Below, piece after piece: positions 1 through 64,000 of a stretch of DNA of 64,000 nucleotides; within the stretch, counting starts at the first letter, position 1; each line of letters opens with the position of its first letter. Source of the stretch: Candidatus Rifleibacteriota bacterium (GTDB taxonomy: Bacteria > Muiribacteriota > Ozemobacteria > Ozemobacterales > Ozemobacteraceae); assembly GCA_017417215.1 (NCBI GenBank), contig JAFPZP010000010.1, positions 10,155-74,154 on the forward strand. The letters are read 5' to 3'. A program made the position numbers and the translations under genes. A model generated the notes under the pieces. It was not told the origin of the DNA. It saw only the letters and a program-made list of their open reading frames with translations, and made no database searches.

Positions 1-77
1 TACCAACTACAATAAAAACTCTTCTCTTTTAAGAGAAGCAATTAAAAGTCCGAAGACAGTCTCAACTCTCAATTAAT

Positions 78-205
78 TTAAAGCGGACAGTTGCTTGCTC
101 AACCTTATTCTCCTCCGCGGTCTCTGTTAATTTGTACCTACGAATAAACTTTGAGGGAACGAGCCTTGTGCGGAGAATAGAGGTCTCGCGTCTACTGTCC
201 GCTCA
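78..205 (+). repeat. Copy A of a ~128-bp intergenic repeat element; its inverted partner lies at 12661-12790. An internal stem is possible (gcggacag...ctgtccgc; ccttattctcctccg...cggagaatagagg).
   Basis: Direct alignment of 78-205 with the reverse complement of 12661-12790 gives about 90% identity. Mismatches cluster in the central ttaatttgtacctacgaataaac segment. Partly shared, rearranged motifs continue into the flanks (ctcactcaccacgcc in both). Confidence 0.7.
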
Positions 206-369
206 CTCACCACCAACCACTCACCACGCCTCTGATTGCTACGCAATCAGCCCCCTCAGTCTTTGGCTATTCGCTCTCTGTAGCCAATTAGCACAATCTG
301 TCTGCTTTTTTATTGGGTTTAGGGGGTATTTGATTTCAGGGTGGGGTATTTGCTAGAATATCTGATGTT

Positions 370-2058
370 ATGGATTATTTGACACTAAAAACTCATATTT
401 CTGGATTATCAAAAAGGATAAAGTCAAAGCCAATATTAATCAGGGCTTATGATGTTTCTGGTCGTTCTATTTTTTTGAGACTAAAATTTGATGACTCTAT
501 CCAAGACTTGTGTGTTTGCCTGGATTCTCCAAATCAAGGAATATGGTTGTCTGAGCAGTGTACAGAAGTAGAAAAAAACTCTCTTATAGTCAGAAACATT
601 AACCGGCTTATTATTAATTCCAGATTAGTTTCTGTAGAATTGGCCGGTGATGAAAAAAAAGGTGAATATGACAGGGTTGTTAAACTTCACTTTGTAGCAA
701 TAGACGATTATTTTGGTCATAGAAGTGATTATTATGTTTTTTGTGAGTTTACGGGACGAATATCTGATGTGTTTTTCTGTGATTCTGATTATAAGATATT
801 AGACAGAATTTCTAGAACTTCAAATAATCTAGTTGGTGAAAACTATCGTTTGCCTGATTCCTTTAAATTATTGAATCCAGATGTTGTTGAAGACAAAGAG
901 TTGCTTAAGGCATTTGCTTCTGATTCTGAAGAGTGGGTAAACATAATTGGCTTTCTATCTCCATTAATGGCTAAGGAAATATCTTTCAGAGTAAGTCAGC
1001 TGTTGGGTGGAGATTTGGTTGAAAATAGATTAAAGGTTTTTCGAGAAATATTATCTGAGAGTGGTTCTTTAAAGGCTTATTTATATCAGAAACAAAACAA
1101 GGTATTTGCTCTATCGGCTTATGAATTAAAGCATGTTTCAATGTTAGGAGAGTATGAGAAGAAAGAGTTTGAATCAATAAACGATGCAATGAATTTTGTA
1201 GAAAAAAGCTTGATTGAACCGAAGCGTCTTGAGCAGGGAAAAAAGTTGGCTATTTCCCGTTTAAATAGGAGCTTAAAACAGAAAAAGCAACTTTTAATCG
1301 AGCAGAAAAAACTGAAAGAAAAATATGAAGATTCAGACAAATATCAGAAGCTTGGTGATTTGATAACGGCTAATATTTATCGAATTAAGCCTGGTTCTAC
1401 TTTCCTTGAAGCAGAAGACTGGAATAGCGGAGAACTGGTTAAAATAGAACTTGATCCTTCTAAGACTGCTGCTGCAAATGCAAAAAAGTATTTCAATCTT
1501 TGCAAGAAATCTAAGCGAGGGGTTATTGAGGTTGAAAAACGAATAGAAAGTCTTATTAGTGATATAAAATGGTTTGAAGAGCAGATATGGTTGGTTGAGA
1601 ATGCTGAAATAGAAACCTGGTTACAAATAGAAGAGAATACAAAAACAAATAGAATGACTAGAAGCAAAGAACCGTCTAATAAGAACAAAAATGCTAAAAA
1701 CCCGAGGGTTATGATAAAACCAAGTTTTGAGCAGAATGGTTGCAAATATTATGTTGGTCATAATGCAAAGCAGAATGATTTAATAACTTTTAAAATTGGA
1801 AAAAAGGGTGATATATGGTTTCACGCCAACGATGTTCCTGGGGCTCATGTGGTTTTGAAGAAACCAGAGGGAGATATTAACGAAGAAGATTTATTGGCTG
1901 GGGCAAGGTTTGCTGCTTTAAATTCTTTTGCTAAAAACAGTAGCAAAGTTTTGGTTGATTATACGGATGTAAGTAATGTGAAGCGTATTCCAAACGGTGG
2001 GTTAGGGCAGGTATCATATACGAATCAGCATACTATTGTTGTAGAATTAGGGGATTGA
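370..2058 (+). CDS. rqcH: RqcH/FbpA-family protein with an NFACT-N-like N-terminus, a central coiled coil and a C-terminal NFACT-R/DUF814 domain
   Basis: The C-terminal segment NGCKYYVGHNAKQNDLITFKIGKKGDIWFHANDVPGAHVVLK matches the conserved NFACT-R (DUF814) core of RqcH/FbpA/Tae2 proteins. The protein is 562 aa with a Lys/Glu-rich coiled-coil middle. The stop is TGA at 2056-2058. Confidence 0.6.
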   Translation: MDYLTLKTHISGLSKRIKSKPILIRAYDVSGRSIFLRLKFDDSIQDLCVCLDSPNQGIWLSEQCTEVEKNSLIVRNINRLIINSRLVSVELAGDEKKGEYDRVVKLHFVAIDDYFGHRSDYYVFCEFTGRISDVFFCDSDYKILDRISRTSNNLVGENYRLPDSFKLLNPDVVEDKELLKAFASDSEEWVNIIGFLSPLMAKEISFRVSQLLGGDLVENRLKVFREILSESGSLKAYLYQKQNKVFALSAYELKHVSMLGEYEKKEFESINDAMNFVEKSLIEPKRLEQGKKLAISRLNRSLKQKKQLLIEQKKLKEKYEDSDKYQKLGDLITANIYRIKPGSTFLEAEDWNSGELVKIELDPSKTAAANAKKYFNLCKKSKRGVIEVEKRIESLISDIKWFEEQIWLVENAEIETWLQIEENTKTNRMTRSKEPSNKNKNAKNPRVMIKPSFEQNGCKYYVGHNAKQNDLITFKIGKKGDIWFHANDVPGAHVVLKKPEGDINEEDLLAGARFAALNSFAKNSSKVLVDYTDVSNVKRIPNGGLGQVSYTNQHTIVVELGD

Positions 2059-2086
2059 CTTAAAAGCTTAAGGTGTACTAATATTA

Positions 2087-3658
2087 TTGTTTCAAGCTTG
2101 GAGGTTTCCCTTGTCTAATAATTTACTTAAAACTGAACTTGTTGAATATTTAAAAGAAGTTGAACTCGATGAAGAGCGTGTTTTGGCCAATCTGGTTTTT
2201 GACCCGGGTGTAATCGGGCAGCAGTTATTGGAAAATCATTTTACCATTGAAGATTTTAAAGGCCCAGAAGCCAATCGTGTTCTTTTGGGAACAATATTAG
2301 AAATTATTGAAGATGAAGAAACCTTAAGTCTTCCAAATTTAGTTTCCAGACTGATTAACCAGAATCAGGGAAAAAGAACTAAGCTTGAAGTCGTAGGCGG
2401 CGAAAGCAGAGTTAAGGATTTGATGCTGAATCCATTTTCAAAACCTGGTGTTAAGATGATGGAAGATATCGAACCTCTTATTGAGCAGATTCGAGATAGG
2501 AATATCAGATACGATTCTCATAAGACATTTATTCAATATTCCGAAAAAATAATAGATAATGATAAAGAAGTTTTTGAAGTATTGAGTGAAGGTATACAGT
2601 CGCTTCGTTCCATATTTTTGCAGGGCAGTGCCGGGTATATCAGAGGAATAGACTCTCATATCGATGAAATGCAGGAACTAATCGCAGACAGGCGATATCG
2701 AAAGCAAAGTTATCTAGGACTGAATACTAATTTCCCGATTCTTATGGAAAAACTAAATGGTTTTCAGAAAGAATTTTATCTGATAACCGGTGGGGTAGGG
2801 ATGGGAAAATCTACCTTTGCAACTCAGTTGGCTTGGGATTTAGCAACTATGAATCCAGAACTAACTGTAATTTATTTTAGTCTTGATCTTAATCGTATAG
2901 ATGCTACCTCAAAAATTGTTTCTCAGTGTGGTGAATTACCTATTGATTACGTTAAGAATCCTTATTCTATTCGTGACGATTTGGAAGAACGCCGTTCAGA
3001 AGCTTTGAAAAAAGTTGCTTCTATGAGCAAGAGGTTCATTCTTATTGATGAATCTTCCGGTAGACTTTCCATTGATGACGTAAAAAAATATGTTAAACGA
3101 ACCCGTCTCGAAAGGGGAGGGGAAGTTGCTGTTGTAATAGACCCGCTATATAAGATTCTGATAAGAAATCAACATCATATTGGTTTCAATGAAAAATGTA
3201 ACGTGTTGGCTTCTGAATTAAAGAGTCTGGCGGCAGTAGAGGGTGTTACTGTTATAGCTACGGCAGGTTTGCCAAAAGCTATTAGTAGTCGCAGACCAGT
3301 AAAAGAAGATTTGGAAGAAATAACGGGTTTGTTATATGACCCATATGCTATTTTCTTCTTGTATTGCGATTATTTGAATAACTTTGATACTCCTTTCCTT
3401 GAATGGGAATGGGGTAAAGAAGATTCTTTCATGATTCCGATAACTGAAGCTTTTGTTGCTAAAAATAAAATGGGAACTTCTAATTCGACTATTTTTTATC
3501 GATATTTCGAAGCTTTTTCAAAATTTAAAGAATGTGCTCCGCAAGAAGTTGAAAATTATTCTGCAATGATAGACAATCTTGAACGATTTAAAGAAGTTCA
3601 GGCTAATCAGAATTCAAAACAGCAGAATAGTGGTTCTCACCGTCAGGAGGAATTTTGA
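2087..3658 (+). CDS. dnaB: DnaB-family hexameric helicase, divergent: DnaB-like N-terminal domain plus RecA-like C-terminal domain
   Basis: TTG start at 2087. Walker A is GGVGMGKSTFATQLA. Segments align to DnaB motifs: FSLDL (vs SLEM), VVIDPLYKI (vs IDYLQL), SSRRPVKEDLEE (vs KRPmlSDLRES) and YDPYAIFFLY (vs DADvvmFlyR). The N-terminus (VLANLVFDPGVIGQQLLENHFTIEDFKGPEANRVLLGTILEI) is DnaB-N-like. Confidence 0.55.
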   Translation: MFQAWRFPLSNNLLKTELVEYLKEVELDEERVLANLVFDPGVIGQQLLENHFTIEDFKGPEANRVLLGTILEIIEDEETLSLPNLVSRLINQNQGKRTKLEVVGGESRVKDLMLNPFSKPGVKMMEDIEPLIEQIRDRNIRYDSHKTFIQYSEKIIDNDKEVFEVLSEGIQSLRSIFLQGSAGYIRGIDSHIDEMQELIADRRYRKQSYLGLNTNFPILMEKLNGFQKEFYLITGGVGMGKSTFATQLAWDLATMNPELTVIYFSLDLNRIDATSKIVSQCGELPIDYVKNPYSIRDDLEERRSEALKKVASMSKRFILIDESSGRLSIDDVKKYVKRTRLERGGEVAVVIDPLYKILIRNQHHIGFNEKCNVLASELKSLAAVEGVTVIATAGLPKAISSRRPVKEDLEEITGLLYDPYAIFFLYCDYLNNFDTPFLEWEWGKEDSFMIPITEAFVAKNKMGTSNSTIFYRYFEAFSKFKECAPQEVENYSAMIDNLERFKEVQANQNSKQQNSGSHRQEEF

Positions 3659-5547
3659 TGGAAGGAGAAGTTCTTGACCTATATAATAAGGCAGTTGCCG
3701 CTTACGACAGAGGGTCTTACGAAATAGCTATTCAGGAATATGAAAAGGCCTTAGCGCTTGAACCTGAAAATGTTGATATTTTAGTTAATCTTGGTGCTGT
3801 GTGTCTGCAAAAACGAAAAGTTGATCAGGCGATAAATTATTTCAGCAGTGCTTTAACTATAGATCCCAATAATAGTATGGCTTTGTATGACATAGGAAAG
3901 GCTTATATGTATAAGCAGGATTACAGACTTGCTTATATGGCTTTTCAGCAGGCGTCTGGTCTTTTGCCTGAAGATCTGGAAATTAAGCAGCTCATGGTTT
4001 CTTGTTTGAGATCTTTGGGAAAATATAAAGATGCCGTTGCTATAATGCTGGATAATGTGGAAAAGTTTTCTGGCAATGTTGATGCTTTGATGGAGCTTGG
4101 CGGTGATTTAAAAATGCTTGCCAGATATGAAGAAGCTTTGGAAATATACAGAAAGGCTTCTGATGCTGCTTGCAATTCCATAGAACCATTAAAAGGTATT
4201 TATGACTGTCAGATTCACTTAGGACATAAAGATAAGGCTCAAACTACTTTGAAAAGAGCGATGATGATTGAGCCTTCCAATCAGGAAGTTATTCTAAGGC
4301 TAACAGATCTTTACCTTGAAGAAAATAAGGTTCAGGAAGCTGTAGAACTTATTACCAAAGGTCTTGAAACTATAGAAAGCCCGATTCAGCTTAGAGAAAA
4401 GTATAATGAAATGGTGAGAAAGCTTCCCATTTTGAAAAAGAAGACTTCTCCAAGTAAGTTTGTTCCTGGGCAAAGTTCTCATGAAACAGAAGTTTTTGAT
4501 ATTCTTGATAAGCTTTATGATGGGAAAATGCCTATCGAATCTGCTTTAAATGAACTTGGCATACTTCATAAAAGAGAGCCTCAAGATATTCTTATTGCAG
4601 ATGAATACGCTAATTTGCTTTATCAGACAAGGCAGTTTGAAAAATCTGCGGAAGTTTATTCTGAATTATATCTTGCCAGACCGAACTTCCCTGTTCATAG
4701 AGTTGATTTAGCCAAGTCTCAAGCAATGAAAGGCGATGTGGAAGCTGCTAGAACAACATTGACAGACGCTATCAGAGATCTGGGTCATCAGGCAGAGTTG
4801 GATTTGGCGTTAGTTGAATTGGATTTGCTGGAAAGAGACTTTGAAAAAGCTGGTGCCCGACTTGATATGATAGTTAAGGAATTTCCAGATGATGTTCATG
4901 CTTTATTTCTTTATGCCTATACTGCTTTCAGAATGGATAAAGTTGATATAGCTGAAAAGACTTATGAAAAGCTTTTGGAAATTGCTAGCGGTGATGAAGA
5001 AGTGGCGATGTGGTATTCTCGCTTGGCTATTATGATTGGAAAACCAGAAAAGGCTCTTAAGGTATGGGACACTTTTAATGACGGAATAGATAGCTTTGTT
5101 GAAATAATGTGCCGTATTGAACTGAATATAGCTATGGGTGATACCAGTCAGATAATGAAGCTGCTTTGCAAAATAGGTGATTATAAGCCAAGATTTATAG
5201 AAGACCATTTAATGTTTGGCAAGGCATTTTTCTATGCAGAAGAATTCCCTTCTGCTCAGAGAGAATTTGATACTGTTTTAAGGGTTGAACCTCAGAATGC
5301 AGAAGCATTAGGAATGACGGCTGTTACTTCCTTAATGAGGAATAAAACAGCTCAATTTGCAAGCGTTTGGCAGAGAGCTATTTATTTAGATTCTTTATAT
5401 GCTATTTTGCCAATGATGATATTAAAAAGCTGTATGAAGTTCATTCCAAAAGAAAAACTAAGGAATGAAACCAAAAAGCTTATGAATATTGCTTCGCTTT
5501 CGGCTCCTGATTATTCAAGACTGAAAAGATTATATGATTCTTTGTAG
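3655..5547 (+). CDS. TPR-repeat protein
   Basis: There are multiple 34-aa tetratricopeptide-like repeats (e.g. YNKAVAAYDRGSYEIAIQEYEKALALEPEN, ALYDIGKAYMYKQDYRLAYMAFQQA). It overlaps the dnaB-like stop by 4 nt. The likely ATG is at 3658. Confidence 0.6.
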   Translation: MMEGEVLDLYNKAVAAYDRGSYEIAIQEYEKALALEPENVDILVNLGAVCLQKRKVDQAINYFSSALTIDPNNSMALYDIGKAYMYKQDYRLAYMAFQQASGLLPEDLEIKQLMVSCLRSLGKYKDAVAIMLDNVEKFSGNVDALMELGGDLKMLARYEEALEIYRKASDAACNSIEPLKGIYDCQIHLGHKDKAQTTLKRAMMIEPSNQEVILRLTDLYLEENKVQEAVELITKGLETIESPIQLREKYNEMVRKLPILKKKTSPSKFVPGQSSHETEVFDILDKLYDGKMPIESALNELGILHKREPQDILIADEYANLLYQTRQFEKSAEVYSELYLARPNFPVHRVDLAKSQAMKGDVEAARTTLTDAIRDLGHQAELDLALVELDLLERDFEKAGARLDMIVKEFPDDVHALFLYAYTAFRMDKVDIAEKTYEKLLEIASGDEEVAMWYSRLAIMIGKPEKALKVWDTFNDGIDSFVEIMCRIELNIAMGDTSQIMKLLCKIGDYKPRFIEDHLMFGKAFFYAEEFPSAQREFDTVLRVEPQNAEALGMTAVTSLMRNKTAQFASVWQRAIYLDSLYAILPMMILKSCMKFIPKEKLRNETKKLMNIASLSAPDYSRLKRLYDSL

Positions 5548-5556
5548 GATTTAATT

Positions 5557-7014
5557 ATGGCTAAAAAGATAGAAAAAATAGATTCTAATGATGAAAATAC
5601 TGTTCGTCAGATGATTGCAGATCTTGAGAATATAGAAGAAAATCGATTGAATGATGCTGTCTGCGATATTATAGATATTGGCAGTAAACCAATATTAATG
5701 CTTATAGAAGCTTTACCAGATATGTCTGAAGAAGTTGGCAGCATTGTTGTTCAAAAGTTGGAAGATTTCTTCTATTTCCATCCGGAAAAGGGTGAGAAGG
5801 TTGTTGAAAGATTGAAAAAATCTGTAAGAGAAGCGCCGGAAAGATATAGAGCTGGGTTGTTGTCTGCTTTGTCTGATATTCTTGAAGCAATAGATGAATC
5901 TGGTGAAACTATCAGCACAATGGGTGAAGAAGCTATGTCTGTGCTTTGCTCTAATACTGATATAACTAGAATTGGAAAAGCTATCGAAATTTTGATAAGA
6001 GCTGAAAAGTATGATTCTATACCACATATTATCAAATTAATGACAAAATCTACTGATAAGTTAGATAAATTTGAGTATTATCAATTTATTGAAACTTCTT
6101 TGCTGGCTCTTAAGAGACTAGGTGGGGAAGCGGTTCTTAGATTACTTGTTAATCCTTTATCTGATTCTGCTATTAAACAGCTTAGAATAGAATGGAGAAC
6201 AAAAGAACAAAAACTGCTTGAAGATACATTAATTGCTCTTCAGAAGCTTGATTCTGATTTCGCCCAGGTTATGATTAAGGTAGTTGATTTGTCTGAATTT
6301 AATCTTCCATTTGCTGCTATGCTTAATGAAGGAATAAAGCACAGTGATAAATGGGTAAGACAGGCTGCTGTAGAAGCTATGAGCAAAACTAGTGAAAATA
6401 TGACTCCAGAAGCTCTTTCTAGAATGCTTTCAGATCCAGCTCCAGAAGTAAGACTTATGGCAACTACGTCATTAGGTGCTTTTGATAAAAAACAGACTGG
6501 TGATTTATTATTAGATTTGGCTGGCAGAGAAGAAGAATCGATAGATATAAGACTTAATGCTTTATATGCTTTATATGCTCAAGGAAATTTGGCTGCTTTG
6601 CAGCAATTAGCAGCTAAAAAAGAAAATGAAAAAATAACTGTAAACGCTGAAGGATTGGCGGCCTTGTTGATGCCTCACGAACAAGGTTTACATAAGATGT
6701 TAGATGTTTATATGGCTACAAAAGAAAGTTTGTTGCCAGAAGCAGCACATTATTTGTCTGAATTAACCGTTCCAGAAGACATAGGTGCTATGGTTGCTGC
6801 TCATTCTAAGGGTAATGAAGAACAGCGTGACAAAATGATTAGGTTTTTAAAAGCTTTTGTTGAAAATAATGACGGACCTAAGCTTGAGGCAGCAATGAAA
6901 GCACAGCTTAATGAGGCTGAAAGAAGCGCTTTAAAGAGAATGATTCCTGAAAAGAAGTCTCATGACGAATCGGATGAATGCGATTGCTCTTGTGGTGAGC
7001 ATCATCATCATTGA
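5557..7014 (+). CDS. HEAT/armadillo-like repeat protein with a Cys/His-rich C-terminal tail (CDCSCGEHHHH)
   Basis: Repeated helical HEAT-like units occur (e.g. KWVRQAAVEAMSK, APEVRLMATTSLGAF, IDIRLNALYALY). The protein ends ...ESDECDCSCGEHHHH followed by TGA. Confidence 0.5.
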   Translation: MAKKIEKIDSNDENTVRQMIADLENIEENRLNDAVCDIIDIGSKPILMLIEALPDMSEEVGSIVVQKLEDFFYFHPEKGEKVVERLKKSVREAPERYRAGLLSALSDILEAIDESGETISTMGEEAMSVLCSNTDITRIGKAIEILIRAEKYDSIPHIIKLMTKSTDKLDKFEYYQFIETSLLALKRLGGEAVLRLLVNPLSDSAIKQLRIEWRTKEQKLLEDTLIALQKLDSDFAQVMIKVVDLSEFNLPFAAMLNEGIKHSDKWVRQAAVEAMSKTSENMTPEALSRMLSDPAPEVRLMATTSLGAFDKKQTGDLLLDLAGREEESIDIRLNALYALYAQGNLAALQQLAAKKENEKITVNAEGLAALLMPHEQGLHKMLDVYMATKESLLPEAAHYLSELTVPEDIGAMVAAHSKGNEEQRDKMIRFLKAFVENNDGPKLEAAMKAQLNEAERSALKRMIPEKKSHDESDECDCSCGEHHHH

Positions 7015-7062
7015 GATGTAAGATGTAAGATATAAGATATAAGATAGAAGATAGAAGATAGG
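7014..7062. repeat. Tandem heptamer array: (AGATGTA)2 (AGATATA)2 (AGATAGA)2 AGATAGG
   Basis: This was read directly: seven consecutive 7-mers start on the last base of the HEAT-gene stop codon. Confidence 0.8.
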
Positions 7063-7075
7063 TAAAACTGACCTA

Positions 7076-7140
7076 AAAATAGGACTTTTTTCGTGTTCTT
7101 AGTGGAATATGATTAAGTCCTATTTTTTTTAGCTAAAAAG
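7076..7140 (+). terminator. Inverted repeat aaaataggact ... agtcctatttt followed by a T-run; a possible terminator for the HEAT-repeat gene
   Basis: The 11-bp arms sit at 7076-7086 and 7126-7136, then TTTTTTTT. The loop is long (39 nt), so this is not a canonical intrinsic terminator. Confidence 0.3.
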
Positions 7141-7361
7141 GCATATATTAATTTGTTATCATATAATAGATAATTGAAGTTTTAAAAGTCGCTTATGATC
7201 TGATTTTATTTGTTTTACGTTTCGAATAATAATTATTTAAATTTTGATAACGTTAACAAACAATTATTTATAATATGATAACTAAAACAAAATCATGATA
7301 ACAATAAGTCATATATTAATCTAAATATTGATAATAAGGCTAAAAATAGACGAAAAATGAG

Positions 7362-7512
7362 AATGATGATTAGTGGTAGGTGATTAGTGGTGAGTGTGAA
7401 TGATTTAGTGGTTGGTGGTAGGAAGTTTAGGTGTGAGTGTGAATGATTGGTGGTAGATGGTTGGTGGTGGGTGATGAGTTGGAAGAAGGAAGAAGGGAGA
7501 TGGGAGATGGTT
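7362..7512. repeat. Degenerate GT-rich (CA-rich on the minus strand) low-complexity tandem repeat region, 3' of minus-strand gene 7511-8233
   Basis: Repeated units include gtgattagtgg, gtgagtgtgaatgatt (x2) and ggttggtggt. The minus strand reads caccaccaacca-type motifs, also present at 204-232 next to repeat copy A. Confidence 0.6.
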
Positions 7513-8233
7513 AGGGTTTGATTGTTGCTGAAGATATTGAGCCAGTGCTTGAAGCTGGAGATTGTTTTTGTTCAGAAGTATTATTGTTGTTGCTAGGGGC
7601 TTTAATTTTTATTTTGCCATCTTTATCAGATGTTATTTCAACAGTATCAGAACCGTTTTCTTCGTTTTCGTCATACTCACTCCAGTCACCCCAGGGGTTA
7701 TATTCTGGGTTTGTTGGTTGAGGTGGATTCAAGGCTGCTAACTCAGCTTCTTTGTCTCTTTGTTTCTTCGCTTCAACGCTTGCTGCATATGAAGCAACAT
7801 TGCTTTTTCTTTTGGCTAATAGAGCTTTTTCTGCTTCTTCTTGCTGTTTTGAAATAGCAATATTTGCTTCTTCTTCTAATTCTTTTATTATTGTGCTTTC
7901 TTCACCAAAAGAGAAACTGTCGAAATCCATTCCACCTAGAATCTTTTCGATGTCTTCTTCTTCATCTTCTGTCTTTTGAAGTTTTGGAAAATCTATTACT
8001 CTATTGGCTTTTTCCTTCATGGATTCTGTAGGAACGGGCTCGTAGGAAAACTCTATTGGTTTATAGTTGTAGTAGCCAGAAGTATATGGTGAATTCCTTA
8101 TTTGAGAGTCGTTTTTTCTGTTTGGATAAGGAAAAATGTATCTGTTAATGGTTTGTGATTCTGCAGGAATAGAAAGCAGTAGAAAAAACAGATTTATAGA
8201 TAGAATTTGTGATAAGGAATTGTTATGCAGCAT
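7511..8233 (-). CDS. Secreted low-complexity acidic protein, hypothetical
   Basis: There is an N-terminal hydrophobic signal-like segment (LSQILSINLFFLLLSIPAES). A Glu/Lys-rich middle and an Asn/Ser-rich C-terminus follow. No recognisable catalytic motif is present. Confidence 0.4.
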   Translation of the reverse strand: MLHNNSLSQILSINLFFLLLSIPAESQTINRYIFPYPNRKNDSQIRNSPYTSGYYNYKPIEFSYEPVPTESMKEKANRVIDFPKLQKTEDEEEDIEKILGGMDFDSFSFGEESTIIKELEEEANIAISKQQEEAEKALLAKRKSNVASYAASVEAKKQRDKEAELAALNPPQPTNPEYNPWGDWSEYDENEENGSDTVEITSDKDGKIKIKAPSNNNNTSEQKQSPASSTGSISSATIKP

Positions 8234-9104
8234 ACCACACCACTAAGTTGTCTAAAATTCGGTATTTTATTGCCCCATTTTTGTGTAATGCTGATAAATA
8301 ACCGTTAACAGTGGCTCTGAAAAGGAAATACTGCCACCCATTTTTCTTCATTTCATAATGGCTTAAAAAGCTTTTTACTACCCTTTCCTGGGATTGTGGG
8401 ACTTTTAATAGTCTTCTCATAAATGCAACAGCATTATTAACATGAGTTGAATTGTTTGCCAGCAAGGTAGCGATATTGCTGGTATGGCGAAGATGACCAC
8501 CAACAAAATTTTGAGCTTGAACTTTTTTTAGATTTTCAAGAGTTTGCAGATGAACTAATGGGTCATAATTGAATGGGAGCAGATGTTTTTTAAAGAATAT
8601 GTCTGGAAAGACTGCATCAGCGATAAAAGCTGTTCCGTCAACCAAAAAGCCTTTCTGGTTGATGGAATGACCAGGAAGATCTAATACGTTTATTGTTAAA
8701 TCTTCGATTTTTAGTTCTTTTTCTGTAAATATTTCTGGCTCTGAAGGTAGAGCCATTATGAATCTGTTCATCAAATCCTGGGTTGGAGCTCCAGAAAAGA
8801 GAAGAGCAGCCTGAATAAGAGGATAGCTTATGATAGGGGCTTCAAGAGGTGCTGCAAGTATTTTGCAGTTTGTTGTTTTTTGAAGAAAGTTATTGCCACC
8901 AACATGGTCTGCATGAGAATGGGTGTTTAAAATATATGATATTTGGTATCTGTAATCTGATAGTAGTTCATAGATTTTTTTTGCGTAGTTGCTGTCTATT
9001 CCTGAATCTACTAAAATAACACGACTTTTTTCTAAGGTAATTATACCAACGTTTACAGGACCAGGAATATAGTAAGTTCTGTCTGAAAGTCTTGTTAATT
9101 CCAT
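8223..9104 (-). CDS. MBL-fold metallo-hydrolase
   Basis: The motif HSHADHVGG (HxHxDH) and downstream His/Asp ligands (LPGHS) are present. Length is 293 aa. Confidence 0.7.
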   Translation of the reverse strand: MELTRLSDRTYYIPGPVNVGIITLEKSRVILVDSGIDSNYAKKIYELLSDYRYQISYILNTHSHADHVGGNNFLQKTTNCKILAAPLEAPIISYPLIQAALLFSGAPTQDLMNRFIMALPSEPEIFTEKELKIEDLTINVLDLPGHSINQKGFLVDGTAFIADAVFPDIFFKKHLLPFNYDPLVHLQTLENLKKVQAQNFVGGHLRHTSNIATLLANNSTHVNNAVAFMRRLLKVPQSQERVVKSFLSHYEMKKNGWQYFLFRATVNGYLSALHKNGAIKYRILDNLVVWYAA

Positions 9105-9125
9105 AGATACCTCTATTTCTTCAAT

Positions 9126-9578
9126 TTATGAGGCTGTGATTCGTTTGGATTCCCCCATAACCACGTAGCCTTCATTGCAGTTACCTAAAACTGTAATTAT
9201 ACAGTCAGGAGTTCCTGTGAAGTTAATTTTAGGAGCTAATACTTCTATATAGTAAGGATTGCCTTGATATGGCGAAAACTGTGCTTTGTATATCCAGGCG
9301 TTAACTGGTTCAAAACCGTCTACTTGTAACTTAATACGTAAAAACTTGAAAACTTCTCCTCCTTTAACCATTTTAAAAGCAGGATGCCATGGTAAAGGTT
9401 CTGTTGTGAAGTCTGGAGAAAGAACAACAAGAGGTTTTTCTAGCAGAATATTGATAGTTGCGGCTTTGCAACAGGTTACTTCTGGAAAGCACTCAGCAAA
9501 AAATGGCATTTGTTCTTTTACGGTATTAGAAGATTCACCGATTCCTTTTTGTATTTTTCCTTTAATCTGTGATGCCAT
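9126..9578 (-). CDS. Hypothetical protein
   Basis: A 150-aa ORF with reasonable coding potential. No motif was recognised. Confidence 0.35.
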   Translation of the reverse strand: MASQIKGKIQKGIGESSNTVKEQMPFFAECFPEVTCCKAATINILLEKPLVVLSPDFTTEPLPWHPAFKMVKGGEVFKFLRIKLQVDGFEPVNAWIYKAQFSPYQGNPYYIEVLAPKINFTGTPDCIITVLGNCNEGYVVMGESKRITAS

Positions 9579-9678
9579 TTATTTTGCTCCTTCAATTCAT
9601 TCCTCTTTAAGCATAGAGCAAAGATTCTCTTTTGTAAACTATTATTTTATGTACCATCAGAGCAAAACTCTTTTTGTG

Positions 9679-9757
9679 CAGTCTACACATTGTCATAAAC
9701 GTATAGCTTTCAGAGCAAGCTCATACGCTATACGTTTTATGACAAATGTGTAGACTG
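9679..9757. promoter_or_regulatory. Near-perfect inverted repeat with 29- and 31-nt arms and a 19-nt spacer, in the divergent intergenic region upstream of rph
   Basis: Left arm cagtctacacattgtcataaacgtatagc at 9679-9707. Right arm gctatacgttttatgacaaatgtgtagactg at 9727-9757. Only two extra bases break perfect complementarity. No T-run follows on either strand. Confidence 0.5.
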
Positions 9758-9839
9758 TTAACTAATTCCATAAAAAAAATTGGCAATAAATTATAAAAAT
9801 GTTATTCTGCAAAGAATAAACAATATTTTGGAGGCTATT

Positions 9840-10577
9840 ATGGTTAGACATGATGGACGTGCTATTGATCAGCTTAGGGAAGTAAGTATTCAGACCGGTT
9901 ATGTAAAATATCCTCACGGTTCTGTGCTTATATGCTTTGGCGATACAAAAGTTATTTGTACTGTTCAAGTTGAAGAAAGTGTTCCTAACCATGTTAAAGC
10001 AAAAAGCGAAACTATGGGTTGGCTGACAGCTGAATATGCTCTTATGCCGGGTGCCGGCCTCAGAAGAAGCGAACGTGCTGGTTATGGCAATGCTACCGTT
10101 AAGGGAAGAGCCCATGAAATTATGCGTTTAATCGGTCGTTCTATGCGTGCTGCTGTAGATTTGAACAAGCTTGGTCCTAGAACATTAATGGTTGACTGTG
10201 ATGTTTTACAGGCCGATGGGGGAACAAGAACTGCTTCTATTACAGGTTCTATGGTAGCTCTTGAACTTGCTATAAAGAAACTTATGGCTGAAGGCAAACT
10301 TACAGAAAACCCATTAATGCATAGAATCGCTGCTGTAAGTGTTGGCGTAAACCAGGGTCAGACAATTCTTGATCTTGACTATATTGAAGATTCTCATGCT
10401 GAAACAGATTTAAATCTTGTTATGACTGAAGATGGCGGATTTGTTGAAGTTCAAGGAACAGCAGAAAATGGAGCAACATATAATCATGCTCAGTTAGAAG
10501 AAATGCTTAGACTTGGCGAAGGCGGAATCAAGAAGCTTTTTGAAATTCAGCGCAAAGCTTTGGAGTCAGCCAAGTGA
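9840..10577 (+). CDS. rph: Ribonuclease PH
   Basis: MVRHDGRAIDQLREVSIQTGYVKYPHGSVLICFGDTKVICTV is the canonical RNase PH N-terminus. A GGAGG RBS sits 6 nt upstream of the ATG at 9840. The ORF track's 9780 start is an upstream in-frame extension. Confidence 0.9.
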   Translation: MVRHDGRAIDQLREVSIQTGYVKYPHGSVLICFGDTKVICTVQVEESVPNHVKAKSETMGWLTAEYALMPGAGLRRSERAGYGNATVKGRAHEIMRLIGRSMRAAVDLNKLGPRTLMVDCDVLQADGGTRTASITGSMVALELAIKKLMAEGKLTENPLMHRIAAVSVGVNQGQTILDLDYIEDSHAETDLNLVMTEDGGFVEVQGTAENGATYNHAQLEEMLRLGEGGIKKLFEIQRKALESAK

Positions 10578-11164
10578 ATATTTGGGTAGCTACACAGAAT
10601 TCGCATAAAGTAGAAGAAATAAGCAGTATTCTTTCACCAATAACAATAAAGAGTTTTCTTGATTTAAAGAATCCTCCAGAAGTTGATGAAAATGGTTCTA
10701 CTTATTCAGAAAATGCTCTAATAAAAGCAAAAGCACTTTATGACATTGTTCATGAACCAGTATTTGCAGATGATTCGGGCTTAGAAGTCGATGCATTAGA
10801 CGGAAAGCCTGGAATTCATTCTGCAAGATTTTCTGGTCCAGATACAAATCATGCCAGAAATGTGGCTAAAATGCTGGAAGTTTTGAAGGATGTTCCTGAC
10901 GAAAAGAGAACTGCCAGATTCAGATGCGTGATTGTTTACATAGATGAGGCTGGAAAAACTCATGAATTCAGTGGCACTCTGGAAGGGAAAATTGGTTATA
11001 AACCGTTGGGAAATGGCGGTTTTGGTTACGACCCTATTTTCATGTTGCCTGAAAGAAATTGCTCTGTAGCACAGTTACCTGCTTCTGAAAAGAATGTTAT
11101 AAGCCACAGGGCTTATGCTTTAGAAAAACTCAAAGAGTATTTTAAAAGCATAAAACTGATTTAA
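10574..11164 (+). CDS. rdgB: Non-canonical purine NTP pyrophosphatase (RdgB/Ham1 family)
   Basis: IWVATQNSHKVEEI ... FADDSGLEVDALDGKPGIHSARF ... GYDPIF are Ham1/RdgB signature segments. The GTG start overlaps the rph stop. rph-rdgB is a common conserved pair. Confidence 0.85.
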   Translation: MNIWVATQNSHKVEEISSILSPITIKSFLDLKNPPEVDENGSTYSENALIKAKALYDIVHEPVFADDSGLEVDALDGKPGIHSARFSGPDTNHARNVAKMLEVLKDVPDEKRTARFRCVIVYIDEAGKTHEFSGTLEGKIGYKPLGNGGFGYDPIFMLPERNCSVAQLPASEKNVISHRAYALEKLKEYFKSIKLI

Positions 11165-11189
11165 CCAAAATTGTTGTCGAGGTATCTGT

Positions 11190-11720
11190 ATGGCTCAGAT
11201 TATTCCTTTGTTTAAACGTATGGCTCAGAAAGAGCCAGACAAAGAAAGCTGGGAAGGTCGCAAGGAAAAGTTTTTTTCTTTTTCAATGGGCGATAAAGCT
11301 TTTGTTGTTCCTGCGGTAGATGTTGCTGAAGTAGCTGCTTTTTCTTCTTTGATAGAGATTCCAACGAATTCAGAAATAGTTTCTGGTGTTGTTAATGTTC
11401 GTGGAACCGTTATTCCTATTATAAATTTAAGAAAAAGACTTGGCTTGCCAAAAGACTTTGAAATTGAATCAAAGACAAAGGCTATTTATTTTAAGCCAAA
11501 GCAGGATTTCTTTATCGGAATGATAGTTGACAACATTGATTTCCGATTGACAGAAGGTATTATTCTTCCCAAATCAGCTTCTTTAGGTGATTCTAATAAT
11601 AACGAAGAAGTAATAATGGAAGAAAAGGATACTAATTGTCGTTTTAAAGTTTTCTTAATAGATGATTTGGTTAAGCCAGATGAATTTGAAGAAGTACAAA
11701 AAGTTTTGGAAGCTTTTTAA
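11190..11720 (+). CDS. cheW: CheW-like chemotaxis coupling protein
   Basis: FVVPAVDVAEVAAFSSLIEIPTNSEIVSGVVNVRGTVIPIINLRKRLGL matches the CheW domain core. Confidence 0.75.
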   Translation: MAQIIPLFKRMAQKEPDKESWEGRKEKFFSFSMGDKAFVVPAVDVAEVAAFSSLIEIPTNSEIVSGVVNVRGTVIPIINLRKRLGLPKDFEIESKTKAIYFKPKQDFFIGMIVDNIDFRLTEGIILPKSASLGDSNNNEEVIMEEKDTNCRFKVFLIDDLVKPDEFEEVQKVLEAF

Positions 11721-11755
11721 TTAGAAGTTTCTCGTGAAACATAAAGGAAGTAAAA

Positions 11756-12553
11756 ATGTCAAAAATTCTAGAGTCAGTTAAATCAACAATTCCAGCCAAA
11801 GCTTACGATTGTAAGCTTTCTCATGCGGCAGCCTGTGTTCATATGACAATGATAAAGAGTGTAAGACTGGGTTCCTGCATGACTTTGAGCGATGAAAGAG
11901 TTTTCAATTTCAATCAGATTCAGCCAGTATCACATTTAGGCGATATTGAAAACTTTAGTTTATCCCAGATTCTTGAATGGACAGAATCTTGCCAGGGAAT
12001 AGAACGTTCATTTGGATTTGCTGCTTTAAATGGTGCTGTTGAATTAAAAGACAGATATTTCCTGGGAAATGCTCTAGACATAGCTGTTAAGCTTGGTAAG
12101 GGCAAGAATATTTCGATGGTTGGGCACTTTTCTCATGTAGAAAAGTTCAGACAGGAAGCCAAAAATTTCTGGATATTGGAAAAACGTCCACATGCAGGTG
12201 ATTTGCCTGCTGAAGAATATGTAAATGTGATACCAGAAAGCGATGTGGTTGTTGCTACTGGGGTTACTTTTTTAAATGATACTCTAGAAGGTCTTTTGAA
12301 GGTAAAGAAGCCAGGTTCTATCTTTATAGTTGTTGGTCCTTCAGTGCCTTTAAGCCCTGTTTTATTTGACTATGGTGTTGATATTGTCGGAGGGGCTTAT
12401 GCTGAAGATGAAGCAGAGGTATATAAAAAGATTTTGCAGGGTGCTTCTCCTCGACTAATAAAGGAATGTCTTAGAACTGTTTTGATGCCTAAAGATTCGT
12501 CTTTAATGACTGGGTGCGAAGAAATAACACCAATTATAAAAAAAGAGATATAG
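11756..12553 (+). CDS. DUF4213/DUF364-like Rossmann-like domain protein (putative heavy-metal-chelation family)
   Basis: The length (265 aa) and pattern ...ISMVGHFSHVEKF...ESDVVVATGVTFLNDTLEGLL...GSIFIVVGPSVPLSP... resemble DUF364 proteins. The assignment is from memory. Confidence 0.4.
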   Translation: MSKILESVKSTIPAKAYDCKLSHAAACVHMTMIKSVRLGSCMTLSDERVFNFNQIQPVSHLGDIENFSLSQILEWTESCQGIERSFGFAALNGAVELKDRYFLGNALDIAVKLGKGKNISMVGHFSHVEKFRQEAKNFWILEKRPHAGDLPAEEYVNVIPESDVVVATGVTFLNDTLEGLLKVKKPGSIFIVVGPSVPLSPVLFDYGVDIVGGAYAEDEAEVYKKILQGASPRLIKECLRTVLMPKDSSLMTGCEEITPIIKKEI

Positions 12554-12660
12554 AGTAAAGAGCCAAGCGGAGCTTGGCGTGGTGAGTGAGCTACAATGCG
12601 TCAGAACGAACAGCAGATGTAAGACCTTCACTTAGAGAGTACAGAGCAAAAGAGCGACAG

Positions 12661-12790
12661 AGCGGACAGTAGACGCGAGACCTCTATTCTCCGCACAAGG
12701 CTCGTTCCCTCAAAGATTATCCGAAGGTAGAAATTATCAGAGACCGCGGAGGAGAATAAGGTTGAGCAAGCAGACTGTCCGCCTTTAAAG
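12661..12790 (-). repeat. Copy B of the ~128-bp repeat element, inverted relative to copy A; it lies in the 3' region of the minus-strand M42 peptidase gene
   Basis: The reverse complement aligns to 78-205 at about 90% identity. See copy A for details. Confidence 0.7.
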
Positions 12791-12798
12791 GAATTGAG

Positions 12799-13842
12799 TT
12801 AGGGCTTAACTGGGCGCAAGTCTTCTTTCCCAGTCATTGACGCAAGGGTTTCGGCTATTAGTTCTACTGTTTTATCTAAGTCGCTTATCTCTGCCATTTC
12901 TGAAGGTGAATGCATATATTTTACAGGCAGCGAAACCAGTGCAACAGGAACACCTTCTCCTGAATACATAATTTTATCGGCATCTGTATGTGTACGGTCA
13001 GCAGTTATTTCTAACTGATAGGGTATTTTTTTCTTTTTTGCAGCTTTTTCAAAAATTTCATCTATTTTGCGGTTTATCGGGCTTCCAATAGATAATGTGC
13101 CACCCTTCCCAAGAGTGACTTGACCGTTTGAATCGTTAGCGCCAGGATGCTGACTATCAAATGTTACGTCACAGGCTAGGGCCATATTGGGTTTGATTCT
13201 AGCGGCAGCAGTAAAGGCACCTCTGGAATTGGTTTCTTCACCGGTTGTACTGATAGCGTAAACACCAACATTCAGTTTTCTCTTGCTAAGCTTTTTAATA
13301 ACTTCGGCTATTATATAAGCGCCAGTCTTGTTGTCTAAGGCTTTTGAAACAATTTTGTTTTCACCAATTATCTGGGGTTCACTTTCGTAAACAGCATAAT
13401 CACCGATTCTTACGAGTTTTTTTAGTTTCTTGTCGTCATTATAACCGCAGTCTATAAAGCAGTTTTCAATAGTAGCATTTGCTTCTTTTTCTGCTGTAGT
13501 CTGTATTATTCCTTTAATGGTCTTACCGCTGTAACCATAAATATCTACTTTCATTCCTGGTAGCATTTTAGGATTAAGCCAACCTGAGTTTGTAAACCAG
13601 ACATAACCTCTTTCGTCAACTTTGGTAACAATCATGGCTATTTCATCTATGTGTGCAGCAAGCATAACTTTGAAAGAAGCTTTTGGGTTTAAAATTCCAT
13701 AAGCGTTTCCGACTTCATCTGTTTTTACTTCTGCAAATTTTTTAACATAATCCAACCAGACTTTTTGGGCTCTAGATTCATCTCCAGAAGGGGATGGGGA
13801 ACGCAATAAATTGAACAAAAAATCCTTTGAAGTTTTTTCCAT
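12799..13842 (-). CDS. M42-family aminopeptidase (FrvX/glutamyl aminopeptidase-like)
   Basis: AHIDEIAMIVTKVDERGYVWF and GGTLSIGSPINRK are typical of M42 peptidases. Length is 347 aa. Confidence 0.7.
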   Translation of the reverse strand: MEKTSKDFLFNLLRSPSPSGDESRAQKVWLDYVKKFAEVKTDEVGNAYGILNPKASFKVMLAAHIDEIAMIVTKVDERGYVWFTNSGWLNPKMLPGMKVDIYGYSGKTIKGIIQTTAEKEANATIENCFIDCGYNDDKKLKKLVRIGDYAVYESEPQIIGENKIVSKALDNKTGAYIIAEVIKKLSKRKLNVGVYAISTTGEETNSRGAFTAAARIKPNMALACDVTFDSQHPGANDSNGQVTLGKGGTLSIGSPINRKIDEIFEKAAKKKKIPYQLEITADRTHTDADKIMYSGEGVPVALVSLPVKYMHSPSEMAEISDLDKTVELIAETLASMTGKEDLRPVKP

Positions 13843-13969
13843 ATTTAATTCTCTTTCTAGCTAATAATTATTTCATTATTTTTTATCGGAACAAATCTTT
13901 ATGAGTTTTATTTTTTCAGATTTTTTTATGTACCTTGTAGAAAAAAAGAAGGATTTTTATTTAAATTTG

Positions 13970-14001
13970 GGCAAAAAAGAAGCCCAGAGTGAACTCTGGG
14001 C
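13970..14001 (-). terminator. Intrinsic-terminator-like hairpin oriented on the minus strand: gcccagag-tgaa-ctctgggc followed by T-run ttcttttttgc when read on the minus strand
   Basis: A perfect 8-bp GC-rich stem sits at 13982-13989 and 13994-14001. It is flanked by an A-run on plus (a T-run on minus). No minus-strand gene lies upstream of it. Confidence 0.3.
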
Positions 14002-14147
14002 CCGAATAAATAAGGAGGCAAACAAATCCTACAAATCTTTCGTATTAATGTACCTTTTTTTTTATGATAAACTTTATATTATTTGAAACTTTTTTTGTTT
14101 TTTGTGGTATATTTTAAAATAGGTTATATAAAACAAGGAGATTTATC

Positions 14148-15143
14148 GTGAAAAAATATAGTTTGCTTTTTGTTTTTATGCTTTGTATTTTAAGCGTGTC
14201 TATAGTTTTCGGTAATGATGAAGCTAACACTGAATCAGATATAGACGATAGTTTGTCGGCTGTAGAAGTTGTAAAAGATCAAAAAGAAGATGTAACAGAT
14301 GCTGATGGTAAAACTGTAGAAGCAGATGAAAAGGCTGCAAAGGATAGTAAATCAAAAACTGAAGAAGCCAAAGAAAAAGAAGCTGAAGAAAAAAAGGCAA
14401 ATGAAGAAAAAGAAGAAGAAAACAATGGCTTAGCCAAATTACCAAATGGTAAGGCTTATGTTGGTGTTTATTCTTATTTGAATTTAAGAGATGGCGTTTG
14501 GGGTAATATTACTGCTTCTCTCTATAACAACGAAGAAGTTACTATTACCGGTCGTGATGGTGACTGGTATAAAGTCAGCACCAGTAAAGGTGATGGTTAC
14601 GCCCATGCAAGATATATTTTTGATTCTCCAGACAAGAGATATTCTGGTAATGAAGTTTATGAAAGCGATAATCCAAACGGTGGTTCATCCGGTGGCACTG
14701 TTAATGCTCCAGATGTAATTATTAACGTTGATGGCGATAGTCTCCAAGGTAAAGTTGTTAATGCTGCAAAACAGATTCATGATAAATATCAGGGATATCA
14801 AGCTTTCCCTTATGACCCATTGACTGAAGGCGGTAATCTTGGTTGTGCTCAGGTTGCAACAACTGTTCTTAAAGCCGCAGGTGTTCTTGACAGAACTTGT
14901 TTAAATTGTACTGGAACCATCAGTATGCTTGAAGCTGTCGGTTGGAGTTCTGTTTCTTGGCCACCATATCAGGCTGGTGACGTTGTTTTCTGGGAAACTT
15001 ATCAACCAGGTCCTTCTCATGTTGGTATTGTTATGAACTCTGGTAACTCTGCTCAGGCTATGAATAACTCTTCAAGCAAAAGAATGCCTCAATACAGTGA
15101 TATTACATCTATGAAGATTTGTAAAATCATGAGAAAGATCTAA
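14148..15143 (+). CDS. Secreted protein with a Lys/Glu-rich linker, an SH3b-like domain and a C-terminal CHAP/NlpC-P60-like cysteine peptidase domain; a putative cell-wall hydrolase
   Basis: GTG start with AAGGAG 8 nt upstream and a signal peptide. The SH3b-like segment is GVYSYLNLRDGVWGN...WYKVSTSKGDGYAHARYI. The Cys (LGCAQVATTV) and His (PSHVGIV) spacing is typical of CHAP domains. Confidence 0.5.
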   Translation: MKKYSLLFVFMLCILSVSIVFGNDEANTESDIDDSLSAVEVVKDQKEDVTDADGKTVEADEKAAKDSKSKTEEAKEKEAEEKKANEEKEEENNGLAKLPNGKAYVGVYSYLNLRDGVWGNITASLYNNEEVTITGRDGDWYKVSTSKGDGYAHARYIFDSPDKRYSGNEVYESDNPNGGSSGGTVNAPDVIINVDGDSLQGKVVNAAKQIHDKYQGYQAFPYDPLTEGGNLGCAQVATTVLKAAGVLDRTCLNCTGTISMLEAVGWSSVSWPPYQAGDVVFWETYQPGPSHVGIVMNSGNSAQAMNNSSSKRMPQYSDITSMKICKIMRKI

Positions 15144-15160
15144 TTGGGTGAAGTGTATTT

Positions 15161-16144
15161 ATGAAATTTAAACTATTGTTTTGTGCATGTTTAGCAATGA
15201 TTTCTTCAACTGCGCTTTTTGCTGATGTTGCGATTCCATTTGGTGAAGGAGCTGGTAAAGCAGATTTTATAAACAATAAAAAATATCCTAAACTTGATGA
15301 TCCGTTGCCTGTTGGTCCATTATCTTTCAGGCTTGTTGATAATAAAGTATGGGTTGCAGATAGCATTGGCGGAAAATTGATGCAGTTTGACAACAAGGGC
15401 AAACAAATATCTGAATTTTCTGTTTTGCCTGAAGGAACTAAGCCATATAGACTTGATGAGTATAAATTACCTATTCTTAATATTCAAATTGAAGACTTAG
15501 CTCCTGTTTTAGGTGAATATGGTGATGCCAAAGCCTTTTGGATAGTTGACGGCGTTGCAAATAAATTAGTTAAGTTTGGCGTTGATGGAAAAAAGCTTGC
15601 AGAAATAAAGCATCCTGAATTTATTCAACTGTTCAGAGTGGAAGTCGGCAGAGGCGGTCATATATTTGTTGCTGACAAAGCCAGTCGTTCTATATTTGTT
15701 TTTGATTCTGACGGTAAATTCTTGAACAAACAAAATTGGGAATGGTCTGGAATGGCTGTTTCAGGCAAAGATGATGTTCTTTATCGATTGATGTGGGATA
15801 ACGAAGCTCACAGAAACATTCTGGTATCTTCTAATGTTCAAGGTAAAGTGCTCTTTGGCAAGATTCTTGATGTTGAAATGTTTGACCCAAGACTTTGGTG
15901 GGTTGATGAATCAAAAGGTGAATGTTTGATTACTTATACTCCATTAGAAGGCTTTAAGGGCAAACTTAATGTTGTTCGTGTTGGTTTTGATGGTAAGGTT
16001 AAGGGAAGCTGCGAAATGCCAGCTCCTGCGATTATGAATCGTATAATTGACCATATGGATTATACAGATGTCTATATTGGTAAATGTAATTTCTTTGAAG
16101 CTCCAGAAGGTAAATTTGAAGTAGTTCCATTTAAAATGCCTTAA
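15161..16144 (+). CDS. Secreted hypothetical protein, probably beta-propeller-like
   Basis: Signal peptide MKFKLLFCACLAMISSTALFA. Repeated hydrophobic/aromatic beta-strand-like segments follow. No catalytic motif was recognised. Confidence 0.4.
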   Translation: MKFKLLFCACLAMISSTALFADVAIPFGEGAGKADFINNKKYPKLDDPLPVGPLSFRLVDNKVWVADSIGGKLMQFDNKGKQISEFSVLPEGTKPYRLDEYKLPILNIQIEDLAPVLGEYGDAKAFWIVDGVANKLVKFGVDGKKLAEIKHPEFIQLFRVEVGRGGHIFVADKASRSIFVFDSDGKFLNKQNWEWSGMAVSGKDDVLYRLMWDNEAHRNILVSSNVQGKVLFGKILDVEMFDPRLWWVDESKGECLITYTPLEGFKGKLNVVRVGFDGKVKGSCEMPAPAIMNRIIDHMDYTDVYIGKCNFFEAPEGKFEVVPFKMP

Positions 16145-16588
16145 TTGATTAAGAATGGAGAAAGAGATATGAAAAAGACTTTTATCTTATTTATAATGCT
16201 TTCTGTTTTATTGGTGGCAGCAGGGATTAATGCTGAAACTATTCCAACAAAAGGCTATGTAACTCCAGATATAGGTCTTAACGTAAGATCTGGTCCTAGC
16301 GAAGGTTCTACTAAGATTGGCGCTCTTGAAAAGGGTACTGTTTTAAAAATAACTTCTGTTTCTGGAAAATGGTATAAAATATCTAGTCCTATGTCTGGAT
16401 ATGTTCATGGAGATTATGTTACTGTAACAGACTCTATTGAATCTGAAGATCCAACAGATGAACAGCAACCAGGACAAGAATCAAAAGTAGATGATTCAAC
16501 TCTTCCTCAGGAAGAACAAGAAAAAATTGGCTGCGATATAGATAGAAGCTTGGCTAATGTACAAATAATTAAGACTCCCATTAAATGA
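16145..16588 (+). CDS. Secreted SH3b-domain protein
   Basis: Signal peptide, then GYVTPDIGLNVRSGPSEGSTKIGALEKGTVLKITSVSGKWYKISSPMSGYVHGDYVTV, a bacterial SH3-like pattern. Confidence 0.5.
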   Translation: MIKNGERDMKKTFILFIMLSVLLVAAGINAETIPTKGYVTPDIGLNVRSGPSEGSTKIGALEKGTVLKITSVSGKWYKISSPMSGYVHGDYVTVTDSIESEDPTDEQQPGQESKVDDSTLPQEEQEKIGCDIDRSLANVQIIKTPIK

Positions 16589-18789
16589 TATCTGTTCCTA
16601 GACACTACTCAAAAAAGGGTAGCGTAATAATAGTAGTAATATGTATATTCGTTGCTTTGCTGATATTATTGGCTTCATTTTTTAAGTCAGCTACCAGCAA
16701 AGTCTATACTACTAAAAAATTAGGTGATACAATGCTTGCCAGAGAGTTAGCTAACTCTCTGGCGATTCTGTCTAATCATTATATAAAAAGTATAGAGTTA
16801 AAAAATTCGGGAAGTGAGATAAGAAAGCTTCTTAGTAAATCAATAGACAAGATGGAATCTGGTGAGGGGAAAATAAAAGAAGAGGATTTAAAGAAATATT
16901 TTGGTGAAATTTATTCAACTTTAATAAACAAATCTGGATTAAATAAGATTGCTTTGAAAGAACTTAAATGGATAATCAATAAGAAAGATTTTATTGCATT
17001 AAAAACAGACGGCAAAGATAGTCCTTATCCTAGAGAGAAAAAGGGTTATATTCGCTACTATATGAAGATTTCTTATTTGGTTCCAGGAAATAAGTCTCCA
17101 ATAACAGAAGAATATACATTTTTTTCAGGTATAACTGTAGTTGCTAATATTATACCAGTTTTATCCAAGTTTTCTTTTTATGTTGAAAATGTGTTTAATA
17201 ATAGAAGTATAGACGACAATCTTGTTTTAAGCACTTATTTCAACGTTGTGGATTCAACTGAGGGCGGCATATTAAATGATAATAGTCCTCGCCCCTGGGT
17301 TATAAACAATGGAGGAACACAATCTTATGATAATTATAAAGATTATGTGGCCGATTCCAGAGGTTTCATTTATCTTGGAGGGGGAACTAACGATAAACCC
17401 ATAATACTAGGTATTGCTAGAGGTTTTAGCAGTGCAACTCAAGGTGATTTTGGAGAAGATTTCCATTTTTATAAGAATGGTAGAGCTGGTTATTGGAAAC
17501 TTCGAGAAGTATGGCCTAAAACAGAGTCTAATATATTAGAGTCTGAAATAGGTCTTTGTAATGATGTAACCAGTAATTATAAGAAATGGCAGGAAAAATT
17601 TGGTTCTGCCGGTTACGATAAGATTTCCAGATATAATTCTATTTTCAGGCTTTATGGCACAGATGTAGATAAGTCTCCAACTTTGGTTTATGGATATGTT
17701 AATTCTATGCATGGTTCTGTAAAGGCTTTTAAAAGTGCTACTTCTGGAAGCAACTATCTATATTATATTGAAAAAGACAATGAATTGGATTTTATAAATA
17801 GTGCTGGTTATAATGATAATCCAGATGATTTTGTAAATGTTTATGACCTAAAGGCTTTTGGTGGTAAGTATCTGGATGAGTTTGGAGATCAGGCTACATT
17901 TGAAATATATAATGAAAAATATAGTACTAAAATAACTCAAAGTAGGTATAACAAAGACTTTACTTATTATTTAGCTAAAGAAAAAGGGAAATCTGCTTCT
18001 GACCAGCAGTATCCTTTAAAATATTGTACTGATTTGTTAAAAGGTGACTTGATTAAGCTTTGTGAAGATGCAAGTGATGATAGTTTGTTCTTAGCTGTTC
18101 CAAACGCAGAAGGATCGGCTGAATTTAGAAATATTTATTCTAATTCGACCAACTTAGAAGAATTAGATAAGTTTCTTGATGGTGAAAAGTTAGGTTTTGA
18201 GAATACTTCTGAAACAAGCAGGATAGCATATTATTTTAAGCCTGATAACTCTGAAGATATTGAAAAGTATTTGATAAATAAAGGTTTGTTAAAGAAGAAA
18301 GATTTGTCTCTTGATGGATGGCTATATATTGACTGTGATGAAGGTTTTGAAGTTGTACTTAAAGATTTGAACTTGTTGAGTCATGGCGGTATTATTGTAT
18401 CTAATGGGAATGTTACTTTAAAAGGAAATATCAAGAGTGTGTCTGGTGCCCATTTGAATATAGTTGCTCTTAAGGGGAATATTACTATTGAGAGAAGTGT
18501 AGATACTGTAGATGCTTCTTTAATTGCTGGCGGTGGTCAGGTAAAATTAGATGGTAATGAAAAAGACAAAAAGTTAAATATTAAAGGTAATATTGTTATG
18601 AAGAATATACCTTGTGATAATATAAAGAATAGAGTTGATTATGAGAAAATGAAACGCGGTCTTTTCTTGAATTATAATACCGATCTTTCCGCTATTCCGT
18701 TTTCTAACAAGTATAATGTTGAAGAATCCAAGACAGAATTACCTCTGTTAATGTTCAATATAAATGAAAAGACGAAAATGTTAGATTGA
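16585..18789 (+). CDS. Large membrane-anchored hypothetical protein (734 aa) with a beta-helix-like C-terminal repeat region
   Basis: N-terminal TM SVIIVVICIFVALLILLASFF. The C-terminus has repetitive GN(I/V)xLKGNI segments. The start overlaps the previous gene by 4 nt. Confidence 0.4.
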   Translation: MISVPRHYSKKGSVIIVVICIFVALLILLASFFKSATSKVYTTKKLGDTMLARELANSLAILSNHYIKSIELKNSGSEIRKLLSKSIDKMESGEGKIKEEDLKKYFGEIYSTLINKSGLNKIALKELKWIINKKDFIALKTDGKDSPYPREKKGYIRYYMKISYLVPGNKSPITEEYTFFSGITVVANIIPVLSKFSFYVENVFNNRSIDDNLVLSTYFNVVDSTEGGILNDNSPRPWVINNGGTQSYDNYKDYVADSRGFIYLGGGTNDKPIILGIARGFSSATQGDFGEDFHFYKNGRAGYWKLREVWPKTESNILESEIGLCNDVTSNYKKWQEKFGSAGYDKISRYNSIFRLYGTDVDKSPTLVYGYVNSMHGSVKAFKSATSGSNYLYYIEKDNELDFINSAGYNDNPDDFVNVYDLKAFGGKYLDEFGDQATFEIYNEKYSTKITQSRYNKDFTYYLAKEKGKSASDQQYPLKYCTDLLKGDLIKLCEDASDDSLFLAVPNAEGSAEFRNIYSNSTNLEELDKFLDGEKLGFENTSETSRIAYYFKPDNSEDIEKYLINKGLLKKKDLSLDGWLYIDCDEGFEVVLKDLNLLSHGGIIVSNGNVTLKGNIKSVSGAHLNIVALKGNITIERSVDTVDASLIAGGGQVKLDGNEKDKKLNIKGNIVMKNIPCDNIKNRVDYEKMKRGLFLNYNTDLSAIPFSNKYNVEESKTELPLLMFNINEKTKMLD

Positions 18790-19247
18790 TGATTAATAAT
18801 AATTATAAAAAAATAAAAGGTTTTTCTTTGGTTGAAATTAGTATTGTTGGTGCAATACTTCTTATTTTCCTTATTCCTGTTATTACTTTGATGTCAAGAG
18901 GTAGTTCAGGCACTATTCGTAATAGAAATGAAATATTAGCTCAGCAATATGCTTCAAATTATATAGCTTATTCTAATCTACAAAAATTTGATAGTGAAAA
19001 ATTGCAAGAAACTACTGAAGAAAAGCTTGTAGATGAATTGAAGTTGGAAAAAAACGGTGAAACTTTTGCTTTAATAGATAAGCTTGAAGATGATTTGTTT
19101 AAAAGATATGTTTCTATTAAAGATTTCCCTGCTACAGATGAAATCCCCTACAACTATAAGGTTGTTACTGTTAGAGTTGAATGGTTGCAACCAGGTGAAA
19201 AAAACAAAAGAAACGTAACAATGTCAGGGTTGGTGAATGAACGATGA
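18786..19247 (+). CDS. Prepilin-type N-terminal cleavage/methylation-domain protein (pseudopilin/minor-pilin-like)
   Basis: The N-terminus ...KGFSLVEISIVGAILLIFLIPVI matches the G-F-(T/S)-L-(I/V)-E class III signal motif plus a hydrophobic helix. Confidence 0.55.
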   Translation: MMINNNYKKIKGFSLVEISIVGAILLIFLIPVITLMSRGSSGTIRNRNEILAQQYASNYIAYSNLQKFDSEKLQETTEEKLVDELKLEKNGETFALIDKLEDDLFKRYVSIKDFPATDEIPYNYKVVTVRVEWLQPGEKNKRNVTMSGLVNER

Positions 19248-19816
19248 ATATAAACAGAAGAAAAGCGGTCACTTTGGTTGAAGTTGTTATATGTGTCGTT
19301 CTTTTTGCAATGCTGATAGCTGGTTTAATGAGAGTATTCAGTTCCGGTATGAAGACATCTGTTAAAGGTCTTGCTCATCAGGCAAATATGGAAACAGCTT
19401 CTATTATCATGTCTCAGATTGAATATGACTTGTTGAGAGCAACCAATATTCTACAACCAGATATAAATCTCTCTGAAGATTTTGATAAAGCGATTTGGAA
19501 TTTTTATTACGGCGATTCCGAAATTAACTCACCAGCAACAGTAACTTATACAAGATTAGATAATGGAGTAGGAGTAAGCAGAGAAGTTAAACTGGCTGAT
19601 GGCAAAACTATGAGTAATATTTTTGCCAGGGATCAGAAAGTTGAATTGAGTTTTAAAAATCTAAGAGTTAATAACGGTACTTCTGATGTTCCTTTTTATA
19701 AGCATGCTATGCTTGTAAAGCTGACTGTTTCAACAAGAGATTCTAAAAAGGTAGGTACTAATCCAGAAGAAGCTTTTTCTTTAAGCAGACTAATAATTAT
19801 TCGCGGACACGAGTAA
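19244..19816 (+). CDS. Prepilin-type N-terminal domain protein (pseudopilin-like)
   Basis: RRKAVTLVEVVICVVLFAMLIAGLM is a type IV pilin-like N-terminus (TLVE). It overlaps the previous gene by 4 nt. Confidence 0.5.
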   Translation: MNINRRKAVTLVEVVICVVLFAMLIAGLMRVFSSGMKTSVKGLAHQANMETASIIMSQIEYDLLRATNILQPDINLSEDFDKAIWNFYYGDSEINSPATVTYTRLDNGVGVSREVKLADGKTMSNIFARDQKVELSFKNLRVNNGTSDVPFYKHAMLVKLTVSTRDSKKVGTNPEEAFSLSRLIIIRGHE

Positions 19817-19857
19817 TTAGTAAGTATCTTAACCTAAATTTACATTAAATAAATTGC

Positions 19858-20460
19858 ATGATAGAAATGCTGGCAGTAAAATCCGGCATCATGCTAAATT
19901 TATATCAGAAGATACAGAAGATAGAAACAATACAGGCTGAAGCTGATAAAGCAACCAAGGCTTTTAAGAATAGATACCAAATTGATTGTATTGAATACTG
20001 TGCTGAATGTTGCAAATACAATGATATTAATGCTACTCCACTAGAATTTCTTCCTTTGGCATGGCATTTTTATAAGTGTGGCAAGTTGGAAGAACTATTT
20101 GAGAGAGTTTCTAACTATAATAAACCTCAATGTATTTTTTCTGTTTTTGAAAATGGAAGATGGGGATGTTGTGTTTATCCTACTAGAGGTTTAATTTGCA
20201 GACTTTTTGGATTTGCTTCAGTTGAAGATAAACATGGAAAAGCTTGTTTTGCTGCTTGTCATAGTTTAAAAGAAAAGAATCCTGAGTTGGTTCAGCATAT
20301 TTGCCAAATGATTAATACTGGGGGAAAGACACCTGTTATTGCTGATTTTTATAGAAAACTAAATATGCTGGATTTAAATCTTGGAGATGAATTGGTTCCT
20401 ATTAATCAAGCTATTAAGGAAGCTTGTGAGATAATATATATGCACGAAGCTTATAAGTGA
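19858..20460 (+). CDS. Cysteine-cluster protein, possibly of the YkgJ/UPF0153 (CxxCxxCC) putative zinc/iron-chelating family
   Basis: CIEYCAECCKYN plus downstream CxxxxC and CxxAC clusters (GRWGCCVYPTRGLICRLFGF...ACFAACH). Confidence 0.3.
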   Translation: MIEMLAVKSGIMLNLYQKIQKIETIQAEADKATKAFKNRYQIDCIEYCAECCKYNDINATPLEFLPLAWHFYKCGKLEELFERVSNYNKPQCIFSVFENGRWGCCVYPTRGLICRLFGFASVEDKHGKACFAACHSLKEKNPELVQHICQMINTGGKTPVIADFYRKLNMLDLNLGDELVPINQAIKEACEIIYMHEAYK

Positions 20461-20473
20461 GAATAAAAGAGTT

Positions 20474-20508
20474 ATAAAAAAAGCCTGCTTAATAGCAGGC
20501 TTTTTTTT
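20474..20508. terminator. Bidirectional rho-independent terminator between convergent genes
   Basis: An A-run, then stem agcctgct with loop taat and agcaggct (20482-20501), then TTTTTTTT. Confidence 0.6.
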
Positions 20509-20797
20509 AAATCATTTCCTTGAGGGCAAGATTTATTATCTTCATACCTTCGCGGATTTCCTGTTTTCGGTATTCTTTAACCCATTCTTTGAGGTTTTCA
20601 TATTTCTTTGTTTCTGTTACTACAAAGAAAGTTGTGTTATCGCCTGGCCAGATATCGTTGCCGAATTTCTTCCCGCCACCTTCTCCAGAACCGTTAACCA
20701 ATGGAATCTGAGTGAAGTTAGTAATTTCATTCTTTTTAAACTGCTGCATTACATCAGCACCCATTGTGGTACTGCATACTATAAAGAAAAATTCCAT
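20507..20797 (-). CDS. Small hypothetical protein with a PII-like secondary-structure pattern (possibly DarA/DUF970-like)
   Basis: It is 96 aa. A beta-alpha-beta...GGGKKFGNDI...NTTFFVVTE pattern resembles PII-like c-di-AMP receptor proteins. This is a weak call. Confidence 0.25.
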   Translation of the reverse strand: MEFFFIVCSTTMGADVMQQFKKNEITNFTQIPLVNGSGEGGGKKFGNDIWPGDNTTFFVVTETKKYENLKEWVKEYRKQEIREGMKIINLALKEMI

Positions 20798-20873
20798 TAT
20801 CTATTTACTCCATTTTTATACTTTTAACAAAGTTGTATATTTTAATATAGCAATTAATGTTAAGAAACTTTTT

Positions 20874-20949
20874 AGAGATAAGAGGTTAGAGATTAGAGAG
20901 GAGAGAGATTTCTCTTACCTCTAATCTCTTACCTCTAATCTCTTATCTC
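20874..20949. repeat. Imperfect palindromic and tandem repeat built from GAGATTAGAGAG / TCTCTTACCTCTAA units
   Basis: agagataagaggttagagattagagaggagagag ... ctcttacctctaatctcttacctctaatctcttatctct. The arms are roughly reverse-complementary and the right arm holds a 14-mer twice in tandem. Confidence 0.6.
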
Positions 20950-20977
20950 TATAAATTATATACACTTTTTTCTGTAT

Positions 20978-21114
20978 CAATCTGCTTTATAACCATCACG
21001 TTGATCAGCAGGAACAAGCCATCTCTGCATCAAGCTGTAAACAACTGGCATCATAGTCATTGTCATACAGGTTGAAACAATCATACCGCCTATAACCGTC
21101 CAGGCTATAGGTAT
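20978..21114 (-). other. In-frame continuation of the RND transporter gene beyond its TAG stop, encoding the missing C-terminal transmembrane helix
   Basis: Same frame as 21115-24066. It translates IPIAWTVIGGMIVSTCMTMTMMPVVYSLMQRWLVPADQRDGYKAD*, which matches the conserved RND C-terminus (..GxxxE-x-xPlgiaVigGl..tlfvvPv.Y). Confidence 0.6.
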
Positions 21115-24066
21115 CTACATTTCAGCACCGTCACCTGTTGATATGCCCATAGGAATCATACCAAGAACAGTGGTAGTAGTGGTTGAAAGAACAGGTCTAA
21201 GTCTGCTCTTTCCTGCTTCAATCAAAGCATCTCTGGTCTTATAACCACGCGCTATCAATATATTAACGTAACTGATTAAAACGATACCATTATTAACAAC
21301 GATACCAACAAGAATCAAACCACCAAGTAGAGATACAACAGAAAGTCTGCTACCGGCAAGAATCAACATGACGATTGCACCGATAAAACCGAATGGAATA
21401 CTGAATGCGATGATAAATGGAGCAAGCAAAGATTCAAACTGTGAAGCCATAACCATGTAAACAAGCATTATTCCAAGTAAACCAGCTTCCATCAGCAATA
21501 AGAAAGATTCTTTTCTATCTTTTTCATCGCCTGTGAATTCCCAAGCAAAACCAGTTGGAACAATTGTGTTGTTGAGTATATCTGTTGCAGCATCGATAAC
21601 CGAACCAGCGTCTGTTCCATAAACAGAACCAGTAATCTGAATATATCTCTGCTGGTCATAACGTTTAACACTTGTAGGACCAAGAGCTTGCTTTATAGTA
21701 GCAAAATTACTCAAACGAATAGGTTCGCCATTTTTATTTGGAACAGTAATCTGTTCTAGGTCATCTAATTTTTCACGATCTTCAAGTCTAAGTCTAACTT
21801 CAATGTCGTATTCGTCGCCGCCTTCACGGTATTTAACAGTAGTATTACCACTGAAATACAATTCAACCAAGTTTGCTACGGTATTAACATTTATACCAAG
21901 ACTAGAAGCTTTTTCACGGTCAATATTAACAGTAAGTTCAGGGCTGGCAAGTTTCTGACTGACTTCAAGGTCTTGCAAACCTTGAATAGTTTTGAATTTT
22001 TCAACAAGAGTATTGCAGTATTGAACCCCACGTTCAAGGTCGTGACCGTAAACGTTAAGCGTAAAATCTTTACCGCTACCCATAGAACGAGTTGTTTCAA
22101 AACGAACGGTGACACCAGGTATTTTTTCTATATCTGGTCTAACAGCGTTAATAACATCACCAACGTGAATCTTTCTCACATTTCTTGAACGAAGTCTGAA
22201 CTGAACTTGACCTCTGTTAGAACCTTTACTACTATTAAAAGCGACTGATTCTGCACTTTCACCAATTCCATAAGAGTAAACATTGGCTATAACTTCGTCT
22301 TTAAATTTAGCAAGAACTATATCACGAATCTGAGCACAAATCTTACCTGTTTCTTCGTATCTGGTACCAGTTTGTAATTCTACGTTTACTGTAAAACGTC
22401 CCTGATCCTGATTAGGCATGTATTCTACACCTACTAGAGGAATCAAGGTGAAGGACAAGCACAGCAAAACTAGCATTACTGCGACCATTGTCAGTCTGAA
22501 ATTAAGTAAAACTTTCAATATGCTTACGTAGAAATTTTCAATGGCTTTCAATATTTTTTCAAATATAGCAAAAATTCCACCTTTAATTTCTGAATTAGGA
22601 GTTAGAATTTTAGACGCAAGCATTGGTGTAAGCAATAGACCAGAAATTAAAGAAGCTAACAAAGCCATAGAAACAATCGCTGCCAACTGTCCAAAGAAAA
22701 TCTTTGTTATACCTGTAGTAAACATAATTGGCAGGAAGATAACAACTGTGGTAAGAGTAGAAGCAACAACAGAAGCTGTCATTTCGTTAGCACCCCAAGC
22801 TGCGGCTTCTCTTACTTTGACACCACGTTCTATATAACGTTTGATATTGTCTATAACAACAATAGCATTGTCAACAACCATACCTATGGCTATAACCAAA
22901 CTCGAAAGCGAAATCTGGTTAATTGTATAGTCATTAAGGAACATCAACAAGAAAGTGATGATTAATGATGTAGGAATTGTAATAGCTATTATTAGGCTAG
23001 CTCTGAAATCTCTTAAGAAAAAGAGAATAACTAATAAAACACAAACGCCACCGAAAATTAACGATTCTTTCAGGTTGCTTACAGTATTTTTAATGAAAGT
23101 TGAAGTATCAATAAATTCAATCATTTCCATATCTTTAGGAAGACTGTCTTTGATACTTTGTTCAACATCTTTTACTGACTGAGCAACAGCAACAGTATTA
23201 CCTCCAGATTGTTTCTGAATCATAATACCACGAGCTGGCTTACCATCCATACGGAAGTCTTCTGTAAGTTCCTTTAAGCCATCTTCAACTTCTGCAACGT
23301 CTTTTACTTTAATAACACCATTTGAAGTGTGTCTTAAAACAACTTCACCAATCTGGTCAACAGAATTAAATTCTTCTGGAGTTCTAATCAAGAAATCCAT
23401 TTGTCCACTTTTTATATGACCACCTGGATTGGTGAGGTTTTGTGCCCTTATTGTGTTAACAATTTCCTGACCTGTTATTCCTGTAGATTCAAGACGTTCT
23501 CTGTTTAACTTAACCTTAATAACTCTCTTTGCTCCACCTTCACCAGTAACAGTAGCAACACCTGGAATACGCTTCAATCGGTCAACAACCTTGTCGTCGG
23601 TAATGGTTTCAATTTTTCTCCAGCTTTCTTTAGCCGTGATACCATAGATAACGACAGGAATCATACTCATATCTATTTTCATGAGTAATGGTGCTTCTGC
23701 TGCATCAGGGAGTCTCTTTCGTATCTGGTCTATTTTGTCACGTATGTCATTTGTGGCTGTATCCATATTGATACCCCACTTAAACTTAACATTAACCAAA
23801 GAAATACCTTCCATAGAAGTAGAAGTAACTTCGTCAACGTTTTCAACCGCAGAAACTCTCGCTTCTATAAGTTCAGTAACACGCTGTTCAACTTCCTGAG
23901 GACCAGCACCTTCATATTGTGTAACAACCATTACTACAGGCACATCGAATTTTGGCATCAAGTCGATACCGACTAATGTGTATGCGAATGCACCTAATAC
24001 AACTATGGCAACGAAAATCATTGAAGTTGTAACAGGATTTTTTACCCCAAATTCAGAAAACTTCAT
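21115..24066 (-). CDS. RND-family efflux transporter permease (AcrB/HAE1-like), prematurely terminated by an in-frame TAG
   Basis: About 983 aa with 12-TM RND topology and the typical N-terminus MKFSEFGVKNPVTTSMIFVAIVVLG. The full-length frame continues to 20978. Confidence 0.85.
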   Translation of the reverse strand: MKFSEFGVKNPVTTSMIFVAIVVLGAFAYTLVGIDLMPKFDVPVVMVVTQYEGAGPQEVEQRVTELIEARVSAVENVDEVTSTSMEGISLVNVKFKWGINMDTATNDIRDKIDQIRKRLPDAAEAPLLMKIDMSMIPVVIYGITAKESWRKIETITDDKVVDRLKRIPGVATVTGEGGAKRVIKVKLNRERLESTGITGQEIVNTIRAQNLTNPGGHIKSGQMDFLIRTPEEFNSVDQIGEVVLRHTSNGVIKVKDVAEVEDGLKELTEDFRMDGKPARGIMIQKQSGGNTVAVAQSVKDVEQSIKDSLPKDMEMIEFIDTSTFIKNTVSNLKESLIFGGVCVLLVILFFLRDFRASLIIAITIPTSLIITFLLMFLNDYTINQISLSSLVIAIGMVVDNAIVVIDNIKRYIERGVKVREAAAWGANEMTASVVASTLTTVVIFLPIMFTTGITKIFFGQLAAIVSMALLASLISGLLLTPMLASKILTPNSEIKGGIFAIFEKILKAIENFYVSILKVLLNFRLTMVAVMLVLLCLSFTLIPLVGVEYMPNQDQGRFTVNVELQTGTRYEETGKICAQIRDIVLAKFKDEVIANVYSYGIGESAESVAFNSSKGSNRGQVQFRLRSRNVRKIHVGDVINAVRPDIEKIPGVTVRFETTRSMGSGKDFTLNVYGHDLERGVQYCNTLVEKFKTIQGLQDLEVSQKLASPELTVNIDREKASSLGINVNTVANLVELYFSGNTTVKYREGGDEYDIEVRLRLEDREKLDDLEQITVPNKNGEPIRLSNFATIKQALGPTSVKRYDQQRYIQITGSVYGTDAGSVIDAATDILNNTIVPTGFAWEFTGDEKDRKESFLLLMEAGLLGIMLVYMVMASQFESLLAPFIIAFSIPFGFIGAIVMLILAGSRLSVVSLLGGLILVGIVVNNGIVLISYVNILIARGYKTRDALIEAGKSRLRPVLSTTTTTVLGMIPMGISTGDGAEM

Positions 24067-24080
24067 CTATTTATCTCCAA

Positions 24081-25427
24081 TTAATCTATGCTAACAGGTG
24101 CACCTTCACGGATAAATTCTGTACCTCTGCTGATTAAACGTTCACCAGCTTTAAGTCCAGAAAGTATTTCTGCTTTGTCATCGTCAACAATACCGACTGT
24201 AACGTCTCGTTTTGCAGCAATATAGCTATCACCCTGTTTTTCAACGATATAGGTTAAGTATTTATTATCGTATTTTACCAAGGCATCTCTAGGGATAATT
24301 ACAGCATTTTCATGAGTAGTTACTAATACGTCGATTTTTGCAAACATGCCTGTCCTTAGTTTATTGTCACTGTTATCTAAGTGAATTTCAATTTTGCCAG
24401 TTCTACTGGTGTTATCAATTGAAGGATAAATCTTTGTTACAATGCCTTTAAATTGCCCTTCAACAGAATCAACAGTTATAACAACATTTGTTTTTCCTGC
24501 AACAAGTTGGTATAAATCTTTTTCTATTATCGTTCCAATAATTTTTACAGGATTACTCTGCTGAATATCGAACAGAGCTTTAGACATATTAGCATTTGCA
24601 CCCGGATCTTCATATCTTGCGGTAATAACACCATCGAACGGAGCATCTACAATGGTTTTATCCAAATTAACTTTTACAGCATTAAGATTGGCGGTTGCTT
24701 GAGTTAATTCTGCTTTTCTCATTTCTAAAGTAACAAGTGCAGTCTGAATAGCGTCATTTGCTCTTTTTACGTTAGTCTGAGCAGAGACATGAGCGGCGTT
24801 TGCATTGTCGTATTTGGTAATAATATCGTCTACGTCTTGTCTAGAAACAGCACCTTCAGAGAACAGCTTTTCTAAACGTTTTCTAGTGACTGTAAGGTTT
24901 TTTAATTGAGATTCAGAAGCTTCTACTGCAGCTTTTGCAGAAACAAGAGAGGATCTAGCACTTTCGATTGTAACTTCCTGCATTTTTATAGAAGCATTAG
25001 CAACATTTAAAGAAGCCTTTGCTTGAGCATACTGAGCCTGTTGGGTTTCATCATTTATCTGAGCAAGCTTTTGCCCTTTTTTCACAAAATCACCAACATC
25101 AACATAGATTTCTTCAATTTTACCGGAAGCTTCTGGAATAAGGCTTACACCAAGCATTGGTTTGATTTCACCAGAAGTTTTAATTTTCTGACTGATAGTA
25201 CCGCTTTTTATCATTTCAGAATATACAGGAGTTGCCAGTTCTTTTTTAGTATTTGCATCAGATTTGGCATTAGCGGTTTGGGTTGCGGTAGTTGCTGCGG
25301 AACCCATGGAATTAATTCCAAAGAAAATACCAGCAGAAATAGCAAATACAACAATAACTTTTAATAACCAGTGCTGAGATTTAGAGTTTGTTTGTTGAGT
25401 TTTAATGGTTTTACTTTGTTTTAACAT
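24081..25427 (-). CDS. RND efflux periplasmic adaptor (membrane-fusion protein, HlyD family)
   Basis: N-terminal TM anchor, a long coiled-coil hairpin region, and a beta-barrel C-terminus. It sits directly upstream of the RND gene. Confidence 0.8.
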   Translation of the reverse strand: MLKQSKTIKTQQTNSKSQHWLLKVIVVFAISAGIFFGINSMGSAATTATQTANAKSDANTKKELATPVYSEMIKSGTISQKIKTSGEIKPMLGVSLIPEASGKIEEIYVDVGDFVKKGQKLAQINDETQQAQYAQAKASLNVANASIKMQEVTIESARSSLVSAKAAVEASESQLKNLTVTRKRLEKLFSEGAVSRQDVDDIITKYDNANAAHVSAQTNVKRANDAIQTALVTLEMRKAELTQATANLNAVKVNLDKTIVDAPFDGVITARYEDPGANANMSKALFDIQQSNPVKIIGTIIEKDLYQLVAGKTNVVITVDSVEGQFKGIVTKIYPSIDNTSRTGKIEIHLDNSDNKLRTGMFAKIDVLVTTHENAVIIPRDALVKYDNKYLTYIVEKQGDSYIAAKRDVTVGIVDDDKAEILSGLKAGERLISRGTEFIREGAPVSID

Positions 25428-25430
25428 TGA

Positions 25431-26816
25431 TTAGAACCCCTTGATATCACGTCCAAGCTTACCAACAGCTAACTGATAAGCAAGTCTTGCATTATGATGA
25501 TTAAAAATAGCCTGCAAATATATTAGTTTTGCATTAGACCAGGCATTTTCTGCATCGAACAAGTCTATCTGAGTAAAAAGACCGTTTTCATAACGAACCT
25601 TAGCCAATCTTAAAGTTTCTTCTGCCTGCTTCAAGTTTTCTTTCTGAGAAGCCAATACTTCAATTGCAGTCTGAAGACTTAAAGCAGCTCTATAAACTTC
25701 CAGTTCAGTATTTTCTAAGCTTTCATTATAGTTATTTTCAGCTTCTTTAATACCTGCTTTTGCATCTTTTACCTTACTTTTTGTAAGGCTAGCATCCATT
25801 ATAGGCATACTTAAAGCCAAGGTTGCATTCCAGGTATCATCGGCATTTCTACCACTTGCCAATCTGGAAGAAGGCTTATCATAACCCCATTGAGCACTTA
25901 AAACAACTGAAGGTTTCCCACCGCTTCTTGCTGCAACTAATGATTGATCAGCAATTTTTCTTCTAGCTCTGGAAATTTTCAAATCTTCGCGAAGATTAAC
26001 AGCATTTGCTAAATCTTCTTCTACATTTGGATTTATTTCTTCAATTTCGAGTTTTGCTGTTGTATTTAGTTCAGTGTCCATAGGAAGGGACAGAAGCTTT
26101 AACAATGAAAGTTTTGCCATTACAGCATCATTTTTATTGCTAAGATAGGAACTTTTGTATTGAGCTAATCTAACATCGGCACGAAGTAATTCATATTTAG
26201 AAGTTTGTTCTGCCTGGAATCTTTTGTTTACCAAATCGTAGTGAGCTTGAGCAAGATCCAAATCCATCTTACCTACATTTTCAACTTCACGAGCATAAAG
26301 CCAGTTGTAATAAGCTCTGCTTACAGACATTATTATGTTTTGCTTTGTTAATGTCTGAGAAGATTTTGCAATATCTCTACCAAGACGAGCAGAAGTAATA
26401 CCAGCTCTATCAGCCTGACCAAGATAAATAGGCTGAGTAAGTCTTATATGAGAACCATTCACATCATCAATTGTTGCATTCTTAACACCGCGCTGCTGAC
26501 CGTCTTCAAGTTTTGTCTGAGTAACTTCTGCTGTTACTTTAGCACTAGCAGCGGTTCTTGCCTGCCAAACAGCAGCATCAGCTTTTTCAACACTGGTAGC
26601 AGCATTTTTAATGGTCCTATTGCTGTTAAGAGCAATTTCTAATGCTGAGTCAAGATCGAAGTCCGAGAAATTATATTCTTTTTCAGCAATTTCTTTTGGA
26701 TCTTCTATAGGATTCAAATCCTTATCTAAGGCTTGAATCTTATAATCCTGAGCATATGATGGCCCTGCGACCAACAAAGCTAATAAAAACAGAGCAGATA
26801 ACTTTGATTTATACAT
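25431..26816 (-). CDS. TolC-like outer-membrane efflux protein
   Basis: Signal peptide and a two-fold repeated coiled-coil/beta architecture with the expected length (461 aa). It is first in the efflux operon after the regulator. Confidence 0.75.
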   Translation of the reverse strand: MYKSKLSALFLLALLVAGPSYAQDYKIQALDKDLNPIEDPKEIAEKEYNFSDFDLDSALEIALNSNRTIKNAATSVEKADAAVWQARTAASAKVTAEVTQTKLEDGQQRGVKNATIDDVNGSHIRLTQPIYLGQADRAGITSARLGRDIAKSSQTLTKQNIIMSVSRAYYNWLYAREVENVGKMDLDLAQAHYDLVNKRFQAEQTSKYELLRADVRLAQYKSSYLSNKNDAVMAKLSLLKLLSLPMDTELNTTAKLEIEEINPNVEEDLANAVNLREDLKISRARRKIADQSLVAARSGGKPSVVLSAQWGYDKPSSRLASGRNADDTWNATLALSMPIMDASLTKSKVKDAKAGIKEAENNYNESLENTELEVYRAALSLQTAIEVLASQKENLKQAEETLRLAKVRYENGLFTQIDLFDAENAWSNAKLIYLQAIFNHHNARLAYQLAVGKLGRDIKGF

Positions 26817-26819
26817 TGA

Positions 26820-27404
26820 TTACTCCTGTCTGAAAAAAGTCTTTTTAAAAAAATTATAACAATCTTCAGCGCTCATTTCTGGTTCGCCATAAAAGGCAAA
26901 TAAAACGTTGAAGTCAAACATTTTCTGGAAAATGATTGCAATTTGTCTTGAGGTTACAGAATTGATTAGAACCCCTTCATCTATACCTCTTTGGAAGAAT
27001 TTAGAACTTTCGTTTAAGCCATTTTGAAACATTTGTCTTGCTTTATTAATGTCTGTATCAGAAAGTTTAAGTCTGGGCATTAAAGATAAAATTCCTTGAA
27101 TCAAAGGAGATTTTGCTTTAAAGAAGGCATACATATAATTAAAAACTTCTGGCAAAATCTTTTTAAAATCTTTATCTGAATTTATGACTTCAGAAAACCC
27201 TTTTTGATGTTCTTCGACATTATGGGTTAGGCATTGAAACAGCAAATCTTCTTTACTTTTAAAGTATGTGTAAATAGTGCCTTTGCCGACTCCAGCTTTT
27301 TTAGCAATTTCTTCCATTTTTACGTCATGGAAGTCTTTTTCAGAAAACAAATTTTCCGCAGAGTCATAAATTCGGCTCATTGTTTGTTCGTTTTTCTTTT
27401 GCAT
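26820..27404 (-). CDS. TetR/AcrR-family transcriptional regulator
   Basis: N-terminal HTH EIAKKAGVGKGTIYTYFKSKEDLL. Confidence 0.8.
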   Translation of the reverse strand: MQKKNEQTMSRIYDSAENLFSEKDFHDVKMEEIAKKAGVGKGTIYTYFKSKEDLLFQCLTHNVEEHQKGFSEVINSDKDFKKILPEVFNYMYAFFKAKSPLIQGILSLMPRLKLSDTDINKARQMFQNGLNESSKFFQRGIDEGVLINSVTSRQIAIIFQKMFDFNVLFAFYGEPEMSAEDCYNFFKKTFFRQE

Positions 27405-27448
27405 TAAACTTGCCTACCTTAAAGACTTTAAATCGGTTTTTGAGTATG

Positions 27449-27490
27449 CCGACCAATGGGTCGAGAATATAAACTGACCCACGAGTCAGT
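27449..27490. promoter_or_regulatory. Two short palindromes sharing a GACCCA/TGGGTC core, immediately upstream of the TetR-efflux operon; a candidate operator
   Basis: cgaccaatgggtcg at 27450-27463 and actgacccacgagtcagt at 27473-27490. They lie 45-86 nt upstream of the tetR start. Confidence 0.35.
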
Positions 27491-27923
27491 TTTACCTTAT
27501 AATAAGCAATAAGTCAATACTAAAAATATAAAAAAATATTAAGCTAAAAAACTCATAATTAGCCTATTTTGAATTAGTCTAACTTCAAAGGTGAATGTAC
27601 ATTTTTTGGGCAATAAAATGTATAAAAATAATACAGAAGTTATTTATATAAAAACCATTTGATTTGAAGTAATTCTGCAAAAAAAACAGTAATTATAAAT
27701 ATTGGTTGAGTATATTTAGTTAACAAAAGTTTACTCTTTCTTTTGGCTATGTCTATTTGCTGGCTTGATATAAATATCAAGTTAAACAATTCTAATTCCT
27801 AACTCCTAATTCTTAATTCTAAATAATTTCCCCTCTTTATTACTAATAATAATTTGTGGTAGTATCAGAAAAAAAGTTTTAGAAGCCGAGACAATAAAAA
27901 CTATTCAAGAGGCAAAACAAATT

Positions 27924-29285
27924 ATGGATATTAAAGGGAAAAAGATAGCGATAATCGGTGCTGCAAAAAGTGGTCTTGCAGCAGCAAAAACTCTTTATGA
28001 AGGTGGTGCAAAGATTTTTATTTCAGATATTCAGTCTGAAGAAAAACTCAAAGCTACACTTATAAAAGAAAATTTACTAGATAATGTTTCATATGAATCA
28101 AACGGAAACACTGATAAAGTATTGGATTCTGATTTTATAGTATTGAGTCCAGGGGTCAGACCCGACATACCTGTATTGGTAAAAGCGACCGAAAAGCATA
28201 TTCCCATATATTCAGAAATAGAAATTGCCTACAGACTTTCAAAAGGTAGGAGGCTTGTAGTAACAGGCAGTAATGGAAAAACTACAACCACTACATTGCT
28301 TTCGTTGTTTTGTAGAGAACAATTCGACAAGGTTTTCTTAGGTGGCAACATCGGTATACCTATGATGAGCTTTGCTAGACAAACAACATATGATTCCGTT
28401 CAGGTTCTTGAAGTAAGCAGTTTCCAGCTTGAAACCATTTGTGATTTCAGACCAGATATAGGTATTATCACTAACTTCTTCGAAAATCATCTGGACAGAT
28501 ATCCTAATTATAAAGCTTATATAGATGCTAAAAAGAATATTGCTTTAAATATGGGGCCCAATCAGTGTTTGATTTTAAATGCTGACCAACAGCTTATGTT
28601 GGAGATGGAACCTGCTTTAAAGTGTAAAACAGCCTGGTTTGGTCGTGATATAAAAGATAAAAAGCCGGCGGTAACTATTAAGAACAATAATTATGTGTAT
28701 ATCAACGCTAATGGTGATGAAACCACTCTGTTTAATATAAATTCACCGAAATTAATAGGCAGCCATAATCAGGAAAACATTATGTGTGCTTCTTTAGCTG
28801 CTATTCTTGCCGGAGTCGAACCAAAACGTCTTGAAAAAGTTGTTAAAGAGTTTTCTGGTGTAGAGCATAGATTAGAATGGGTCAGGGAAGTTAGTGGAAT
28901 TAATTTTATTAATGACTCTAAGGGAACGAACTGTGCCGCTTCTATTACTGCTCTTAAAGCTTGTAAAATGCCTCTGATTCTAATTGCTGGCGGAAGAGAC
29001 AAGGGCACGGATTTAACTGAATGGGTTGAAACCATTAGACAGACTGCACGTGGAGTAATCCTGTTTGGAGAAGCTAAAGATCGCTTTAGAGTAGCATTAG
29101 AAGGGGTTGTTCCGTTAAAAACAGCTCAAAATCTAGAACAATCTGTAAATATTGCTTATCAGTGGGCAGATGCGGGAGATACTGTTCTGCTTTCTCCAGC
29201 TTGTAGTAGTTATGACCAATATCCAAATTTTGAAGTTCGTGGTCAACATTTCAAAGAATTAGTTAATAAACTTTCCAGCAAATGA
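27924..29285 (+). CDS. murD: UDP-N-acetylmuramoyl-L-alanine--D-glutamate ligase
   Basis: The N-terminal Rossmann GAAKSGLAAAKTL and the Mur ligase P-loop VTGSNGKTTTTTLL are present. It is followed by ftsW. Confidence 0.85.
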   Translation: MDIKGKKIAIIGAAKSGLAAAKTLYEGGAKIFISDIQSEEKLKATLIKENLLDNVSYESNGNTDKVLDSDFIVLSPGVRPDIPVLVKATEKHIPIYSEIEIAYRLSKGRRLVVTGSNGKTTTTTLLSLFCREQFDKVFLGGNIGIPMMSFARQTTYDSVQVLEVSSFQLETICDFRPDIGIITNFFENHLDRYPNYKAYIDAKKNIALNMGPNQCLILNADQQLMLEMEPALKCKTAWFGRDIKDKKPAVTIKNNNYVYINANGDETTLFNINSPKLIGSHNQENIMCASLAAILAGVEPKRLEKVVKEFSGVEHRLEWVREVSGINFINDSKGTNCAASITALKACKMPLILIAGGRDKGTDLTEWVETIRQTARGVILFGEAKDRFRVALEGVVPLKTAQNLEQSVNIAYQWADAGDTVLLSPACSSYDQYPNFEVRGQHFKELVNKLSSK

Positions 29286-30466
29286 TAAAAAAGCCGGCAC
29301 AATTTGATCATATTTTGCTTTTTGTAGTAGTCGCTCTTATGGGAGTTGGACTGGTAATGGTTTATTCTGCCAGTTCTATTACTTCTTTGGCTCAGATGTC
29401 TGACGGGCTCTATTATTTCAAGCGTCAGTTGATGTGGGTAATAATAGGTCTTGTGGCAATGCTTTTGACTTCAGGTATTTCGTATAACAAGCTAGAGAAA
29501 ATATCTGTTCCTCTTTTAGGAATAGCAATAGTTTTATTGGCGATTGTTTTGATTCCTGGGGTGGCAAGAGATATTGGTGGTGCAAAAAGATGGATACGTT
29601 TTGGCAGTATAGGTTTCCAGCCTTCTGAATTTGCAAAGATGTGCTTTGTATTATATATGGCACATTCTATCTCTGCACGACAAAAAGTAATTAAAAGCTT
29701 TCTATACGGGATGTTGCCAGACTTATTTGTTACAGGTATCGTTTTCTTGTTAATTTATAGCGAACCGAATCTTTCAACCGCTTCTTTGATTTTAGGAACC
29801 TACTTTACCATGTATTTTTTAGGCAATGGTTCTCTGCTTAATCTTGGCTCTTTGGCTGGATGTGGTTTGGTTTTGGTTACTTCTCTTATATTCCAGGCAA
29901 GCTATAGAATGAAACGTTTCTGGGCTTTTATTGACCCATGGGAAAATGCTAAAACAAGTGGTTATCATATTATACAATCTTTGGTAGCTATTGGCTCTGG
30001 CGGAATATGGGGCTTAGGTCTTGGTCAAAGCCGACAGAAATTCTTTATTCTTCCCGAAAGACACACTGACTTTATTTTTGCCATAACCTGCGAAGAATTA
30101 GGGTTAGTAGGTGGAATAGCTGTTTTGATTCTTTTCTTTATTCTTATATGGAGAGGATTATACATTGCATCCAGAGCACCAAATACCTTTGGTTTCCTTA
30201 CTGCAGCAGGAATTACAACTGTTATTGGCCTGCAAATTATTGTTAACATCGGTGTTGTTCTAAGTTTAATGCCAACTACAGGTGTTACTTTGCCCTTTAT
30301 AAGTTACGGTGGTTCAAGTACTTTGTTTTTGGCAATAGGTGTAGGAATACTTCTTAATATTTCACGATATGGTTCTCAAGAAAATCTTTACGAAAATTCA
30401 AGGTCTATTCCATTTTCTAGTCAGTTTAACAACCCGGAACCAGCAAACAATCTTAGGAGAAAATAA
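29282..30466 (+). CDS. ftsW: FtsW/RodA/SpoVE-family (SEDS) peptidoglycan glycosyltransferase
   Basis: A 10-TM profile with conserved SEDS segments (PSEFAKMCFVLY, LPFISYGGSS). It sits between murD and murG. Confidence 0.85.
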   Translation: MIKKPAQFDHILLFVVVALMGVGLVMVYSASSITSLAQMSDGLYYFKRQLMWVIIGLVAMLLTSGISYNKLEKISVPLLGIAIVLLAIVLIPGVARDIGGAKRWIRFGSIGFQPSEFAKMCFVLYMAHSISARQKVIKSFLYGMLPDLFVTGIVFLLIYSEPNLSTASLILGTYFTMYFLGNGSLLNLGSLAGCGLVLVTSLIFQASYRMKRFWAFIDPWENAKTSGYHIIQSLVAIGSGGIWGLGLGQSRQKFFILPERHTDFIFAITCEELGLVGGIAVLILFFILIWRGLYIASRAPNTFGFLTAAGITTVIGLQIIVNIGVVLSLMPTTGVTLPFISYGGSSTLFLAIGVGILLNISRYGSQENLYENSRSIPFSSQFNNPEPANNLRRK

Positions 30467-30471
30467 TAAAA

Positions 30472-31563
30472 ATGCGTATTATATTCAGTGGTGGTGGAAC
30501 AGGTGGTCATATATATCCAGCCTTAGCAATACGTGAAATATTACTAAAGAAATATGTTTTTGAAAGTGGCTATGTCGGCGTTATAGGCGGCATGGAAGAA
30601 AAGATTGTTTCAAGAGTAGATAATGTTAAATTTATGGGCGTTAGAGCACAAGGAATGCCTAGAACTATTTCTCCAAAATGGTTTACATTCCCATTTGTCA
30701 ATGCAATGGGAATTATAGATGCTTTAAGACATCTCAAATCATTCAAGCCAGATTTGGTTGTTGCAACAGGTGGTTTTGTTTCCTTCCCGACTTTAACTGC
30801 TGCTAAAATACTTGGAATACCTGCTGTAATTCATGAACAGAACGCTGCTATGGGCGTTACCAATAGAATTTTTGCTAAAAATGCTGCAAAAGTTCTGCTG
30901 ACATATGAAACGGCGGCAAAAACAGATGATAAAAAAGTCATTCTTACAGGGAATCCTGTTAGAAGTGCATTTTTAGAACAGAAACCTAAGGCAGACTCAA
31001 AGTTTAAGAAAAAAGACGGTGAATTCATTCTTTTATCTGTTGGCGGTTCCAGAGGCGCTTTATCTATAAACAAAGCCTGTATCGAACTTGCTAACGAATG
31101 GTTGCCTCAACATCCAGAAGTTAGACTTATACATATTTCTGGCGAAAGAGACTATGAAATGGTCGACAAATCTATTGCAAACAAGCCTGCAAACTATCAG
31201 CTTCTTCCTTATCTGCACGAAATGAAAGAAGCTTTCGATGTGGCAGATTTGTTGATATCTAGAGCAGGGGCCACAATTCTTTCAGAAATAGCTGTATGTA
31301 AAAAGCCGGCTATACTTATTCCTTACCCCTACGCAACAGATAATCATCAGGAAAAGAACGCCAGGGCACTGGAAAAATTAGGCGCTGCTAAGGTTCTTTT
31401 AGACAAGGATTTGAATAAAGACAGTCTTGTTAAGCTGATTTCTGAAGTTCAACAGGGTGATAATACTGCGAAAATGGCTGAAGCAATGGGAAAAAGTCGC
31501 CCAGAAGATGTTGAAGATAGAATTTTGAAACAGATTGAAGAGGTCATAGAGCACAGAGCATAG
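30472..31563 (+). CDS. murG: UDP-N-acetylglucosamine--N-acetylmuramyl-(pentapeptide) pyrophosphoryl-undecaprenol N-acetylglucosamine transferase
   Basis: The N-terminus IFSGGGTGGHIYPALAI and the C-terminal glycosyltransferase motif are present. Confidence 0.85.
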   Translation: MRIIFSGGGTGGHIYPALAIREILLKKYVFESGYVGVIGGMEEKIVSRVDNVKFMGVRAQGMPRTISPKWFTFPFVNAMGIIDALRHLKSFKPDLVVATGGFVSFPTLTAAKILGIPAVIHEQNAAMGVTNRIFAKNAAKVLLTYETAAKTDDKKVILTGNPVRSAFLEQKPKADSKFKKKDGEFILLSVGGSRGALSINKACIELANEWLPQHPEVRLIHISGERDYEMVDKSIANKPANYQLLPYLHEMKEAFDVADLLISRAGATILSEIAVCKKPAILIPYPYATDNHQEKNARALEKLGAAKVLLDKDLNKDSLVKLISEVQQGDNTAKMAEAMGKSRPEDVEDRILKQIEEVIEHRA

Positions 31564-31636
31564 AATATAGAGTAATAGAGCTTGGGGGAAACCTAAAAAA
31601 GGCACTTGTACTGATTACAATCTAGTGTTATTATAA

Positions 31637-32578
31637 TTGAGTATGTCTTTTTTCAATAAAAAAAAATATGATGATGAAGAGCAGGTATATTTACCTGTTA
31701 AAAGCATAAGCACTCAACTTCCAGACCAGACTCTGTCTGAAGATGTTGAGGATAAACTTCGCGCCAAAAACTATAAAAGCCGTTTTCATGAAGCTTCTAA
31801 AGTTATTGTTCCGTTAAGAGTTATAGCCTTTATACTTATATTTATATCTCTTTCATATTTAATAATAACCCAGCTAAGATATATTTTCTTTTCTACATCA
31901 TATTTTGAATTAAAAGAATTTCAAGTAACAGGCAATTCAACTCTGAGTCAGGATTATATAATAAAGAAATCAGGTATAGCTCCTGCACAGCACATCTTTT
32001 CTCTTGATTGCGAAGAAGTAAAACAAAGATTGTTGAATGAACCTCTAATAAAAGATGCTAGTGTGGAACTCCAGGGTTTGAATACACTAAAAATCAATAT
32101 CACCGAAAGACACCCTTTTATATATGCCAAATGCGGTATAGCTTTTTATGAAGTTAGCGAAGATGGCGTTATAATCAATACTGAAGGAATGGGTGAAAAA
32201 GATTTACCGATAATAACAGGTTTAAAATTAGAAGAATCAACATTAGGAACATCGATTGCACATAATGATGATTTTTATATGGCAAAAAGTTGGGTAAAAA
32301 CTTTCGATGAAAATATTTTAAAACAAATTTCTGAAATCAACTTTTCTAAATGTCAAAATCCGTATATAATAATGCTTACAGGAGAAAAAATCTTCCCTAG
32401 AAATGCGGAAGATTTTAAAAATAGATACGTTTTTTTGCGTGCACTCCTTGACAATTTACGCAAGAATAATGTAGAACCTTTTTACTTAGATATGAGGGCA
32501 CTGAATGATATAGTTATTCGTCCTCAAAAAATATCGCAAACAAATTCTGAAAATAGAGGTCTAACAACTGGTGGATGA
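31637..32578 (+). CDS. ftsQ: FtsQ/DivIB-like cell-division protein (POTRA domain)
   Basis: A single TM (VIAFILIFISLSYLIITQL) is followed by the POTRA-like segment FELKEFQVTGNSTLSQDYII. It sits directly upstream of ftsA. Confidence 0.6.
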   Translation: MSMSFFNKKKYDDEEQVYLPVKSISTQLPDQTLSEDVEDKLRAKNYKSRFHEASKVIVPLRVIAFILIFISLSYLIITQLRYIFFSTSYFELKEFQVTGNSTLSQDYIIKKSGIAPAQHIFSLDCEEVKQRLLNEPLIKDASVELQGLNTLKINITERHPFIYAKCGIAFYEVSEDGVIINTEGMGEKDLPIITGLKLEESTLGTSIAHNDDFYMAKSWVKTFDENILKQISEINFSKCQNPYIIMLTGEKIFPRNAEDFKNRYVFLRALLDNLRKNNVEPFYLDMRALNDIVIRPQKISQTNSENRGLTTGG

Positions 32579-33800
32579 TATAATTGTCGGTCTAGACATA
32601 GGCACTACTAAGGTTTGTGCTGTAATAGGTGAATTAAAAGAAGATCGCACAATCAATGTATTGGGAGCAGGTTCCTGTTCATATACAGATGGTGTCAAAA
32701 AGGGCTCTATTGTTGACATAAAATGCACTACAGAAGCTATTGTGTATGCTATAGAAGAAGCAGAAAAATCAGTTGATGTTTCTATAGATTCAGTGTATGT
32801 GGGTATTGCTGGTGCACACATTAATTCTATGAACAGCAAAGGTGCTATAGCAATTAAAGGTGCAAACAACGAAATCACTTCTGAAGACGTTGACAGAGCT
32901 GTAGATAATGCGAAAACCGCAGTTCAGATTTCAGCTACTCACGAAATAATACACATATTGCCTAGAGAATTTGTTGTTGACGAACAAAGAGAAATAAGCA
33001 ACCCTAAAGGCATGGTAGGAAGCAGATTAGAAGCTCATGTCCATATTATAACAGGTGCAGTTACATCAATAAAGAATTTGATGAAAAGCTGCGAAATGGC
33101 AAAACTTAACGTGGAAGAAGTTGTTTTGACTCAATATGCTTCAAGTCTATCTGCTTTAACAGAAGATGAACGTCGTCTTGGCGTTGTTCTTCTTGATATG
33201 GGTGGTGGAACAACAGATTTGATTGTGTATAAAAACGGGCACGTTGAATACTCTAGCAGTATTGATATAGCTGGTAGTAGCATAACTAACGACATTGCAT
33301 TTGTTTTAAAGACTTCAACAGATAAAGCTGAAGAATTAAAAATAAATGAAGGCGTTGCTCAAATTGATTTGGCTGATGAACAAGTCAATATTGATGTTCC
33401 TGTTGCTGGTGGAGAAAAAATTAAAACTATTACACAAACCTATTTGGCTGAAATAATAGAAAGTCGTATGGACGAAATTTTCAGATTGGCTAAGACCAAG
33501 ATTGAAGAAGTTGTTCCTCTAAATTCTCTTCCTGCTGGAATAGTCTTGACTGGCGGTTCTTCTCTGTTAAAAGGTTGCACAGAACTAGCTGAAGGAATAT
33601 TTGGAGTTCCTGTCAGAATAGGTAATCCAATTCAGATTAGTGGGTTAAAAGAACAGGTATGCAAACCTCAATATTCTACTGCACTGGGTTTGATTAGATA
33701 TGGTGCACAAAATTACAGGGAACCGACAAGACAATCAGGCTTTGTTGGTGGATTTTTTGAAAAAATTAAAAATTTTTTCGCTAAGTTCTTTACGGATTAA
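32571..33800 (+). CDS. ftsA: Cell-division protein FtsA
   Basis: Actin-like ATPase motifs are present (VGLDIGTTKVCAV, LLDMGGGTTDL, GIVLTGGSS). Confidence 0.85.
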   Translation: MDDIIVGLDIGTTKVCAVIGELKEDRTINVLGAGSCSYTDGVKKGSIVDIKCTTEAIVYAIEEAEKSVDVSIDSVYVGIAGAHINSMNSKGAIAIKGANNEITSEDVDRAVDNAKTAVQISATHEIIHILPREFVVDEQREISNPKGMVGSRLEAHVHIITGAVTSIKNLMKSCEMAKLNVEEVVLTQYASSLSALTEDERRLGVVLLDMGGGTTDLIVYKNGHVEYSSSIDIAGSSITNDIAFVLKTSTDKAEELKINEGVAQIDLADEQVNIDVPVAGGEKIKTITQTYLAEIIESRMDEIFRLAKTKIEEVVPLNSLPAGIVLTGGSSLLKGCTELAEGIFGVPVRIGNPIQISGLKEQVCKPQYSTALGLIRYGAQNYREPTRQSGFVGGFFEKIKNFFAKFFTD

Positions 33801-33869
33801 AAAATATATAGTAAATTAGCACACATATACATAAAGGTAAGTGTTTTATAAATTAGGAGGCAATGGATA

Positions 33870-35036
33870 GTGTTTGATAATGATTATATGGGTAGCGGAA
33901 GCGCTGAAATAAAGGTTATTGGCGTTGGCGGCGGCGGATCTAATGCCGTAAATAGAATGATCGAAGCCGATCTTTCCGGTGTAGAATTTATTGTAGCCAA
34001 TACGGATGCACAGGCTCTACAGAGTTCTAGTGCAAAATCAAAGATTCAATTGGGTGAAAAGATTACAAAAGGTCTTGGTGCTGGTGCAGATGCTGAAATA
34101 GGCAAAAAGGCAGCAGAAGAAGATCGTGATGAAATAGCCGAACAGTTAAAGGGTGCCGATATGGTATTCATTACTGCTGGTATGGGTGGTGGCACAGGTA
34201 CTGGTGCAGCACCTATTATTGCAGAAGTAGCCCGTGAACAGAATGCACTTACCATTGCCGTTGTAACAAAACCATTCAGCTTTGAAGGTAAGAAGAGAGC
34301 TAGTAGTGCAGAACTCGGTATCAAAAACCTCAGAGAACGCGTTGATGCTATTATCGTAGTTCCAAATGATAAGCTTATTGAAATAGCTAATGAAGAACTC
34401 ACAATGGAAGATGCTTATAGAGAAGCAGATGAAGTATTAAGACAGGGCGTTCAGGGTATCTCCGATCTTATTACAATTAATGGTGTTATCAACGTCGACT
34501 TCGCAGACGTTAAGACTATTATGAAGAGCTCTGGTTCTGCATTAATGGGTATTGGTATCGCTTCTGGTGAAAACCGTGCTGTTACTGCAGCTCAGCAGGC
34601 TATTGACAGCCCATTGTTGGAATCTTCAATTCAGGGTGCAAGAGGTGTTCTTGTAAGCATTTCTGCTTCACGCAGCCTTGGTATTATGGAAGTTAACAAA
34701 GCTATGAGCATTATCAGAGACGCTGCTGATGATGATGCTAACATTATTTTCGGTCACAATGTTAACGAAGAACTTGGTGAAAGCATTAAGATTACAGTAG
34801 TTGCTACTGGATTCGGTAAAGAAGAAAGAGCTTCTATCAGCAATAGCGGTGCAAGTCGCATATTGGATTCAGTTCGTTCAAATCGCCAAGCTGTTGAACC
34901 ACAGACAAGACCTGTTCAGCAGGTAGTTAACGCTGCACCTGTTGCAAATGACGACAGTGATATCCCAGCAATTCTTCGCAACAGCAACAGTGATGACCAC
35001 AATTTCCCAGCTTTCTTACGCAGAGGGAAAAAATAA
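33870..35036 (+). CDS. ftsZ: Cell-division GTPase FtsZ
   Basis: [14 protein letters not shown] plus the tubulin signature [10 protein letters not shown]. Confidence 0.95.
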
Positions 35037-35064
35037 TCTCTAAGATTTAGCTGATTAACAAAGA

Positions 35065-35097
35065 ACAGGGGCAGATATATCTTCCCCTGTTTTTTAT
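35065..35097 (+). terminator. Rho-independent terminator after ftsZ
   Basis: Stem acagggg with loop cagatatatctt and cccctgt, followed by tttttattta. Confidence 0.6.
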
Positions 35098-35123
35098 TTA
35101 TAAAAAAATAAAAGGAAAAGAAA

Positions 35124-36599
35124 TTGAGCTTAAAACATAGATTTAACTATGAATCTGTAGCAAATCAGTTAAAAAGCACAGAGCACCATTATATAGAAAG
35201 TAAATATGCTGGTGGTATTAGTATAGCTTTGGTTTATCCTAATCTTTACAGTTTAGGAATGAGTAACCTAGGTTATCTTACTGTGCACAGACTTGTAAGC
35301 TCAATTCCTAATACAGGTGTAGAACGCTTTTTCCCTGCTCTACAGCAAGAAATTCCTTTAGAAGCTCCATACTATTCATTTGAAACAGGTCGCCCACTTG
35401 GGGATTTTAATATATTAATGTTCTCTTTCAGCTTTGAAGGCGATTTTGATAAAATACCCGGTATTTTTTCGTCTTTGGGATTACCCGTTTTGGCTAAAGA
35501 TAGAAATAAGCATCACCCTCTTCTAATAGCTGGTGGTGCTGCAATCGCTTCGAATCCAAAAGCTCTTTCTCTTGTTTTTGATATAATAATTCCAGGAGAA
35601 GCAGAAACTACGATAATTCCTGTTGTGGAAGCATTACATAAAGATGGTTTTGAAAAGGAAAAAATAGCTTCGATAAAAGGTGTGTGGGTTCCCTCAATTT
35701 CAGATAAGGTTCCAGAGCTTTCTGGAGTGCACGATGTAAACCAACAGCCAGCATATTCTCATATTGTTTCTCCTTATAATTCTTTTGGTGGGGCCCATAT
35801 GATAGAAGTGATGCGAGGTTGTCCAAGAGTGTGCTCTTTTTGTCTTGCAAGATGTATTTATGCACCGCCAAGACCAGTAAAAGCTTCTGTATTTGAAAAC
35901 TGGCTTAATGCACACCCTGATTGCAAAGACTTGGGGCTTGTTGCTCCTTCGCTCTTTGATCACCCAGAAGTTGAACAGATTTTTTCTATGCTTCAAGAAA
36001 GGAATATAAAGGTTAGAAATTCTTCTGTTAAATGGGAAAAACTTTCGGCAAACATAATAAATGCTTTGCAAAAGTCTGGCATTACAGGCTTAACAGTTGC
36101 TCCGGAAACAGGCAGCGAACGACTAAGAAAAGCTATGAAAAAGCCTATGAGCGAAGATTTATTCATGGAAAGAATAAAATCATTATTCGACCACGGTTTT
36201 GAACATATAAAAATGTATTTTGTAAGTTGCTTGCCTGGCGAAGAAGATGAAGATACTGATGCAACAATAGATTTTATTAACAGAGTGATAAAAATAGCTC
36301 CTTCGATATCATCTCTATCTGCAACTTTTTCCGTCTTTGTTCCGAAGAATCATACAACTTGGCAAAATGAGCCCGCACCAGAACAATATACAATAAAAAA
36401 ACGAACTAAATATCTAAGAGAAGGCTTAAATAAACTTGGTTCTTTTAAAGCAAATTTTGAAAGCCCCCAAGAAGTTCTGCGCCAAGCCTATCTTGCAAAG
36501 GTAGGCCCTGAGTTGGGTGAAGAATACGATAGGCTAGCCAAAGAAGAAAGAGCTAACCGTCTGTTTAAGAAAGGACAGTTCACGAATATAGATTATTAG
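35124..36599 (+). CDS. Radical SAM protein (B12-binding-like N-terminal region plus a radical SAM core)
   Basis: Cys cluster CPRVCSFCLARC (CxxxCxxC). It is 491 aa with a TTG start. It ends with TAG. Confidence 0.55.
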   Translation: MSLKHRFNYESVANQLKSTEHHYIESKYAGGISIALVYPNLYSLGMSNLGYLTVHRLVSSIPNTGVERFFPALQQEIPLEAPYYSFETGRPLGDFNILMFSFSFEGDFDKIPGIFSSLGLPVLAKDRNKHHPLLIAGGAAIASNPKALSLVFDIIIPGEAETTIIPVVEALHKDGFEKEKIASIKGVWVPSISDKVPELSGVHDVNQQPAYSHIVSPYNSFGGAHMIEVMRGCPRVCSFCLARCIYAPPRPVKASVFENWLNAHPDCKDLGLVAPSLFDHPEVEQIFSMLQERNIKVRNSSVKWEKLSANIINALQKSGITGLTVAPETGSERLRKAMKKPMSEDLFMERIKSLFDHGFEHIKMYFVSCLPGEEDEDTDATIDFINRVIKIAPSISSLSATFSVFVPKNHTTWQNEPAPEQYTIKKRTKYLREGLNKLGSFKANFESPQEVLRQAYLAKVGPELGEEYDRLAKEERANRLFKKGQFTNIDY

Positions 36600-36707
36600 T
36601 TAAGATGTTTACTTTTGCCTTGTTTAATTTCAAAATACTTATTGACCAAGATAACTAAAATAGCTTATAAAATTTAGTCAGATAACAAAATAAGAGCAAA
36701 TAAATAT

Positions 36708-37517
36708 ATGGATAATCGACCTATAGGAATATTCGACTCAGGAGTTGGCGGATTAACTGTATTCAAGGAAATACGTAAACTTCTGCCTTTTGAAAACCTT
36801 ATTTACTTTGGAGATACTGCTAGAGTTCCTTATGGGAACAAATCTCCTGTTGCTGTTCAAAAATATTCTTTAGAAATTGCTAAATTTCTTGAAATGCAGA
36901 ACGTAAAAATGATTATAATTGCTTGTAATACTGCTTCTGCATTAGCTTTATCTACCCTTAGAAATGAAGTTAGAATTCCAGTGATTGGTGTTATAGAGCC
37001 AGGTGTCAGAGCCGCAATAAAGTCGGCTCATAATAATAGCATAGCTGTTATAGGCACAAAAGCTACCATAACATCTGGAGCTTATCAAAATCGTATAAAA
37101 AGATTGAGAAGCTCTATTAATGTAATCGCTGTCCCTTGTCCTCTTTTTGTTCCTATAGTTGAAGAAAATCTTATGAATACAAAAGTTGCTGCTGAAGCTA
37201 TGGAAATGTATTTATCTGATTTAAAAAAGACAGATATAAAGTCTTTAATCTTAGCTTGCACCCATTATCCATTGTTGAAAAATCAAATCAGCAAATTTTT
37301 TGATGATAAAATCAATCTTGTAGATTCGGCTTATGAAACAGCCAAAGAAGTAAAGGAAACCTTAGAAGCTAGAAGAATGTCTACTGAACAGGAAACTCCT
37401 GGAAAAGAAAGCTTTTTTGTTTCCGATAGCCCAGAAACCTTTTCCAATATAGCAGCTAATTTCTTGAATCGCCCTATAGATGGTAAATGTGTTTTTCACC
37501 CATGGGCAGAATTTTGA
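36708..37517 (+). CDS. murI: Glutamate racemase
   Basis: IGIFDSGVGGLTV, IACNTAS and ILACTHYPLL are canonical MurI motifs. Confidence 0.85.
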   Translation: MDNRPIGIFDSGVGGLTVFKEIRKLLPFENLIYFGDTARVPYGNKSPVAVQKYSLEIAKFLEMQNVKMIIIACNTASALALSTLRNEVRIPVIGVIEPGVRAAIKSAHNNSIAVIGTKATITSGAYQNRIKRLRSSINVIAVPCPLFVPIVEENLMNTKVAAEAMEMYLSDLKKTDIKSLILACTHYPLLKNQISKFFDDKINLVDSAYETAKEVKETLEARRMSTEQETPGKESFFVSDSPETFSNIAANFLNRPIDGKCVFHPWAEF

Positions 37518-37532
37518 TTAAACGGTAATAGA

Positions 37533-39794
37533 ATGGAAGAAGAAACCTCAAAACTTGGCAAAATCATATATAATCTTATTGATGCTATGTTTTGGATAGC
37601 TGATGAAACAGCTAGATGGTGGGAAATAAGCAAAATAACCATTCAGGTAAAAACCTTCCGAAGACAGAAAGCTGTTTTAAACAAATTAATCAAGGAAAAC
37701 GAAAAGAAATCAATAGGAATTAGTGTTGCGCAAACAGCGGAACTGGCATCGTTAAATGAAAGTATTTCAAAACTTGCAGCCAAAGAAGATTTCTTAAAAA
37801 GTAAATGCTGGTCCTGGACACCATTTATAGACTTTACTCTTATATTTTTATTGTTTCTTTATGGGGTAATTTCAATAAATCCAATAAAAAAGATACAAGA
37901 CAACCCTCGAACCAATATAGGGGTATTTGGTGGTCAGATCAGCAGAGTTAGAGAATTACCTTTTCAGGGGCACAGCATTATTACTGATTCAATTTGGTTT
38001 GATAACAGACTTTATGTAGCGGGTAATAATGGTGTAACAATAATAAACACAGTTACAGGGCAAACCCAGAATATTAAAGACCTTCCCCAGAATTTTTTTG
38101 CCAAAGACCTTCAGATTATCAACAACCATTTATTGATAGCTGGGTATTCTGGAGTATTTGAATACGAAAATAATGTTTTAAAAACTTTATTTGATGAAAA
38201 TAAACTTCCTAATAAGCTTGTAAACGCATTTGCTGTTGTTAATGAACGAAAAAAACAATATTTAATAGGAACTTTAGGGGATGGGCTGTTTAGAACCAAT
38301 GGAGACAGTATTATTCCTATTTCTAATACCAGCAATTACATAATTAGAAGTTTTGGTCATCAAAGACAAGAACTTTGGATTCTACATGATGAAGGTATTT
38401 TAACTGGAAATTCTGATAAGCTAACCAGCCTTGATTTGCAGGTTCTAGCTGGCAAGAAGACCAGATGTATGGTAACTACCGACAAGAATGTCTTTATTGG
38501 AACAGATCAGGGTATTGTAGCTGGTTATAGAAGTTCCAAAAACTGGGTTTGGACAATGCTTTCTTCTATAAAGCCAGGATTTATCAATGATATTATAAAT
38601 GCTGGAGAAGTCCTTTTTATTGCATCTGATGAAGGGGTGTTCAGATACTATAAAGGGAAAATGGATAGATTATCTAGTATTCCAACTTACTCTCTTAGCT
38701 TATGCGATACTTTCTTGGCTGCTATAGGCAAATCTTCTGTTATTTTCTACTATTTTAATTTTTCTGGCAATATTGGCAATAGCTCAATATTTGGCGTAGT
38801 TCCTGAGTTGGGAACTTATACCCCGACTTTACCTATTACAACTTTGCCTATGGAAGTCAGACCGAATTATAAAAGAATGCCAGATTACGGTTTAATTGAG
38901 ACTGACGGAAAAGAACCTCTGACAGAAAGTGCTCTTTCAACAGAAAGCTATCCGCCAGATCAAAAGCCGATGGTTGAACTTCCTATTGAACTTCAAAGAC
39001 CGGTATTTTCAGATATTACCAAATTTAATAACAAATATTTACTGGCTACAACCAATAGAGGTATATGGTCCTTTGATGGTGAAGTCTGGAAACAGATTGA
39101 ACATAAGGGTATAGGGAATGCCAATAAACTTTGTTGTAATGAAAAACATTGTTACGCTTATAGCAGTGAATTTGGAATATACGAAATAGTAGACGGCAAT
39201 ACAAAACTAATTATAGAGCCTAAAGAAACTAAAAATCTGAAGTATCTCAGTATTTGTGATGAAGATACTCTTTTGCTTTTGTATTCTGATGGTAAGGTTA
39301 AAACTTTTAAGAATGGTGAATTCAATCTTTTCTTTACAATACCTAATGAATTTGTAAACAATTGTCATTCTATCTGGAAAGTTATGGATCAGTATGTAGC
39401 TGTTCTGAATCAGGGTATTATGACCCATGAATCCAATGGAAAATGGAATCTTATGTTTTTCCAAGGCAATATAGATTCTGCAAGAATAGCTGATGTAATC
39501 AATCTTAATCAAAAAGTTTTATATATAGCTTTAAATGATGGCAGAATCTTTGAATATTACAACAATAGACTGCCTCTTTCTGGAATCGTAGCTGATCATC
39601 CAAATTCTATTAACTATTCTGGAAATCTTTGGGTAGCAAGTATGGATTCTCTTTATTTAAAAGAGAAAAATACTTTTATAGCAATTCCATTTAAAAGCAG
39701 AGATAGAATTCTAGGGGCTTTCCCAGATAAAGAAAACAAAAATATTTATGTTTTCACAGCTTCTGGACTTAGAATTTTAAACAAACAAAAATAA
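37533..39794 (+). CDS. Membrane-anchored hypothetical protein with beta-propeller-like repeats
   Basis: One TM (FIDFTLIFLLFLYGVISI). Repeated segments rich in G/W/F, about 45 aa each (e.g. LYVAGNNGVTIIN, LLIAGYSGVFEY, VFIGTDQGIVAGY), resemble two-component-regulator propeller repeats. Confidence 0.4.
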   Translation: MEEETSKLGKIIYNLIDAMFWIADETARWWEISKITIQVKTFRRQKAVLNKLIKENEKKSIGISVAQTAELASLNESISKLAAKEDFLKSKCWSWTPFIDFTLIFLLFLYGVISINPIKKIQDNPRTNIGVFGGQISRVRELPFQGHSIITDSIWFDNRLYVAGNNGVTIINTVTGQTQNIKDLPQNFFAKDLQIINNHLLIAGYSGVFEYENNVLKTLFDENKLPNKLVNAFAVVNERKKQYLIGTLGDGLFRTNGDSIIPISNTSNYIIRSFGHQRQELWILHDEGILTGNSDKLTSLDLQVLAGKKTRCMVTTDKNVFIGTDQGIVAGYRSSKNWVWTMLSSIKPGFINDIINAGEVLFIASDEGVFRYYKGKMDRLSSIPTYSLSLCDTFLAAIGKSSVIFYYFNFSGNIGNSSIFGVVPELGTYTPTLPITTLPMEVRPNYKRMPDYGLIETDGKEPLTESALSTESYPPDQKPMVELPIELQRPVFSDITKFNNKYLLATTNRGIWSFDGEVWKQIEHKGIGNANKLCCNEKHCYAYSSEFGIYEIVDGNTKLIIEPKETKNLKYLSICDEDTLLLLYSDGKVKTFKNGEFNLFFTIPNEFVNNCHSIWKVMDQYVAVLNQGIMTHESNGKWNLMFFQGNIDSARIADVINLNQKVLYIALNDGRIFEYYNNRLPLSGIVADHPNSINYSGNLWVASMDSLYLKEKNTFIAIPFKSRDRILGAFPDKENKNIYVFTASGLRILNKQK

Positions 39795-39861
39795 AAAATC
39801 TTAATAATACAGCGGCAAATTACCGATAAGTTTAATATATCTATAAGCAGAATTTACATCT

Positions 39862-40233
39862 ATGGCAAAAGAATATTTACCTGTATTTGCAGAAGAAATT
39901 TTCATCGTTAACCTATACGGAACAGATGAAGAAATATATGAATTCAACGAGTTAATGAAAGAAACTCATGTTGAAAAAAATCTTATGTCAATGACTCTCA
40001 TCATTGAAGAGATTAAAAGACGTAATTTTCTGAAAATTAACTGGCAATGCTGTTCTAGATGCAGATACTATGCAAATTGTAAAATTAATTGGTATAGAGG
40101 CGAACGACATATGAACAATCGCCATTGTTGCACCTATTGTCAGAATTTCTGGGATTGTCATAGTAAATTCTGCAAAGAAAACAATTTAAGTGAAAAATCA
40201 GCAGAAATCTGCAAACAAAAACATGCCCAATAG
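39862..40233 (+). CDS. Small Cys-rich hypothetical protein
   Basis: A 123-aa ORF containing WQCCSRCRYYANC and HCCTYCQNFWDCHSKFC clusters. Confidence 0.3.
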   Translation: MAKEYLPVFAEEIFIVNLYGTDEEIYEFNELMKETHVEKNLMSMTLIIEEIKRRNFLKINWQCCSRCRYYANCKINWYRGERHMNNRHCCTYCQNFWDCHSKFCKENNLSEKSAEICKQKHAQ

Positions 40234-40990
40234 ACTAGCAAAAATATATAAAAATTTATTTTCGTTCTTGTTTATATTATGTTGCTCTTATATAGCTGAA
40301 ATGCCTTGTTATGCAGGTCTTTCACTTCAAGGTCCATCTGGTTTTGTCAACGTTCCTTCTTATAAAACTGTTCATGAAAAAGAAATTGAATTATCTGTAA
40401 AAGGCAGAATGTATGAAAGCTATAAGGGAGATAGAGCAAAAGATGGTTATATGACTACTTTTTCTTTTGCATTTTCTCCGATAAAAGATGTTGAGTTTGG
40501 CATACAGGCAGATTTAGATTCTGAATTAAGTAGAAATGATGTTGAAACTGACCCTAAGCTTAATTTTAAAGTAAGGCTTCCTTCTTTTGGTGAAGGTGAG
40601 TTTTCTCAAATGGCTTTTGGTGGTGTTTTTGATACAAATCCCAATAATTATCATACACTTTATTTTAGTTTAGGTGGTTTGGGTATAGGTTGGAATTTTG
40701 GTGGTAATGAAGGGGTTGGAACAGCTTCATACGGAAAATATAAAAAAGGTAAAAGGAAACCAGAAACTCTTTGTTTGTTGTTCGGAGCTGAAGTTCCTGG
40801 TAGAAAACCTGGCGAAAGAGGTTATAAAAGCCAGTATATAGTAGATTATAATGGTGATGTAATTTCTGTAGGTTGGAGATTTTATTCCCACAGAGGTTTT
40901 TCTGTTGAAGTTCTAGGTTCAACCAAATCAAGTTACGATGATTTTTACAAATATAAACCCTTAACTGTAGGTATAGGTGCTAATTTTTAA
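40223..40990 (+). CDS. Putative outer-membrane beta-barrel protein
   Basis: A signal peptide runs from the M at 40223 (LFSFLFILCCSYIAEMPCYA). Amphipathic beta-strands alternate, Gly/aromatic-rich segments occur, and the protein ends in Phe. Confidence 0.35.
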   Translation: MPNRLAKIYKNLFSFLFILCCSYIAEMPCYAGLSLQGPSGFVNVPSYKTVHEKEIELSVKGRMYESYKGDRAKDGYMTTFSFAFSPIKDVEFGIQADLDSELSRNDVETDPKLNFKVRLPSFGEGEFSQMAFGGVFDTNPNNYHTLYFSLGGLGIGWNFGGNEGVGTASYGKYKKGKRKPETLCLLFGAEVPGRKPGERGYKSQYIVDYNGDVISVGWRFYSHRGFSVEVLGSTKSSYDDFYKYKPLTVGIGANF

Positions 40991-41063
40991 AGCAAGACTA
41001 TTGACTTTTTTTAGTTAAAAGTAGCATAATTTTCCCATACAAATAGATTTTGAAGGAAAAACT

Positions 41064-41927
41064 GTGCTGGGTATAACATTTATTGGGTCAGGCAGCAAAG
41101 GCAATTCTGCATTATTAGAACTGAATAATTCATATTATTTATTAGATGCAGGAATTTCATGCAAGAAAATCTGTGATTGCTTGTTGGAAAGAAATCTGAC
41201 CCTCAATGAAATAGAAGGTATTTTCCTTACTCATGAGCACAATGACCATATAAAAGGTCTAAATGTTCTTTTAAAAAAGGCACCGCATCTTAAAATTTAT
41301 TGCACGCCAGGTACTGCTTCAGCAATCGTAGATAGAGGTATTCCCATAGAAGAATACTATTCTATGAAATATGAAGAAGTATTTGAAATCAGCGGTTGTT
41401 TATGCACAGCTTTTCGAGTTCCCCATGATGCAGCACAGCCTATGGGACTTCATATCACAAAAGATAATTATTCAATGGTTATGGCAACAGACCTTGGCTG
41501 TGTAACTCCAGATGTTATAAAACATACCCAGGATGCTGATTTGCTATGTATTGAAAGTAATTATGATTCTGATATGCTTAAATCCTGCTCCTACCCTAGT
41601 TGGCTTAAACAGAGAATAAAAAGCAAAACTGGGCATCTTCCGAACGAAGGTGTAAGAGGTATACTTTCTAGAATGAATAAAGTTCCTCAAAGTGTAGTAT
41701 TAATGCATTTAAGCCAAGAATCCAATACTAAAGAAAAAGCTCTTGATGCATTAAATTCTTTCTTAAAATTTGATGGTTTAGAATTTAAAAATATGCATGT
41801 AACTGTTGCTAGTCAGGATTACCCTAGTGAACGAGTTACAGTTGGAAATGAATTAAATTCTAATCTCAAAGCGAAGTTATTAAATAATATTAATTTGGAA
41901 TCTTTCAGCAGAGAGGCATTAGGATGA
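41064..41927 (+). CDS. MBL-fold metallo-hydrolase (YycJ/WalJ-like)
   Basis: HEHNDHIKG (HxHxDH) and a GTG start. It sits directly upstream of rlmH, as yycJ does in Firmicutes. Confidence 0.6.
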   Translation: MLGITFIGSGSKGNSALLELNNSYYLLDAGISCKKICDCLLERNLTLNEIEGIFLTHEHNDHIKGLNVLLKKAPHLKIYCTPGTASAIVDRGIPIEEYYSMKYEEVFEISGCLCTAFRVPHDAAQPMGLHITKDNYSMVMATDLGCVTPDVIKHTQDADLLCIESNYDSDMLKSCSYPSWLKQRIKSKTGHLPNEGVRGILSRMNKVPQSVVLMHLSQESNTKEKALDALNSFLKFDGLEFKNMHVTVASQDYPSERVTVGNELNSNLKAKLLNNINLESFSREALG

Positions 41928-42349
41928 AAATAGAAATTTTAATGCCTGGAAAAATACAGGATAAGCCTTATCAAAAGTTAGTTGATTTATATTTAGAAAG
42001 ATGTTCGAAACGTCTTCCTGTAGAAATCATTAATTGTAAAACAGAAGATGAGCTTGTTAAACGAATTAATGGCAGAGAATTCATAATTGCTCTTGATGAA
42101 CATGCCAAATGCCCAGATACTAACGGGTTTGTAAAGTGGCTGGATACAAAGTTAAAGTCAGGTTGTAATCGCCTTACAATTTGCTTAGGAGCTGCTGAAG
42201 GGCATGATCCAAGAGTAAAGGCTAGCGCAAACGAATTTATTTCTCTTTCACCCTTAACCTTAAACCATCAATTAGCACTTTTAGTGCTTGCAGAACAACT
42301 TTATAGGGCAATATCTATAATGTTCGGCGAACCTTACCATAAAGCATGA
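41924..42349 (+). CDS. rlmH: 23S rRNA (pseudouridine1915-N3)-methyltransferase RlmH (SPOUT family)
   Basis: IALDEHAK ... LTICLGAAEGH ... SLSPLTLNHQLALLVLAEQLYRAISIMFGEPYHK matches RlmH end to end. Confidence 0.8.
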   Translation: MKIEILMPGKIQDKPYQKLVDLYLERCSKRLPVEIINCKTEDELVKRINGREFIIALDEHAKCPDTNGFVKWLDTKLKSGCNRLTICLGAAEGHDPRVKASANEFISLSPLTLNHQLALLVLAEQLYRAISIMFGEPYHKA

Positions 42350-43197
42350 TTATAATTGAAGACGAACACTACAGTACAATCAGCAAGGCAATAAAAGAAT
42401 ATGCAGGTATAGTCCTTGAACGTATACCGCAGAATCGTGTCGAGAAAAAAATAATAGACCAGATGAAGCAGTTGAACTGCCATAACATAAATGACTTTGT
42501 AGAATTGCTTAAAAACTGCAACAATAATTCCAAGATAATGGATAGCTTTATTAGTGAAATAACCATTAGTGAAAGCTATATTTTCCGTAATCCAAAGCAA
42601 TTTGAGTATATGATAAATCAGTTCTTCCCAGAGTTCTTTAAGAAGAATAATTTTGAATTCCCCTTGAGAATCTGGAGTGCTGGATGTTCTCACGGAGAAG
42701 AACCTTATTCAATAGCGATGATAGCCAAAGATTTCAAACAGAAAAATCCTAAGGCAAAATTTGTTATCAACGCTGGCGATATAGACAAAACTTGTCTTTT
42801 GGAAGCACAAAAAGGTGTATACAAATCTAAATCGATGCACGGCAAAATAGAATTTTTCGAACACAAACTTGGCTTCCATATTGGCAAACATGACAAAAAT
42901 GGCAACTGTTTAATTTCCCAAGATCTTAAGGAAATGGTTGATTTTCATTGGCTTAATTTAAAAAATATTTCTAAACTAAAAATTATGCAGGGTTCTGATA
43001 TTATTTTTTGTAGAAACGTGTTAATATATTTTGATGAAGTCTTAAGGAAAAAAATATTAGAAACCTTCTATGAGTATTTGAATCCAAATGGCCTTCTATT
43101 TATAGGAGAAAGTGAATGTTTCTCATTCCCAGAAAAAACATTCGAACTGCTCGATACTAAAGGAAGTTACGCATACAGGAAACCAGGAAGTAAGTAG
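42346..43197 (+). CDS. cheR: Chemotaxis protein methyltransferase CheR
   Basis: RIWSAGCSHGEEPYSIAM and IIFCRNVLIYFD are SAM-MTase CheR signatures. Confidence 0.85.
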   Translation: MIIIEDEHYSTISKAIKEYAGIVLERIPQNRVEKKIIDQMKQLNCHNINDFVELLKNCNNNSKIMDSFISEITISESYIFRNPKQFEYMINQFFPEFFKKNNFEFPLRIWSAGCSHGEEPYSIAMIAKDFKQKNPKAKFVINAGDIDKTCLLEAQKGVYKSKSMHGKIEFFEHKLGFHIGKHDKNGNCLISQDLKEMVDFHWLNLKNISKLKIMQGSDIIFCRNVLIYFDEVLRKKILETFYEYLNPNGLLFIGESECFSFPEKTFELLDTKGSYAYRKPGSK

Positions 43198-43200
43198 GAT

Positions 43201-44259
43201 ATGGAAGAAGAGAAAAAAAAGATACGTGTTGTCATAGTAGATGATTCTGCTTTTATGAGAACCGCAATAGAAAGAATGCTTAAATCCGATCCTTCTATAG
43301 AAATAGTCGGTTCAGCGGCTAATGGTATGGAAGCAATAGATAGAACAGTCAGATTAAAACCTGACGTTGTTACTATGGACGTTGAAATGCCTATTATGGA
43401 TGGATTACAAGCATTAAAAGAAATAATGCGTATTAGACCTACTCCTGTAATAATGGTTAGCTCTTTAACTCATGAAGGAGCAAAAGTTACATTAGATGCT
43501 CTTGATCTCGGTGCAGTAGACTATGTTCCGAAGCCTGGTTCTACTTTTTCTACAAATATACTTCAGTTGAAGGGTGAATTGGTTTCAAAAATTCATAATG
43601 CTGCTGGAAGCCAGCCCCATTCTATAAAATTAGAATTTGCTCCAAAAACAACAGTTAAACGATTTCCTGTAAAAGATGATAGAATAACAAAAGTTATCTT
43701 TATTGGTGCTTCAACTGGTGGTCCGCCAGCTATACAGAAAATTTTATCTTCTCTAGATCCGAATTTACCAGCTCCAATTGTAATAGCTCAGCATATGCCA
43801 AAAGCTTTTACTGCTGCTTTTGCATCAAGATTAAACATGATTTGCAGGCTAAAAGTAAAAGAAGCTTGTGATGGCGAGCAGTTACAGAATTCTATTGCTT
43901 ATATTTGTCCAGGTGACCATCAAACAACAGTTAATAGAAGTCTTGAAGGCAAATGTACTTTTTCGGTTGTTTCAAACACTGTTCAAAAAGACCAGTTTGC
44001 TCCTTGTATTAATACTCTCTTCTTCTCGGCTGCCAAAGAGTTTGCACATAATGCTGTAGGAATTATTCTTACTGGTATGGGTGAAGATGGTGTTAGAGGG
44101 CTAAAGAATATTAAGCTTATGGGTGGTTTAACCATTGCCCAAGACCGTGTTTCATCAGTCGTTTATGGTATGCCAAGAGCTGCTTTAGACCAACAGGCCG
44201 CAGTAAGAATACTTAATCTTGACGATATAGCCAACGAAATAGAATTATCTTTAAAATAG
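43201..44259 (+). CDS. cheB: Chemotaxis response regulator protein-glutamate methylesterase CheB
   Basis: N-terminal REC domain (VVIVDDSAFMR...DVVTMDVEMPIMDG) plus the methylesterase domain (VIFIGASTGGPPA, ILTGMGEDG). Confidence 0.85.
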   Translation: MEEEKKKIRVVIVDDSAFMRTAIERMLKSDPSIEIVGSAANGMEAIDRTVRLKPDVVTMDVEMPIMDGLQALKEIMRIRPTPVIMVSSLTHEGAKVTLDALDLGAVDYVPKPGSTFSTNILQLKGELVSKIHNAAGSQPHSIKLEFAPKTTVKRFPVKDDRITKVIFIGASTGGPPAIQKILSSLDPNLPAPIVIAQHMPKAFTAAFASRLNMICRLKVKEACDGEQLQNSIAYICPGDHQTTVNRSLEGKCTFSVVSNTVQKDQFAPCINTLFFSAAKEFAHNAVGIILTGMGEDGVRGLKNIKLMGGLTIAQDRVSSVVYGMPRAALDQQAAVRILNLDDIANEIELSLK

Positions 44260-44268
44260 GCTAGAAAA

Positions 44269-45654
44269 ATGTCTTTAAGCACGAAACTGAAGAGATTTAG
44301 CTTCAGACTGCCCCAAGGTGCAGAAGGAATGTTGTCGTTTTTCCTTATTATATGCGACATGTTTCTTTTGGATTATGTTTTTAGAAAAACTTTTTATCTC
44401 TGGTTATCAAGTGCTGGTCCAGTAGATCTTTATATTGCTTCTTATAATCAGGTTAAATGGTATCTATTCGCTTTTTATCTTTTCTTTGGAACAATATCCG
44501 GTCTTTTTCGTTTAAGAAGTCTTAAAGCCGCTTCAGACATAATATTTCATACCACCAGTTCTTTACTTTCTACTTTCATAGTTTTCAATCTTGTTGGCTT
44601 TATGTCTAGAAGTTTTGCTGCTTTGTCTCATAACTTCCCAAGACCAATTATGCTTATAGCTACTGCTATCAGTATTGTTGCAGTATTCTTAACAAGAATT
44701 ATTATATCTAGAATTTTCAGACCTCACCCAAATCTTGTTAAAGCAATAGTTATAGGTGATTTGGCTGAAGGAAAAAGAATCATAAACCATTTCCATCGCC
44801 GAGGTGGTGTAAGATTTCGCATTGTTCGCTCAATGAAGTCTAGTGAAATAGATGAACTGGCATCAGAAGTCATATTCAAACATGTTCACGAAGTATTCGT
44901 AACAGATACAAATTTGAATTTAGATAAGTTTTGGGCACAGATTTACTATCAGAGAAAAGAAGAACCTCACAGATTTAACGTAAGAATATCCGTAGATCCT
45001 AGTAAAACAGCGGCTTCTATAGGTTTACACAGCTTGGAAGATTTCCCTTTGATTACAATCTGTTCTCATCCTTTAACTACAGTTCAGAGAATAATAAAAA
45101 GAGTTTTCGATGTTTTGTTCTCTATTTTTGCAATTATTATTACCTCTCCTGTAATGATTCTTACTGCTATATTGGTTAAGATAGACTCACCTGGTCCTGT
45201 TTTCTATAAACAAAAAAGAGTAGGGCTTAACGGTAAGGAATACGACGTTATCAAGTTTCGTTCCATGAGAATGGGTTCTGAAGCTCAAACAGGTCCAACT
45301 GTATCTACCGCAGATGACCCTAGAGTTTCTAAACTTGGCAAGTTTATTAGAAAATTTGGTATTGATGAACTACCGCAATTCTTCTTGGTGTTAACTGGAG
45401 AAATGTCTGTGGTAGGACCACGTCCTGAACGACCTTTCTTTGTAAACGATTTTTATGAGTTTCAGGGAAGAAGGCTATCGGTTAAACCTGGTGTAACCGG
45501 TCTTGCTGCTGTAAACTCAAGATATTACCTTAAGTTGGTTGATAAAGTTACTTACGATTATTACTATCTTGATTACTACAGCATTCTTTTAGACATAAAG
45601 ATAGTTTTCCAAACCGTTTGGGTTTTGCTTTTCGAACCTAATTATTCTAAGTAA
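44269..45654 (+). CDS. Polyprenyl-phosphate sugar phosphotransferase (bacterial sugar transferase, WbaP/EpsL-like)
   Basis: N-terminal TM helices and a C-terminal catalytic domain with RVGLNGKEYDVIKFRSM and VVGPRPERP. Confidence 0.75.
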   Translation: MSLSTKLKRFSFRLPQGAEGMLSFFLIICDMFLLDYVFRKTFYLWLSSAGPVDLYIASYNQVKWYLFAFYLFFGTISGLFRLRSLKAASDIIFHTTSSLLSTFIVFNLVGFMSRSFAALSHNFPRPIMLIATAISIVAVFLTRIIISRIFRPHPNLVKAIVIGDLAEGKRIINHFHRRGGVRFRIVRSMKSSEIDELASEVIFKHVHEVFVTDTNLNLDKFWAQIYYQRKEEPHRFNVRISVDPSKTAASIGLHSLEDFPLITICSHPLTTVQRIIKRVFDVLFSIFAIIITSPVMILTAILVKIDSPGPVFYKQKRVGLNGKEYDVIKFRSMRMGSEAQTGPTVSTADDPRVSKLGKFIRKFGIDELPQFFLVLTGEMSVVGPRPERPFFVNDFYEFQGRRLSVKPGVTGLAAVNSRYYLKLVDKVTYDYYYLDYYSILLDIKIVFQTVWVLLFEPNYSK

Positions 45655-45899
45655 AGTACTTCTCTATAGTTTTATTAATGAGGTTTAACAAATAACTGTC
45701 ATTGTTTATTGTAATTATTGTTTTTGGTAGTTATTGTCTTGCTTATGCTCTATAAACTATAATTAATTAGAATCATTAGATAAATTTTTAAATTTCGATT
45801 AAACAATAAAAACAACAAAAACCAACTACAACAAGTACCAATTAAAATGGCTTGTATCTTTAAGCTAAAGGTGGTACACTTTTATATCCTTTTTTAGGA

Positions 45900-46097
45900 G
45901 TGAATAATATGGCAAAAATTAATTCAAAAATGACTATTTCAGAAGTACTTAAAGAAAAACCAGAAGCATCTGAAGTCTTACATGAATTTGGAATGCATTG
46001 TCTTGGTTGTGCTATTGCAGCAGGCGAATCTATTGAAGAAGCTGCTGAAGCTCATGGAATTAAATTAGAAGATTTATTAGCTGCTCTTAATAAATAA
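45900..46097 (+). CDS. DUF1858 (hybrid-cluster-protein-associated redox disulfide) domain protein
   Basis: MTISEVLKEKPEASEVLHEFGMHCLGCAIAAGESIEEAAEAHGI matches the DUF1858 pattern with its CxxC. Confidence 0.55.
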   Translation: MNNMAKINSKMTISEVLKEKPEASEVLHEFGMHCLGCAIAAGESIEEAAEAHGIKLEDLLAALNK

Positions 46098-46099
46098 CA

Positions 46100-47974
46100 A
46101 TGCTTCTCGAACGTATCAACGAACCTAGTGATTTAAGAAAGCTCACCATAAATGAGCTTGAAGCGTTAAGCAAAGAAATTCGCGAACGTATAATTGAAGT
46201 TGTGTCAAAAAATGGCGGCCATCTCGCCAGCAATCTAGGTATCGTTGAGCTAACTCTTGCTATTCATAGAGTTTTTAATTCTCCCACCGATCAAATAGTT
46301 TGGGATGTCGGTCATCAGTCATATACTCATAAACTTATCACTGGCAGACAGAAAGAATTTGATACTCTACGTAAATTCAACGGCTTGAGTGGTTTCCCAA
46401 AAATATCAGAAAGCATACACGATTCATTTAATACTGGGCATAGTTCTACTTCCATATCTGTTGCTCAAGGTTTGGCCTTGGCAAAAGAACAATTACAACT
46501 TCCTGGTAAAACCATAGCAGTAATAGGCGATGGAGCCATGACTGGCGGGATGTCTTTTGAAGCTCTCAACTATATAGGGCACAGAAAAAGCAACGTTGTA
46601 GTCATATTAAACGATAATGAAATGTCTATATCTCCAAATGTTGGAGCTATGGCTATGTATCTGCATCGTCTCAGATTAGAACCAGCTTATACAACTCCTA
46701 AGGATTATTTATCAAAAGTCTTGAAGAATATTCCTGGCTTTGGGACTAGACTTTATAATGTATTAAGCCGTATTGAAGGCAGCTTTAAGTATCTGCTTAC
46801 TCCGGGTATGATATTTGAAGAACTTGGCTTTAAATATATTGGTCCTGTTGACGGTTATAATTTTGAAGTTTTAGAAAGAGCCTTAGTTAGAGCAAAAGAT
46901 AGACAGGGACCTGTTTTGGTTCATGTTCTTACTCAGAAAGGCAGAGGTTATAAACCCGCTCAGGAACAAAGCAACAAGTTCCATGGTATAGGTCCTTTCG
47001 AAATAGAAACAGGAAATACCAAAAAGTCTGTAGATTCACCGCCAACTTATACAGAAATATTTGGTAATACTATTTGCAAGCTTGCAAATGACAACAAGAG
47101 CATTATTGCTATCACTGCCGCAATGAAAGAAGGAACGGGGCTTACTAAATTTGCCAACGAGTTCCCTTCAAGATTTTATGATGTTGGTATAGCTGAACAG
47201 CATGCAGTAACTATAGCGGCTGCTCTTGCTAAGTCAGGCTTGAAACCTTTTGTAGCTATTTATTCTACTTTCCTACAAAGAGCTTATGACCAGATTGTTC
47301 ATGATGTAGCTCTAACCAATCAGCCAGTAGTATTCTGCTTAGATCGTGCTGGTTTGGTCGGTGAAGATGGGCCAACTCATCATGGCTGTCTTGATATTTC
47401 ATATATGAGATCTATTCCTAATATGCAGGTTATGGCTCCGCGTGATGAAGTAGAATTGGCTTTAATGCTTGAATATGCTTCAAAACAGAATACTCCTGTT
47501 GCTATAAGATATCCAAGAGGCTATGCTACTGGAACAAAAGATGAACCTTCTTCTAGACAACCAATTCAGACTGGTAAATCAGAAGTTTTAAAAGATGGGA
47601 AGGATTTAATCTTTATCCCATTAGGTGCTTCTTGTTCTGATGCTTACAAAGTAATAGACGAGCTGGAAAAAAATAGCAATATAAGCGTTAAGCTTATTAA
47701 CCCAAGATTTGTTAAGCCTTTCGATGAAGAAATGCTTTCAGATATAATTGCTTCCAAATTACCGATAGTTACATTAGAAGACAGTGTTCTTGCAGGCGGA
47801 TTTGGTAGTATGCTTGCTGAAAAGTTGATAGATGCCCAAGCTACAAACAGACTTCTAAGATTTGGTTTGCCAGATAGTTTTGTTCCTCATGGAAGCTTAA
47901 AAGAATTGAAAACTATGCTTGGATTAAACTGCCAAAGCATTGTAAATAAAATAACTGAATGGATTAAAATCTAA
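46100..47974 (+). CDS. dxs: 1-deoxy-D-xylulose-5-phosphate synthase
   Basis: GHQSYTHKLITGR, the TPP-binding GDGAMTGGM, and transketolase-like C-terminal domains are present. Confidence 0.9.
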   Translation: MLLERINEPSDLRKLTINELEALSKEIRERIIEVVSKNGGHLASNLGIVELTLAIHRVFNSPTDQIVWDVGHQSYTHKLITGRQKEFDTLRKFNGLSGFPKISESIHDSFNTGHSSTSISVAQGLALAKEQLQLPGKTIAVIGDGAMTGGMSFEALNYIGHRKSNVVVILNDNEMSISPNVGAMAMYLHRLRLEPAYTTPKDYLSKVLKNIPGFGTRLYNVLSRIEGSFKYLLTPGMIFEELGFKYIGPVDGYNFEVLERALVRAKDRQGPVLVHVLTQKGRGYKPAQEQSNKFHGIGPFEIETGNTKKSVDSPPTYTEIFGNTICKLANDNKSIIAITAAMKEGTGLTKFANEFPSRFYDVGIAEQHAVTIAAALAKSGLKPFVAIYSTFLQRAYDQIVHDVALTNQPVVFCLDRAGLVGEDGPTHHGCLDISYMRSIPNMQVMAPRDEVELALMLEYASKQNTPVAIRYPRGYATGTKDEPSSRQPIQTGKSEVLKDGKDLIFIPLGASCSDAYKVIDELEKNSNISVKLINPRFVKPFDEEMLSDIIASKLPIVTLEDSVLAGGFGSMLAEKLIDAQATNRLLRFGLPDSFVPHGSLKELKTMLGLNCQSIVNKITEWIKI

Positions 47975-47990
47975 TATTTTCGTTTATTTT

Positions 47991-48845
47991 TTAATCATTC
48001 AAGGGTTTACCACAGTATTTGCAGTATTTGGCGTCAGCGTCATGCCCTTCTTTACAGCAAAATGGGCAAGTTTGAGTGGTTATTTTATTTTTTTGCGGAA
48101 AAATCATTTCTGAGGTTACTATTCCTGTTGGAATAGCTATGATTCCATAGCCTAAAAGCATAATAAAGAAGGAAAAAGCTTGCCCCATCGGTGTCTTGGG
48201 CGATATGTCTCCATAACCAACTGTAGTAAGTGTAACAACAGCCCAATAAACGCTAACAGGGATACTGGTAAAACCATTTTCAGCACCTTCTATAACATAC
48301 ATTACAGAGCCTAAGCAAAATACAATTATGAATACATAAAATGTGAATACAGCTATTCTTTTGATGCTTCGCTTCAGAGAATAGAGCATATTCTCAACTT
48401 CGTGTGTGAAATGAACTAATTTGAATAGCCTGAAAACTCGTATGAATCTCAATATTCTGACTACTGATAGATATTGAAAATCTTGAAGACTAGGAATAAT
48501 ACTAAAATAATTTGGCAAAATAGATATTAAATCTATTATTCCAAAAAAGCTTATAGCATAATGCAGGGGCTTAGCTACACAATATAGTCTCAAAAAATAC
48601 TCTATTGTGAAAAGTATAGTGATTGTCCATTCTACATAATTAAAAAGAGTTCCATATGCAAGACGGTATTTTTCTACGCTGTCTAAAGAAGTAACGAAAA
48701 CACTTATAAAAATACAGATTAATAAAGCAACATCGAAGGCTTTTCCCCAAAAAGTATCTGCTTCAAAAATAATTTCGTGAATCTTTTTTTGTAATGGGGA
48801 AAGAGAAGGAGTGTGTCTGATTTCAGAATAGTTTAGCTTTATCAT
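47991..48845 (-). CDS. Voltage-gated-like K+ channel (Ion_trans) with a C-terminal zinc-ribbon tail
   Basis: The K+ selectivity filter TVGYGD, an S4-like RILRFIRVFRLFKL, and the C-terminus CPFCCKEGHDADAKYCKYCGKPL. Confidence 0.7.
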   Translation of the reverse strand: MIKLNYSEIRHTPSLSPLQKKIHEIIFEADTFWGKAFDVALLICIFISVFVTSLDSVEKYRLAYGTLFNYVEWTITILFTIEYFLRLYCVAKPLHYAISFFGIIDLISILPNYFSIIPSLQDFQYLSVVRILRFIRVFRLFKLVHFTHEVENMLYSLKRSIKRIAVFTFYVFIIVFCLGSVMYVIEGAENGFTSIPVSVYWAVVTLTTVGYGDISPKTPMGQAFSFFIMLLGYGIIAIPTGIVTSEMIFPQKNKITTQTCPFCCKEGHDADAKYCKYCGKPLND

Positions 48846-48998
48846 AAGCCATATTCTACTCTTTTAAGATAATTAAAACAAGATTTTATTAGGTTCTGAA
48901 TAATGCAAGGGCAGATGTTTTTAATGATTGAATATTTTTAAACTCTGTATTTTTTTGCGTTTTTAGTTATAATGGAAAAATAGAATTCAGGAGTTAGC

Positions 48999-49130
48999 AT
49001 GTTTAATAATTACATAAACAAACCTGTAGGTGATTTAACAAAGGATGAAGGTGGTATTATTTATTGTGAATATCATGGTGATGTTGAGAAAAAATACAAG
49101 AAATCTACACCTGGATCTGAAACTGAATAA
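48999..49130 (+). CDS. Possible 43-aa small protein directly upstream of the large helicase gene (not on the ORF track)
   Basis: ATG at 48999 with AGGAG 5 nt upstream. It translates MFNNYINKPVGDLTKDEGGIIYCEYHGDVEKKYKKSTPGSETE* with a TAA stop at 49128-49130. Confidence 0.2.
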   Translation: MFNNYINKPVGDLTKDEGGIIYCEYHGDVEKKYKKSTPGSETE

Positions 49131-49190
49131 TACTTTTATAACAGGAAAACAAAGCAACTTTTCAAAATATAATAAAAAAGGTGAAAATAA

Positions 49191-52100
49191 ATGAGTGTAA
49201 CTGTTGCAACTGAAACAGCTTCGCAGACAAATTCTTCTGCAGCTCCATCTACAACTGCCGCAGCGGCTCCTGCTGCAAACAATACTGCTAATTCTTTACC
49301 GCAGCAATACCAGACCAAAAAGGCTATGTGGGAACGAAAGCTTCTAGACTTAGGTTTGAGAAACCAGCTTATCAATATGCGCAAGTCTCGCACGCTGATT
49401 CCTCTTATAACTAATACAATTAACGAACTAGAAGACGCCTTGGCTGATGGTGAAGAATTCTTAATAACTGCAAAACCGGAAAAAACAGTATTTTCAGAAG
49501 AAGAATTCAAATTTGATGATTTATTAAAAACAGAAATCAAAGATGAAGATCTACAAAAGGAATTCGCAAAACACCATTTGTTTTCATCATTAACAGAAGG
49601 CGAATTAAAGAAAGCAATAAAAGAAGTCTACCGCTCAGCCAAAAGTTCTATCGAAGAAAACGGCGCCAATACTCTTTATTTGGCTCTTGGTCTTTTAAAA
49701 TGGTTTGAATCTAAGGGGAATAATCCGCCTGCCCGTTATGCACCGATTATTCTTTACCCAATAGATATAATCAGAAAATCAGCAGCTCAAGGCTACACAA
49801 TCAGTCTTAGAGACGATGACCCACAGCTCAACATAACAATGCTAGAAAAGCTGAAACAGGATTTCAGAATTGAAGTTGAAGGTTTGGATCCTCTTCCTCT
49901 AGATGAACACGGGCTAGACACACGTAAAATTTTTGAGACAATACGTGAATATGTTAAACCTCAGGAAAACTGGGAAGTTATAGAAGTTGCTGCAGTAGGT
50001 ATATTCTCCTTTACTCAGTTTGTAATGTGGAACGACCTGACCAACCGTTCTGACGACCTAATTAAGAATAAAATAGTCAAGAGTTTGTTGGAAGGCAAAC
50101 TCACCTGGGAAGCTGAAGGCATGGAAACTGGCGACCACGTCTGCGAAGATGATGTTTTTATGGCTATGCCAACAGACGCTTCTCAGCTTTTTGCTGTCAG
50201 AAGTGCTTGCGAAAACAAGTCTTTCGTTCTTCACGGTCCTCCAGGAACAGGTAAATCTCAGACTATTACTTCTTTGATTGCAAATGCCTTAGGGCAGAAT
50301 AAAACCGTTTTATTTGTAGCAGAAAAGATGGCTGCTCTAGAAGTAGTTCAAAAACGTCTTGCTTCTATTGGCTTAGACCCATTCTGCTTAGAACTTCATT
50401 CAAATAAATCTCGCAAAAAAGCTGTTTTGGAAAAATTACAGCAGACTACAGAATTCCGCAGACCTAAAGCAAGCGATGATTATAAGCAGAAAGCAGAAGA
50501 AATATCCAAACTTCGCAAAGAACTTAATGTTTATTCCGAAGACCTTCATAAGAAGCAAAGCTATGGTTTAAGCATATATGAGCTTATAAATGAATATGAA
50601 CTAAATTCAGACTTTCCCGATATTCCTGCTTTTTCTCAAGAAGCTTTAGGGAATGTTACTAAGGAACTACTCGACAAGCAGAATCAGATTATTGAATCCT
50701 TAATTACTTCTGCTCGTGCTGTTGGTCACCCTGCTGAACATGCTCTTTCAAGAGTAGGTTGTAAAGAATACAACCAGAGTCTTAAAGACGACCTTAATTC
50801 TAAGGCTACAAAATACTTGAATAATCTAGAAAAGCTAAAAGAATTAGCTGACGAATTCAAGAATAAAGCAGAACTAACAAATTTAGATGACGACATTGAA
50901 TGGACAAAACTTTTAACAACTGCTGAACAGGTTGCCAAATGGTCATACTTACCAAAAGCCTGGGCTGACCACAAAGGCATGAATATTTGCATGACTGAAA
51001 TAGCCGAAATGGCTGACCATTTCGCAAAGTCAAAAGAATTGCGCACTGAACTTGAAAAGAACTGGAAGCCAGAATTTTTCGATCAGAATGGTAGCGAACT
51101 TTCAGCTACTCATACTCAGAAGAGTAATTCCTGGTTTATTCCTAGATTCTTCGGGTTATGGAGCTTGAAAAGCAAAGTTTCATCTTTTGCAAAATCTTCT
51201 GTTAATGCAGATACTTTAGGCAAAGATCTTTCAGACCTTTCTTTATACCAGTCTGAAAAAGCTAAGGCTGATGAATTATTTAAAAAATACACTGCTGAAC
51301 TTGATTCTCTTTATGATGGTGAAAACACCGATTGGAACAAGGTTAAAACTTATGCTGTAGATGCAAAAGAAAGCTGCGCCAAACTTAACGAACTTTATAA
51401 TGATGAAGAACTTCGAATAAAGCTTTGTAGCAATAAAGAACTGACTCAAAAAGCTCAGGAAGTTCAAAAGGCAAACGAAACAAGACTTTCTTCCCAGAAA
51501 GAATTTGCTGAAGTTGCTATGCCAAAGCCTGTTAATCAGTTTAATACGCCTGTTCTGGAAGACATAGAAATGTGTAAGAATATCAACAAGCACGTTGAAG
51601 GTATAAAAGAATGGACTCTTTGGAATAAAACCTCAAGCGAAGCAGAAGAAGCCGGTTTGGCTGTCCTTGTCGAAGCCTATCAAAAGGGTATGGATCACGA
51701 CGATATAAAGGGAGCTTATTTAAAATCTATCAGTAAAGGCCTTGCTGCTCGTGCTATAGATGCTTCTAGCACTCTTAATAACTTCTCTGGGAAGGTATTT
51801 GACCAGAAAGTAGACAAATTCATAACTCTTGATAAACAGGTCAGCGCTCTTGGAAACCGTGAAATAGTCTATCGTTTGGCTGCAAAACTTCCTGACTTTA
51901 CTAGAGAGGCTGCTCAAAGCTCTGAACTAGGCATTTTACAAAGAGCTATCAAGAGCGGGGGTAGGGGAACCTCATTAAGAAAGCTTTTTGGGCAGATTCC
52001 TAATATTCTTCCAAGACTCTGTCCCTGTATGCTCATGAGCCCTATATCTGTTGCTCAATATATCGACCCCAATAAATCACCTTTCGATCTGGTAATCTTC

Positions 52101-53963
52101 GACGAAGCTTCACAGCTTACAACCAGCAAAGCAGTTGGTGTTTTGGCTCGTGGTCAGAATGCAGTAATCGTTGGTGACCCCAAGCAGATGCCGCCGACTT
52201 CATTCTTCTCTTCTGCTGCAGTTGATGAAGATAACCTTGATTTGGAAGATATGGAAAGTATTCTCGACGACTGCTTAGCCTTGAATATGCCTCAAACTCA
52301 TTTGTTATGGCACTACAGAAGTAAACACGAAAGCTTGATAGCTTTCAGTAACCATAACTTCTACGAAAGCAAGCTTTTCACTTTCCCATCAGTAGACGAC
52401 AGAGAATCTAAGGTTAATTTCGTTCCCGTAAAAGGCACTTTTGACCACGGTTCTGGCAAGCGCTACAACAAAGAGGAAGCCGAAGCTGTTGTTAAAGAAC
52501 TGATTCGCAGAAGCAAAGACCCCAAACTTTCTAAATACAGTGTTGGTGTTGTCACTTTCAACATTCCTCAGCAGAACCTCATCGACGACCTCTTTACTGA
52601 AGCCTGTAAGACAGACTTAGAACTTGAAAGCTGGGCTTATAAGAAAGAAGATCCGTTATTCATCAAGAATCTTGAAAATGTTCAAGGTGATGAACGCGAT
52701 GTAATCATATTCTCAGTCGGTTACGGACCAGACAAAGAAGGCAAAGTCTCTATGAACTTCGGTCCGTTGAACAAAGACGGCGGTTGGCGCAGACTTAACG
52801 TTGCTGTTTCCCGTTCTAAACGCGAAATGATGGTATTCAGCTCTATGCTGCCGGAACACATAGACACCAACAAGACCAAAGCAGAAGGCGTTATCGCTCT
52901 TAGAAACTTCCTTGATTTTGCTAGGAATCCGAAAGGCTATTCTTTCTCTGCTGAAAAGAATGCTGCTCAAAACGGCATTATAAAGAGTCTTAGCAAAATT
53001 TTGAAAGAACAGGGTTATTCTGTAGATACCAACATTGGTAATTCTGAATTCAAGATTGATTTAGGCGTAATCGACCCGAGAAATGAAAACAGATATCTTC
53101 TCGGTATTTTGCTCGACGGACCTGTTTATGCAGAATGCAAGACCACCAGAGACCGTGAACTTTCACAGGCAAGTGTTCTTAGAGGCTTAGGCTGGAACAT
53201 CATTAGAATGTGGAGTATGGATTGGTGGGAAAACAAGGATATTGAAGTTGACAAGCTGTTAGATAAACTAGACAAGCTTAAAAACGACAAATCCATAGAA
53301 CCAGAAAAGAAAGAAGAACCAAAAGCAGAGCTGAAACCTGTTGAATACGAAGAACCAGGCACTGCTCCTGCCTCTGACTCTGGAATATTTGCCAAACCTT
53401 ATACTGCAACTCAATTACCTCAAACTTCATTGTCATCAGATGATTTTATGGCTAGAAAGAACGCAGCAGAGCTCAAAAAGCGTGCTATGAAAGTAATTGA
53501 AACAGAAGCTCCTATCACAGAAGGTTTGCTTACCAAACGTCTGATTCAAAGCTATGGAATAACAAGAGTTGGAACACGTGTTCAGGCATATTTAGACGAA
53601 TTCTATGCAAATCTTTCTTTAAAAACCACAACTCAGTCTGACGGTCAAAAGATTTACTGGAATCCAAAGCAGAATCCTGATGATTACAGCGATTGCAGAG
53701 CAGGCAAAACAGATGCTGACAAACGTGATTCTAAGGATATTCCAATAATAGAAGCCTCTAATGCTGTTTACAAAATCGTTTCAGATCAGATTGCACTCTC
53801 TTCTGAAGATTTAGCCAAGGAAGCGGCAAAACAGCTTGGCTTCTCACGTCTCGGCACAAATCTTACAACTCTTATGGATGCCGCCGTAGAAATGAACAAA
53901 GCCGCCGGCTACCTGACCGTCGCTGAAAACGGCAACATCACCCTGAACAAAACAGAAAACTAA
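49191..53963 (+). CDS. Large DUF4011 - SF1 (Upf1/DNA2-like, COG1112) helicase - Vsr/PD-(D/E)xK-like endonuclease - DUF3320 protein; a candidate defence helicase
   Basis: The N-terminus WERKLLDLGLRNQLINMRKS is DUF4011-like. Walker A is LHGPPGTGKSQTITSLI. VIVGDPKQMPPTSFF, VTFNIPQQ and VQGDERDVIIFSVGY are SF1 motifs. C-terminal GNSEFKIDLGVIDPRNENRYLLGILLDGPVYAECKTTRDRELSQASVLRGLGWNIIRMWSMDWW is a Vsr-like REase segment, followed by a DUF3320-like tail. Confidence 0.75.
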   Translation: MSVTVATETASQTNSSAAPSTTAAAAPAANNTANSLPQQYQTKKAMWERKLLDLGLRNQLINMRKSRTLIPLITNTINELEDALADGEEFLITAKPEKTVFSEEEFKFDDLLKTEIKDEDLQKEFAKHHLFSSLTEGELKKAIKEVYRSAKSSIEENGANTLYLALGLLKWFESKGNNPPARYAPIILYPIDIIRKSAAQGYTISLRDDDPQLNITMLEKLKQDFRIEVEGLDPLPLDEHGLDTRKIFETIREYVKPQENWEVIEVAAVGIFSFTQFVMWNDLTNRSDDLIKNKIVKSLLEGKLTWEAEGMETGDHVCEDDVFMAMPTDASQLFAVRSACENKSFVLHGPPGTGKSQTITSLIANALGQNKTVLFVAEKMAALEVVQKRLASIGLDPFCLELHSNKSRKKAVLEKLQQTTEFRRPKASDDYKQKAEEISKLRKELNVYSEDLHKKQSYGLSIYELINEYELNSDFPDIPAFSQEALGNVTKELLDKQNQIIESLITSARAVGHPAEHALSRVGCKEYNQSLKDDLNSKATKYLNNLEKLKELADEFKNKAELTNLDDDIEWTKLLTTAEQVAKWSYLPKAWADHKGMNICMTEIAEMADHFAKSKELRTELEKNWKPEFFDQNGSELSATHTQKSNSWFIPRFFGLWSLKSKVSSFAKSSVNADTLGKDLSDLSLYQSEKAKADELFKKYTAELDSLYDGENTDWNKVKTYAVDAKESCAKLNELYNDEELRIKLCSNKELTQKAQEVQKANETRLSSQKEFAEVAMPKPVNQFNTPVLEDIEMCKNINKHVEGIKEWTLWNKTSSEAEEAGLAVLVEAYQKGMDHDDIKGAYLKSISKGLAARAIDASSTLNNFSGKVFDQKVDKFITLDKQVSALGNREIVYRLAAKLPDFTREAAQSSELGILQRAIKSGGRGTSLRKLFGQIPNILPRLCPCMLMSPISVAQYIDPNKSPFDLVIFDEASQLTTSKAVGVLARGQNAVIVGDPKQMPPTSFFSSAAVDEDNLDLEDMESILDDCLALNMPQTHLLWHYRSKHESLIAFSNHNFYESKLFTFPSVDDRESKVNFVPVKGTFDHGSGKRYNKEEAEAVVKELIRRSKDPKLSKYSVGVVTFNIPQQNLIDDLFTEACKTDLELESWAYKKEDPLFIKNLENVQGDERDVIIFSVGYGPDKEGKVSMNFGPLNKDGGWRRLNVAVSRSKREMMVFSSMLPEHIDTNKTKAEGVIALRNFLDFARNPKGYSFSAEKNAAQNGIIKSLSKILKEQGYSVDTNIGNSEFKIDLGVIDPRNENRYLLGILLDGPVYAECKTTRDRELSQASVLRGLGWNIIRMWSMDWWENKDIEVDKLLDKLDKLKNDKSIEPEKKEEPKAELKPVEYEEPGTAPASDSGIFAKPYTATQLPQTSLSSDDFMARKNAAELKKRAMKVIETEAPITEGLLTKRLIQSYGITRVGTRVQAYLDEFYANLSLKTTTQSDGQKIYWNPKQNPDDYSDCRAGKTDADKRDSKDIPIIEASNAVYKIVSDQIALSSEDLAKEAAKQLGFSRLGTNLTTLMDAAVEMNKAAGYLTVAENGNITLNKTEN

Positions 53964-53981
53964 GTTTTTCTTAAACAAGAC

Positions 53982-54019
53982 AAAAAATACCCGAACCTAA
54001 TGATTCGGGTAGTTTTTAT
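53982..54019. terminator. Bidirectional rho-independent terminator between the helicase gene and glgB
   Basis: An A-run, then stem acccgaa with loop cctaatga and ttcgggt, then agttttta. Confidence 0.55.
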
Positions 54020-54033
54020 TAATCTAATTCAGC

Positions 54034-56253
54034 TTATTTGCTGAGCTTGAAACCAACTACTGCCAAAGGTGGAACTTCAATGCTGATTGAATGTTCACGG
54101 CCGTTACAGCCGTAGAGTTCGCTCCATCTTCCACCATAGTTGCCTATGTTGGAACCGAAATACATTTCTGAGTCAGAATTGAGTATTTCCTGATAGAAGC
54201 CGTCTCTTGGAACACCTACACGATAGTTGCTGTGAGGAACCGGGGTGAAGTTAGCAACGAACAGAGTTATATCATCTTCGTTTTCGCCTTTTCTTATCCA
54301 GCTAATAACGCTTTCGTCAACATTGTCAAAGCTTATCCATTCAAAGCCTGAACCATCGCAATCTTTCTGATAAAGTGAAGGTTCAGTTCTATACAAATAG
54401 TTGAGGTGACCGATAAGGTTCTTTACGCCTGCATTAGAGTCGAATTCCAACAGGTGCCAATCTATGCTCTGATTGCTGTTCCATTCATTCCACTGACCGA
54501 AGTCAGAACCCATGAATACAAGCTTCTTGCCCGGCATTGTCCACATCATACTGAACAACAAGCGCAGGTTAGCAAACTTCTGCCAGAAATCGCCCGGCAT
54601 CTTGTTGATAAGGTTGCCTTTTCCATGAACAACTTCGTCGTGAGAAAGAACATAGATGAAGTTTTCGTTGAAAGCATAAATCAACGGGAAAGTCAGGTTG
54701 TTGTGATGATATTTTCTGTAGATTGGGTCTTTCTGGAAATAGCTGAGAGTGTCGTTCATCCAACCCATGTTCCACTTGAAGGTGAAACCCAAACCGCCAT
54801 CTGCTGCTGGTCTAGAAACCATCGGGAAAGCAGTTGATTCTTCAGCAATATTCATAGTGCCGGGGTGGAGTTCCTGGCATACAGAGTTCATCTGTTTCAA
54901 GAAGTCGATTGCTTCGAGATTTTCGCGACCGCCAAATTTGTTTGGTACCCATTCATTTGCTTTTCTAGAATAGTCTAGGTAAAGCATTGAAGCAACTGCG
55001 TCAACTCTTAAGCCGTCTGCGTGATATTTATCTAACCAGAACAAAGCACTGCTGATTAGGAAGTTTCTAACTTCGTTTCTGCCGAAATTGAATATCAGAG
55101 TTCCCCAGTCTTTGTGTTCACCCTGTCTTGGGTCTGCATGTTCAAAAAGAGCAGTTCCGTCAAATTTTGCCAGACCGTGAGAATCTTTGGGGAAGTGAGC
55201 TGGAACCCAGTCTAATATTACGCCGATGCCTTCTTTATGCATATAATCTACGAAATACATAAAGTCTTTCGGATTACCGAAACGGCTTGTTGGAGCGAAA
55301 TAACCAGTTACCTGATAGCCCCAGGAAATATCTAATGGGTGTTCTGTTACAGGAAGCAGTTCAACGTGAGTGTAGCCCTGTTCCTTAACGTAATCAGCAA
55401 TAATTGGTGCTAATTCGCGATAGGTAAGGAAGCGGTTACCTTCTTCAGCATTACGCATGAATGAACCAAGATGGCATTCATAAATTGAAACTGGTTCTTT
55501 GTGCCAATCTTTTTGGGCTCTGGAAGTCATCCATTCGCCGTCTTCCCAATTATAACCACTCAAATCATAAATCTTGCTGGCGGTTTTGGGTCTAACTTCT
55601 GCATAGAATGCAAATGGGTCGGCTTTTTCCAACAAAGCACCGTCTTTGGTCTTGATTTCAAACTTGTAGTTCTGACCAGTCTGCAAACCAGGAATGAAGA
55701 TTTCCCAAACGCCTGAAGTGCCAAGACTTCTCATAACATGACGACGGCCGTCCCATCTGTTGAAATCGCCGATTACACTAACACGGCGTGCATTTGGAGC
55801 CCAAACTGCGAATGAAACACCGCCAAGTTTGTCTTTGAAATAATCAAAGTATCTTATATGAGCACCAAGCTTTTCATAAAGTTCGTGGTGATTGCCCTGG
55901 CTGAAATAGTACTGATCCATTTCACCAACAGTTGGCATAAAAGCATAAGAATCATAAAATTCTGCACTAGCACCGTTTTCATAATAGCTTTTAATGCGAT
56001 ATGGGAAAACCTGATTTCTTTCAGTGATTACAGCTTCAAAAAAGCCTGCATCATGAAGCTTTTCCATCTTAAAAGCAGTGCCTGTATTCAGATCGATAAC
56101 TTCTGCCCTGACTGCATCTGGCAAAAAGCCTCTTACAGCAACAACTTTTTTGCCTTCCTGTTCACATTCATGAGCGCCTAATACTTGGTAGGGGTCATGG
56201 TGATTGGTTCCGATAATCAAATCAATTTCGTTTTGACTAACTATTTGAGTCAT
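54034..56253 (-). CDS. glgB: 1,4-alpha-glucan branching enzyme
   Basis: GH13 catalytic segments [12 protein letters not shown] and DFGQWNEWN, the CBM48-like N-terminus, and a length of 739 aa. Confidence 0.9.
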
Positions 56254-56428
56254 TATTATCTCCCGTGAATTTTATATTCTTAATAGTGTACAGTTTACAA
56301 TAAACTTTTCAATATAACAATATTTTTATTGCTACAGATAAACTCTTTGGGTATTTAGCTCAATAATATATTAAAATAAAAAATTTTATATTATATTAAA
56401 AGTATAAAAATATTTAAAGGCAATAATA

Positions 56429-58633
56429 ATGAGAAAACTACGAAAAAAACATACTGTTTTACTATTTATATTATTAATCCTTTCCTGCTTGTTACTGATT
56501 GCAGTCGATGAAGCCTTTGCTCGTGCCGGCGGTGGTGGTGGCGGAGGCGGCGGAGGTGGCGGCGGAGGCGGCGGTCACGGTGGCCGCGGCGGTAAAGGCG
56601 AAACACTAATATTGGATCTTTTTGTTAGCAGTTGTAAAACACGTGGTATTGCAACAACTCTGTTGCTTTTTTCCCCTTTTATATTGTTTCATTTTACAAG
56701 TTGTTTTGCAGCTTCATTTTATTATAAAGAAAAGGCTTTATCCAGAGTTTTGTTCTTTCTAGGAGCCTTCTTTTTTGGTGGCATTTTTTGTTTTTCGTGT
56801 TTTGGAACTATTTTTTTAGTTTTACCTATTGAATGTGTGACATTAAAAACCATTATAGAGTCAAGAATCAAATATGGTCGTTTTATTACTTGTAACGAAG
56901 AACAATCTAAAAAATTCTCCACAGATAATACACCAAAAGAAAAATTAGCTTTAATGAAAATAAAAAAGAATAATCCTTCTTTTTCATTAACAGATTTTAA
57001 AACAAGAATAAAAAAAGCTTTTAAAATTATTCAGGATTCTTGGATGGATCAGGATTTATCAAATGCGGAAATGTTCTTAGCTGATGGAACTTATGAACAG
57101 TTTCAAATACAAATAAACGGAATGATTAAGGACAATACCGTAGATATAATGAAAGAGCTGGAAATCCAAAATGTTTTTGCAATAAAAGCAGAAAACTCTT
57201 TTGATTATGATTCTATATATGTAGCAATTCAAGCAAAAGCCATTAATTATTTAATGAATAAAAGAACAAAAGCTATCATAAAAGGAGATTCTACAGAACC
57301 TGAATTATTTGCAGAAGTTTGGTGCTTCATGCGAAGAAAAGGGGCTAAAGAATTAAACAGCAAAGGCTTAATAGAAGGATACTGTCCTAATTGCGGAACA
57401 CATATAGAAGGAGCAAGATTAATACAGTGCCCTTCTTGCAATGCTTTGCTAAAATCTGGTCAGCATGACTGGATTCTTGCCGGCATTTATCAGTCTTCTG
57501 AATGGAGAGACACTCATAATTCACATATTCCTGGATTGAAAAATTTATATAAATATGACCCTTCATTTAACATACAGAATATAGAAGATAAACTCTCAGC
57601 CATTTTCTGGCGTATGATTGAAGCTGTTAGAAACCAGAGTGCCGATTCTATTCTTAAAATATCATCAGATAAATTTGCCCAGGATTTTATAAAATCATCT
57701 TTCAAACACAAAGAAATATCAAGATATAATAAAGCTGGAACAGATTCTATTGAAATAATAGGTATTTCAGAAGAAGACGGCAAACATGTACTCTTAGGAC
57801 AAGTTATATGGAATAGTTGTATAACACGAAATGGCAAAGAAGAAACTATTCATCAAAAATCTGTCTTTATTCTTAAAAGAGATATTAATACCAAAACAGA
57901 TACAAGAAAATGCTTCTGTAGTTCACATTGTATAAATTGCGGAGCAGCAGAAACTTTTAACAGCAGTAATTACTGCGAATACTGCAATACTGCAGTTAAT
58001 GACGATAAAAAAGATTGGATTCTTACAGATATTTGTAATATATCTGATCTTTTAATAGGAAAATACCTAAATCATGCTAATATTTATGATAAAAAGGAAG
58101 TTGTTGTTAATCAGGAAAAGACTGTAGCCAAAGCTAATCAAATTATTGCAGAGCCTACAGATTACAATGATTCTACTGAAGAAGAATATGAAGACGATTC
58201 TCTGGATATCAATTTCTGGAGCCTATTAGGCAAATACTCAGTAAAAGATCTGCTTAGAATGTGCATAGCTGTAATGCTTGCAGATGGAGTAATAGACAAA
58301 AACGAATTACAAATAATCAGAAAAATCTGTGAAATAGGCTATATCCCCGAAGAAGTTCTTCAAATGAATATAAGAGAAATGCAAAACGCAGATAATCCTA
58401 TTGAACATGTTTTAGAAACATCAGCAATAGGATTAGATAAAGATTTGCTCAAATTATTAATTAAAATAGCCGTCTCAGATGGAGATGTAGCAAAATCTGA
58501 AGTTGATATAATCTTTAAGATGTCAGAAAAGATGCATGTTTCAAGAAATGAAACCATTGATTCCATAAATAATATTTATGAGAAAAGATGGAAAAAGAAA
58601 CTAGATCAGTCTATTTTTTCCCAAAGGTTTTGA
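56429..58633 (+). CDS. Membrane protein: signal/TM, (Gly)n tract, two TM helices, two Tim44-like domains each carrying an inserted CxxC...CxxC zinc ribbon, and a C-terminal TerB-like domain
   Basis: ARAGGGGGGGGGGGGGGGGHGGRGG. Repeat 1: FAEVWCFMRR...CPNCG...CPSCN...HDWILAGI. Repeat 2: VFILKRD...CINCG...CEYCN...KDWILTDI. The C-terminus LLRMCIAVMLADGVIDKNELQIIRKICEIG ... LLIKIAVSDGDVAKSEVDIIFKMSEKM is TerB-like. Confidence 0.5.
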   Translation: MRKLRKKHTVLLFILLILSCLLLIAVDEAFARAGGGGGGGGGGGGGGGGHGGRGGKGETLILDLFVSSCKTRGIATTLLLFSPFILFHFTSCFAASFYYKEKALSRVLFFLGAFFFGGIFCFSCFGTIFLVLPIECVTLKTIIESRIKYGRFITCNEEQSKKFSTDNTPKEKLALMKIKKNNPSFSLTDFKTRIKKAFKIIQDSWMDQDLSNAEMFLADGTYEQFQIQINGMIKDNTVDIMKELEIQNVFAIKAENSFDYDSIYVAIQAKAINYLMNKRTKAIIKGDSTEPELFAEVWCFMRRKGAKELNSKGLIEGYCPNCGTHIEGARLIQCPSCNALLKSGQHDWILAGIYQSSEWRDTHNSHIPGLKNLYKYDPSFNIQNIEDKLSAIFWRMIEAVRNQSADSILKISSDKFAQDFIKSSFKHKEISRYNKAGTDSIEIIGISEEDGKHVLLGQVIWNSCITRNGKEETIHQKSVFILKRDINTKTDTRKCFCSSHCINCGAAETFNSSNYCEYCNTAVNDDKKDWILTDICNISDLLIGKYLNHANIYDKKEVVVNQEKTVAKANQIIAEPTDYNDSTEEEYEDDSLDINFWSLLGKYSVKDLLRMCIAVMLADGVIDKNELQIIRKICEIGYIPEEVLQMNIREMQNADNPIEHVLETSAIGLDKDLLKLLIKIAVSDGDVAKSEVDIIFKMSEKMHVSRNETIDSINNIYEKRWKKKLDQSIFSQRF

Positions 58634-60269
58634 GAATTTCAGTTCTTAGTGTACCAGCACCTGAATTATGAATTAGGAATAAATGCTGGTTCTTGTTAAT
58701 GCAGGCTCTTACCTGGAAAAGATACAGGTGGCCTGCGTAGCTGGTCATAACAACTGCAACATCGCATCTTCCAACTATTTCGTTGGTTCTTGCCTGGCTT
58801 ATGGTGTGGAAACCTTCATACCATTCATAATCAGAATCTTCAACACCGGCTTCTTTTAATGTTGGCCAGTATTGTTCACGGCTACCACCGCCAAAAATAA
58901 CTATTCTTTTGCCCTTCATCAATCCTTCAACAGAATTAGCATTTTCATCGGGAAGAGCATTTAATTGTCTGAGTTTTGCTGTTAATTCCTGATTTTCATT
59001 ATCAAGTTTTCTGAATTCACTGCGCAGCAAAGCATCTTCTTCAAGAGTTTCTTTGAGTTCTTTGTTGGCGGCATTAACTTTAGCTTCTGCAGCAGAAAGC
59101 TGTTTCCTGACTTCTGCTGGGTCGAGTTTTGATAACTTAACTTTTATTTCTTCGTTTTCGATTTTTACTGCTCTGGCTTCGGCTTTAGCTTCATCTCTTT
59201 CTATGATAAGCTTGTTAATTTGTTCTTTAAGCTTATCTGCATCAGAGCGCATTTCACCTATCTTTTCCTGAAGTTCTTCCTTGGTTAATTCAAAATCTTT
59301 TAAGGAAATATTAGGTCTTGTTTGGTTGAAATGCTTTAAAACGAAGTGGTGATGCGTATAAACTTCGAGAATATCTTTTAAATAATCTTCGTAGGCTTCC
59401 TGTTTATCTTCGTTTGGTGGAAATTCTGTTTGAACGTCTTTTATTAAAAGCTTCAAAAGTTTTTTCCCGTCTCTGTAAGCTTTGTCGACATCATCATAAA
59501 AAGTAGGTCTTACAAGATTAAGATTTCTTGTTTTATTGAATATTTCATCAAGATACTTGAAATTATCTGCATCTAAAAGCTTCCAGAATCTGATAACATC
59601 AGCAGGTTTTATTTCGTATCGAAGTTCACTTAAAACCTTGTCTAATGCTTCTTTCCTTTGGTCTTCGCTGTTAGGTATATCTTCGTTTTCATTCTGCTTA
59701 CAGATAGTATCTATCTGTTTTACAAGCTTTTTAAAAGCTGGAAACTCATCGCTATCAAGGAATAAAGTAGCCAAAAAACTTTTTCTTTTTAGGAAATGTC
59801 TAGAGAAAACTCTTTTTTCTCCGCCGATTTCAACATCATATTTTGAACTAATTTTGCCACCGACATTATATTTTTTCTTTTTCTTGGCTGCTTCTTCTAA
59901 GGCTTCAGCTTCACGTGCCTTGCGGATTTTTGCCAGTTTTTCTTCTATCATTTCACTGACAAGACGGGCTTGAACAGGTCCGCTCAGCATAATATCCAAT
60001 AAATCGCCGATAAATAAAGCGAAAGCTCGACCATTTTTGTCGTAAGCTTCGGCAAATTTTTTATGTATATTCCAATAACGGTTTTCTTCTTCTTCTATTT
60101 TGCTTTCTGGTTTTGCTTTTGTTTCTTTCTTTTTCATCAAGTCACCAGCAAGTTGTGTGACCATATTTTTCCCTTTTGATGATGGGGAAAAACCAGCTAG
60201 TTTTTCTAATTCATCTAAGTTTTTCTTTTGACTTCTGGAAAGATTAAGACCGTCTAATGGGTTTAACAT
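58611..60269 (-). CDS. Coiled-coil protein with a C-terminal DUF2325-like Rossmann-like domain
   Basis: A long Glu/Lys heptad region (residues ~330-440) is followed by a C-terminal domain with GKRIVIFGGG and CDVAVVMTSYAGH motifs (quoted in full in the findings). The DUF2325 call is from memory of that family's hvivGG / aDlVivftdyvsH pattern. Confidence 0.4.
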   Translation of the reverse strand: MLNPLDGLNLSRSQKKNLDELEKLAGFSPSSKGKNMVTQLAGDLMKKKETKAKPESKIEEEENRYWNIHKKFAEAYDKNGRAFALFIGDLLDIMLSGPVQARLVSEMIEEKLAKIRKAREAEALEEAAKKKKKYNVGGKISSKYDVEIGGEKRVFSRHFLKRKSFLATLFLDSDEFPAFKKLVKQIDTICKQNENEDIPNSEDQRKEALDKVLSELRYEIKPADVIRFWKLLDADNFKYLDEIFNKTRNLNLVRPTFYDDVDKAYRDGKKLLKLLIKDVQTEFPPNEDKQEAYEDYLKDILEVYTHHHFVLKHFNQTRPNISLKDFELTKEELQEKIGEMRSDADKLKEQINKLIIERDEAKAEARAVKIENEEIKVKLSKLDPAEVRKQLSAAEAKVNAANKELKETLEEDALLRSEFRKLDNENQELTAKLRQLNALPDENANSVEGLMKGKRIVIFGGGSREQYWPTLKEAGVEDSDYEWYEGFHTISQARTNEIVGRCDVAVVMTSYAGHLYLFQVRACINKNQHLFLIHNSGAGTLRTEILKTFGKK

Positions 60270-60305
60270 AAGTGTGACTTCCTGATTATTTTTTAGTTTA
60301 ATAGT

Positions 60306-61748
60306 TTAAGCTATTTGATTGCCGCCGCGCTTGCGAGCAAGTTTTAATGCTTTTTCAGCCATTTTTAATAAATCGCCTGGTTTAGTTGTAGCTCCTGAGC
60401 TACTTGCCAAACCAAAGCTTCCAGTTAGCATAATGGTTTGATTGCTAGCTCTTACCTTAGTCTGACTAAGTGATTGTTTTAATTTATTGGCTGCAACTAA
60501 GGCTCCGGTATATGGTGTTTCTGGAAGAAGCATAGCAAAACTGTCTGCGCCGAATCTGGCAACCAAGTCATGTATTCTTGTTGCAGAGCGGAACATTTTT
60601 CCAACTTCTTTCAAAAGTTTGTTACCAGTGTTTTCGCCGTAGGTTTCGTTAACTGTTGAAAAATGGTCTAGATCCATGATGATTAATGAAATATCTTTTC
60701 TGTAGCGCTGTGCTCTGCAAAATTCTTCTGTAAGTCTTTGCATAAAAAGATTTTCATTGGCTATGCCTGTAATTGGGTCTGTTGTTGCAGAATAATACAT
60801 TTTTGTTCTATTTATGGCTACAGAAGCTTGAGCAGCAAATATCTTCATCATCTGATCTGTTCTTGAAGTCATAATATTGCCAGAATGCTTGGTATCAACA
60901 TAAAGTACACCAATATTGCTGGACATTTCTTTTAATGGAACTATGGCAACAGATAGTATTCCAACGTCTTCTGGGCTTTTAAACTTGGGATTTGGATTCC
61001 TGAAGTTATGGGAAGGCCCTATCAAAGATTCACCTGTGTCGAAACATTTGCTTACCAAAAATGAAGTAGCTTGCATATCTTCGGTAACTTCACTGTTATC
61101 GAAATTAATCATAGAAACTGTTTCTAATCTGCCAAGTTCTTCGTTGAAAAGCATCATTAATGCTCTTTCACCGCCGGTTACATTTATTGCCATTTCCAAA
61201 GTGAAGTCAAGAAGTCTTGGAAAGCTTTCAATTGAATTTAATGCATAACTGACTTCTAAAACTGCTGAAAGCTCTTTGATACGGGTAACCATTTCGCCTT
61301 CTGTAGCAGATAATGCAGGGTAATACTGACGCGGAATCTTTGAACGTATTGTTGCAAAACTTTTACGAACAAAGTTTTCGTTACTATTTAAGAAAAATGG
61401 GAAAAATCTGTCGCTGTCAGGGCTGACAGAAGCTTCGTTACCTTCAAGTTGCAGAGAGACAAAGACATCGTCAGACATTTCTATAAAACAACCAGGATTA
61501 ATTGTAGCAATAAAACCTGGCTGGATTTTTTCGCCATTCACGATTGTACCATATGGGCTTTGTAAATCCTGTAATGTCAGGTAACCGTCTGAATTATAGC
61601 GAAGCTGAATCTGTCGACGAGAAATGCCCATCTTATTTAACTGAATATCGCAGTCGTTACCGCTGCCTATTACAACACCGTCACCATGCAAACTGGGGCT
61701 TCCTTCGTAAAGAATCTGCCCATTTTTATCTGTAATTAAAACTTTCAT
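60306..61748 (-). CDS. FHA domain - GAF domain - degenerate GGDEF domain protein (A-site GADSF, I-site RIHD intact); a likely c-di-GMP-binding, non-catalytic signalling protein
   Basis: The N-terminus VVIGSGNDCDIQLNKMGISRRQIQLRYNSDGYLTLQDLQSPYGTIVNGEKI is FHA. The middle region, with TGGERALMML, is GAF-like. The C-terminal TTDPITGIANENLF...IIMDLDHFSTVNETYG...RIHDLVARFGADSFAMLLP is GGDEF with GGDEF replaced by GADSF. Confidence 0.7.
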   Translation of the reverse strand: MKVLITDKNGQILYEGSPSLHGDGVVIGSGNDCDIQLNKMGISRRQIQLRYNSDGYLTLQDLQSPYGTIVNGEKIQPGFIATINPGCFIEMSDDVFVSLQLEGNEASVSPDSDRFFPFFLNSNENFVRKSFATIRSKIPRQYYPALSATEGEMVTRIKELSAVLEVSYALNSIESFPRLLDFTLEMAINVTGGERALMMLFNEELGRLETVSMINFDNSEVTEDMQATSFLVSKCFDTGESLIGPSHNFRNPNPKFKSPEDVGILSVAIVPLKEMSSNIGVLYVDTKHSGNIMTSRTDQMMKIFAAQASVAINRTKMYYSATTDPITGIANENLFMQRLTEEFCRAQRYRKDISLIIMDLDHFSTVNETYGENTGNKLLKEVGKMFRSATRIHDLVARFGADSFAMLLPETPYTGALVAANKLKQSLSQTKVRASNQTIMLTGSFGLASSSGATTKPGDLLKMAEKALKLARKRGGNQIA

Positions 61749-62125
61749 TTCTTAACCTTATATCCACATTTGCAAACTTTTTTTGCCCCCAATACACGAC
61801 CACATTCAGGACAATATTTGCTTACGTGGCTGGCAATCTTTTTCTCTGCGGCTTTTAGCTTTCGCTTTTCTTCTAGCTTTTTGGCCATTTCAAGGAAAGC
61901 CAGTCCTTCTTCTTCACTAACAGCTTTATTTTTAGCAGCACCACTAATCATTTCTTCATATTTTTCAGAATAATCAGGGTTTTCTTCAAGGTAGGCTTTA
62001 AAAGCTTTTTGTGGGTCTTTGTGCTTTTTGTACAAATGTTCATAAGAATAAATAGGTTCTTCTTCGAGCTTTTCTTCGCATATTGCAATGAATTTTTCTT
62101 CCCAAATATCATAAGGGTCTTGCAT
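61745..62125 (-). CDS. Small acidic protein with a C-terminal CPxCG...CKCG zinc ribbon; first gene of the FHA-GGDEF operon
   Basis: 126 aa with a Glu/Lys-rich body. The C-terminus is YCPECGRVLGAKKVCKCGYKV. Its stop overlaps the downstream gene start by 4 nt. Confidence 0.4.
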   Translation of the reverse strand: MQDPYDIWEEKFIAICEEKLEEEPIYSYEHLYKKHKDPQKAFKAYLEENPDYSEKYEEMISGAAKNKAVSEEEGLAFLEMAKKLEEKRKLKAAEKKIASHVSKYCPECGRVLGAKKVCKCGYKVKK

Positions 62126-62157
62126 TTATTGTCACCTGCCTTTGCTACTAATGAGGA

Positions 62158-62186
62158 TTATACCTTAATAATTATTAATTATCAAT
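62158..62186 (-). promoter_or_regulatory. Candidate sigma70-type promoter for the minus-strand zinc-ribbon/FHA-GGDEF/DUF2325 operon
   Basis: On the minus strand: TTGATA, a 17-nt spacer, then TATAAT. The RBS and ATG at 62125 lie downstream. Confidence 0.4.
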
Positions 62187-62215
62187 TATGTTGTTATAAT
62201 TGTTCAAAGGGTGGT

Positions 62216-62244
62216 TTGACAGTATGGCGATATTTATGTACAAT
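62216..62244 (+). promoter_or_regulatory. Candidate consensus sigma70 promoter for the C11 peptidase gene
   Basis: TTGACA at 62216-62221, a 17-nt spacer (gtatggcgatatttatg), then TACAAT at 62239-62244. It lies about 45 nt upstream of the AGGAG RBS of the 62291 gene. Confidence 0.45.
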
Positions 62245-62290
62245 TAAAAAATCACGTCTTGATAACAATATAAAATTATAAGGAGACCAA

Positions 62291-63721
62291 ATGAAAAAGA
62301 CTTCTATATTGGCTGTAGCAGCTCTGATAGTTGGTTTATGCTCCTCTTCATATGCAGCATCTAATGCTCAGAAAAACGTAAAAAAGAATGCTGAAAAAGA
62401 ATGGACATTGGCAGTATTCCTTAATGCTGACAACAATCTCGACAGATTTGGTGTAGCAGACCAGGAAGAAATGAGCCGTGTAGGTTCTAATGAATATCTT
62501 AATATTGTTTCTTTAATTGACCGTGAAAACGGACCAGCACAAATAAACTACATTGAAAAAGACAATATTAAAAAGCTGAAAGACTTAGGCGAACTCGATA
62601 TGGGTGACTATAAAGAGTTTGTTAAATTTGTAAAATTCGTAAAAGAAAACTATCCTGCAAAACACTATTGTTTTTCTTTCTGGAACCATGGTTCAGGCTG
62701 GAAAGATAAAAACGATGCCGCTTCTGTTTTAAAGGGTATTTCTTACGACGATTCAAGCCACAACCATATTTCAACCAACGATTTAACAGTAGCTTTAGCA
62801 GAAGCCAACAAGATTCTCGGTAAAAAAATCGATATGCTCTGCTTTGACGCCTGCTTGATGCAAATGGTTGAAGTTGCATATGCAGCAAAAGATCATGTTG
62901 ATTATATGGTCGGTTCTGAAGAAACAGAACCAGGCAAAGGCGCTCCTTATGATGATATTCTTAAGACTTTGAAAAAAGGCATGAGCCCAAAAGAATTTGC
63001 AATCAGTTGGGTTAATGCTTTCGGTGATTCTTATAACGGTGGCAGCCAGGGAAAAGCAAAATCAACTCAATCTGCTCTTGAAATGAGCAAGTTGCCTCAA
63101 TTTATTGATGCAATCAATGGTTTTGCAAAAGTAGGCATGTCTAAAGATTATTCAAGATTCTTCAGACAAATGAATGTCTATACTCAGAAATATGCTTATC
63201 CAGACAACATGGATTTACTTCATTTTGTTGAATTAATGACTGAACCAACAGGTCTCAACAGTTTGGAAGAATTAAAGAAGCAGAATGTTGATGAAGCTAT
63301 GAAGACAGCCATAAAGAAGCTTCAAACAGCTGGCAAGCAGTTGATTATTGCTAACAGATTCACAACTCCAGAAGCTCAGGAATCAAAAGGTATTGCTATA
63401 TTCTTCCCAACTTCATATTATTGCCCATGGCTCTATCAAGACCTTGCTTTTGCAAAGGATACTCTTTGGGACGATATGCTTGAAGCTCAAGGCGGATATG
63501 CAGTAATGAACAGAATTTCTGAAGATGTTAAGAAGGGTGAACTTGAATCTTTGGCTAAGTTAGTAAAAGACGCCAAGAAAGACCCCAAAAACAAAGTTTA
63601 CCGCAGAGTTCTTGTTCAGCTTAACTATATTGCTGATAATGAACGCGCTGTTCCTGCTAAGTCTAAGGCAGAATTTGAAAATCTACGTGGTAAATTGAAA
63701 TCAGCCATAGCTACTAAGTAA
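62291..63721 (+). CDS. Secreted clostripain-like cysteine peptidase (MEROPS family C11)
   Basis: Signal peptide. The catalytic His is in FWNHGSGW and the catalytic Cys in CFDACLMQMVEV, with C11-typical spacing. Length is 476 aa. Confidence 0.65.
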   Translation: MKKTSILAVAALIVGLCSSSYAASNAQKNVKKNAEKEWTLAVFLNADNNLDRFGVADQEEMSRVGSNEYLNIVSLIDRENGPAQINYIEKDNIKKLKDLGELDMGDYKEFVKFVKFVKENYPAKHYCFSFWNHGSGWKDKNDAASVLKGISYDDSSHNHISTNDLTVALAEANKILGKKIDMLCFDACLMQMVEVAYAAKDHVDYMVGSEETEPGKGAPYDDILKTLKKGMSPKEFAISWVNAFGDSYNGGSQGKAKSTQSALEMSKLPQFIDAINGFAKVGMSKDYSRFFRQMNVYTQKYAYPDNMDLLHFVELMTEPTGLNSLEELKKQNVDEAMKTAIKKLQTAGKQLIIANRFTTPEAQESKGIAIFFPTSYYCPWLYQDLAFAKDTLWDDMLEAQGGYAVMNRISEDVKKGELESLAKLVKDAKKDPKNKVYRRVLVQLNYIADNERAVPAKSKAEFENLRGKLKSAIATK

Positions 63722-63724
63722 GAT

Positions 63725-63757
63725 AAAAAAGCTTGGGAAAAATCCCAAGCTTTTTTT
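63725..63757. terminator. Rho-independent, bidirectional-type terminator after the C11 peptidase gene
   Basis: AAAAAA, then gcttggga with loop aaaa and tcccaagc, then TTTTTTT. Confidence 0.65.
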
Positions 63758-63764
63758 GTATAAG

Positions 63765-63796
63765 AAAACCACGCGATAGTCGCGTGGTTTTTATTT
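63765..63796. terminator. Second hairpin terminator; it also serves the minus-strand glutaminase gene
   Basis: ccacgcga with loop tag and tcgcgtgg, followed by ttttt on plus. An A-run sits on the other side. Confidence 0.55.
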
Positions 63797-63818
63797 ATCT
63801 TAATTTACTTTCTAAGCC

Positions 63819-64000
63819 TTAAAAAATTGATATTCCTGTTTTGGTAGTGAAGAGTTCTAAGGCTTTCATTCCTACTAGTGAATTACCGTGCTTATTTAGT
63901 TCTGGTGACCAGACGCAAATAGTAAGAAGCTTTGGAATAATAGCGACAATTCCACCACCTACGCCACTTTTGCCTGGCAGACCAGTGCAGAATGCAAATT
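63819..64000 (-). CDS. glsA: Glutaminase, 3' portion (the gene continues beyond the window edge)
   Basis: Minus-strand translation gives ...[70 protein letters not shown] is the conserved glutaminase motif. Confidence 0.7.

Follow-up and report, generated by a model that had tools for sequence, protein, structure and literature searches.

GGDEF domains that have lost their activity can act as receptors. PelD, in which a GAF domain is joined to an inactive GGDEF domain with an RxxD I-site, binds c-di-GMP and activates a partner protein; it is membrane-anchored and controls a polysaccharide synthase. In Streptomyces, c-di-GMP arms RsiG, the coiled-coil anti-sigma factor of the sigma factor WhiG. 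For DUF2325, the published example is Cj1384c of Campylobacter jejuni, a 104-aa, cysteine-rich (7 cysteines), stand-alone protein encoded next to katA. Its gene is reported to be regulated by PerR and to respond to ROS-generating light with a 352-fold induction, a stronger response to light and ROS than that of any other gene of this species. Finally, the Bdellovibrio bacteriovorus diguanylate cyclase DgcB is the only structurally studied FHA-GGDEF protein that we found in the literature; its FHA cleft keeps the consensus residues S75, R76, and T96, and R61, K72, and R76 contact a phosphothreonine in the protein's own N-terminal tail (PMC6733907).

The locus analyzed here lies within a 64-kb window, meaning the whole stretch of DNA under study, and centers on an ORF that we refer to as the target gene (Table 1). 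The first-pass annotation had placed a gene at exactly these coordinates, and it was right to do so: the ORF starts with ATG, an AGGAAG ribosome-binding site lies 8 nt 5′ of this start, and because there are 124 full-length homologues (44 to 100% identity) and comparison with the closest orthologue, L007, gives an overall dN/dS of 0.028, we are dealing with a real gene rather than a chance ORF, and one under strong purifying selection. The whole architecture is confined to Riflebacteria, an uncultured phylum, where we found it at 47 loci in 46 species-representative assemblies. With one exception, there is one locus per assembly, and the gene appears to be single-copy. Its helical domain, coiled coil, and DUF2325 domain always occur together, the N-terminal domain never being joined to other domains.

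Table 1. Features of the target locus, with window coordinates, strand, and the evidence for each.
Feature	Coordinates	Strand	Basis
Target gene (552 aa; helical domain, coiled coil, DUF2325)	58611..60269	-	ORF, ribosome-binding site, homologues, dN/dS
N-terminal tail, residues 1-55	60105..60269	-	pLDDT 45-58, mean conservation 0.47
Orphan all-alpha domain, residues 56-320	59310..60104	-	AlphaFold2 model, database searches
HHH motif, H306-H307-H308 in YTHHHFV	59346..59354	-	Alignment, coordinates verified
Coiled-coil segment A, residues 325-382	59124..59297	-	Heptad periodicity; a/d positions mostly hydrophobic
Invariant coiled-coil break DPAEV (P384, E386, V387)	59109..59123	-	Alignment, coordinates verified
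Coiled-coil segment B, residues 388-438	58956..59108	-	Alignment, heptad periodicity
Conserved linker, residues 439-455 (P440-D441-E442)	58905..58955	-	Alignment
DUF2325 domain, residues 456-548	58626..58904	-	Pfam, AlphaFold2 (pLDDT 88.4), invariant columns, dN/dS
Partner gene (480 aa; FHA-GAF-GGDEF)	60306..61748	-	Pfam; 36 nt upstream of target
RIHD I-site followed by degenerate GADSF, partner GGDEF domain	60537..60578	-	42-sequence alignment
FHA-like domain of partner	61479..61676	-	Lacks canonical phosphothreonine-binding Arg and Asn
Clade-specific 126-aa gene, C-terminal CxxC...CxC zinc ribbon	61745..62125	-	ORF; first gene of local operon
Sigma-70-like promoter TTGATA-17-TATAAT	62157..62185	-	11/12 matches; upstream of three-gene operon

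From its N terminus, the target protein consists of a variable tail, an all-alpha domain, a heptad coiled coil, and the DUF2325 domain; no membrane or secretion signal was noticed on reading the sequence. The tail is the least conserved part and is modeled with low AlphaFold2 confidence; it contains a short conserved LDELEKLAGF motif, and G26 is invariant. The domain that follows had been described as helical from sequence, and AlphaFold2 indeed predicts the N-terminal part to be all-alpha (mean pLDDT, 75.9); the domain includes one small beta-hairpin (IGGEKR) as well as a basic patch, LKRK. Across the family alignment, H307 and H308 are invariant and Cys190 nearly so. This domain is an orphan: among 1.84 billion representatives, a search for relatives returned nine matches, all from the target's own family, and in the PDB we found neither a fold match nor a sequence match.

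The dominant periodicity of residues ∼321 to 453 is that of heptads (a period of 3.5 residues or its 2.33 harmonic), in good agreement with the coiled coil of ∼110 residues proposed earlier. It comes in two segments, 325 to 382 and 385 to 438, parted by an invariant P384-x-E386-V387. While segment A is variable in sequence, segment B carries conserved polar residues, E425 being invariant and R416, D423, N426, and Q427 nearly invariant.

The sole meaningful Pfam match of the target is to DUF2325 (PF10087; E = 3.2e-6, 27.6 bits), aligning residues 456 to 545 with positions 2 to 91 of the 94-position profile. With this score, or 29.9 bits when the C-terminal domain is scanned alone, the window protein falls below the gathering score of 33.6 bits. 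However, the family was matched by all 22 orthologous C-terminal domains scanned (best E = 5.2e-10), most of the 120 homologues among the matches listed carry a precomputed PF10087 annotation, and NCBI names the C-terminal fragment of one orthologue “DUF2325 domain-containing protein.” The first-pass annotation had suggested DUF2325 on the basis of a peptide corresponding to residues ∼453 to 548, an assignment that holds as a divergent DUF2325 domain. The target domain forms an isolated subfamily, word-based searches having given no intermediate sequences. It resembles Cj1384c in that its 93 residues cover nearly the whole profile; unlike Cj1384c, it does not stand alone but follows an orphan helical domain and a coiled coil in the same polypeptide, and the Riflebacteria alignment contains no conserved cysteine cluster.

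AlphaFold2 models these 93 residues as a four-strand (beta-alpha)x4 fold, and invariant Gly, Thr, Ser, His, and Arg residues sit on the loops after all four strands. Specifically, these loops feature F459-G460-G461 after strand 1 (reading FGGGSR), Y484, G486, and T489 after strand 2, T509, Y511, A512, G513, and H514 after strand 3, and H534, S536, G537, and G539 after strand 4; strand 2 itself starts with an invariant D480 and has a nearly invariant E482 in its middle. Thus, the G-rich first strand, the acidic strand, and the conserved histidine originally noticed in the window sequence are family-wide features, both H514 and H534 being invariant. Altogether, 35 of the 113 C-terminal positions are invariant, and orthologues share 58 to 91% identity in the DUF2325 domain; no other part of the protein is as constrained (dN/dS of 0.005 versus L007). 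Foldseek returned weak and mixed matches to the model (flavodoxin, receiver domains, SulA, ATCase; best E = 9e-4, TM 0.51), with no SLOG or TIR structure among the 50 matches listed and no significant NAD(P)-Rossmann match; nor did the domain match any PDB sequence. A classical Rossmann dinucleotide-binding domain was rejected, given four strands instead of six, no GxGxxG, and no acidic end of strand 2. Of the initial “Rossmann-like nucleotide-binding” label, what survives is a generic three-layer alpha/beta fold; the strand number, the missing GxGxxG, and the generic nature of the Foldseek matches argue against the rest. We found no characterized DUF2325 member in the literature or in family records, and no function reported for the whole architecture, as had been stated from the outset.

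A second gene, coding for an FHA-GAF-GGDEF protein, lies immediately 5′ of the target in 41 of the 42 loci with enough flanking sequence; the genome at L042 is the one with a target but no adjacent partner. The two genes overlap by 4 nt at their closest and are otherwise at most a few tens of nucleotides apart, and the previously proposed link to an upstream signaling gene is no coincidence. In Pfam, the window partner matches GGDEF (6e-35), FHA (4e-13), and GAF (4.5e-05), with GAF_2 (2.7e-06) just below its cut-off. Its I-site, defined as RxxD five residues upstream of the GGDEF position, reads R[IV][HN]D and is invariant in 42/42 aligned partners, the window included. The active-site motif reads GADSF in the window and is an intact GGDEF only in an Ozemobacter-like clade; similarly, the position that we equate with the guanine-binding D344 of PleD is Asn in the window and Asp in that clade. 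With GADSF in place of GG[DE]EF, the window partner was rejected as an active diguanylate cyclase. Since deeper-branching orthologues keep the intact motif, the partner family probably descends from an active cyclase subject to product inhibition.

The FHA domain shows comparable decay. Its fold is readily detected, but the canonical contact residues, which we take to be GR, SxxH, and NG as in DgcB and Rad53, are replaced by IGSG, SRRQ, and SPYGT, respectively, and the domain was rejected as a phosphothreonine binder. The Gly-Arg pair is kept in only 3 of 41 partner orthologues, and Pfam also matches the domain to the phospho-independent Yop-YscD_cpl FHA family. Consequently, the label “c-di-GMP/pThr sensor” initially given to this gene does not clearly apply in this lineage: the FHA Arg and Asn are missing and the GGDEF site is degenerate, leaving just the I-site invariant. 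Like PelD, the window partner combines a GAF domain with a degenerate GGDEF and an intact RxxD; unlike PelD, it is soluble and has an N-terminal FHA-like domain. With DgcB, the Riflebacteria partner shares the fusion of an N-terminal FHA domain and an I-site-containing GGDEF domain, but it has no N-terminal tail, mostly lacks the canonical FHA Arg/Asn, and carries the GAF domain inserted between the other two.

In the window, the partner is itself overlapped by 4 nt by a 126-aa zinc-ribbon gene, present only in loci L006 to L009 and L029. An element related to the sigma-70-like promoter of this operon, GGCTGCAAA-N-GGTATACT, is conserved 5′ of the partner gene in relatives. At the other end, the target runs with its stop 23 nt into a convergent gene. 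The target is the last gene of its operon here, as first described, but not in most relatives: an ECF sigma factor and zinc-binding anti-sigma pair follows within 500 nt 3′ of the target in 30 of 45 loci, and in the window's clade the last-gene position is derived. In most loci, the ECF gene begins 13 to 74 nt past the target, a gap that leaves no room for a separate ECF promoter. An HxxxCxxC motif together with a hydrophobic segment marks the protein encoded after the ECF gene as a canonical membrane ZAS anti-sigma factor, and a thioredoxin gene also follows the module in most loci. The ECF pair is lost in the window's clade, with no ECF homologue anywhere in the 64 kb, and roughly one species in three lacks it beside the module (further loci without it are L026 to L028, L032, L036, and L038); the thioredoxin gene, too, has gone from the module's side in the window and several other clades. 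The ancestral gene order is reminiscent of RsiG-WhiG in bringing together a coiled-coil protein, c-di-GMP signaling, and a sigma factor. In contrast with that system, however, the sigma factor is of the ECF type with its own ZAS anti-sigma factor, the paired E(x)3S(x)2R(x)3Q(x)3D motifs of RsiG are absent in 33/33 family members tested, and homology is undetectable. A regular-expression scan of these 33 proteins gave no strict match to the PilZ motif (RxxxR...[DN]xSxxG) either.

Because the target almost always directly follows one particular c-di-GMP-type gene, the two proteins probably work together. We tentatively favor a reading in which the target serves the FHA-GAF-GGDEF protein as a dedicated partner in the cytoplasm, within a two-gene signaling module that is both Riflebacteria-wide and confined to this phylum; as first suggested, it may be the regulated output. 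That the I-site has stayed invariant while the window's GGDEF and FHA residues decayed favors a c-di-GMP receptor role for the partner. Mechanistically, the coiled coil would mediate homodimerization, perhaps in parallel orientation, unless it folds back as an intramolecular hairpin around P384; in the dimer, one end would carry a pair of DUF2325 heads and the opposite end the orphan helical domain. Like degenerate GGDEF receptors of the PelD type, the partner would bind c-di-GMP through its I-site, and it would dock on the target, possibly through its phospho-independent FHA-like domain, while the DUF2325 crevice might accommodate either a partner peptide or a small ligand bearing phosphate. 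Such ligand binding is conjecture, because DUF2325 has no characterized member and the fold matches are only generic alpha/beta. The state of the complex would then be relayed to a downstream target, plausibly the adjacent ECF/ZAS pair in most Riflebacteria and, with this pair gone, something encoded elsewhere in the window's clade. The pair is not an obligatory target, since it has its own anti-sigma factor and is so often absent. A fully specified version, namely, an undescribed c-di-GMP output module in which the decayed partner is purely an I-site receptor that switches the dimeric target, whose DUF2325 heads would bind a nucleotide or phosphorylated ligand and control an envelope or redox response through the ECF/ZAS pair, strikes us as unlikely.

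The ECF neighborhood also lends itself to other explanations. By analogy with c-di-GMP-responsive coiled-coil anti-sigma factors, the target might be an anti-anti-sigma factor or a sigma-binding adaptor, consistent with the short distance to the ECF gene and with a c-di-GMP-site protein encoded in the same operon. Yet the sigma factor already has its ZAS anti-sigma factor, the target shows no RsiG-type motif, and loci devoid of the pair, in the window's clade and beyond it, still keep the module under strong constraint, all of which makes this role doubtful. Alternatively, the DUF2325 domain, possibly with the HHH/Cys190 domain, could sense a redox-active ligand or metal and control the partner along with the ECF, ZAS, and thioredoxin genes, making the target a redox or oxidative-stress sensor instead of an output. 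This idea draws on Cj1384c as the sole DUF2325 protein with a published phenotype, on the genes that follow the module in most loci, on the strong constraint on DUF2325, and on the invariant His pair and nearly invariant Cys190. We nonetheless give it little credence, as the proposed redox role of Cj1384c rests on seven cysteines that have no conserved counterpart cluster here, the thioredoxin and ECF genes are no longer beside the module in the window and several other clades, and neighborhood support past the partner gene is weak.

That DUF2325 might have catalytic activity, such as that of a phosphotransferase or phosphohydrolase using H514 or H534, with the rest of the protein targeting or regulating it, is suggested by its exceptionally low dN/dS and by invariant positions that include two His, four Arg, three Thr, one Ser, and four Gly-containing loops, placed after strands, where alpha/beta enzymes carry their active sites. 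However, neither sequence nor fold searches detected an enzyme family, the domain has only ∼93 residues and four strands, and the literature we found reports no catalysis for any DUF2325 protein, leaving this quite improbable. Least of all do we expect a structural or cytoskeletal protein (SMC-like, flagellar, or a division scaffold) that neighbors a signaling gene by chance. Its long coiled coil, its apparently single copy in 46 assemblies, and weak, chance-level matches to a conjugative-element protein, a T3SS tip protein, and JetC would fit. Still, the coil spans only ∼110 residues and is less conserved than the globular ends, searches of Pfam, NCBIfam, PADLOC, PHROGs, and PDB sequences gave no significant SMC, flagellar, or cytoskeletal match (coiled-coil matches in the first three having E values of 0.005 or weaker), and the strict adjacency to the FHA-GAF-GGDEF gene speaks against coincidence.

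A conserved hypothetical domain joined to a coiled coil is a common type of architecture, making the present finding useful rather than surprising. DUF2325 is widespread, and the Riflebacteria module yields hypotheses that can be tested in vitro, namely, a target-partner complex and ligand binding at the conserved loops. Judging from the aligned partners, the module may also illustrate how, within a single phylum, what was probably an active GGDEF cyclase turns into a protein that acts solely as a receptor. If the output-module reading is true, it would provide the first biochemical role for DUF2325.

The gene for the DUF2325 protein is real and not a chance ORF, and it is under strong purifying selection, with a dN/dS against the closest orthologue of 0.028 for the whole gene and of 0.005 for the C-terminal domain. 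It begins with ATG, has an AGGAAG ribosome-binding site 8 nt upstream and lies in a window of ~35% G+C; its minus-strand coordinates are exactly those assigned by the first-pass annotation, and the C-terminal peptide quoted there is present. The window belongs to a member of the candidate phylum Riflebacteria, as an identical protein is on record, annotated as hypothetical, from a MAG of this phylum. We found 124 homologues of 44 to 100% identity, all of them full length or fragments of the same architecture, and among the 120 listed, every one with a named source came from Riflebacteria or Ozemobacteraceae.

For a view of the gene neighborhood, one genome per GTDB species was scanned, which gave 47 loci, nearly all labelled Riflebacteria or Ozemobacteraceae; ORFs were called in all of them and compared with the window genes and with the neighbors seen in relatives. 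Of the 42 loci whose upstream flank extends for 1.5 kb or more, 41 have a gene for an FHA-GAF-GGDEF protein immediately upstream of the DUF2325 gene, and the spacing varies between a 4-nt overlap and a few tens of nucleotides. The lone exception, L042, has unrelated sugar-metabolism genes in this place. The two genes thus constitute a tightly linked, phylum-wide pair, and they are probably cotranscribed. Farther downstream, 30 of 45 loci encode an ECF sigma factor within 500 nt of the DUF2325 gene (mostly 13 to 74 nt), and two more at ~3 kb. The protein that follows the sigma factor carries an N-terminal HxxxCxxC motif plus a hydrophobic segment, the sequence hallmarks by which we assign it as a canonical membrane zinc-binding anti-sigma factor (ZAS); its gene is usually followed by a thioredoxin gene and glgB. 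This ECF pair has been lost in the clade of the window, made up of rumen and gut MAGs (L006 to L009 and L029), and no ECF homologue exists within the whole 64-kb window. Therefore, while the DUF2325 gene is indeed the last of its operon in the window, as originally annotated, this is a derived and local state, and what stays constant at the core is the pair of genes.

Several other features of these loci deserve mention. The contigs of L009, L025 and L051 are labelled Avigastranaerophilus, Methylomirabilis and Erysipelotrichia and contain the module with its typical synteny; mis-binning or mislabelling of these MAGs is the probable reason. The most divergent orthologue, from a groundwater MAG (37% identity; L047, positions 499 to 2102), is split into ORFs of 409 and 132 aa, which points to a frameshift or pseudogene unless the assembly is at fault. 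In the window and L007, a convergent Tim44-TerB gene overlaps the stop codon of the DUF2325 gene by 23 nt. The window copy takes the place that in relatives belongs to the genes for the ECF sigma factor, anti-sigma factor and thioredoxin, and its product has an N-terminal hydrophobic segment and then a run of ~16 glycines. At the other end of the module, the window has a gene for a zinc-ribbon protein without any family match, which shares 4 nt with the FHA-GAF-GGDEF gene and is confined to the rumen and gut clade (L006 to L009 and L029). Over its whole length, the long helicase-nuclease protein of the window matches PDC-S37, a candidate defence model of PADLOC (score 1198). Its gene sits together with an ion-channel gene between dxs and glgB, which are adjacent in L004, suggesting an insertion.

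Coordinates of genes and sites (window positions) and of the parts of the DUF2325 protein (residues)
Feature	Position	Strand	Size	Properties
Ion-channel gene	47991-48845			
Helicase-nuclease gene	49191-53963	+	1590 aa	DUF4011, Upf1-like helicase, MTES_1575 nuclease, DUF3320
Tim44-TerB gene	56429-58633	+	734 aa	Tim44-like domain, zinc ribbons, two TerB stretches
DUF2325 gene	58611-60269	-	552 aa	
FHA-GAF-GGDEF gene	60306-61748	-	480 aa	
Zinc-ribbon gene	61745-62125	-	126 aa	Acidic helical N-terminus, C-terminal CxxC...CxC zinc ribbon
Peptidase_C11 promoter-like site	62216-62244			Strong
Peptidase_C11 gene	62291-63721	+		Divergently transcribed, clostripain family, signal-peptide-like N-terminus
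N-terminal tail	1-55			Low model confidence, poor conservation; short conserved LDELEKLAGF motif
All-alpha domain	~56-320			Mean pLDDT 75.9 (AlphaFold2 model of 1-335)
Heptad repeats	325-438			Dominant period 3.5 or its 2.33 harmonic; a/d positions mostly hydrophobic
PDE linker	Between coiled coil and C-terminal domain			Conserved
C-terminal (beta-alpha)x4 domain	456-548			pLDDT 88.4, pTM 0.81 (model of 440-552)

We also asked how the module might be transcribed. A search for an ECF-type promoter, as expected of a member of the ECF autoregulon, instead revealed a conserved sigma-70-like element, GGCTGCAAA-N16/17-GGTATACT, 50 to 70 nt upstream of the FHA-GAF-GGDEF start in most loci. The module therefore does not simply belong to an ECF autoregulon, since this element precedes it. 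The window has a TTGATA-17-TATAAT promoter ahead of the clade-specific zinc-ribbon gene. Note that the element is strikingly conserved across many Riflebacteria (L010 to L052), and that the Peptidase_C11 gene next to the module has a promoter-like site of its own.

The five parts of the DUF2325 protein were defined from a 33-sequence alignment, a periodicity analysis and AlphaFold2 models of the two separate domains (residues 1 to 335 and 440 to 552); no signal peptide or transmembrane segment was noticed in its sequence. Conserved in the all-alpha domain are a GDLLDI helix, a small IGGEKR hairpin, a basic LKRK patch, FYEDLDKAYR and YTHHHFV, with H307 and H308 of the latter being invariant and Cys190 nearly so. 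The coiled coil consists of two segments of ~55 residues separated by the invariant P384-x-E386-V387, the second of which contains conserved polar residues (E425 invariant; R416, D423, N426 and Q427 nearly invariant). In the C-terminal domain, each of the four strands is followed by a loop with invariant residues, namely F459-G460-G461; Y484, G486 and T489; T509, Y511, A512, G513 and H514; and H534, S536, G537 and G539. Three arginines (R494, R501 and R521) are invariant as well.

The only meaningful Pfam match of the protein is DUF2325 (PF10087; E = 3.2e-6, profile positions 2 to 91 of 94), at 27.6 bits, which is below the Pfam gathering score of 33.6 bits. Nevertheless, all 22 orthologous C-terminal domains scanned match this family (best E = 5.2e-10), and most homologues carry a precomputed PF10087 assignment, bearing out the DUF2325 assignment of the first-pass annotation. 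The evidence falls short of the accompanying notion of a Rossmann-like nucleotide-binding domain, as the fold has four strands and no GxGxxG, and its acidic residues are not located at the end of strand 2. Searching the PDB with the C-terminal domain yielded no related sequence, and Foldseek returned weak, heterogeneous alpha/beta matches, led by a flavodoxin-like domain (E = 9e-4, TM 0.51) and followed by SulA, receiver domains, ATCase and PTS EIIA-Man. Similarly, a BFVD search gave nothing significant, a PHROGs search gave nothing, and tblastn against plasmids found no match. Against an index of 5.8 billion proteins, both the domain alone and a 22-sequence profile retrieved only fragments of its own family, with no intermediates toward canonical DUF2325 proteins. 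We conclude that the domain is a divergent, isolated DUF2325 subfamily.

The N-terminal helical domain has no known relative. A profile of residues 1 to 335 recovered nine proteins from 1.84 billion cluster representatives, all of them members or fragments of this very family, and no PDB relative emerged by sequence or fold. The idea of a divergent HD or hemerythrin-like metal domain is thus unsupported beyond the HHH motif. The helical domain, coiled coil and DUF2325 are always found together.

As for the FHA-GAF-GGDEF protein, its GGDEF motif reads GADSF in the window and GADTF, GPDSF or GAETF in much of the Rifleibacterium-like clade. The deeper Ozemobacter-like clade retains GGDEF along with an Asp at the position that we equate with the guanine-binding D344 of PleD, where the window protein has Asn. 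All 42 aligned sequences share the RxxD I-site without exception, in the form R[IV][HN]D. Within one phylum, the protein thus seems to have passed from a cyclase to a pure c-di-GMP receptor. The FHA fold is readily detected (E = 4e-13), and the domain also scores above threshold for the phospho-independent YscD-type FHA family. Only three orthologues retain the arginine of its Gly-Arg motif, the others having Ser/Thr; the NG motif has Tyr/Phe in place of Asn, and the Ser/His pair is variable. The description of this gene as a c-di-GMP/pThr sensor in the first-pass annotation is thus not clearly borne out in this lineage, given an FHA domain without the canonical Arg and Asn and the GADSF motif. 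PelD-style receptors combine a GAF domain with an inactive GGDEF domain whose I-site binds c-di-GMP. Judging from GADSF, the invariant I-site and the degenerate FHA, the window-lineage protein looks like such a receptor with a protein-docking FHA-like domain, not a pThr-gated cyclase. It resembles more distantly the studied FHA-GGDEF enzyme DgcB of Bdellovibrio, whose FHA domain, different from the degenerate one here, possesses the consensus residues and has a phosphothreonine peptide as its ligand (PMC6733907).

Around the module, several observations hint at Ser/Thr phospho-signaling, despite the degenerate-looking FHA domain. L004 has HAMP-SpoIIE (PP2C-type) phosphatase genes upstream (positions 1 to 5221), and in L010, L015 to L017, L020, L022, L025 and L046, the preceding frame ends in a ...DDLTLVV-type tail that we read as a PP2C C-terminus. 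LexA lies between the phosphatase-type gene and the module in some loci. The N-terminal tail of the DUF2325 protein offers no Thr/Ser conserved phylum-wide in the 33-sequence alignment as a possible FHA ligand.

What might the pair do? The sequences show a partner with an invariant, putative c-di-GMP site and a DUF2325 protein built as a coil between two strongly constrained globular domains. We tentatively propose, with somewhat less than even confidence, that the coiled-coil protein is coupled to its c-di-GMP-binding partner. Less confidently still, it would dimerize through its coil and form a complex with the partner that changes upon c-di-GMP occupancy of the I-site, while the DUF2325 crevice would bind a phosphate-bearing ligand or peptide; in most Riflebacteria, the output would plausibly be the ECF/anti-sigma pair encoded next. 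The DUF2325 protein, originally seen as the regulated output, might just as well be the sensor. In its ancestral gene order, the locus is reminiscent of sigma regulation under c-di-GMP control, yet there is no motif in common with RsiG, and a scan of 33 family members revealed neither RsiG nor PilZ c-di-GMP motifs.

A role in redox sensing is kept alive by the ZAS anti-sigma and thioredoxin genes neighboring the module in relatives, and by Campylobacter jejuni Cj1384c, the only DUF2325 member that we found discussed in the literature, where no function for the domain was found. This cysteine-rich protein of 104 aa is encoded beside katA and is reported to be PerR regulated and induced 352-fold by ROS-generating light; its purification failed in the same study. 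A purely structural role received no support from family or PDB sequence searches, nor did the match to a structural protein whose possibility the first reading had raised. A role in defence is likewise unsupported, as PADLOC gave only chance matches for the DUF2325 protein. Coupling to a c-di-GMP-binding partner remains our tentative proposal, and the protein, from a phylum that is uncultured, gives a concrete handle on DUF2325.

Follow-up and report, generated by a model that had tools for sequence, protein, structure and literature searches.

Tim44-like modules, putative zinc ribbons and a TerB-like domain in a large family of bacterial membrane proteins

A gene in a Riflebacteria chromosome raises the question of what role is played by a membrane protein that joins two Tim44-like modules, two putative zinc ribbons and a TerB-like domain, and with which partner such a protein might work. 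The gene (56429..58633, plus strand) is a complete ORF encoding 734 aa and lies in a stretch of 64 kb, the whole of which was analyzed and is referred to here as the window. It is part of the conserved chromosomal backbone, and there is nothing unusual about it within its family, a very large and uncharacterised group of inner-membrane proteins. An AT-rich divergent intergenic region (56254..56428) separates it from glgB on the minus strand, and promoter-like matches in this region were no commoner than in shuffled sequence. The promoter and terminator scan gave nothing exceeding the shuffled background, and an Rfam scan of the whole 64-kb window gave zero matches. Another ORF in the window (16585-18789) has the same length of 734 aa and was considered as an in-window paralogue, but was found to be unrelated.

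Domain organisation and predicted topology

The initial annotation had described a signal or TM segment, a poly-Gly tract, two hydrophobic helices, two repeats and a TerB domain. This order of parts was found again in our analysis, although both hydropathy and the AlphaFold helices give three hydrophobic helices instead of two. The protein begins with a signal peptide or first hydrophobic helix (aa 1-33; 56429..56527, this and all further features of the gene being on the plus strand), where an N-terminal basic stretch is followed by a segment that is hydrophobic by hydropathy (aa 9-26) and by two AxA sites, A29-F-A31 and the near-invariant A31-R-A33 that ends this part. Among 76 homologues, each of the residues A31, R32, A33 and G34-36 is retained by at least 90%. 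The tract that follows (aa 34-57; 56528..56599) is Gly-rich, probably periplasmic and predicted to be disordered, with pLDDT values below 50 across aa 27-58 of the AlphaFold model, and it opens with 16 consecutive glycines (aa 34-49). A Gly/Ser/Tyr-rich tract is found throughout the family, and a slippage-prone simple repeat was rejected as its explanation in our protein because the GGN codons are mixed.

An amphipathic helix and the three hydrophobic helices (aa 59-149; 56603..56875) were delineated by hydropathy, AlphaFold helices and family comparison, with the hydrophobic helices located at about aa 74-98, 103-123 and 126-149. Members of the family have one to three membrane helices after the Gly-rich tail, the minimal members having a signal peptide, the Gly-rich tract and one TM helix. 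As judged only from hydropathy and the positive-inside rule, the three helices would place the C-terminal domains in the cytoplasm, with the Gly tail probably facing the periplasm and the Tim44-like, zinc-ribbon and TerB parts on the cytoplasmic face. A cytoplasmic location would also fit the cysteines of the zinc ribbons and the TerB domain.

Two Tim44-like modules, each with an inserted ribbon, are arranged in tandem after the membrane helices. Module 1 (about aa 155-358; 56891..57502) contains ribbon 1 (aa 316-340; C319, C322, C334 and C337; 57374..57448) and a closing HDWIL strand, and module 2 (aa 362-540; 57512..58048) contains ribbon 2 (aa 498-522; C501, C504, C516 and C519; 57920..57994) and a closing KDWIL strand. 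The Pfam Tim44 model (PF04280) has a cut-off of 29.6 bits and matches aa 174-306 with a score of 75.2 (E 7.4e-21). Family sub-alignments of the two modules, taken as aa 165-358 and aa 362-540, proved to be homologous along the full length (hhalign probability 99.9%, E 2e-32), the order of secondary structure elements in the AlphaFold model is the same in module 2 as in module 1, and in a distant member of the family (P0081) the Pfam Tim44 model matches the second module directly.

Both ribbons have the pattern CxxC-x11-CxxC of a Cys4 zinc ribbon and are inserted just before the last beta-strand of their module, ribbon 1 as CPNC319...CPSC334 followed by HDWIL346-350, and ribbon 2 as CINC501...CEYC516 followed by KDWIL528-532. 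The spacing is kept in 85 homologues. An alignment of 76 homologues shows no variation at any of the eight ribbon cysteines (8/8) or at the tryptophans of the two DWIL strands, and the pattern is therefore far beyond chance; in module 1, E296 is as invariant as W348, and W298, F300 and an ADGTYEQF motif are conserved as well. The match of the Pfam DZR model to the ribbons is sub-threshold (15.5 versus 27.3), and we describe them as putative zinc ribbons on the basis of CxxC knuckles at conserved spacing. The duplicated Tim44-like modules with inserted CxxC ribbons and a closing (H/K)DWIL, as first proposed, are thus borne out by the Pfam match, the hhalign comparison and the invariant Cys and Trp residues. 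The proposed strand motif F-x-E-x-W-x-F-x-R is exact in module 1 (F294...R302), but only partial in module 2 (V-F-I-L-K-R).

An acidic disordered linker (aa 557-592, net charge -9; 58097..58204), which is weakly conserved and has pLDDT values below 50 across aa 563-589, leads to the TerB-like helical domain (aa 593-734; 58205..58630) with its two ADG...E acidic motifs. The Pfam TerB model (PF05099) matches in two stretches with 41.7 bits against a cut-off of 24.4 (E 1.7e-10), so that both models named in the initial annotation, PF04280 and PF05099, exceed their Pfam cut-offs. The AlphaFold model of the 734-aa protein has a pLDDT of 84.1 and a pTM of 0.78, and a Foldseek search with it gave 9hch_d (1.5e-4), 2cw9 (7.7e-4), 3qk9 and 2fxt, all with a probability of 1.00. 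The structures matched are those of mL45, human and yeast Tim44 and the TerB-like proteins 2ou3 and 2h5n, and the family profile matches 2h5n (2.8e-7), 2ou3 (7e-4), 2fxt and 3qk9. The model therefore resembles Tim44, mL45 and TerB structures, and the presence of a C-terminal TerB-like domain on a membrane protein is confirmed by both the HMM score and the fold match.

The modules share the NTF2-like alpha+beta fold and the leading helices of the Tim44 C-terminal domain and mL45/Mba1 (PF04280; 2cw9, 3qk9, 2fxt; 9hch, 6zm6), and their predicted position on the inner side of an energy-transducing membrane, facing the matrix or the cytoplasm, corresponds as well. Unlike in Tim44 and mL45, the module is duplicated in tandem with a Cys4 ribbon before the last strand of each copy, and it is part of an integral membrane protein that has a predicted extracytoplasmic Gly-rich tail and lacks both the Hsp70-binding N-domain and a ribosomal context. 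Bacterial Tim44-like proteins (COG4395; alphaproteobacterial TimA) also combine a signal or anchor with a Gly-rich segment, a TM helix and a Tim44-like domain that closes with a W-[IV]-L strand, whereas TimA has a single module and neither a zinc ribbon nor a TerB domain. The NCBIfam models NF033778/NF033779 (TimA / Tim44_TimA adaptor) match our protein partially and below their cut-offs (51.5 versus 80 and 22.7 versus 200). The helical bundle and the duplicated ADG...E motif are those of the TerB family (PF05099; Klebsiella TerB, PG_1108 2h5n, Npun_F6341 2ou3; the TerB-like domains of DjlA and YebE). Here the domain is instead attached to the C-terminal end of a membrane protein and is not encoded with terZACDE-type genes, and in contrast to DjlA the protein has no J-domain (no DnaJ Pfam match), the DjlA-type model NF006948 scoring 19.5 against 162 bits over the TerB-like part only.

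Distribution of the family and its SPFH neighbour

A search gave 86 close matches. At a threshold of E<=1e-30 the family comprises 1,893 representative clusters, of which the best 150 are without exception full length. More than 558 loci were found in species genomes representing at least eight phylum-level lineages, with hosts among the Riflebacteria, Planctomycetota, Verrucomicrobiota, Lentisphaerota, Elusimicrobia and others. Forms with two modules and a TerB domain are known from PVC bacteria, Riflebacteria, Elusimicrobia and further groups, and those with a single module from Firmicutes and Bacteroidota. Haloferula luteola and Lentisphaerota strain zth2 are among the carriers. No informative domain fusions were observed in the long and short members, which contain only Tim44, zinc-ribbon and TerB domains. 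The window copy is a Riflebacteria-specific paralogue, and it is the size of the family and its spread across many rarely cultured phyla, not the window gene itself, that draw attention. The family unites domains of mitochondria-type membrane tethering (Tim44, mL45) with those of bacterial stress systems (TerB), and we found no paper on a bacterial Tim44+TerB or Tim44+SPFH family.

The sole recurrent neighbour of the family across phyla is a gene for a soluble Band_7_1 SPFH protein (PF13421; stomatin/flotillin-type), which is immediately adjacent at 12 of 80 genome loci. Seven of the twelve adjacent genes share the strand of the family member, at distances of -63 to 241 bp, and in the family tree the SPFH-linked members are spread across numerous deep branches. 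P0084, which has two modules but lacks TerB, has an overlapping upstream gene with Band_7_1 and SHOCT domains, and Band_7_1 adjoins three of the four single-module relatives examined (Firmicutes, Bacteroidales). Band_7_1 and zinc-ribbon genes come directly after the single-module gene in Monoglobus, in a gut Firmicute and in a Bacteroidales MAG, the adjacent pair in Monoglobus being WP_320691497.1 and WP_320691496.1. The SPFH neighbour is missing at about 80-85% of the double-module loci and from the whole Riflebacteria paralogue clade containing the window protein, and the neighbourhoods of P0082 and P0076 hold no SPFH gene. No SPFH homologue occurs in the entire 64-kb window, the window copy thus having no adjacent gene of this kind, and blast clustering of the neighbours gave no conservation beyond close relatives.

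The SPFH protein YdjI/SamI of B. subtilis is soluble, carries a zinc finger at its C-terminus and depends on membrane proteins for its recruitment (PMC8581546; bioRxiv 10.64898/2026.02.06.704340). The gene adjoining many members of our family is of the same kind as the SPFH gene of B. subtilis PspA-SamG/SamH/SamI (YdjGHI). The two arrangements differ in that the membrane protein of the family is of Tim44-like/zinc-ribbon type, which is not reported for SamG/SamH (YdjG/H), and in that PspA is not adjacent, no PspA gene having been seen near the family; the window copy is without an SPFH neighbour.

The reading that we favour, with a probability of about 0.45, is that the family represents membrane scaffolds or sensors on the cytoplasmic face that cooperate with SPFH proteins of the YdjI/SamI type. 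By analogy with the mitochondrial Tim44 C-domain and mL45, the Tim44-like modules would press the protein against the inner leaflet, while the zinc ribbons may supply protein-protein contacts and the TerB domain may act as a metal- or ligand-sensitive regulatory end. At the family level the most likely partner would be the soluble Band_7_1 protein, which lacks a membrane anchor of its own, in which case the family would be the membrane-bound receptor or sensor of a system, built around SPFH proteins, that organises the membrane or responds to envelope stress. In the case of the window copy, which belongs to neither a Ter operon nor a phage-defence system, the partner may be encoded elsewhere or the role may have diverged.

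A more far-reaching version, to which we give less credence, is that the Tim44-like/zinc-ribbon proteins are the missing membrane receptors or sensors for YdjI/SamI-type SPFH proteins in many phyla, forming a two-gene module in which the oligo-Gly tail would serve as a sensor on the outside and TerB as a cytoplasmic input for a metal or ligand, with the window gene as a diverged paralogue. In the literature that could be searched, no description was found of such a two-gene module for envelope stress or membrane organisation. Repeated pairing with SPFH proteins that lack an anchor provides a concrete candidate partner and, if it is functional, would account for the arrival of such SPFH proteins at the membrane outside Bacillus and would give bacterial Tim44-like proteins a first role.

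Lipid binding and tethering as alternatives

The Tim44 C-domain binds cardiolipin membranes, and the family might instead be chiefly lipid-binding or lipid-sensing, its NTF2 pockets binding anionic lipids, for example cardiolipin, without the involvement of SPFH proteins. Several homologues are named 'predicted lipid-binding transport protein' by JGI (COG4395 annotation), genes of the PLD type (PLDc_2) adjoin members of one clade at five loci, and a cardiolipin-synthase-like double-PLDc_2 gene lies directly after a single-module relative. The PLD association is limited to that one clade, however, and none of the Mla, Lpt and Lol lipid-transport genes recur beside the family. We consider lipid binding as the chief role to be rather unlikely, but it is compatible with the SPFH-scaffold explanation and does not exclude it.

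The structural matches also raise the possibility of a bacterial analogue of Tim44, Mba1 or mL45, in which the protein would be an anchor tethering a ribosome, Hsp70 or translocon with the zinc ribbons as RNA or protein binders. The top Foldseek matches are indeed mitoribosomal mL45 and Tim44; ribosome-binding proteins often carry zinc ribbons, the membrane co-chaperone DjlA carries a TerB-like domain, and the DjlA NCBIfam model matches our protein weakly (6e-4). These Tim44 and mL45 matches, on the other hand, reflect the shared NTF2-like fold only, at 11-17% identity, and the absence of a J-domain and of the Tim44 N-terminal Hsp70-binding region, together with the sub-threshold TimA and Tim44_TimA_adap scores, speaks against a tether. 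Ribosomal, Sec, YidC and DnaK genes are not recurrent in the neighbourhoods either, and a tethering role appears improbable to us.

The convergent overlap and the nearby defence genes

The target gene and its convergent neighbour overlap at their 3' ends by 23 bp (58611..58633), as had been claimed. This neighbour (58611..60269, minus strand) encodes a coiled-coil protein and is the last gene of a small-ZnR / FHA-GAF-GGDEF operon. It was initially labelled a DUF2325 gene, and its C-terminal domain does match DUF2325 weakly, but the score is below the Pfam cut-off (27.6 versus 33.6 bits). An identical 23-bp overlap with conserved DNA is present in three relatives (L001, L002 and L003), and the overlap is retained in a relative with 66% protein identity, its conservation extending to the nearest relatives only. 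Interference or co-regulation had been suggested earlier. A relative with 57% identity (L010) no longer shows the synteny, and the family as a whole therefore offers no evidence that the gene is co-regulated with the FHA-GGDEF operon.

It could be proposed that the overlap is the key feature of the locus and that transcriptional interference with the FHA-GAF-GGDEF/DUF2325 operon couples the protein to c-di-GMP signalling. The overlap is real, its length is identical at 66% identity, and no intrinsic terminator was found between the convergent genes. Nevertheless, synteny with the operon is restricted to the nearest relatives and is absent at every other locus, and the convergent neighbour is not part of the conserved unit of the family; in compact genomes, convergent genes often have a short overlap. 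We give this proposal little chance.

Least probable of all, and largely refuted, is the view that the protein is a component of a Ter-type (tellurite-resistance/phage-associated) stress or defence system, with TerB sensing a Ter signal and the gene residing in a defence island, a link for homologues that the initial annotation had implied. The TerB HMM match is genuine, a PDC-S37/Hhe-like helicase-nuclease gene lies two genes upstream of the target gene, and a syntenic relative has ThsB-TIR, RhuM and DUF559 genes in the corresponding region. Against this, the protein matched 0 families in PADLOC-DB, and the 25 Pfam families most often found in 289 neighbours at 77 loci (139 proteins at +-1 and 150 at +-2/3) include none of the TerD, TerC, TelA and TerF-type families. 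Ter-cluster genes were also not seen in the window or at the individually inspected loci, and the family neighbourhoods are heterogeneous and chromosomal. No relatives were found in 50,697 phage genomes, 2.9 million viral contigs and a viral structure library (tblastn, contig scan and BFVD fold search, respectively), and the plasmid search gave a single distant match, on a plasmid record. The slot beyond glgB that the defence genes occupy is variable, whereas the side on which the target gene lies is conserved.

Architecture and fold of the window protein

The gene lies exactly where the initial annotation had placed it (56429-58633, + strand) and encodes 734 aa. Read directly from the translation, the N-terminus is basic and continues into a hydrophobic segment ending in AFARA, and sixteen consecutive glycines encoded by mixed GGN codons are found at aa 34-49. 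The hydrophobic helices that had been described after this tract are present, although hydropathy and the AlphaFold helices give three of them (about aa 74-98, 103-123 and 126-149) rather than two. Each of the two following blocks is closed by CxxC-x11-CxxC and then (H/K)DWIL, and past the second block there is an acidic stretch leading to a helical C-terminus with two ADG...E motifs. Apart from the helix count, the rest of that description holds, including the 23-bp overlap of the 3' ends with the convergent ORF at 58611-60269.

Both of the domains proposed earlier pass the Pfam cut-offs, with Tim44 scoring 75.2 bits (cut-off 29.6) at aa 174-306 and TerB 41.7 bits (cut-off 24.4) in two stretches. 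The NCBIfam models TimA and Tim44_TimA match below their cut-offs only, and a weak DjlA match is limited to the TerB-like part. Module 1 is the sole Tim44-like module of this protein flagged by Pfam. The family sub-alignments of modules 1 and 2 (aa 165-358 and 362-540) match each other in hhalign with a probability of 99.9% (E 2e-32, 172 columns), and in a distant family member, P0081, the Pfam Tim44 match falls on the second module instead; the tandem duplication is thus real.

The AlphaFold model, built from a 76-sequence alignment, has a mean pLDDT of 84.1 and a pTM of 0.78 and is ordered except in the Gly tract and the linker (aa 563-589). Both modules have the same order of elements in the model, namely helices, a curved sheet, a knuckle-like insertion and a final strand. 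A Foldseek comparison with the PDB retrieved mitoribosomal mL45, the human and yeast Tim44 C-domains and the TerB-like entries 2ou3 and 2h5n, in agreement with the Tim44-like and TerB assignments, and the family sequence profile recovers the same TerB and Tim44 entries.

Size and conservation of the family

Word-indexed searching brought up 86 relatives, and almost all of them have both ribbons and both DW[IVL]L strands with constant spacing. In the 76-sequence alignment no substitution occurs at the eight cysteines, at either of the two tryptophans or at E296, and the A-R-A-G-G-G following the signal-peptide core (window 56519-56545, aa 31-39) shows conservation of 90% or more across phyla. 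When 1.84 billion cluster representatives were searched exhaustively with HMMER, 11,619 matched at E<=1e-3, of which 1,893 reached E<=1e-30; all of the top 150 are full length (about 620-730 aa). More than 558 family loci were found in a scan of one genome per species, in Riflebacteria/Ozemobacteraceae, Planctomycetota, Lentisphaerota/Victivallales, Verrucomicrobiota, Kiritimatiellae, Fermentibacteria, Elusimicrobia and Desulfobacterota-type hosts. Riflebacteria genomes carry two or three diverged paralogues each, with 28-57% identity to the window protein (Riflebacteria-type sets of loci are L009/L012, L010/L013/L014, L024/L039, L029/L059, L023/L032 and L025/L031), whereas the PVC genomes in the sample mostly have one copy. 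Shorter members of about 470 aa stop after module 2, and a TerB-like tail is visible by eye in members without the Pfam TerB flag.

Database names for the family are only 'TIM44-like domain-containing protein' or 'tellurite resistance protein B-like', and we found no paper on the Tim44-like/zinc-ribbon/TerB family in the literature. The window protein is a typical member of this large unstudied family and is best classed as a variant of the bacterial Tim44-like membrane proteins, the variant itself being new. Another ORF of the window that likewise encodes 734 aa (16585-18789, + strand) is unrelated (BLASTP E 0.19).

Neighbours of the family and a recurrent SPFH gene

ORFs were called at 80 genome loci and up to four neighbours per side were clustered; among the 77 usable loci, no neighbour family occurs in more than seven. 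TerD, TerC, TelA and PspA are not among the commonest Pfam families of the 139 immediate and 150 second or third neighbours. A PADLOC scan of the protein gave no match, searches of phage genomes, viral contigs and viral structure models found no relatives, and one distant match lies on a plasmid record. The Ter or phage-defence linkage hinted at in the initial annotation is therefore unsupported; its description of the protein stood while the defence-flavoured interpretation did not.

The commonest immediate neighbour in the Pfam counts is Band_7_1 (PF13421, best E 8.5e-93), a family of soluble SPFH (stomatin/flotillin-type) proteins which we take to include YdjI of B. subtilis. Direct tblastn with these proteins places a copy adjacent at 12 of the 80 loci, flanks of at least 1.2 kb on both sides being available at only 57 of the 80. 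In seven of the twelve cases both genes share a strand and are separated by -63 to 241 bp. These loci belong to Lentisphaerota, Victivallales, Kiritimatiellae, Verrucomicrobiales, Phycisphaerales, Thermodesulfobacteriota, Elusimicrobia and Riflebacteria/Ozemobacteraceae, and in a neighbour-joining family tree the twelve linked members are spread over deep branches. The adjacent SPFH proteins have no N-terminal anchor by eye and contain low-complexity regions and C-terminal GYF, SHOCT or zinc-ribbon tails.

The pairing extends to reduced architectures. An upstream Band_7_1+SHOCT gene overlaps that of P0084, a double-module member without TerB. The sole plasmid-record match, a single-module relative from Monoglobus pectinilyticus, has a signal peptide, a Gly/Tyr-rich tract, a TM helix and a Tim44-like module with CPNC...CPYC...NWVL, and an SPFH protein with C-terminal zinc ribbons starts 16 bp past it. 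Band_7_1 plus zinc-ribbon genes follow two of three further single-module relatives (from a human-gut Firmicute and a Bacteroidales MAG), while at the third (L095) a double-PLDc_2, cardiolipin-synthase-like gene (5411-6859) comes next. Small PLDc_2 genes also lie downstream, on the same strand, of members in the Fermentibacteria/Sabulitectum clade (L052, L065, L069, L072 and L083), and together these neighbours may reflect a lipid theme. Separately, a 110-aa DUF4404 coiled-coil gene is found directly upstream on the same strand in Victivallales/Lentisphaerota (L051, L064, L066, L073, L076 and L088).

No SPFH gene was found in the 64-kb window, and no member of its Riflebacteria-only paralogue clade (the window, L009, L010 and L011-L013) has an SPFH neighbour, whereas another Riflebacteria/Ozemobacteraceae clade (L055, L059 and L077) does. 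For the window gene itself, the SPFH link is therefore an extrapolation from homologues. The pairing at the family level is the most useful outcome of this follow-up and is testable.

In minimal family members a signal peptide is followed by a Gly/Ser-rich tract and a single TM helix, which in many cases has an amphipathic helix before it; in the clade of the window protein three helices follow the tract. Under either arrangement, the tract would face outwards and the Tim44-like, zinc-ribbon and TerB domains would be cytoplasmic, a site that suits the eight invariant cysteines predicted to bind zinc. As two overlapping AxA sites are present at the N-terminus, the mature window protein may start with R-A-G(n) or at the oligoglycine itself.

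Membrane recruitment of YdjI/SamI depends on the membrane proteins YdjG/H, and PspA is recruited in turn by YdjI/SamI (PMC8581546; bioRxiv 10.64898/2026.02.06.704340). We infer that the family is located on the cytoplasmic face of the inner membrane, where the Tim44-like modules would rest against the lipid surface and the protein would serve as a receptor or sensor for the anchorless SPFH protein. TerB would then be the end responding to metal or ligand, and the Gly-rich tail on the outside may act as an envelope sensor. A role as a lipid binder is compatible with that of an SPFH receptor. An unlikely rival reading is that the protein tethers ribosomes or chaperones as mL45 or Tim44 does, both of which are among the Foldseek matches.

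Genomic setting of the window gene

The window is ordinary chromosome, and no Rfam family reaches its gathering score across positions 1-64000. Radical-SAM, racemase, CheR, CheB, sugar transferase, Dxs and ion-channel genes are followed by a helicase-nuclease gene, glgB, the Tim44-like/TerB gene, the convergent operon and a C11 peptidase (62291-63721). The three-gene operon (58611-62125, - strand) encodes a small Zn-ribbon protein (126 aa) with a CxxC...CxC motif at its end, an FHA-GAF-GGDEF diguanylate cyclase (480 aa) and a coiled-coil protein (552 aa) with a sub-threshold C-terminal DUF2325. Regulatory coupling through the convergent overlap is a further, unlikely alternative: a relative of 66% identity retains the gene order from glgB through the C11 peptidase and an identical 23-bp overlap, but the operon and peptidase are kept together in the nearest relative only and synteny is gone by 57% identity (L010).

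The helicase-nuclease (49191-53963, + strand, 1,590 aa) contains DUF4011, AAA_11/AAA_12 helicase, MTES_1575 restriction-endonuclease-like and DUF3320 domains; its match to PDC-S37, a PADLOC candidate defence model, runs end to end and scores 1198 bits, and Hhe also matches. In the syntenic relative L001, RhuM, ThsB-TIR, trypsin-TPR and DUF559 genes are found upstream of glgB instead, which suggests a variable defence hotspot beside glgB. Since the genes upstream of glgB differ between the window and its relative while those from glgB onwards to the peptidase keep their order, the defence-like genes occupy the variable slot and the Tim44-like/TerB gene lies on the stable backbone.

Follow-up and report, generated by a model that had tools for sequence, protein, structure and literature searches.

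A degenerate FHA-GAF-GGDEF protein of Riflebacteria, encoded beside a DUF2325 protein, as a predicted c-di-GMP receptor

The GGDEF fold is found in proteins that bind c-di-GMP with a degenerate cyclase active site (A-site). In Myxococcus xanthus SgmT, the equivalents of K442 and R446 (PleD residue numbering, which is established, as quoted in PMC3509222) are missing and c-di-GMP is bound via the RxxD motif (PMC3509222); Caulobacter crescentus PopA, Pseudomonas aeruginosa PelD and Bdellovibrio bacteriovorus CdgA are given as further degenerate-GGDEF receptors (PMC3974145). FHA domains are also linked to GGDEF domains: B. bacteriovorus DgcB is an active GGEEF cyclase, whose FHA cleft (R61, T96, N97, K72 and R76) binds a phosphorylated tail (PMC6733907). 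The FHA fold of MxiG-N does not bind phosphothreonine (PMC3162421), and the roles of the FHA pocket residues have been described (PMC3162421; PMC6733907).

The gene described here (60306..61748) comes from an uncultured rumen Riflebacteria genome. All coordinates are those of the window, i.e. the whole stretch of 64,000 nucleotides that was analysed, and all features are on the minus strand. The gene is an ORF of 480 aa with an ATG start, and was characterised with Pfam, its relatives and an AlphaFold model (mean pLDDT 84.9). The original prediction, made from the letters of the sequence, was of FHA and GAF domains fused to a GGDEF domain, and the Pfam matches bore this out. The FHA-fold domain (residues 1-100, 61449..61748; also examined by alignment to FhaA and position statistics) was matched by PF00498 over residues 25-90 (E 4e-13), and the score against the Pfam model Yop-YscD_cpl was above its cut-off as well (35.6 versus 33.2 bits). 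The GAF domain (residues 175-312, 60813..61226) was matched by PF01590 (24.4 bits, above the cut-off of 22.4) and fell just below the cut-off of GAF_2 (28.1 versus 28.6 bits); its assignment also draws on the secondary structure of the model and on Foldseek, and orthologs give stronger GAF scores. The GGDEF domain (residues 321-480, 60309..60788) was matched by PF00990 over residues 321-478 (E 6e-35, profile positions 1-161 of 161) and by TIGR00254 (127.7 bits, cut-off 37.4, versus 171.7 bits for the canonical paralog).

In the model, the FHA region is a beta-sandwich (residues 2-100). A disordered linker (103-116) and long helices (118-172) come before the GAF domain; after it, a long helix (295-322) runs into the GGDEF domain. 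The modelled GGDEF domain superposed on 3ign, 6tts and 6zxb with an rmsd of 1.2-1.3 Å over ~160 residues (Foldseek); as modelled, the nucleotidyl-cyclase-like GGDEF fold is kept despite the degeneration. Purifying selection was detected on the FHA, GAF and GGDEF domains alike (dN ≤0.13, dS saturated, omega ~0.02-0.06; dN/dS about 0.003-0.07 for FHA, omega about 0.02-0.05 for GGDEF). Synonymous sites were saturated in all available pairs, so these omega values are rough and are safely read as far below 1.

Riflebacteria have two ancient paralogs in this FHA-GAF-GGDEF family, here termed type A and type B, and the window protein belongs to type B. Position statistics were obtained from 108 unique relatives (91 type B and 16 type A sequences were counted). 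Motif state and gene context form a clean dichotomy between 12 kinase-coupled and 40 DUF2325-coupled loci. At all 12 type A loci, a Hanks kinase (Pkinase) gene lies directly upstream (0-20 bp) and the FHA domain reads GR, SxxH and S-T; the ten with a complete GGDEF domain read GGEEF, GHxxGD and ALYxAKxxGRN. Type B is directly followed by a DUF2325 gene at 40/40 loci, has the kinase at 0/40, and lacks the GRN and, with one exception given below, the GR. Type A proteins (for instance P0064/L001 and P0066/L006) resemble type B in three-domain layout, length, RIHD motif and phylum, and often share a genome with it, but keep the three FHA motifs and every A-site residue. Identity between the two types is 37-40%. 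Both were found in the same assembly in seven cases and in GCA_015232575.1 (at least eight genomes), and on this ground a stepwise series, with type A as its deep orthologs, was rejected.

In a neighbour-joining tree, built without bootstrap support, the type B sequences group as a single clade. Within it, the window protein falls in a clade of 70 members, all of them degenerate, whose sister clade of 20 members still has GGDEF. We infer that both types go back to the duplication of an ancestral cyclase under Ser/Thr-kinase control, and that type A is the surviving copy that still has the Hanks kinase gene directly upstream. The type B copy would then have lost the phosphothreonine pocket of its FHA domain and the GTP phosphate-binding Arg (GRN to GGN) and gained linkage to a gene for a coiled-coil/DUF2325 protein; loss of the GG(D/E)EF signature would have come later, in the sub-clade of the window protein.

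The degenerate signature GADSF (residues 400-404, 60537..60551) aligned exactly, without gaps, under GGDEF of 6d9m and GGEEF of 6zxm and 5euh (HMMER, solved cyclases). The motif register proposed originally, with the second Gly replaced by Ala and the fourth-position Glu by Ser, was confirmed by these alignments; within the family, paralogs reading RIHD-LPARY-GGEEF matched the window protein column for column. A true signature elsewhere in the domain, the case named beforehand as contradicting this register, was looked for and rejected: a second GG(D/E)EF was absent throughout the GGDEF domain, and the ungapped alignments fix the register. Two further A-site stretches were located by alignment and position statistics. 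In DLDHFSTVNETYGENTGN (60621..60674), the counterpart of canonical DxDxFKxxNDxxGHxxGD, K332 is replaced by S (S364), H340 by E and the guanine-binding D344 by N (N376), and D359, D361 and N367 are retained; thus, from the guanine-binding pair (PleD N335 and D344), N367 is kept and D344 has become N376. In AEKALKLARKRGGN (60318..60359), the counterpart of canonical A(D/E)xALYxAKxxGRN, the phosphate-binding K442 and R446 are replaced by R (R472) and G (G476). The GGN of this stretch is invariant in type B (91/91), with Gly at the R446 position throughout.

In total, 7 of 13 A-site positions are non-canonical in the window protein: the second Gly, the fourth-position Glu and the equivalents of K332, H340, D344, K442 and R446 were lost together. 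These positions are invariant in type A only. Among degenerate type B sequences (n=74), position 401 is A in 47, P in 12 and S in 6, position 403 is S in 42, T in 24 and E in 4, others making up the rest; across the family, the drifting signature reads GADSF, GADTF, GPDSF, GSDSF, GAETF, SHNRF and others. Catalytic loss thus appears firmer than the original prediction had stated, and at least the members of the 70-member degenerate clade are, judged from their sequences, almost certainly not diguanylate cyclases.

The pocket of the FHA domain is also degenerate. In the alignment to Mycobacterium tuberculosis FhaA (PDB 3po8/2lc1), the window protein reads IGSG (61659-61670) for IGRG at the canonical GR, SRRQ (61611-61622) for SRRH at the canonical SxxH, and SPYGT (61545-61559) for STNGT at the canonical S-T-N-G; therefore, the Arg and Thr that contact phosphate are gone, as are the conserved His and Asn. 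Across the family, the Arg of GR is present in 16/16 type A sequences and is Ser, Thr or Asn in 90/91 type B sequences, the sole DUF2325-coupled relative to keep it being a deep member (L086). In type B, the His of SxxH has become Gln (its Ser is present in the window protein and is Ala in most type B), the Thr of the S-T-N-G loop has become Pro (90/91), and the Asn has become Tyr or Phe; this Asn is missing from type A as well. The suggestion that the FHA domain implies a Ser/Thr-phosphorylation input therefore found no support: the pocket is degenerate at GR (GS), SxxH (SxxQ) and S-T (S-P).

The accompanying statement that no kinase is encoded nearby held over the 64 kb. A kinase or phosphatase gene in the window was rejected: Pfam searches of its ~48 ORFs of at least 110 aa returned neither, and tblastn of the 64 kb with three Riflebacteria kinases, three SpoIIE phosphatases and four ECF sigma factors returned nothing, nor did tblastn of the window with a thioredoxin probe from related loci. 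The missing kinase is explained rather than puzzling, because the DUF2325-coupled relatives lost the pocket and the kinase-coupled paralogs kept it.

The inhibitory site (I-site) of the GGDEF domain shows the opposite state, as far as its sequence goes. RIHD (residues 391-394, 60567..60578) sits without gaps at the position of the primary I-site motif RxxD, five residues upstream of GADSF, in the alignments to solved cyclases. It had been described as preserved, and the aligned R391 and D394 were found to be kept family-wide. Two further positions were picked out by the position statistics. R348 (60705..60707) lies in the helix preceding DxD; Arg is invariant here and is also found in 6d9m, 6zxm and 5euh, and by our register we take the position to be the equivalent of WspR R198 in the secondary I-site. 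K422 (60483..60485), an invariant Lys 28 residues past the RxxD Asp, occupies the position of PleD R390, DgcB R249 and SgmT R794, a helix contact to c-di-GMP (described for DgcB R249; PMC6733907). In this column, 6d9m and 6zxm have Arg, the c-di-GMP-bound structure of GcbC (5euh) has His, and the presumably active type A paralog has Lys, as type B does.

Across 107 unique members of the family, R348, R391 and K422 do not vary, nor does D394, bar one gapped sequence. The type B GGDEF domain has 28 invariant columns among 158, all four I-site positions included, for which the chance is ~8e-4 by our arithmetic if positions are assumed to be independent. R348, R391 and D394 are common in ordinary GGDEF domains, and their invariance could be partly structural. 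With that reservation, the I-site (R391xxD394, R348 and K422) appears to be what selection kept. The original prediction called such a pattern typical of c-di-GMP receptors, and the same pattern has indeed been described for SgmT and PopA (PMC3509222), binding by the window protein being predicted. Because the enzyme site and the phosphate-reading pocket were lost and the second-messenger binding site was kept, the protein most likely senses c-di-GMP rather than making it. The window holds no other c-di-GMP genes (GGDEF, EAL, HD-GYP or PilZ).

The partner gene (58611..60269, 552 aa; defined by PF10087, linkage, alignment and model) starts 36 nt past the GGDEF gene and is preceded by an AGGAAG site. 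The encoded protein has three parts: an N-domain that is helical and conserved (about residues 57-317; YTHHHFV motif at 59340-59360), a hairpin of coiled coil (residues 323-435, 58965-59303) and, at the C-terminus, the alpha/beta DUF2325 domain (residues 454-549, 58623-58910). The PF10087 score was 27.6 bits, below the cut-off of 33.6, over profile positions 2-91 of 94, and the same match is precomputed for most partner orthologs. All the named homologs (n=124 homologs in total) are from Riflebacteria. Searches of the PDB by sequence gave no match, a profile of 34 orthologs gave coiled-coil noise only, Foldseek against the PDB gave nothing at E ≤0.001 (generic alpha/beta three-layer folds were listed: an ATCase subdomain, SulA and a receiver), and NCBIfam and PADLOC returned nothing. 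In the literature, DUF2325 has no characterised function; Campylobacter jejuni Cj1384c is induced by oxidative stress, with no function assigned.

On the other side of the GGDEF gene, a 126-aa acidic/Lys-rich protein with a zinc-ribbon-like C-terminal motif (CPECG...CKCG) is encoded (61745..62125), the end of its gene overlapping the ATG of the FHA-GAF-GGDEF gene (ATGA). The small gene, which had no family match in Pfam, NCBIfam or PADLOC, was added in the rumen clade only: it occupies the same position at four related loci (L010-L013) and lies 2.5 kb upstream at a fifth (L014). A promoter-like site (TTGATA-17 nt-TATAAT, 62157..62185) precedes the three-gene unit and is a consensus match only (11/12 positions), the total of such sites in the region being not above the shuffled expectation. 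The junctions between the three genes are operon-like; a defence system was rejected as their role, PADLOC giving no support. In most relatives, the gene pair adjoins genes for an ECF sigma factor and for HAMP-SpoIIE (PP2C) phosphatases, neighbours that suggest an output through transcription or partner-switching. Both are absent from the locus in the window and in the rumen clade, and the idea that the module requires an ECF sigma factor was rejected on this basis.

Our main reading, to which a probability of roughly 0.55 was assigned, is that type B is a pseudo-enzyme that no longer makes c-di-GMP, reads it via the I-site and acts through its DUF2325 partner. We infer the lack of activity, the c-di-GMP binding, the partner interaction and the output, which could be connected as follows: c-di-GMP made by other cyclases would bind the I-site of a GAF-mediated dimer, binding would alter the conformation or oligomeric state of the type B protein, and the altered state would change its contact with the co-encoded coiled-coil protein. 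The FHA fold would serve as a phospho-independent protein-contact module.

The same contacts could be made independently of c-di-GMP. The protein would then be a scaffold or adaptor, with the dead GGDEF and FHA domains as dimerisation and contact surfaces for the DUF2325 protein, sensing left to the GAF domain, and RxxD kept for structural or protein-protein reasons. The equal constraint on the three domains and the invariably co-encoded partner are consistent with this, as are the FHA-FHA and FHA-GGDEF contacts in the solved DgcB structure; c-di-GMP-independent degenerate GGDEF domains are known (CdpA and YybT/GdpP; PMC3974145), and the window protein passes the GdpP-like GGDEF model (31.8 bits, cut-off 30). 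A scaffold leaves unexplained why four I-site positions are invariant in 107 sequences amid drifting functional neighbours, a pattern that in characterised cases predicts c-di-GMP binding, and we regard it as rather unlikely.

A second site of binding can be proposed in the A-site itself, the remnant of which would bind GTP, another nucleotide or c-di-GMP without turnover and exert allosteric control. The GEDEF domain of Caulobacter PdeA senses GTP on the same principle. In degenerate type B sequences, D359 (69/74), D361 (74/74), N367 (68/74) and D/E402 are retained, D402 also persisting in the GADSF of the window protein, and these residues may leave room for a nucleotide at the former active site; the position of D344 holds either N or D throughout, so that base specificity could be retuned, and binding by degenerate A-sites has been noted (PMC3974145). 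Against a conserved pocket, however, the equivalents of K332 and K442 and the hairpin positions G369 and E371 vary, and the equivalent of the phosphate-binding R446 is Gly in 91/91 type B sequences. We consider a nucleotide sensor of this kind decidedly unlikely.

GGDEF enzymes work as dimers, and type B might heterodimerise with the kinase-coupled type A cyclase as a regulatory subunit that damps or localises its activity. Such pairing would suit the co-occurrence of the two paralogs in at least eight assemblies and their common architecture with long dimerisation helices. It is made improbable by the modest identity between them, by the conserved linkage, which is to DUF2325 and not to type A, and by a scan of the type B genomes, which are incomplete MAGs: most of them, including 5/5 species representatives of the rumen clade, showed no type A locus. 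Finally, a still-active diguanylate cyclase with an unusual signature is very improbable, even though AGDEF (VCA0965) and SGDEF (ECA3270) enzymes are active (PMC3974145) and public annotation names relatives 'diguanylate cyclase': those two enzymes differ at the first position only, here seven positions were lost together, free variation of the signature among close relatives is incompatible with a conserved catalytic hairpin, and WspR is inactivated by substitutions of the signature Asp and Glu (cited in PMC3509222).

As a pseudo-enzyme reading c-di-GMP, the protein might be part of something larger: an undescribed, Riflebacteria-wide c-di-GMP effector module, composed of the degenerate FHA-GAF-GGDEF protein and the DUF2325 protein, derived from a duplicated kinase-gated cyclase and controlling either an ECF sigma factor or partner-switching through SpoIIE. 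This extension is put forward as doubtful. If true, it would give the first functional context for DUF2325, and the type B copy would have exchanged phosphorylation for a second messenger as its input, a writer enzyme having turned reader of the same signal. It offers a testable hypothesis for a domain that is widespread without known function, in a candidate phylum without a cultured model. The public 'diguanylate cyclase' names also mean that counts of c-di-GMP 'writers' in Riflebacteria are inflated. As a natural experiment in how pseudo-enzymes evolve, the two paralogs are unusually clean: in one of them, the FHA input pocket and the GGDEF output site decayed together, the allosteric product-binding site was frozen and the gene partner was switched from a kinase to DUF2325.

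The FHA-GAF-GGDEF architecture itself is widespread. Canonical proteins from elsewhere (P0245-P0375) aligned over their full length with query residues ~21-479, at 25-33% identity. Among 18 representatives that were fetched, 15 read GGEEF and one GGKEF; all 16 have GHxxGD, and the FHA GR was seen by regex or by eye. The two degenerate representatives, P0241 (IGSS/DSDMY/GGN) and P0242 (GSDEF), look from their motifs like further type B lineages. The course from GAF through a long helix to GGDEF is also found in Dcsbis (PA2771, 4zmu; Foldseek E 4e-17, 329 columns) which, unlike the window protein, is an active enzyme and has no FHA domain.

An FHA fold without the full GR/SxxH/NG set is shared with Shigella MxiG-N, Yersinia YscD and Chlamydia CT664; the last (3gqs), among the best PDB sequence matches to the window FHA domain, also reads 'GS'. 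Those are cytoplasmic domains of type III secretion rings, whereas the window locus has no secretion-system context. DgcB (6hbz/6hc0; Foldseek E 1e-16) likewise combines an N-terminal FHA domain with a GGDEF domain carrying RxxD, but in the window protein the equivalents of its R61, T96 and N97 are Ser, Pro and Tyr, a GAF domain lies between FHA and GGDEF, and the A-site is dead.

The nearest likeness in kind is to SgmT, PopA, PelD and CdgA: a GGDEF fold with a dead A-site. As in SgmT, the K442/R446 equivalents are lost, RxxD lies five residues upstream of the signature and is conserved across orthologs, and a GAF domain is carried in the same protein (PMC3509222; PMC3974145). The window protein differs from all four in having an FHA fold, itself degenerate, as its N-terminal module, and from receptors of the SgmT kind in having no kinase, receiver or transmembrane output domain, its output presumably passing via the separate coiled-coil/DUF2325 protein. 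The secondary-site Arg (SgmT R794, PleD R390) is Lys here, where c-di-GMP binding is predicted from the sequence. Degenerate GGDEF receptors are already an established concept, and this locus overturns nothing in it; it is a tidy enzyme-to-sensor case.

The gene under study was recovered as an ATG-started ORF at exactly 60306-61748 of the window (minus strand), encoding 480 aa. Pfam assigned an FHA domain to residues 25-90 (E 4e-13), a GAF domain to residues 175-312 (PF01590 above cut-off, GAF_2 just below) and a full-length GGDEF domain to residues 321-478 (E 6e-35). When the protein was aligned with HMMER to solved cyclases, GADSF (residues 400-404) fell under GGDEF/GGEEF and RIHD (391-394) under RxxD, the c-di-GMP site (I-site), ungapped and with the canonical five-residue spacer. 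The protein also matched, column for column, family members still reading RIHD-LPARY-GGEEF. The original prediction of a degenerate GADSF with RIHD in an FHA-GAF-GGDEF protein is thus real, and its motif register held against the cyclases. The AlphaFold model was confident (mean pLDDT 84.9) and its GGDEF domain superposed on solved GGDEF domains at 1.2-1.3 Å; the nearest multi-domain structures were Dcsbis (GAF-GGDEF cyclase) and Bdellovibrio DgcB (FHA-GGDEF cyclase).

The cyclase active site (A-site) proved more degenerate than first noted: G369 is Ala and E371 is Ser (PleD numbering), and alignments and position statistics revealed five further changes, namely PleD K332 to S364, H340 to E372, guanine-binding D344 to N376, and phosphate-binding K442 and R446 to R472 and G476. 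The A-site residues D359, D361, N367 and D402 were kept. SgmT was called inactive because it lacks both the acidic residue of the signature and K442/R446, was later shown to bind c-di-GMP via its RxxD, and is matched by the window protein in losing these equivalents together (PMC3509222). The active exceptions AGDEF and SGDEF are changed at the first signature position only (PMC3974145). Catalytic death of the window protein, as predicted from these residues, is strongly supported.

Position statistics were computed on 108 unique sequences of two paralog types, type A (kinase-coupled) and type B (DUF2325-coupled, degenerate, including the window protein). The I-site positions R391, D394, R348 and K422 were invariant across both types, one gapped sequence excepted, whereas invariance of A-site and FHA-pocket positions was limited to type A. 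In type B, 28 of 158 GGDEF-domain columns were invariant, all four I-site positions among them. For closely related type B pairs (dN ≤0.13, dS saturated), the Nei-Gojobori method gave omega values of roughly 0.02-0.06 in all three domains, which argues that the degenerate domains are functional and not decaying. The K422 position corresponds to a c-di-GMP-contacting Arg in PleD, DgcB and SgmT, and aligned with Arg in 6d9m and 6zxm and with His in the structure of GcbC with bound c-di-GMP. Given this His, and the Lys of WspR at this position, Lys is not disqualifying; the secondary c-di-GMP site is putative.

The suggestion that the FHA domain implies a phosphorylation input was contradicted. 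Alignment to FhaA of M. tuberculosis showed that the window protein has IGSG for IGRG, SRRQ for SRRH and SPYGT for STNGT; phosphothreonine-competent FHA domains are defined by GR, SxxH and NG motifs, and pThr is not bound by MxiG-N, in which this set is incomplete (PMC3162421). In DgcB, the cleft residues R61, T96 and N97, equivalents of the motif positions degenerate here, hold the phosphorylated tail (PMC6733907). With these motifs degenerate, the inference is unsupported.

Gene contexts, together with a scan covering one genome for each GTDB species, revealed a perfect dichotomy between motif state and gene partner (type A, 12 loci; type B, 40 loci). Type A has a Pkinase gene 0-20 bp upstream, no DUF2325 gene downstream, FHA motifs GR, SR[EQ]H and ST[FY]GT, and GGEEF, GHxxGD and ALYxAKxxGRN (10/10 with a complete domain). 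Type B has no upstream kinase (HAMP-SpoIIE phosphatases in about 22 loci) and is followed by a 540-560 aa coiled-coil/DUF2325 gene (40/40), with an ECF sigma factor next at about 28 loci; G[STN] replaces GR, [ST]-P replaces S-T, GGN replaces GRN and GE replaces GH. Since both types co-occur in seven assemblies, they are paralogs, and their split is older than the phylum's deep branches. Type A also occurs alongside a divergent type B (L086) in an eighth genome, GCA_015232575.1, and this type B is in an intermediate state (GR kept, SGEEF, GGN).

In an NJ tree without bootstrap, type B formed one clade, within which a 20-member clade is still GGDEF and every member of the 70-member clade holding the window protein is degenerate. 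The likely order would be duplication, then loss of the FHA pocket and R446 equivalent with gain of the DUF2325 partner, and later loss of the signature. A third, highly diverged copy (L060 3192-4661, CAYYIY010000081.1; LGND, AQRH, NSETF, RIHD) has neither kinase nor DUF2325 gene nearby, clusters with L086 at the type B base, and lies in a genome where type A (L056) is present too. In Riflebacteria GWC2_50_8 (L041 4001-5399, MFYY01000205.1), the type B gene appeared as two tblastn pieces, its ORF stopping at 352 aa, either by frameshift or pseudogenisation or by assembly error. Every one of the 67 full-length homologs whose source was named came from Riflebacteria, Rifleibacteriota or Ozemobacteraceae. 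The closest locus was in rumen MAG RUG334 (92% identity), and the neighbouring protein in the window matched P0121, from a 'Candidatus Riflebacteria bacterium' MAG, at 100% identity. Assemblies with these Riflebacteria-specific genes but labelled 'Candidatus Avigastranaerophilus', 'Erysipelotrichia' or 'Candidatus Methylomirabilis' (L014, L024, L031, L058) are probably mislabelled or chimeric MAGs.

The partner gene (58611-60269, minus strand) follows downstream after 36 nt, and its ATG is preceded by an AGGAAG site. The 552-aa product is conserved end to end (62% mean column identity, 34 orthologs) and was modelled in three parts: an N-terminal helical domain bearing the invariant motif YTHHHFV, a coiled-coil hairpin and a small four-stranded alpha/beta domain assigned to DUF2325 (PF10087 match below the gathering score). 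Among 124 homologs, all named ones were Riflebacteria-type. PDB sequence/profile searches, Foldseek, NCBIfam and PADLOC yielded no functional relative, and the DUF2325 literature yielded only an uncharacterised C. jejuni protein induced by oxidative stress.

Upstream, and seen only in the rumen Riflebacteria clade, a zinc-ribbon gene (61745-62125, minus strand) heads the three-gene unit, translationally coupled to the FHA-GAF-GGDEF gene by an ATGA overlap. Its 126-aa acidic/Lys-rich product carries a zinc-ribbon-like CPECG...CKCG motif at the C-terminus, and searches of Pfam, NCBIfam and PADLOC assigned the protein to no family. A promoter-like site upstream matched the consensus at 11/12 positions, a consensus match only, such sites in the region being not above shuffled expectation. 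In relatives, ECF sigma, anti-sigma-like and thioredoxin genes lie between the DUF2325 gene and glgB; in the window they are replaced by a convergent gene (56429-58633, plus strand), overlapping the DUF2325 gene by 23 bp at the 3' ends. Its 734-aa product has a signal-like N-terminus, a Tim44-like domain, CxxC pairs, 16 consecutive Gly (GGGGGGGGGGGGGGGGHGGRGG) and two C-terminal TerB domains. Because flanks vary even within the rumen clade, the FHA-GAF-GGDEF and DUF2325 gene pair is the invariant core. Most type B loci have, directly after the ECF sigma gene and overlapping it by 4 bp, a gene for a 360-490 aa protein without a Pfam match (L004 11147-12810; L002 14187-16237; L086 7722-9667), plausibly the cognate anti-sigma factor.

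Elsewhere in the window, a 1590-aa protein (49191-53963, plus strand; DUF4011, SF1 helicase AAA_11/AAA_12, REase_MTES_1575, DUF3320) matched PADLOC PDC-S37, a candidate defence system, over its full length (1198 bits) and Hhe partially (522 bits); the local GC is 0.39-0.43 while the window averages about 0.35, a difference that suggests horizontal acquisition. The housekeeping context (27924-35036, 42346-44259 and 11190-11720, plus strand; 21115-27404, minus strand) includes the dcw cluster (murD, ftsW, murG, ftsQ, ftsA, ftsZ), chemotaxis cheR, cheB and cheW, and an RND efflux system under TetR regulation. Proteins of 753 aa (37533-39794) and 734 aa (16585-18789), both plus strand, had no Pfam match at E ≤0.001.

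More full-length FHA-GAF-GGDEF proteins, at 25-33% identity, turned up when 1.84 billion representatives were searched exhaustively with HMMER, so this layout is not in itself new; the new part is the doubly degenerate, DUF2325-linked paralog. Of 18 of these proteins, 15 read GGEEF and one GGKEF, all 16 with GHxxGD and with FHA GR recognised by regex or by visual inspection. The other two, P0241 (IGSS/DSDMY/GGN) and P0242 (GSDEF), are degenerate and look like additional type B lineages.

A c-di-GMP receptor is the best-supported mechanism for the window protein, to which we give a probability of roughly 0.55. On this reading the protein would belong with the known degenerate-GGDEF I-site receptors, set apart by its co-degenerate FHA domain, its proposed origin from a duplicated kinase-gated cyclase and its invariant DUF2325 partner.
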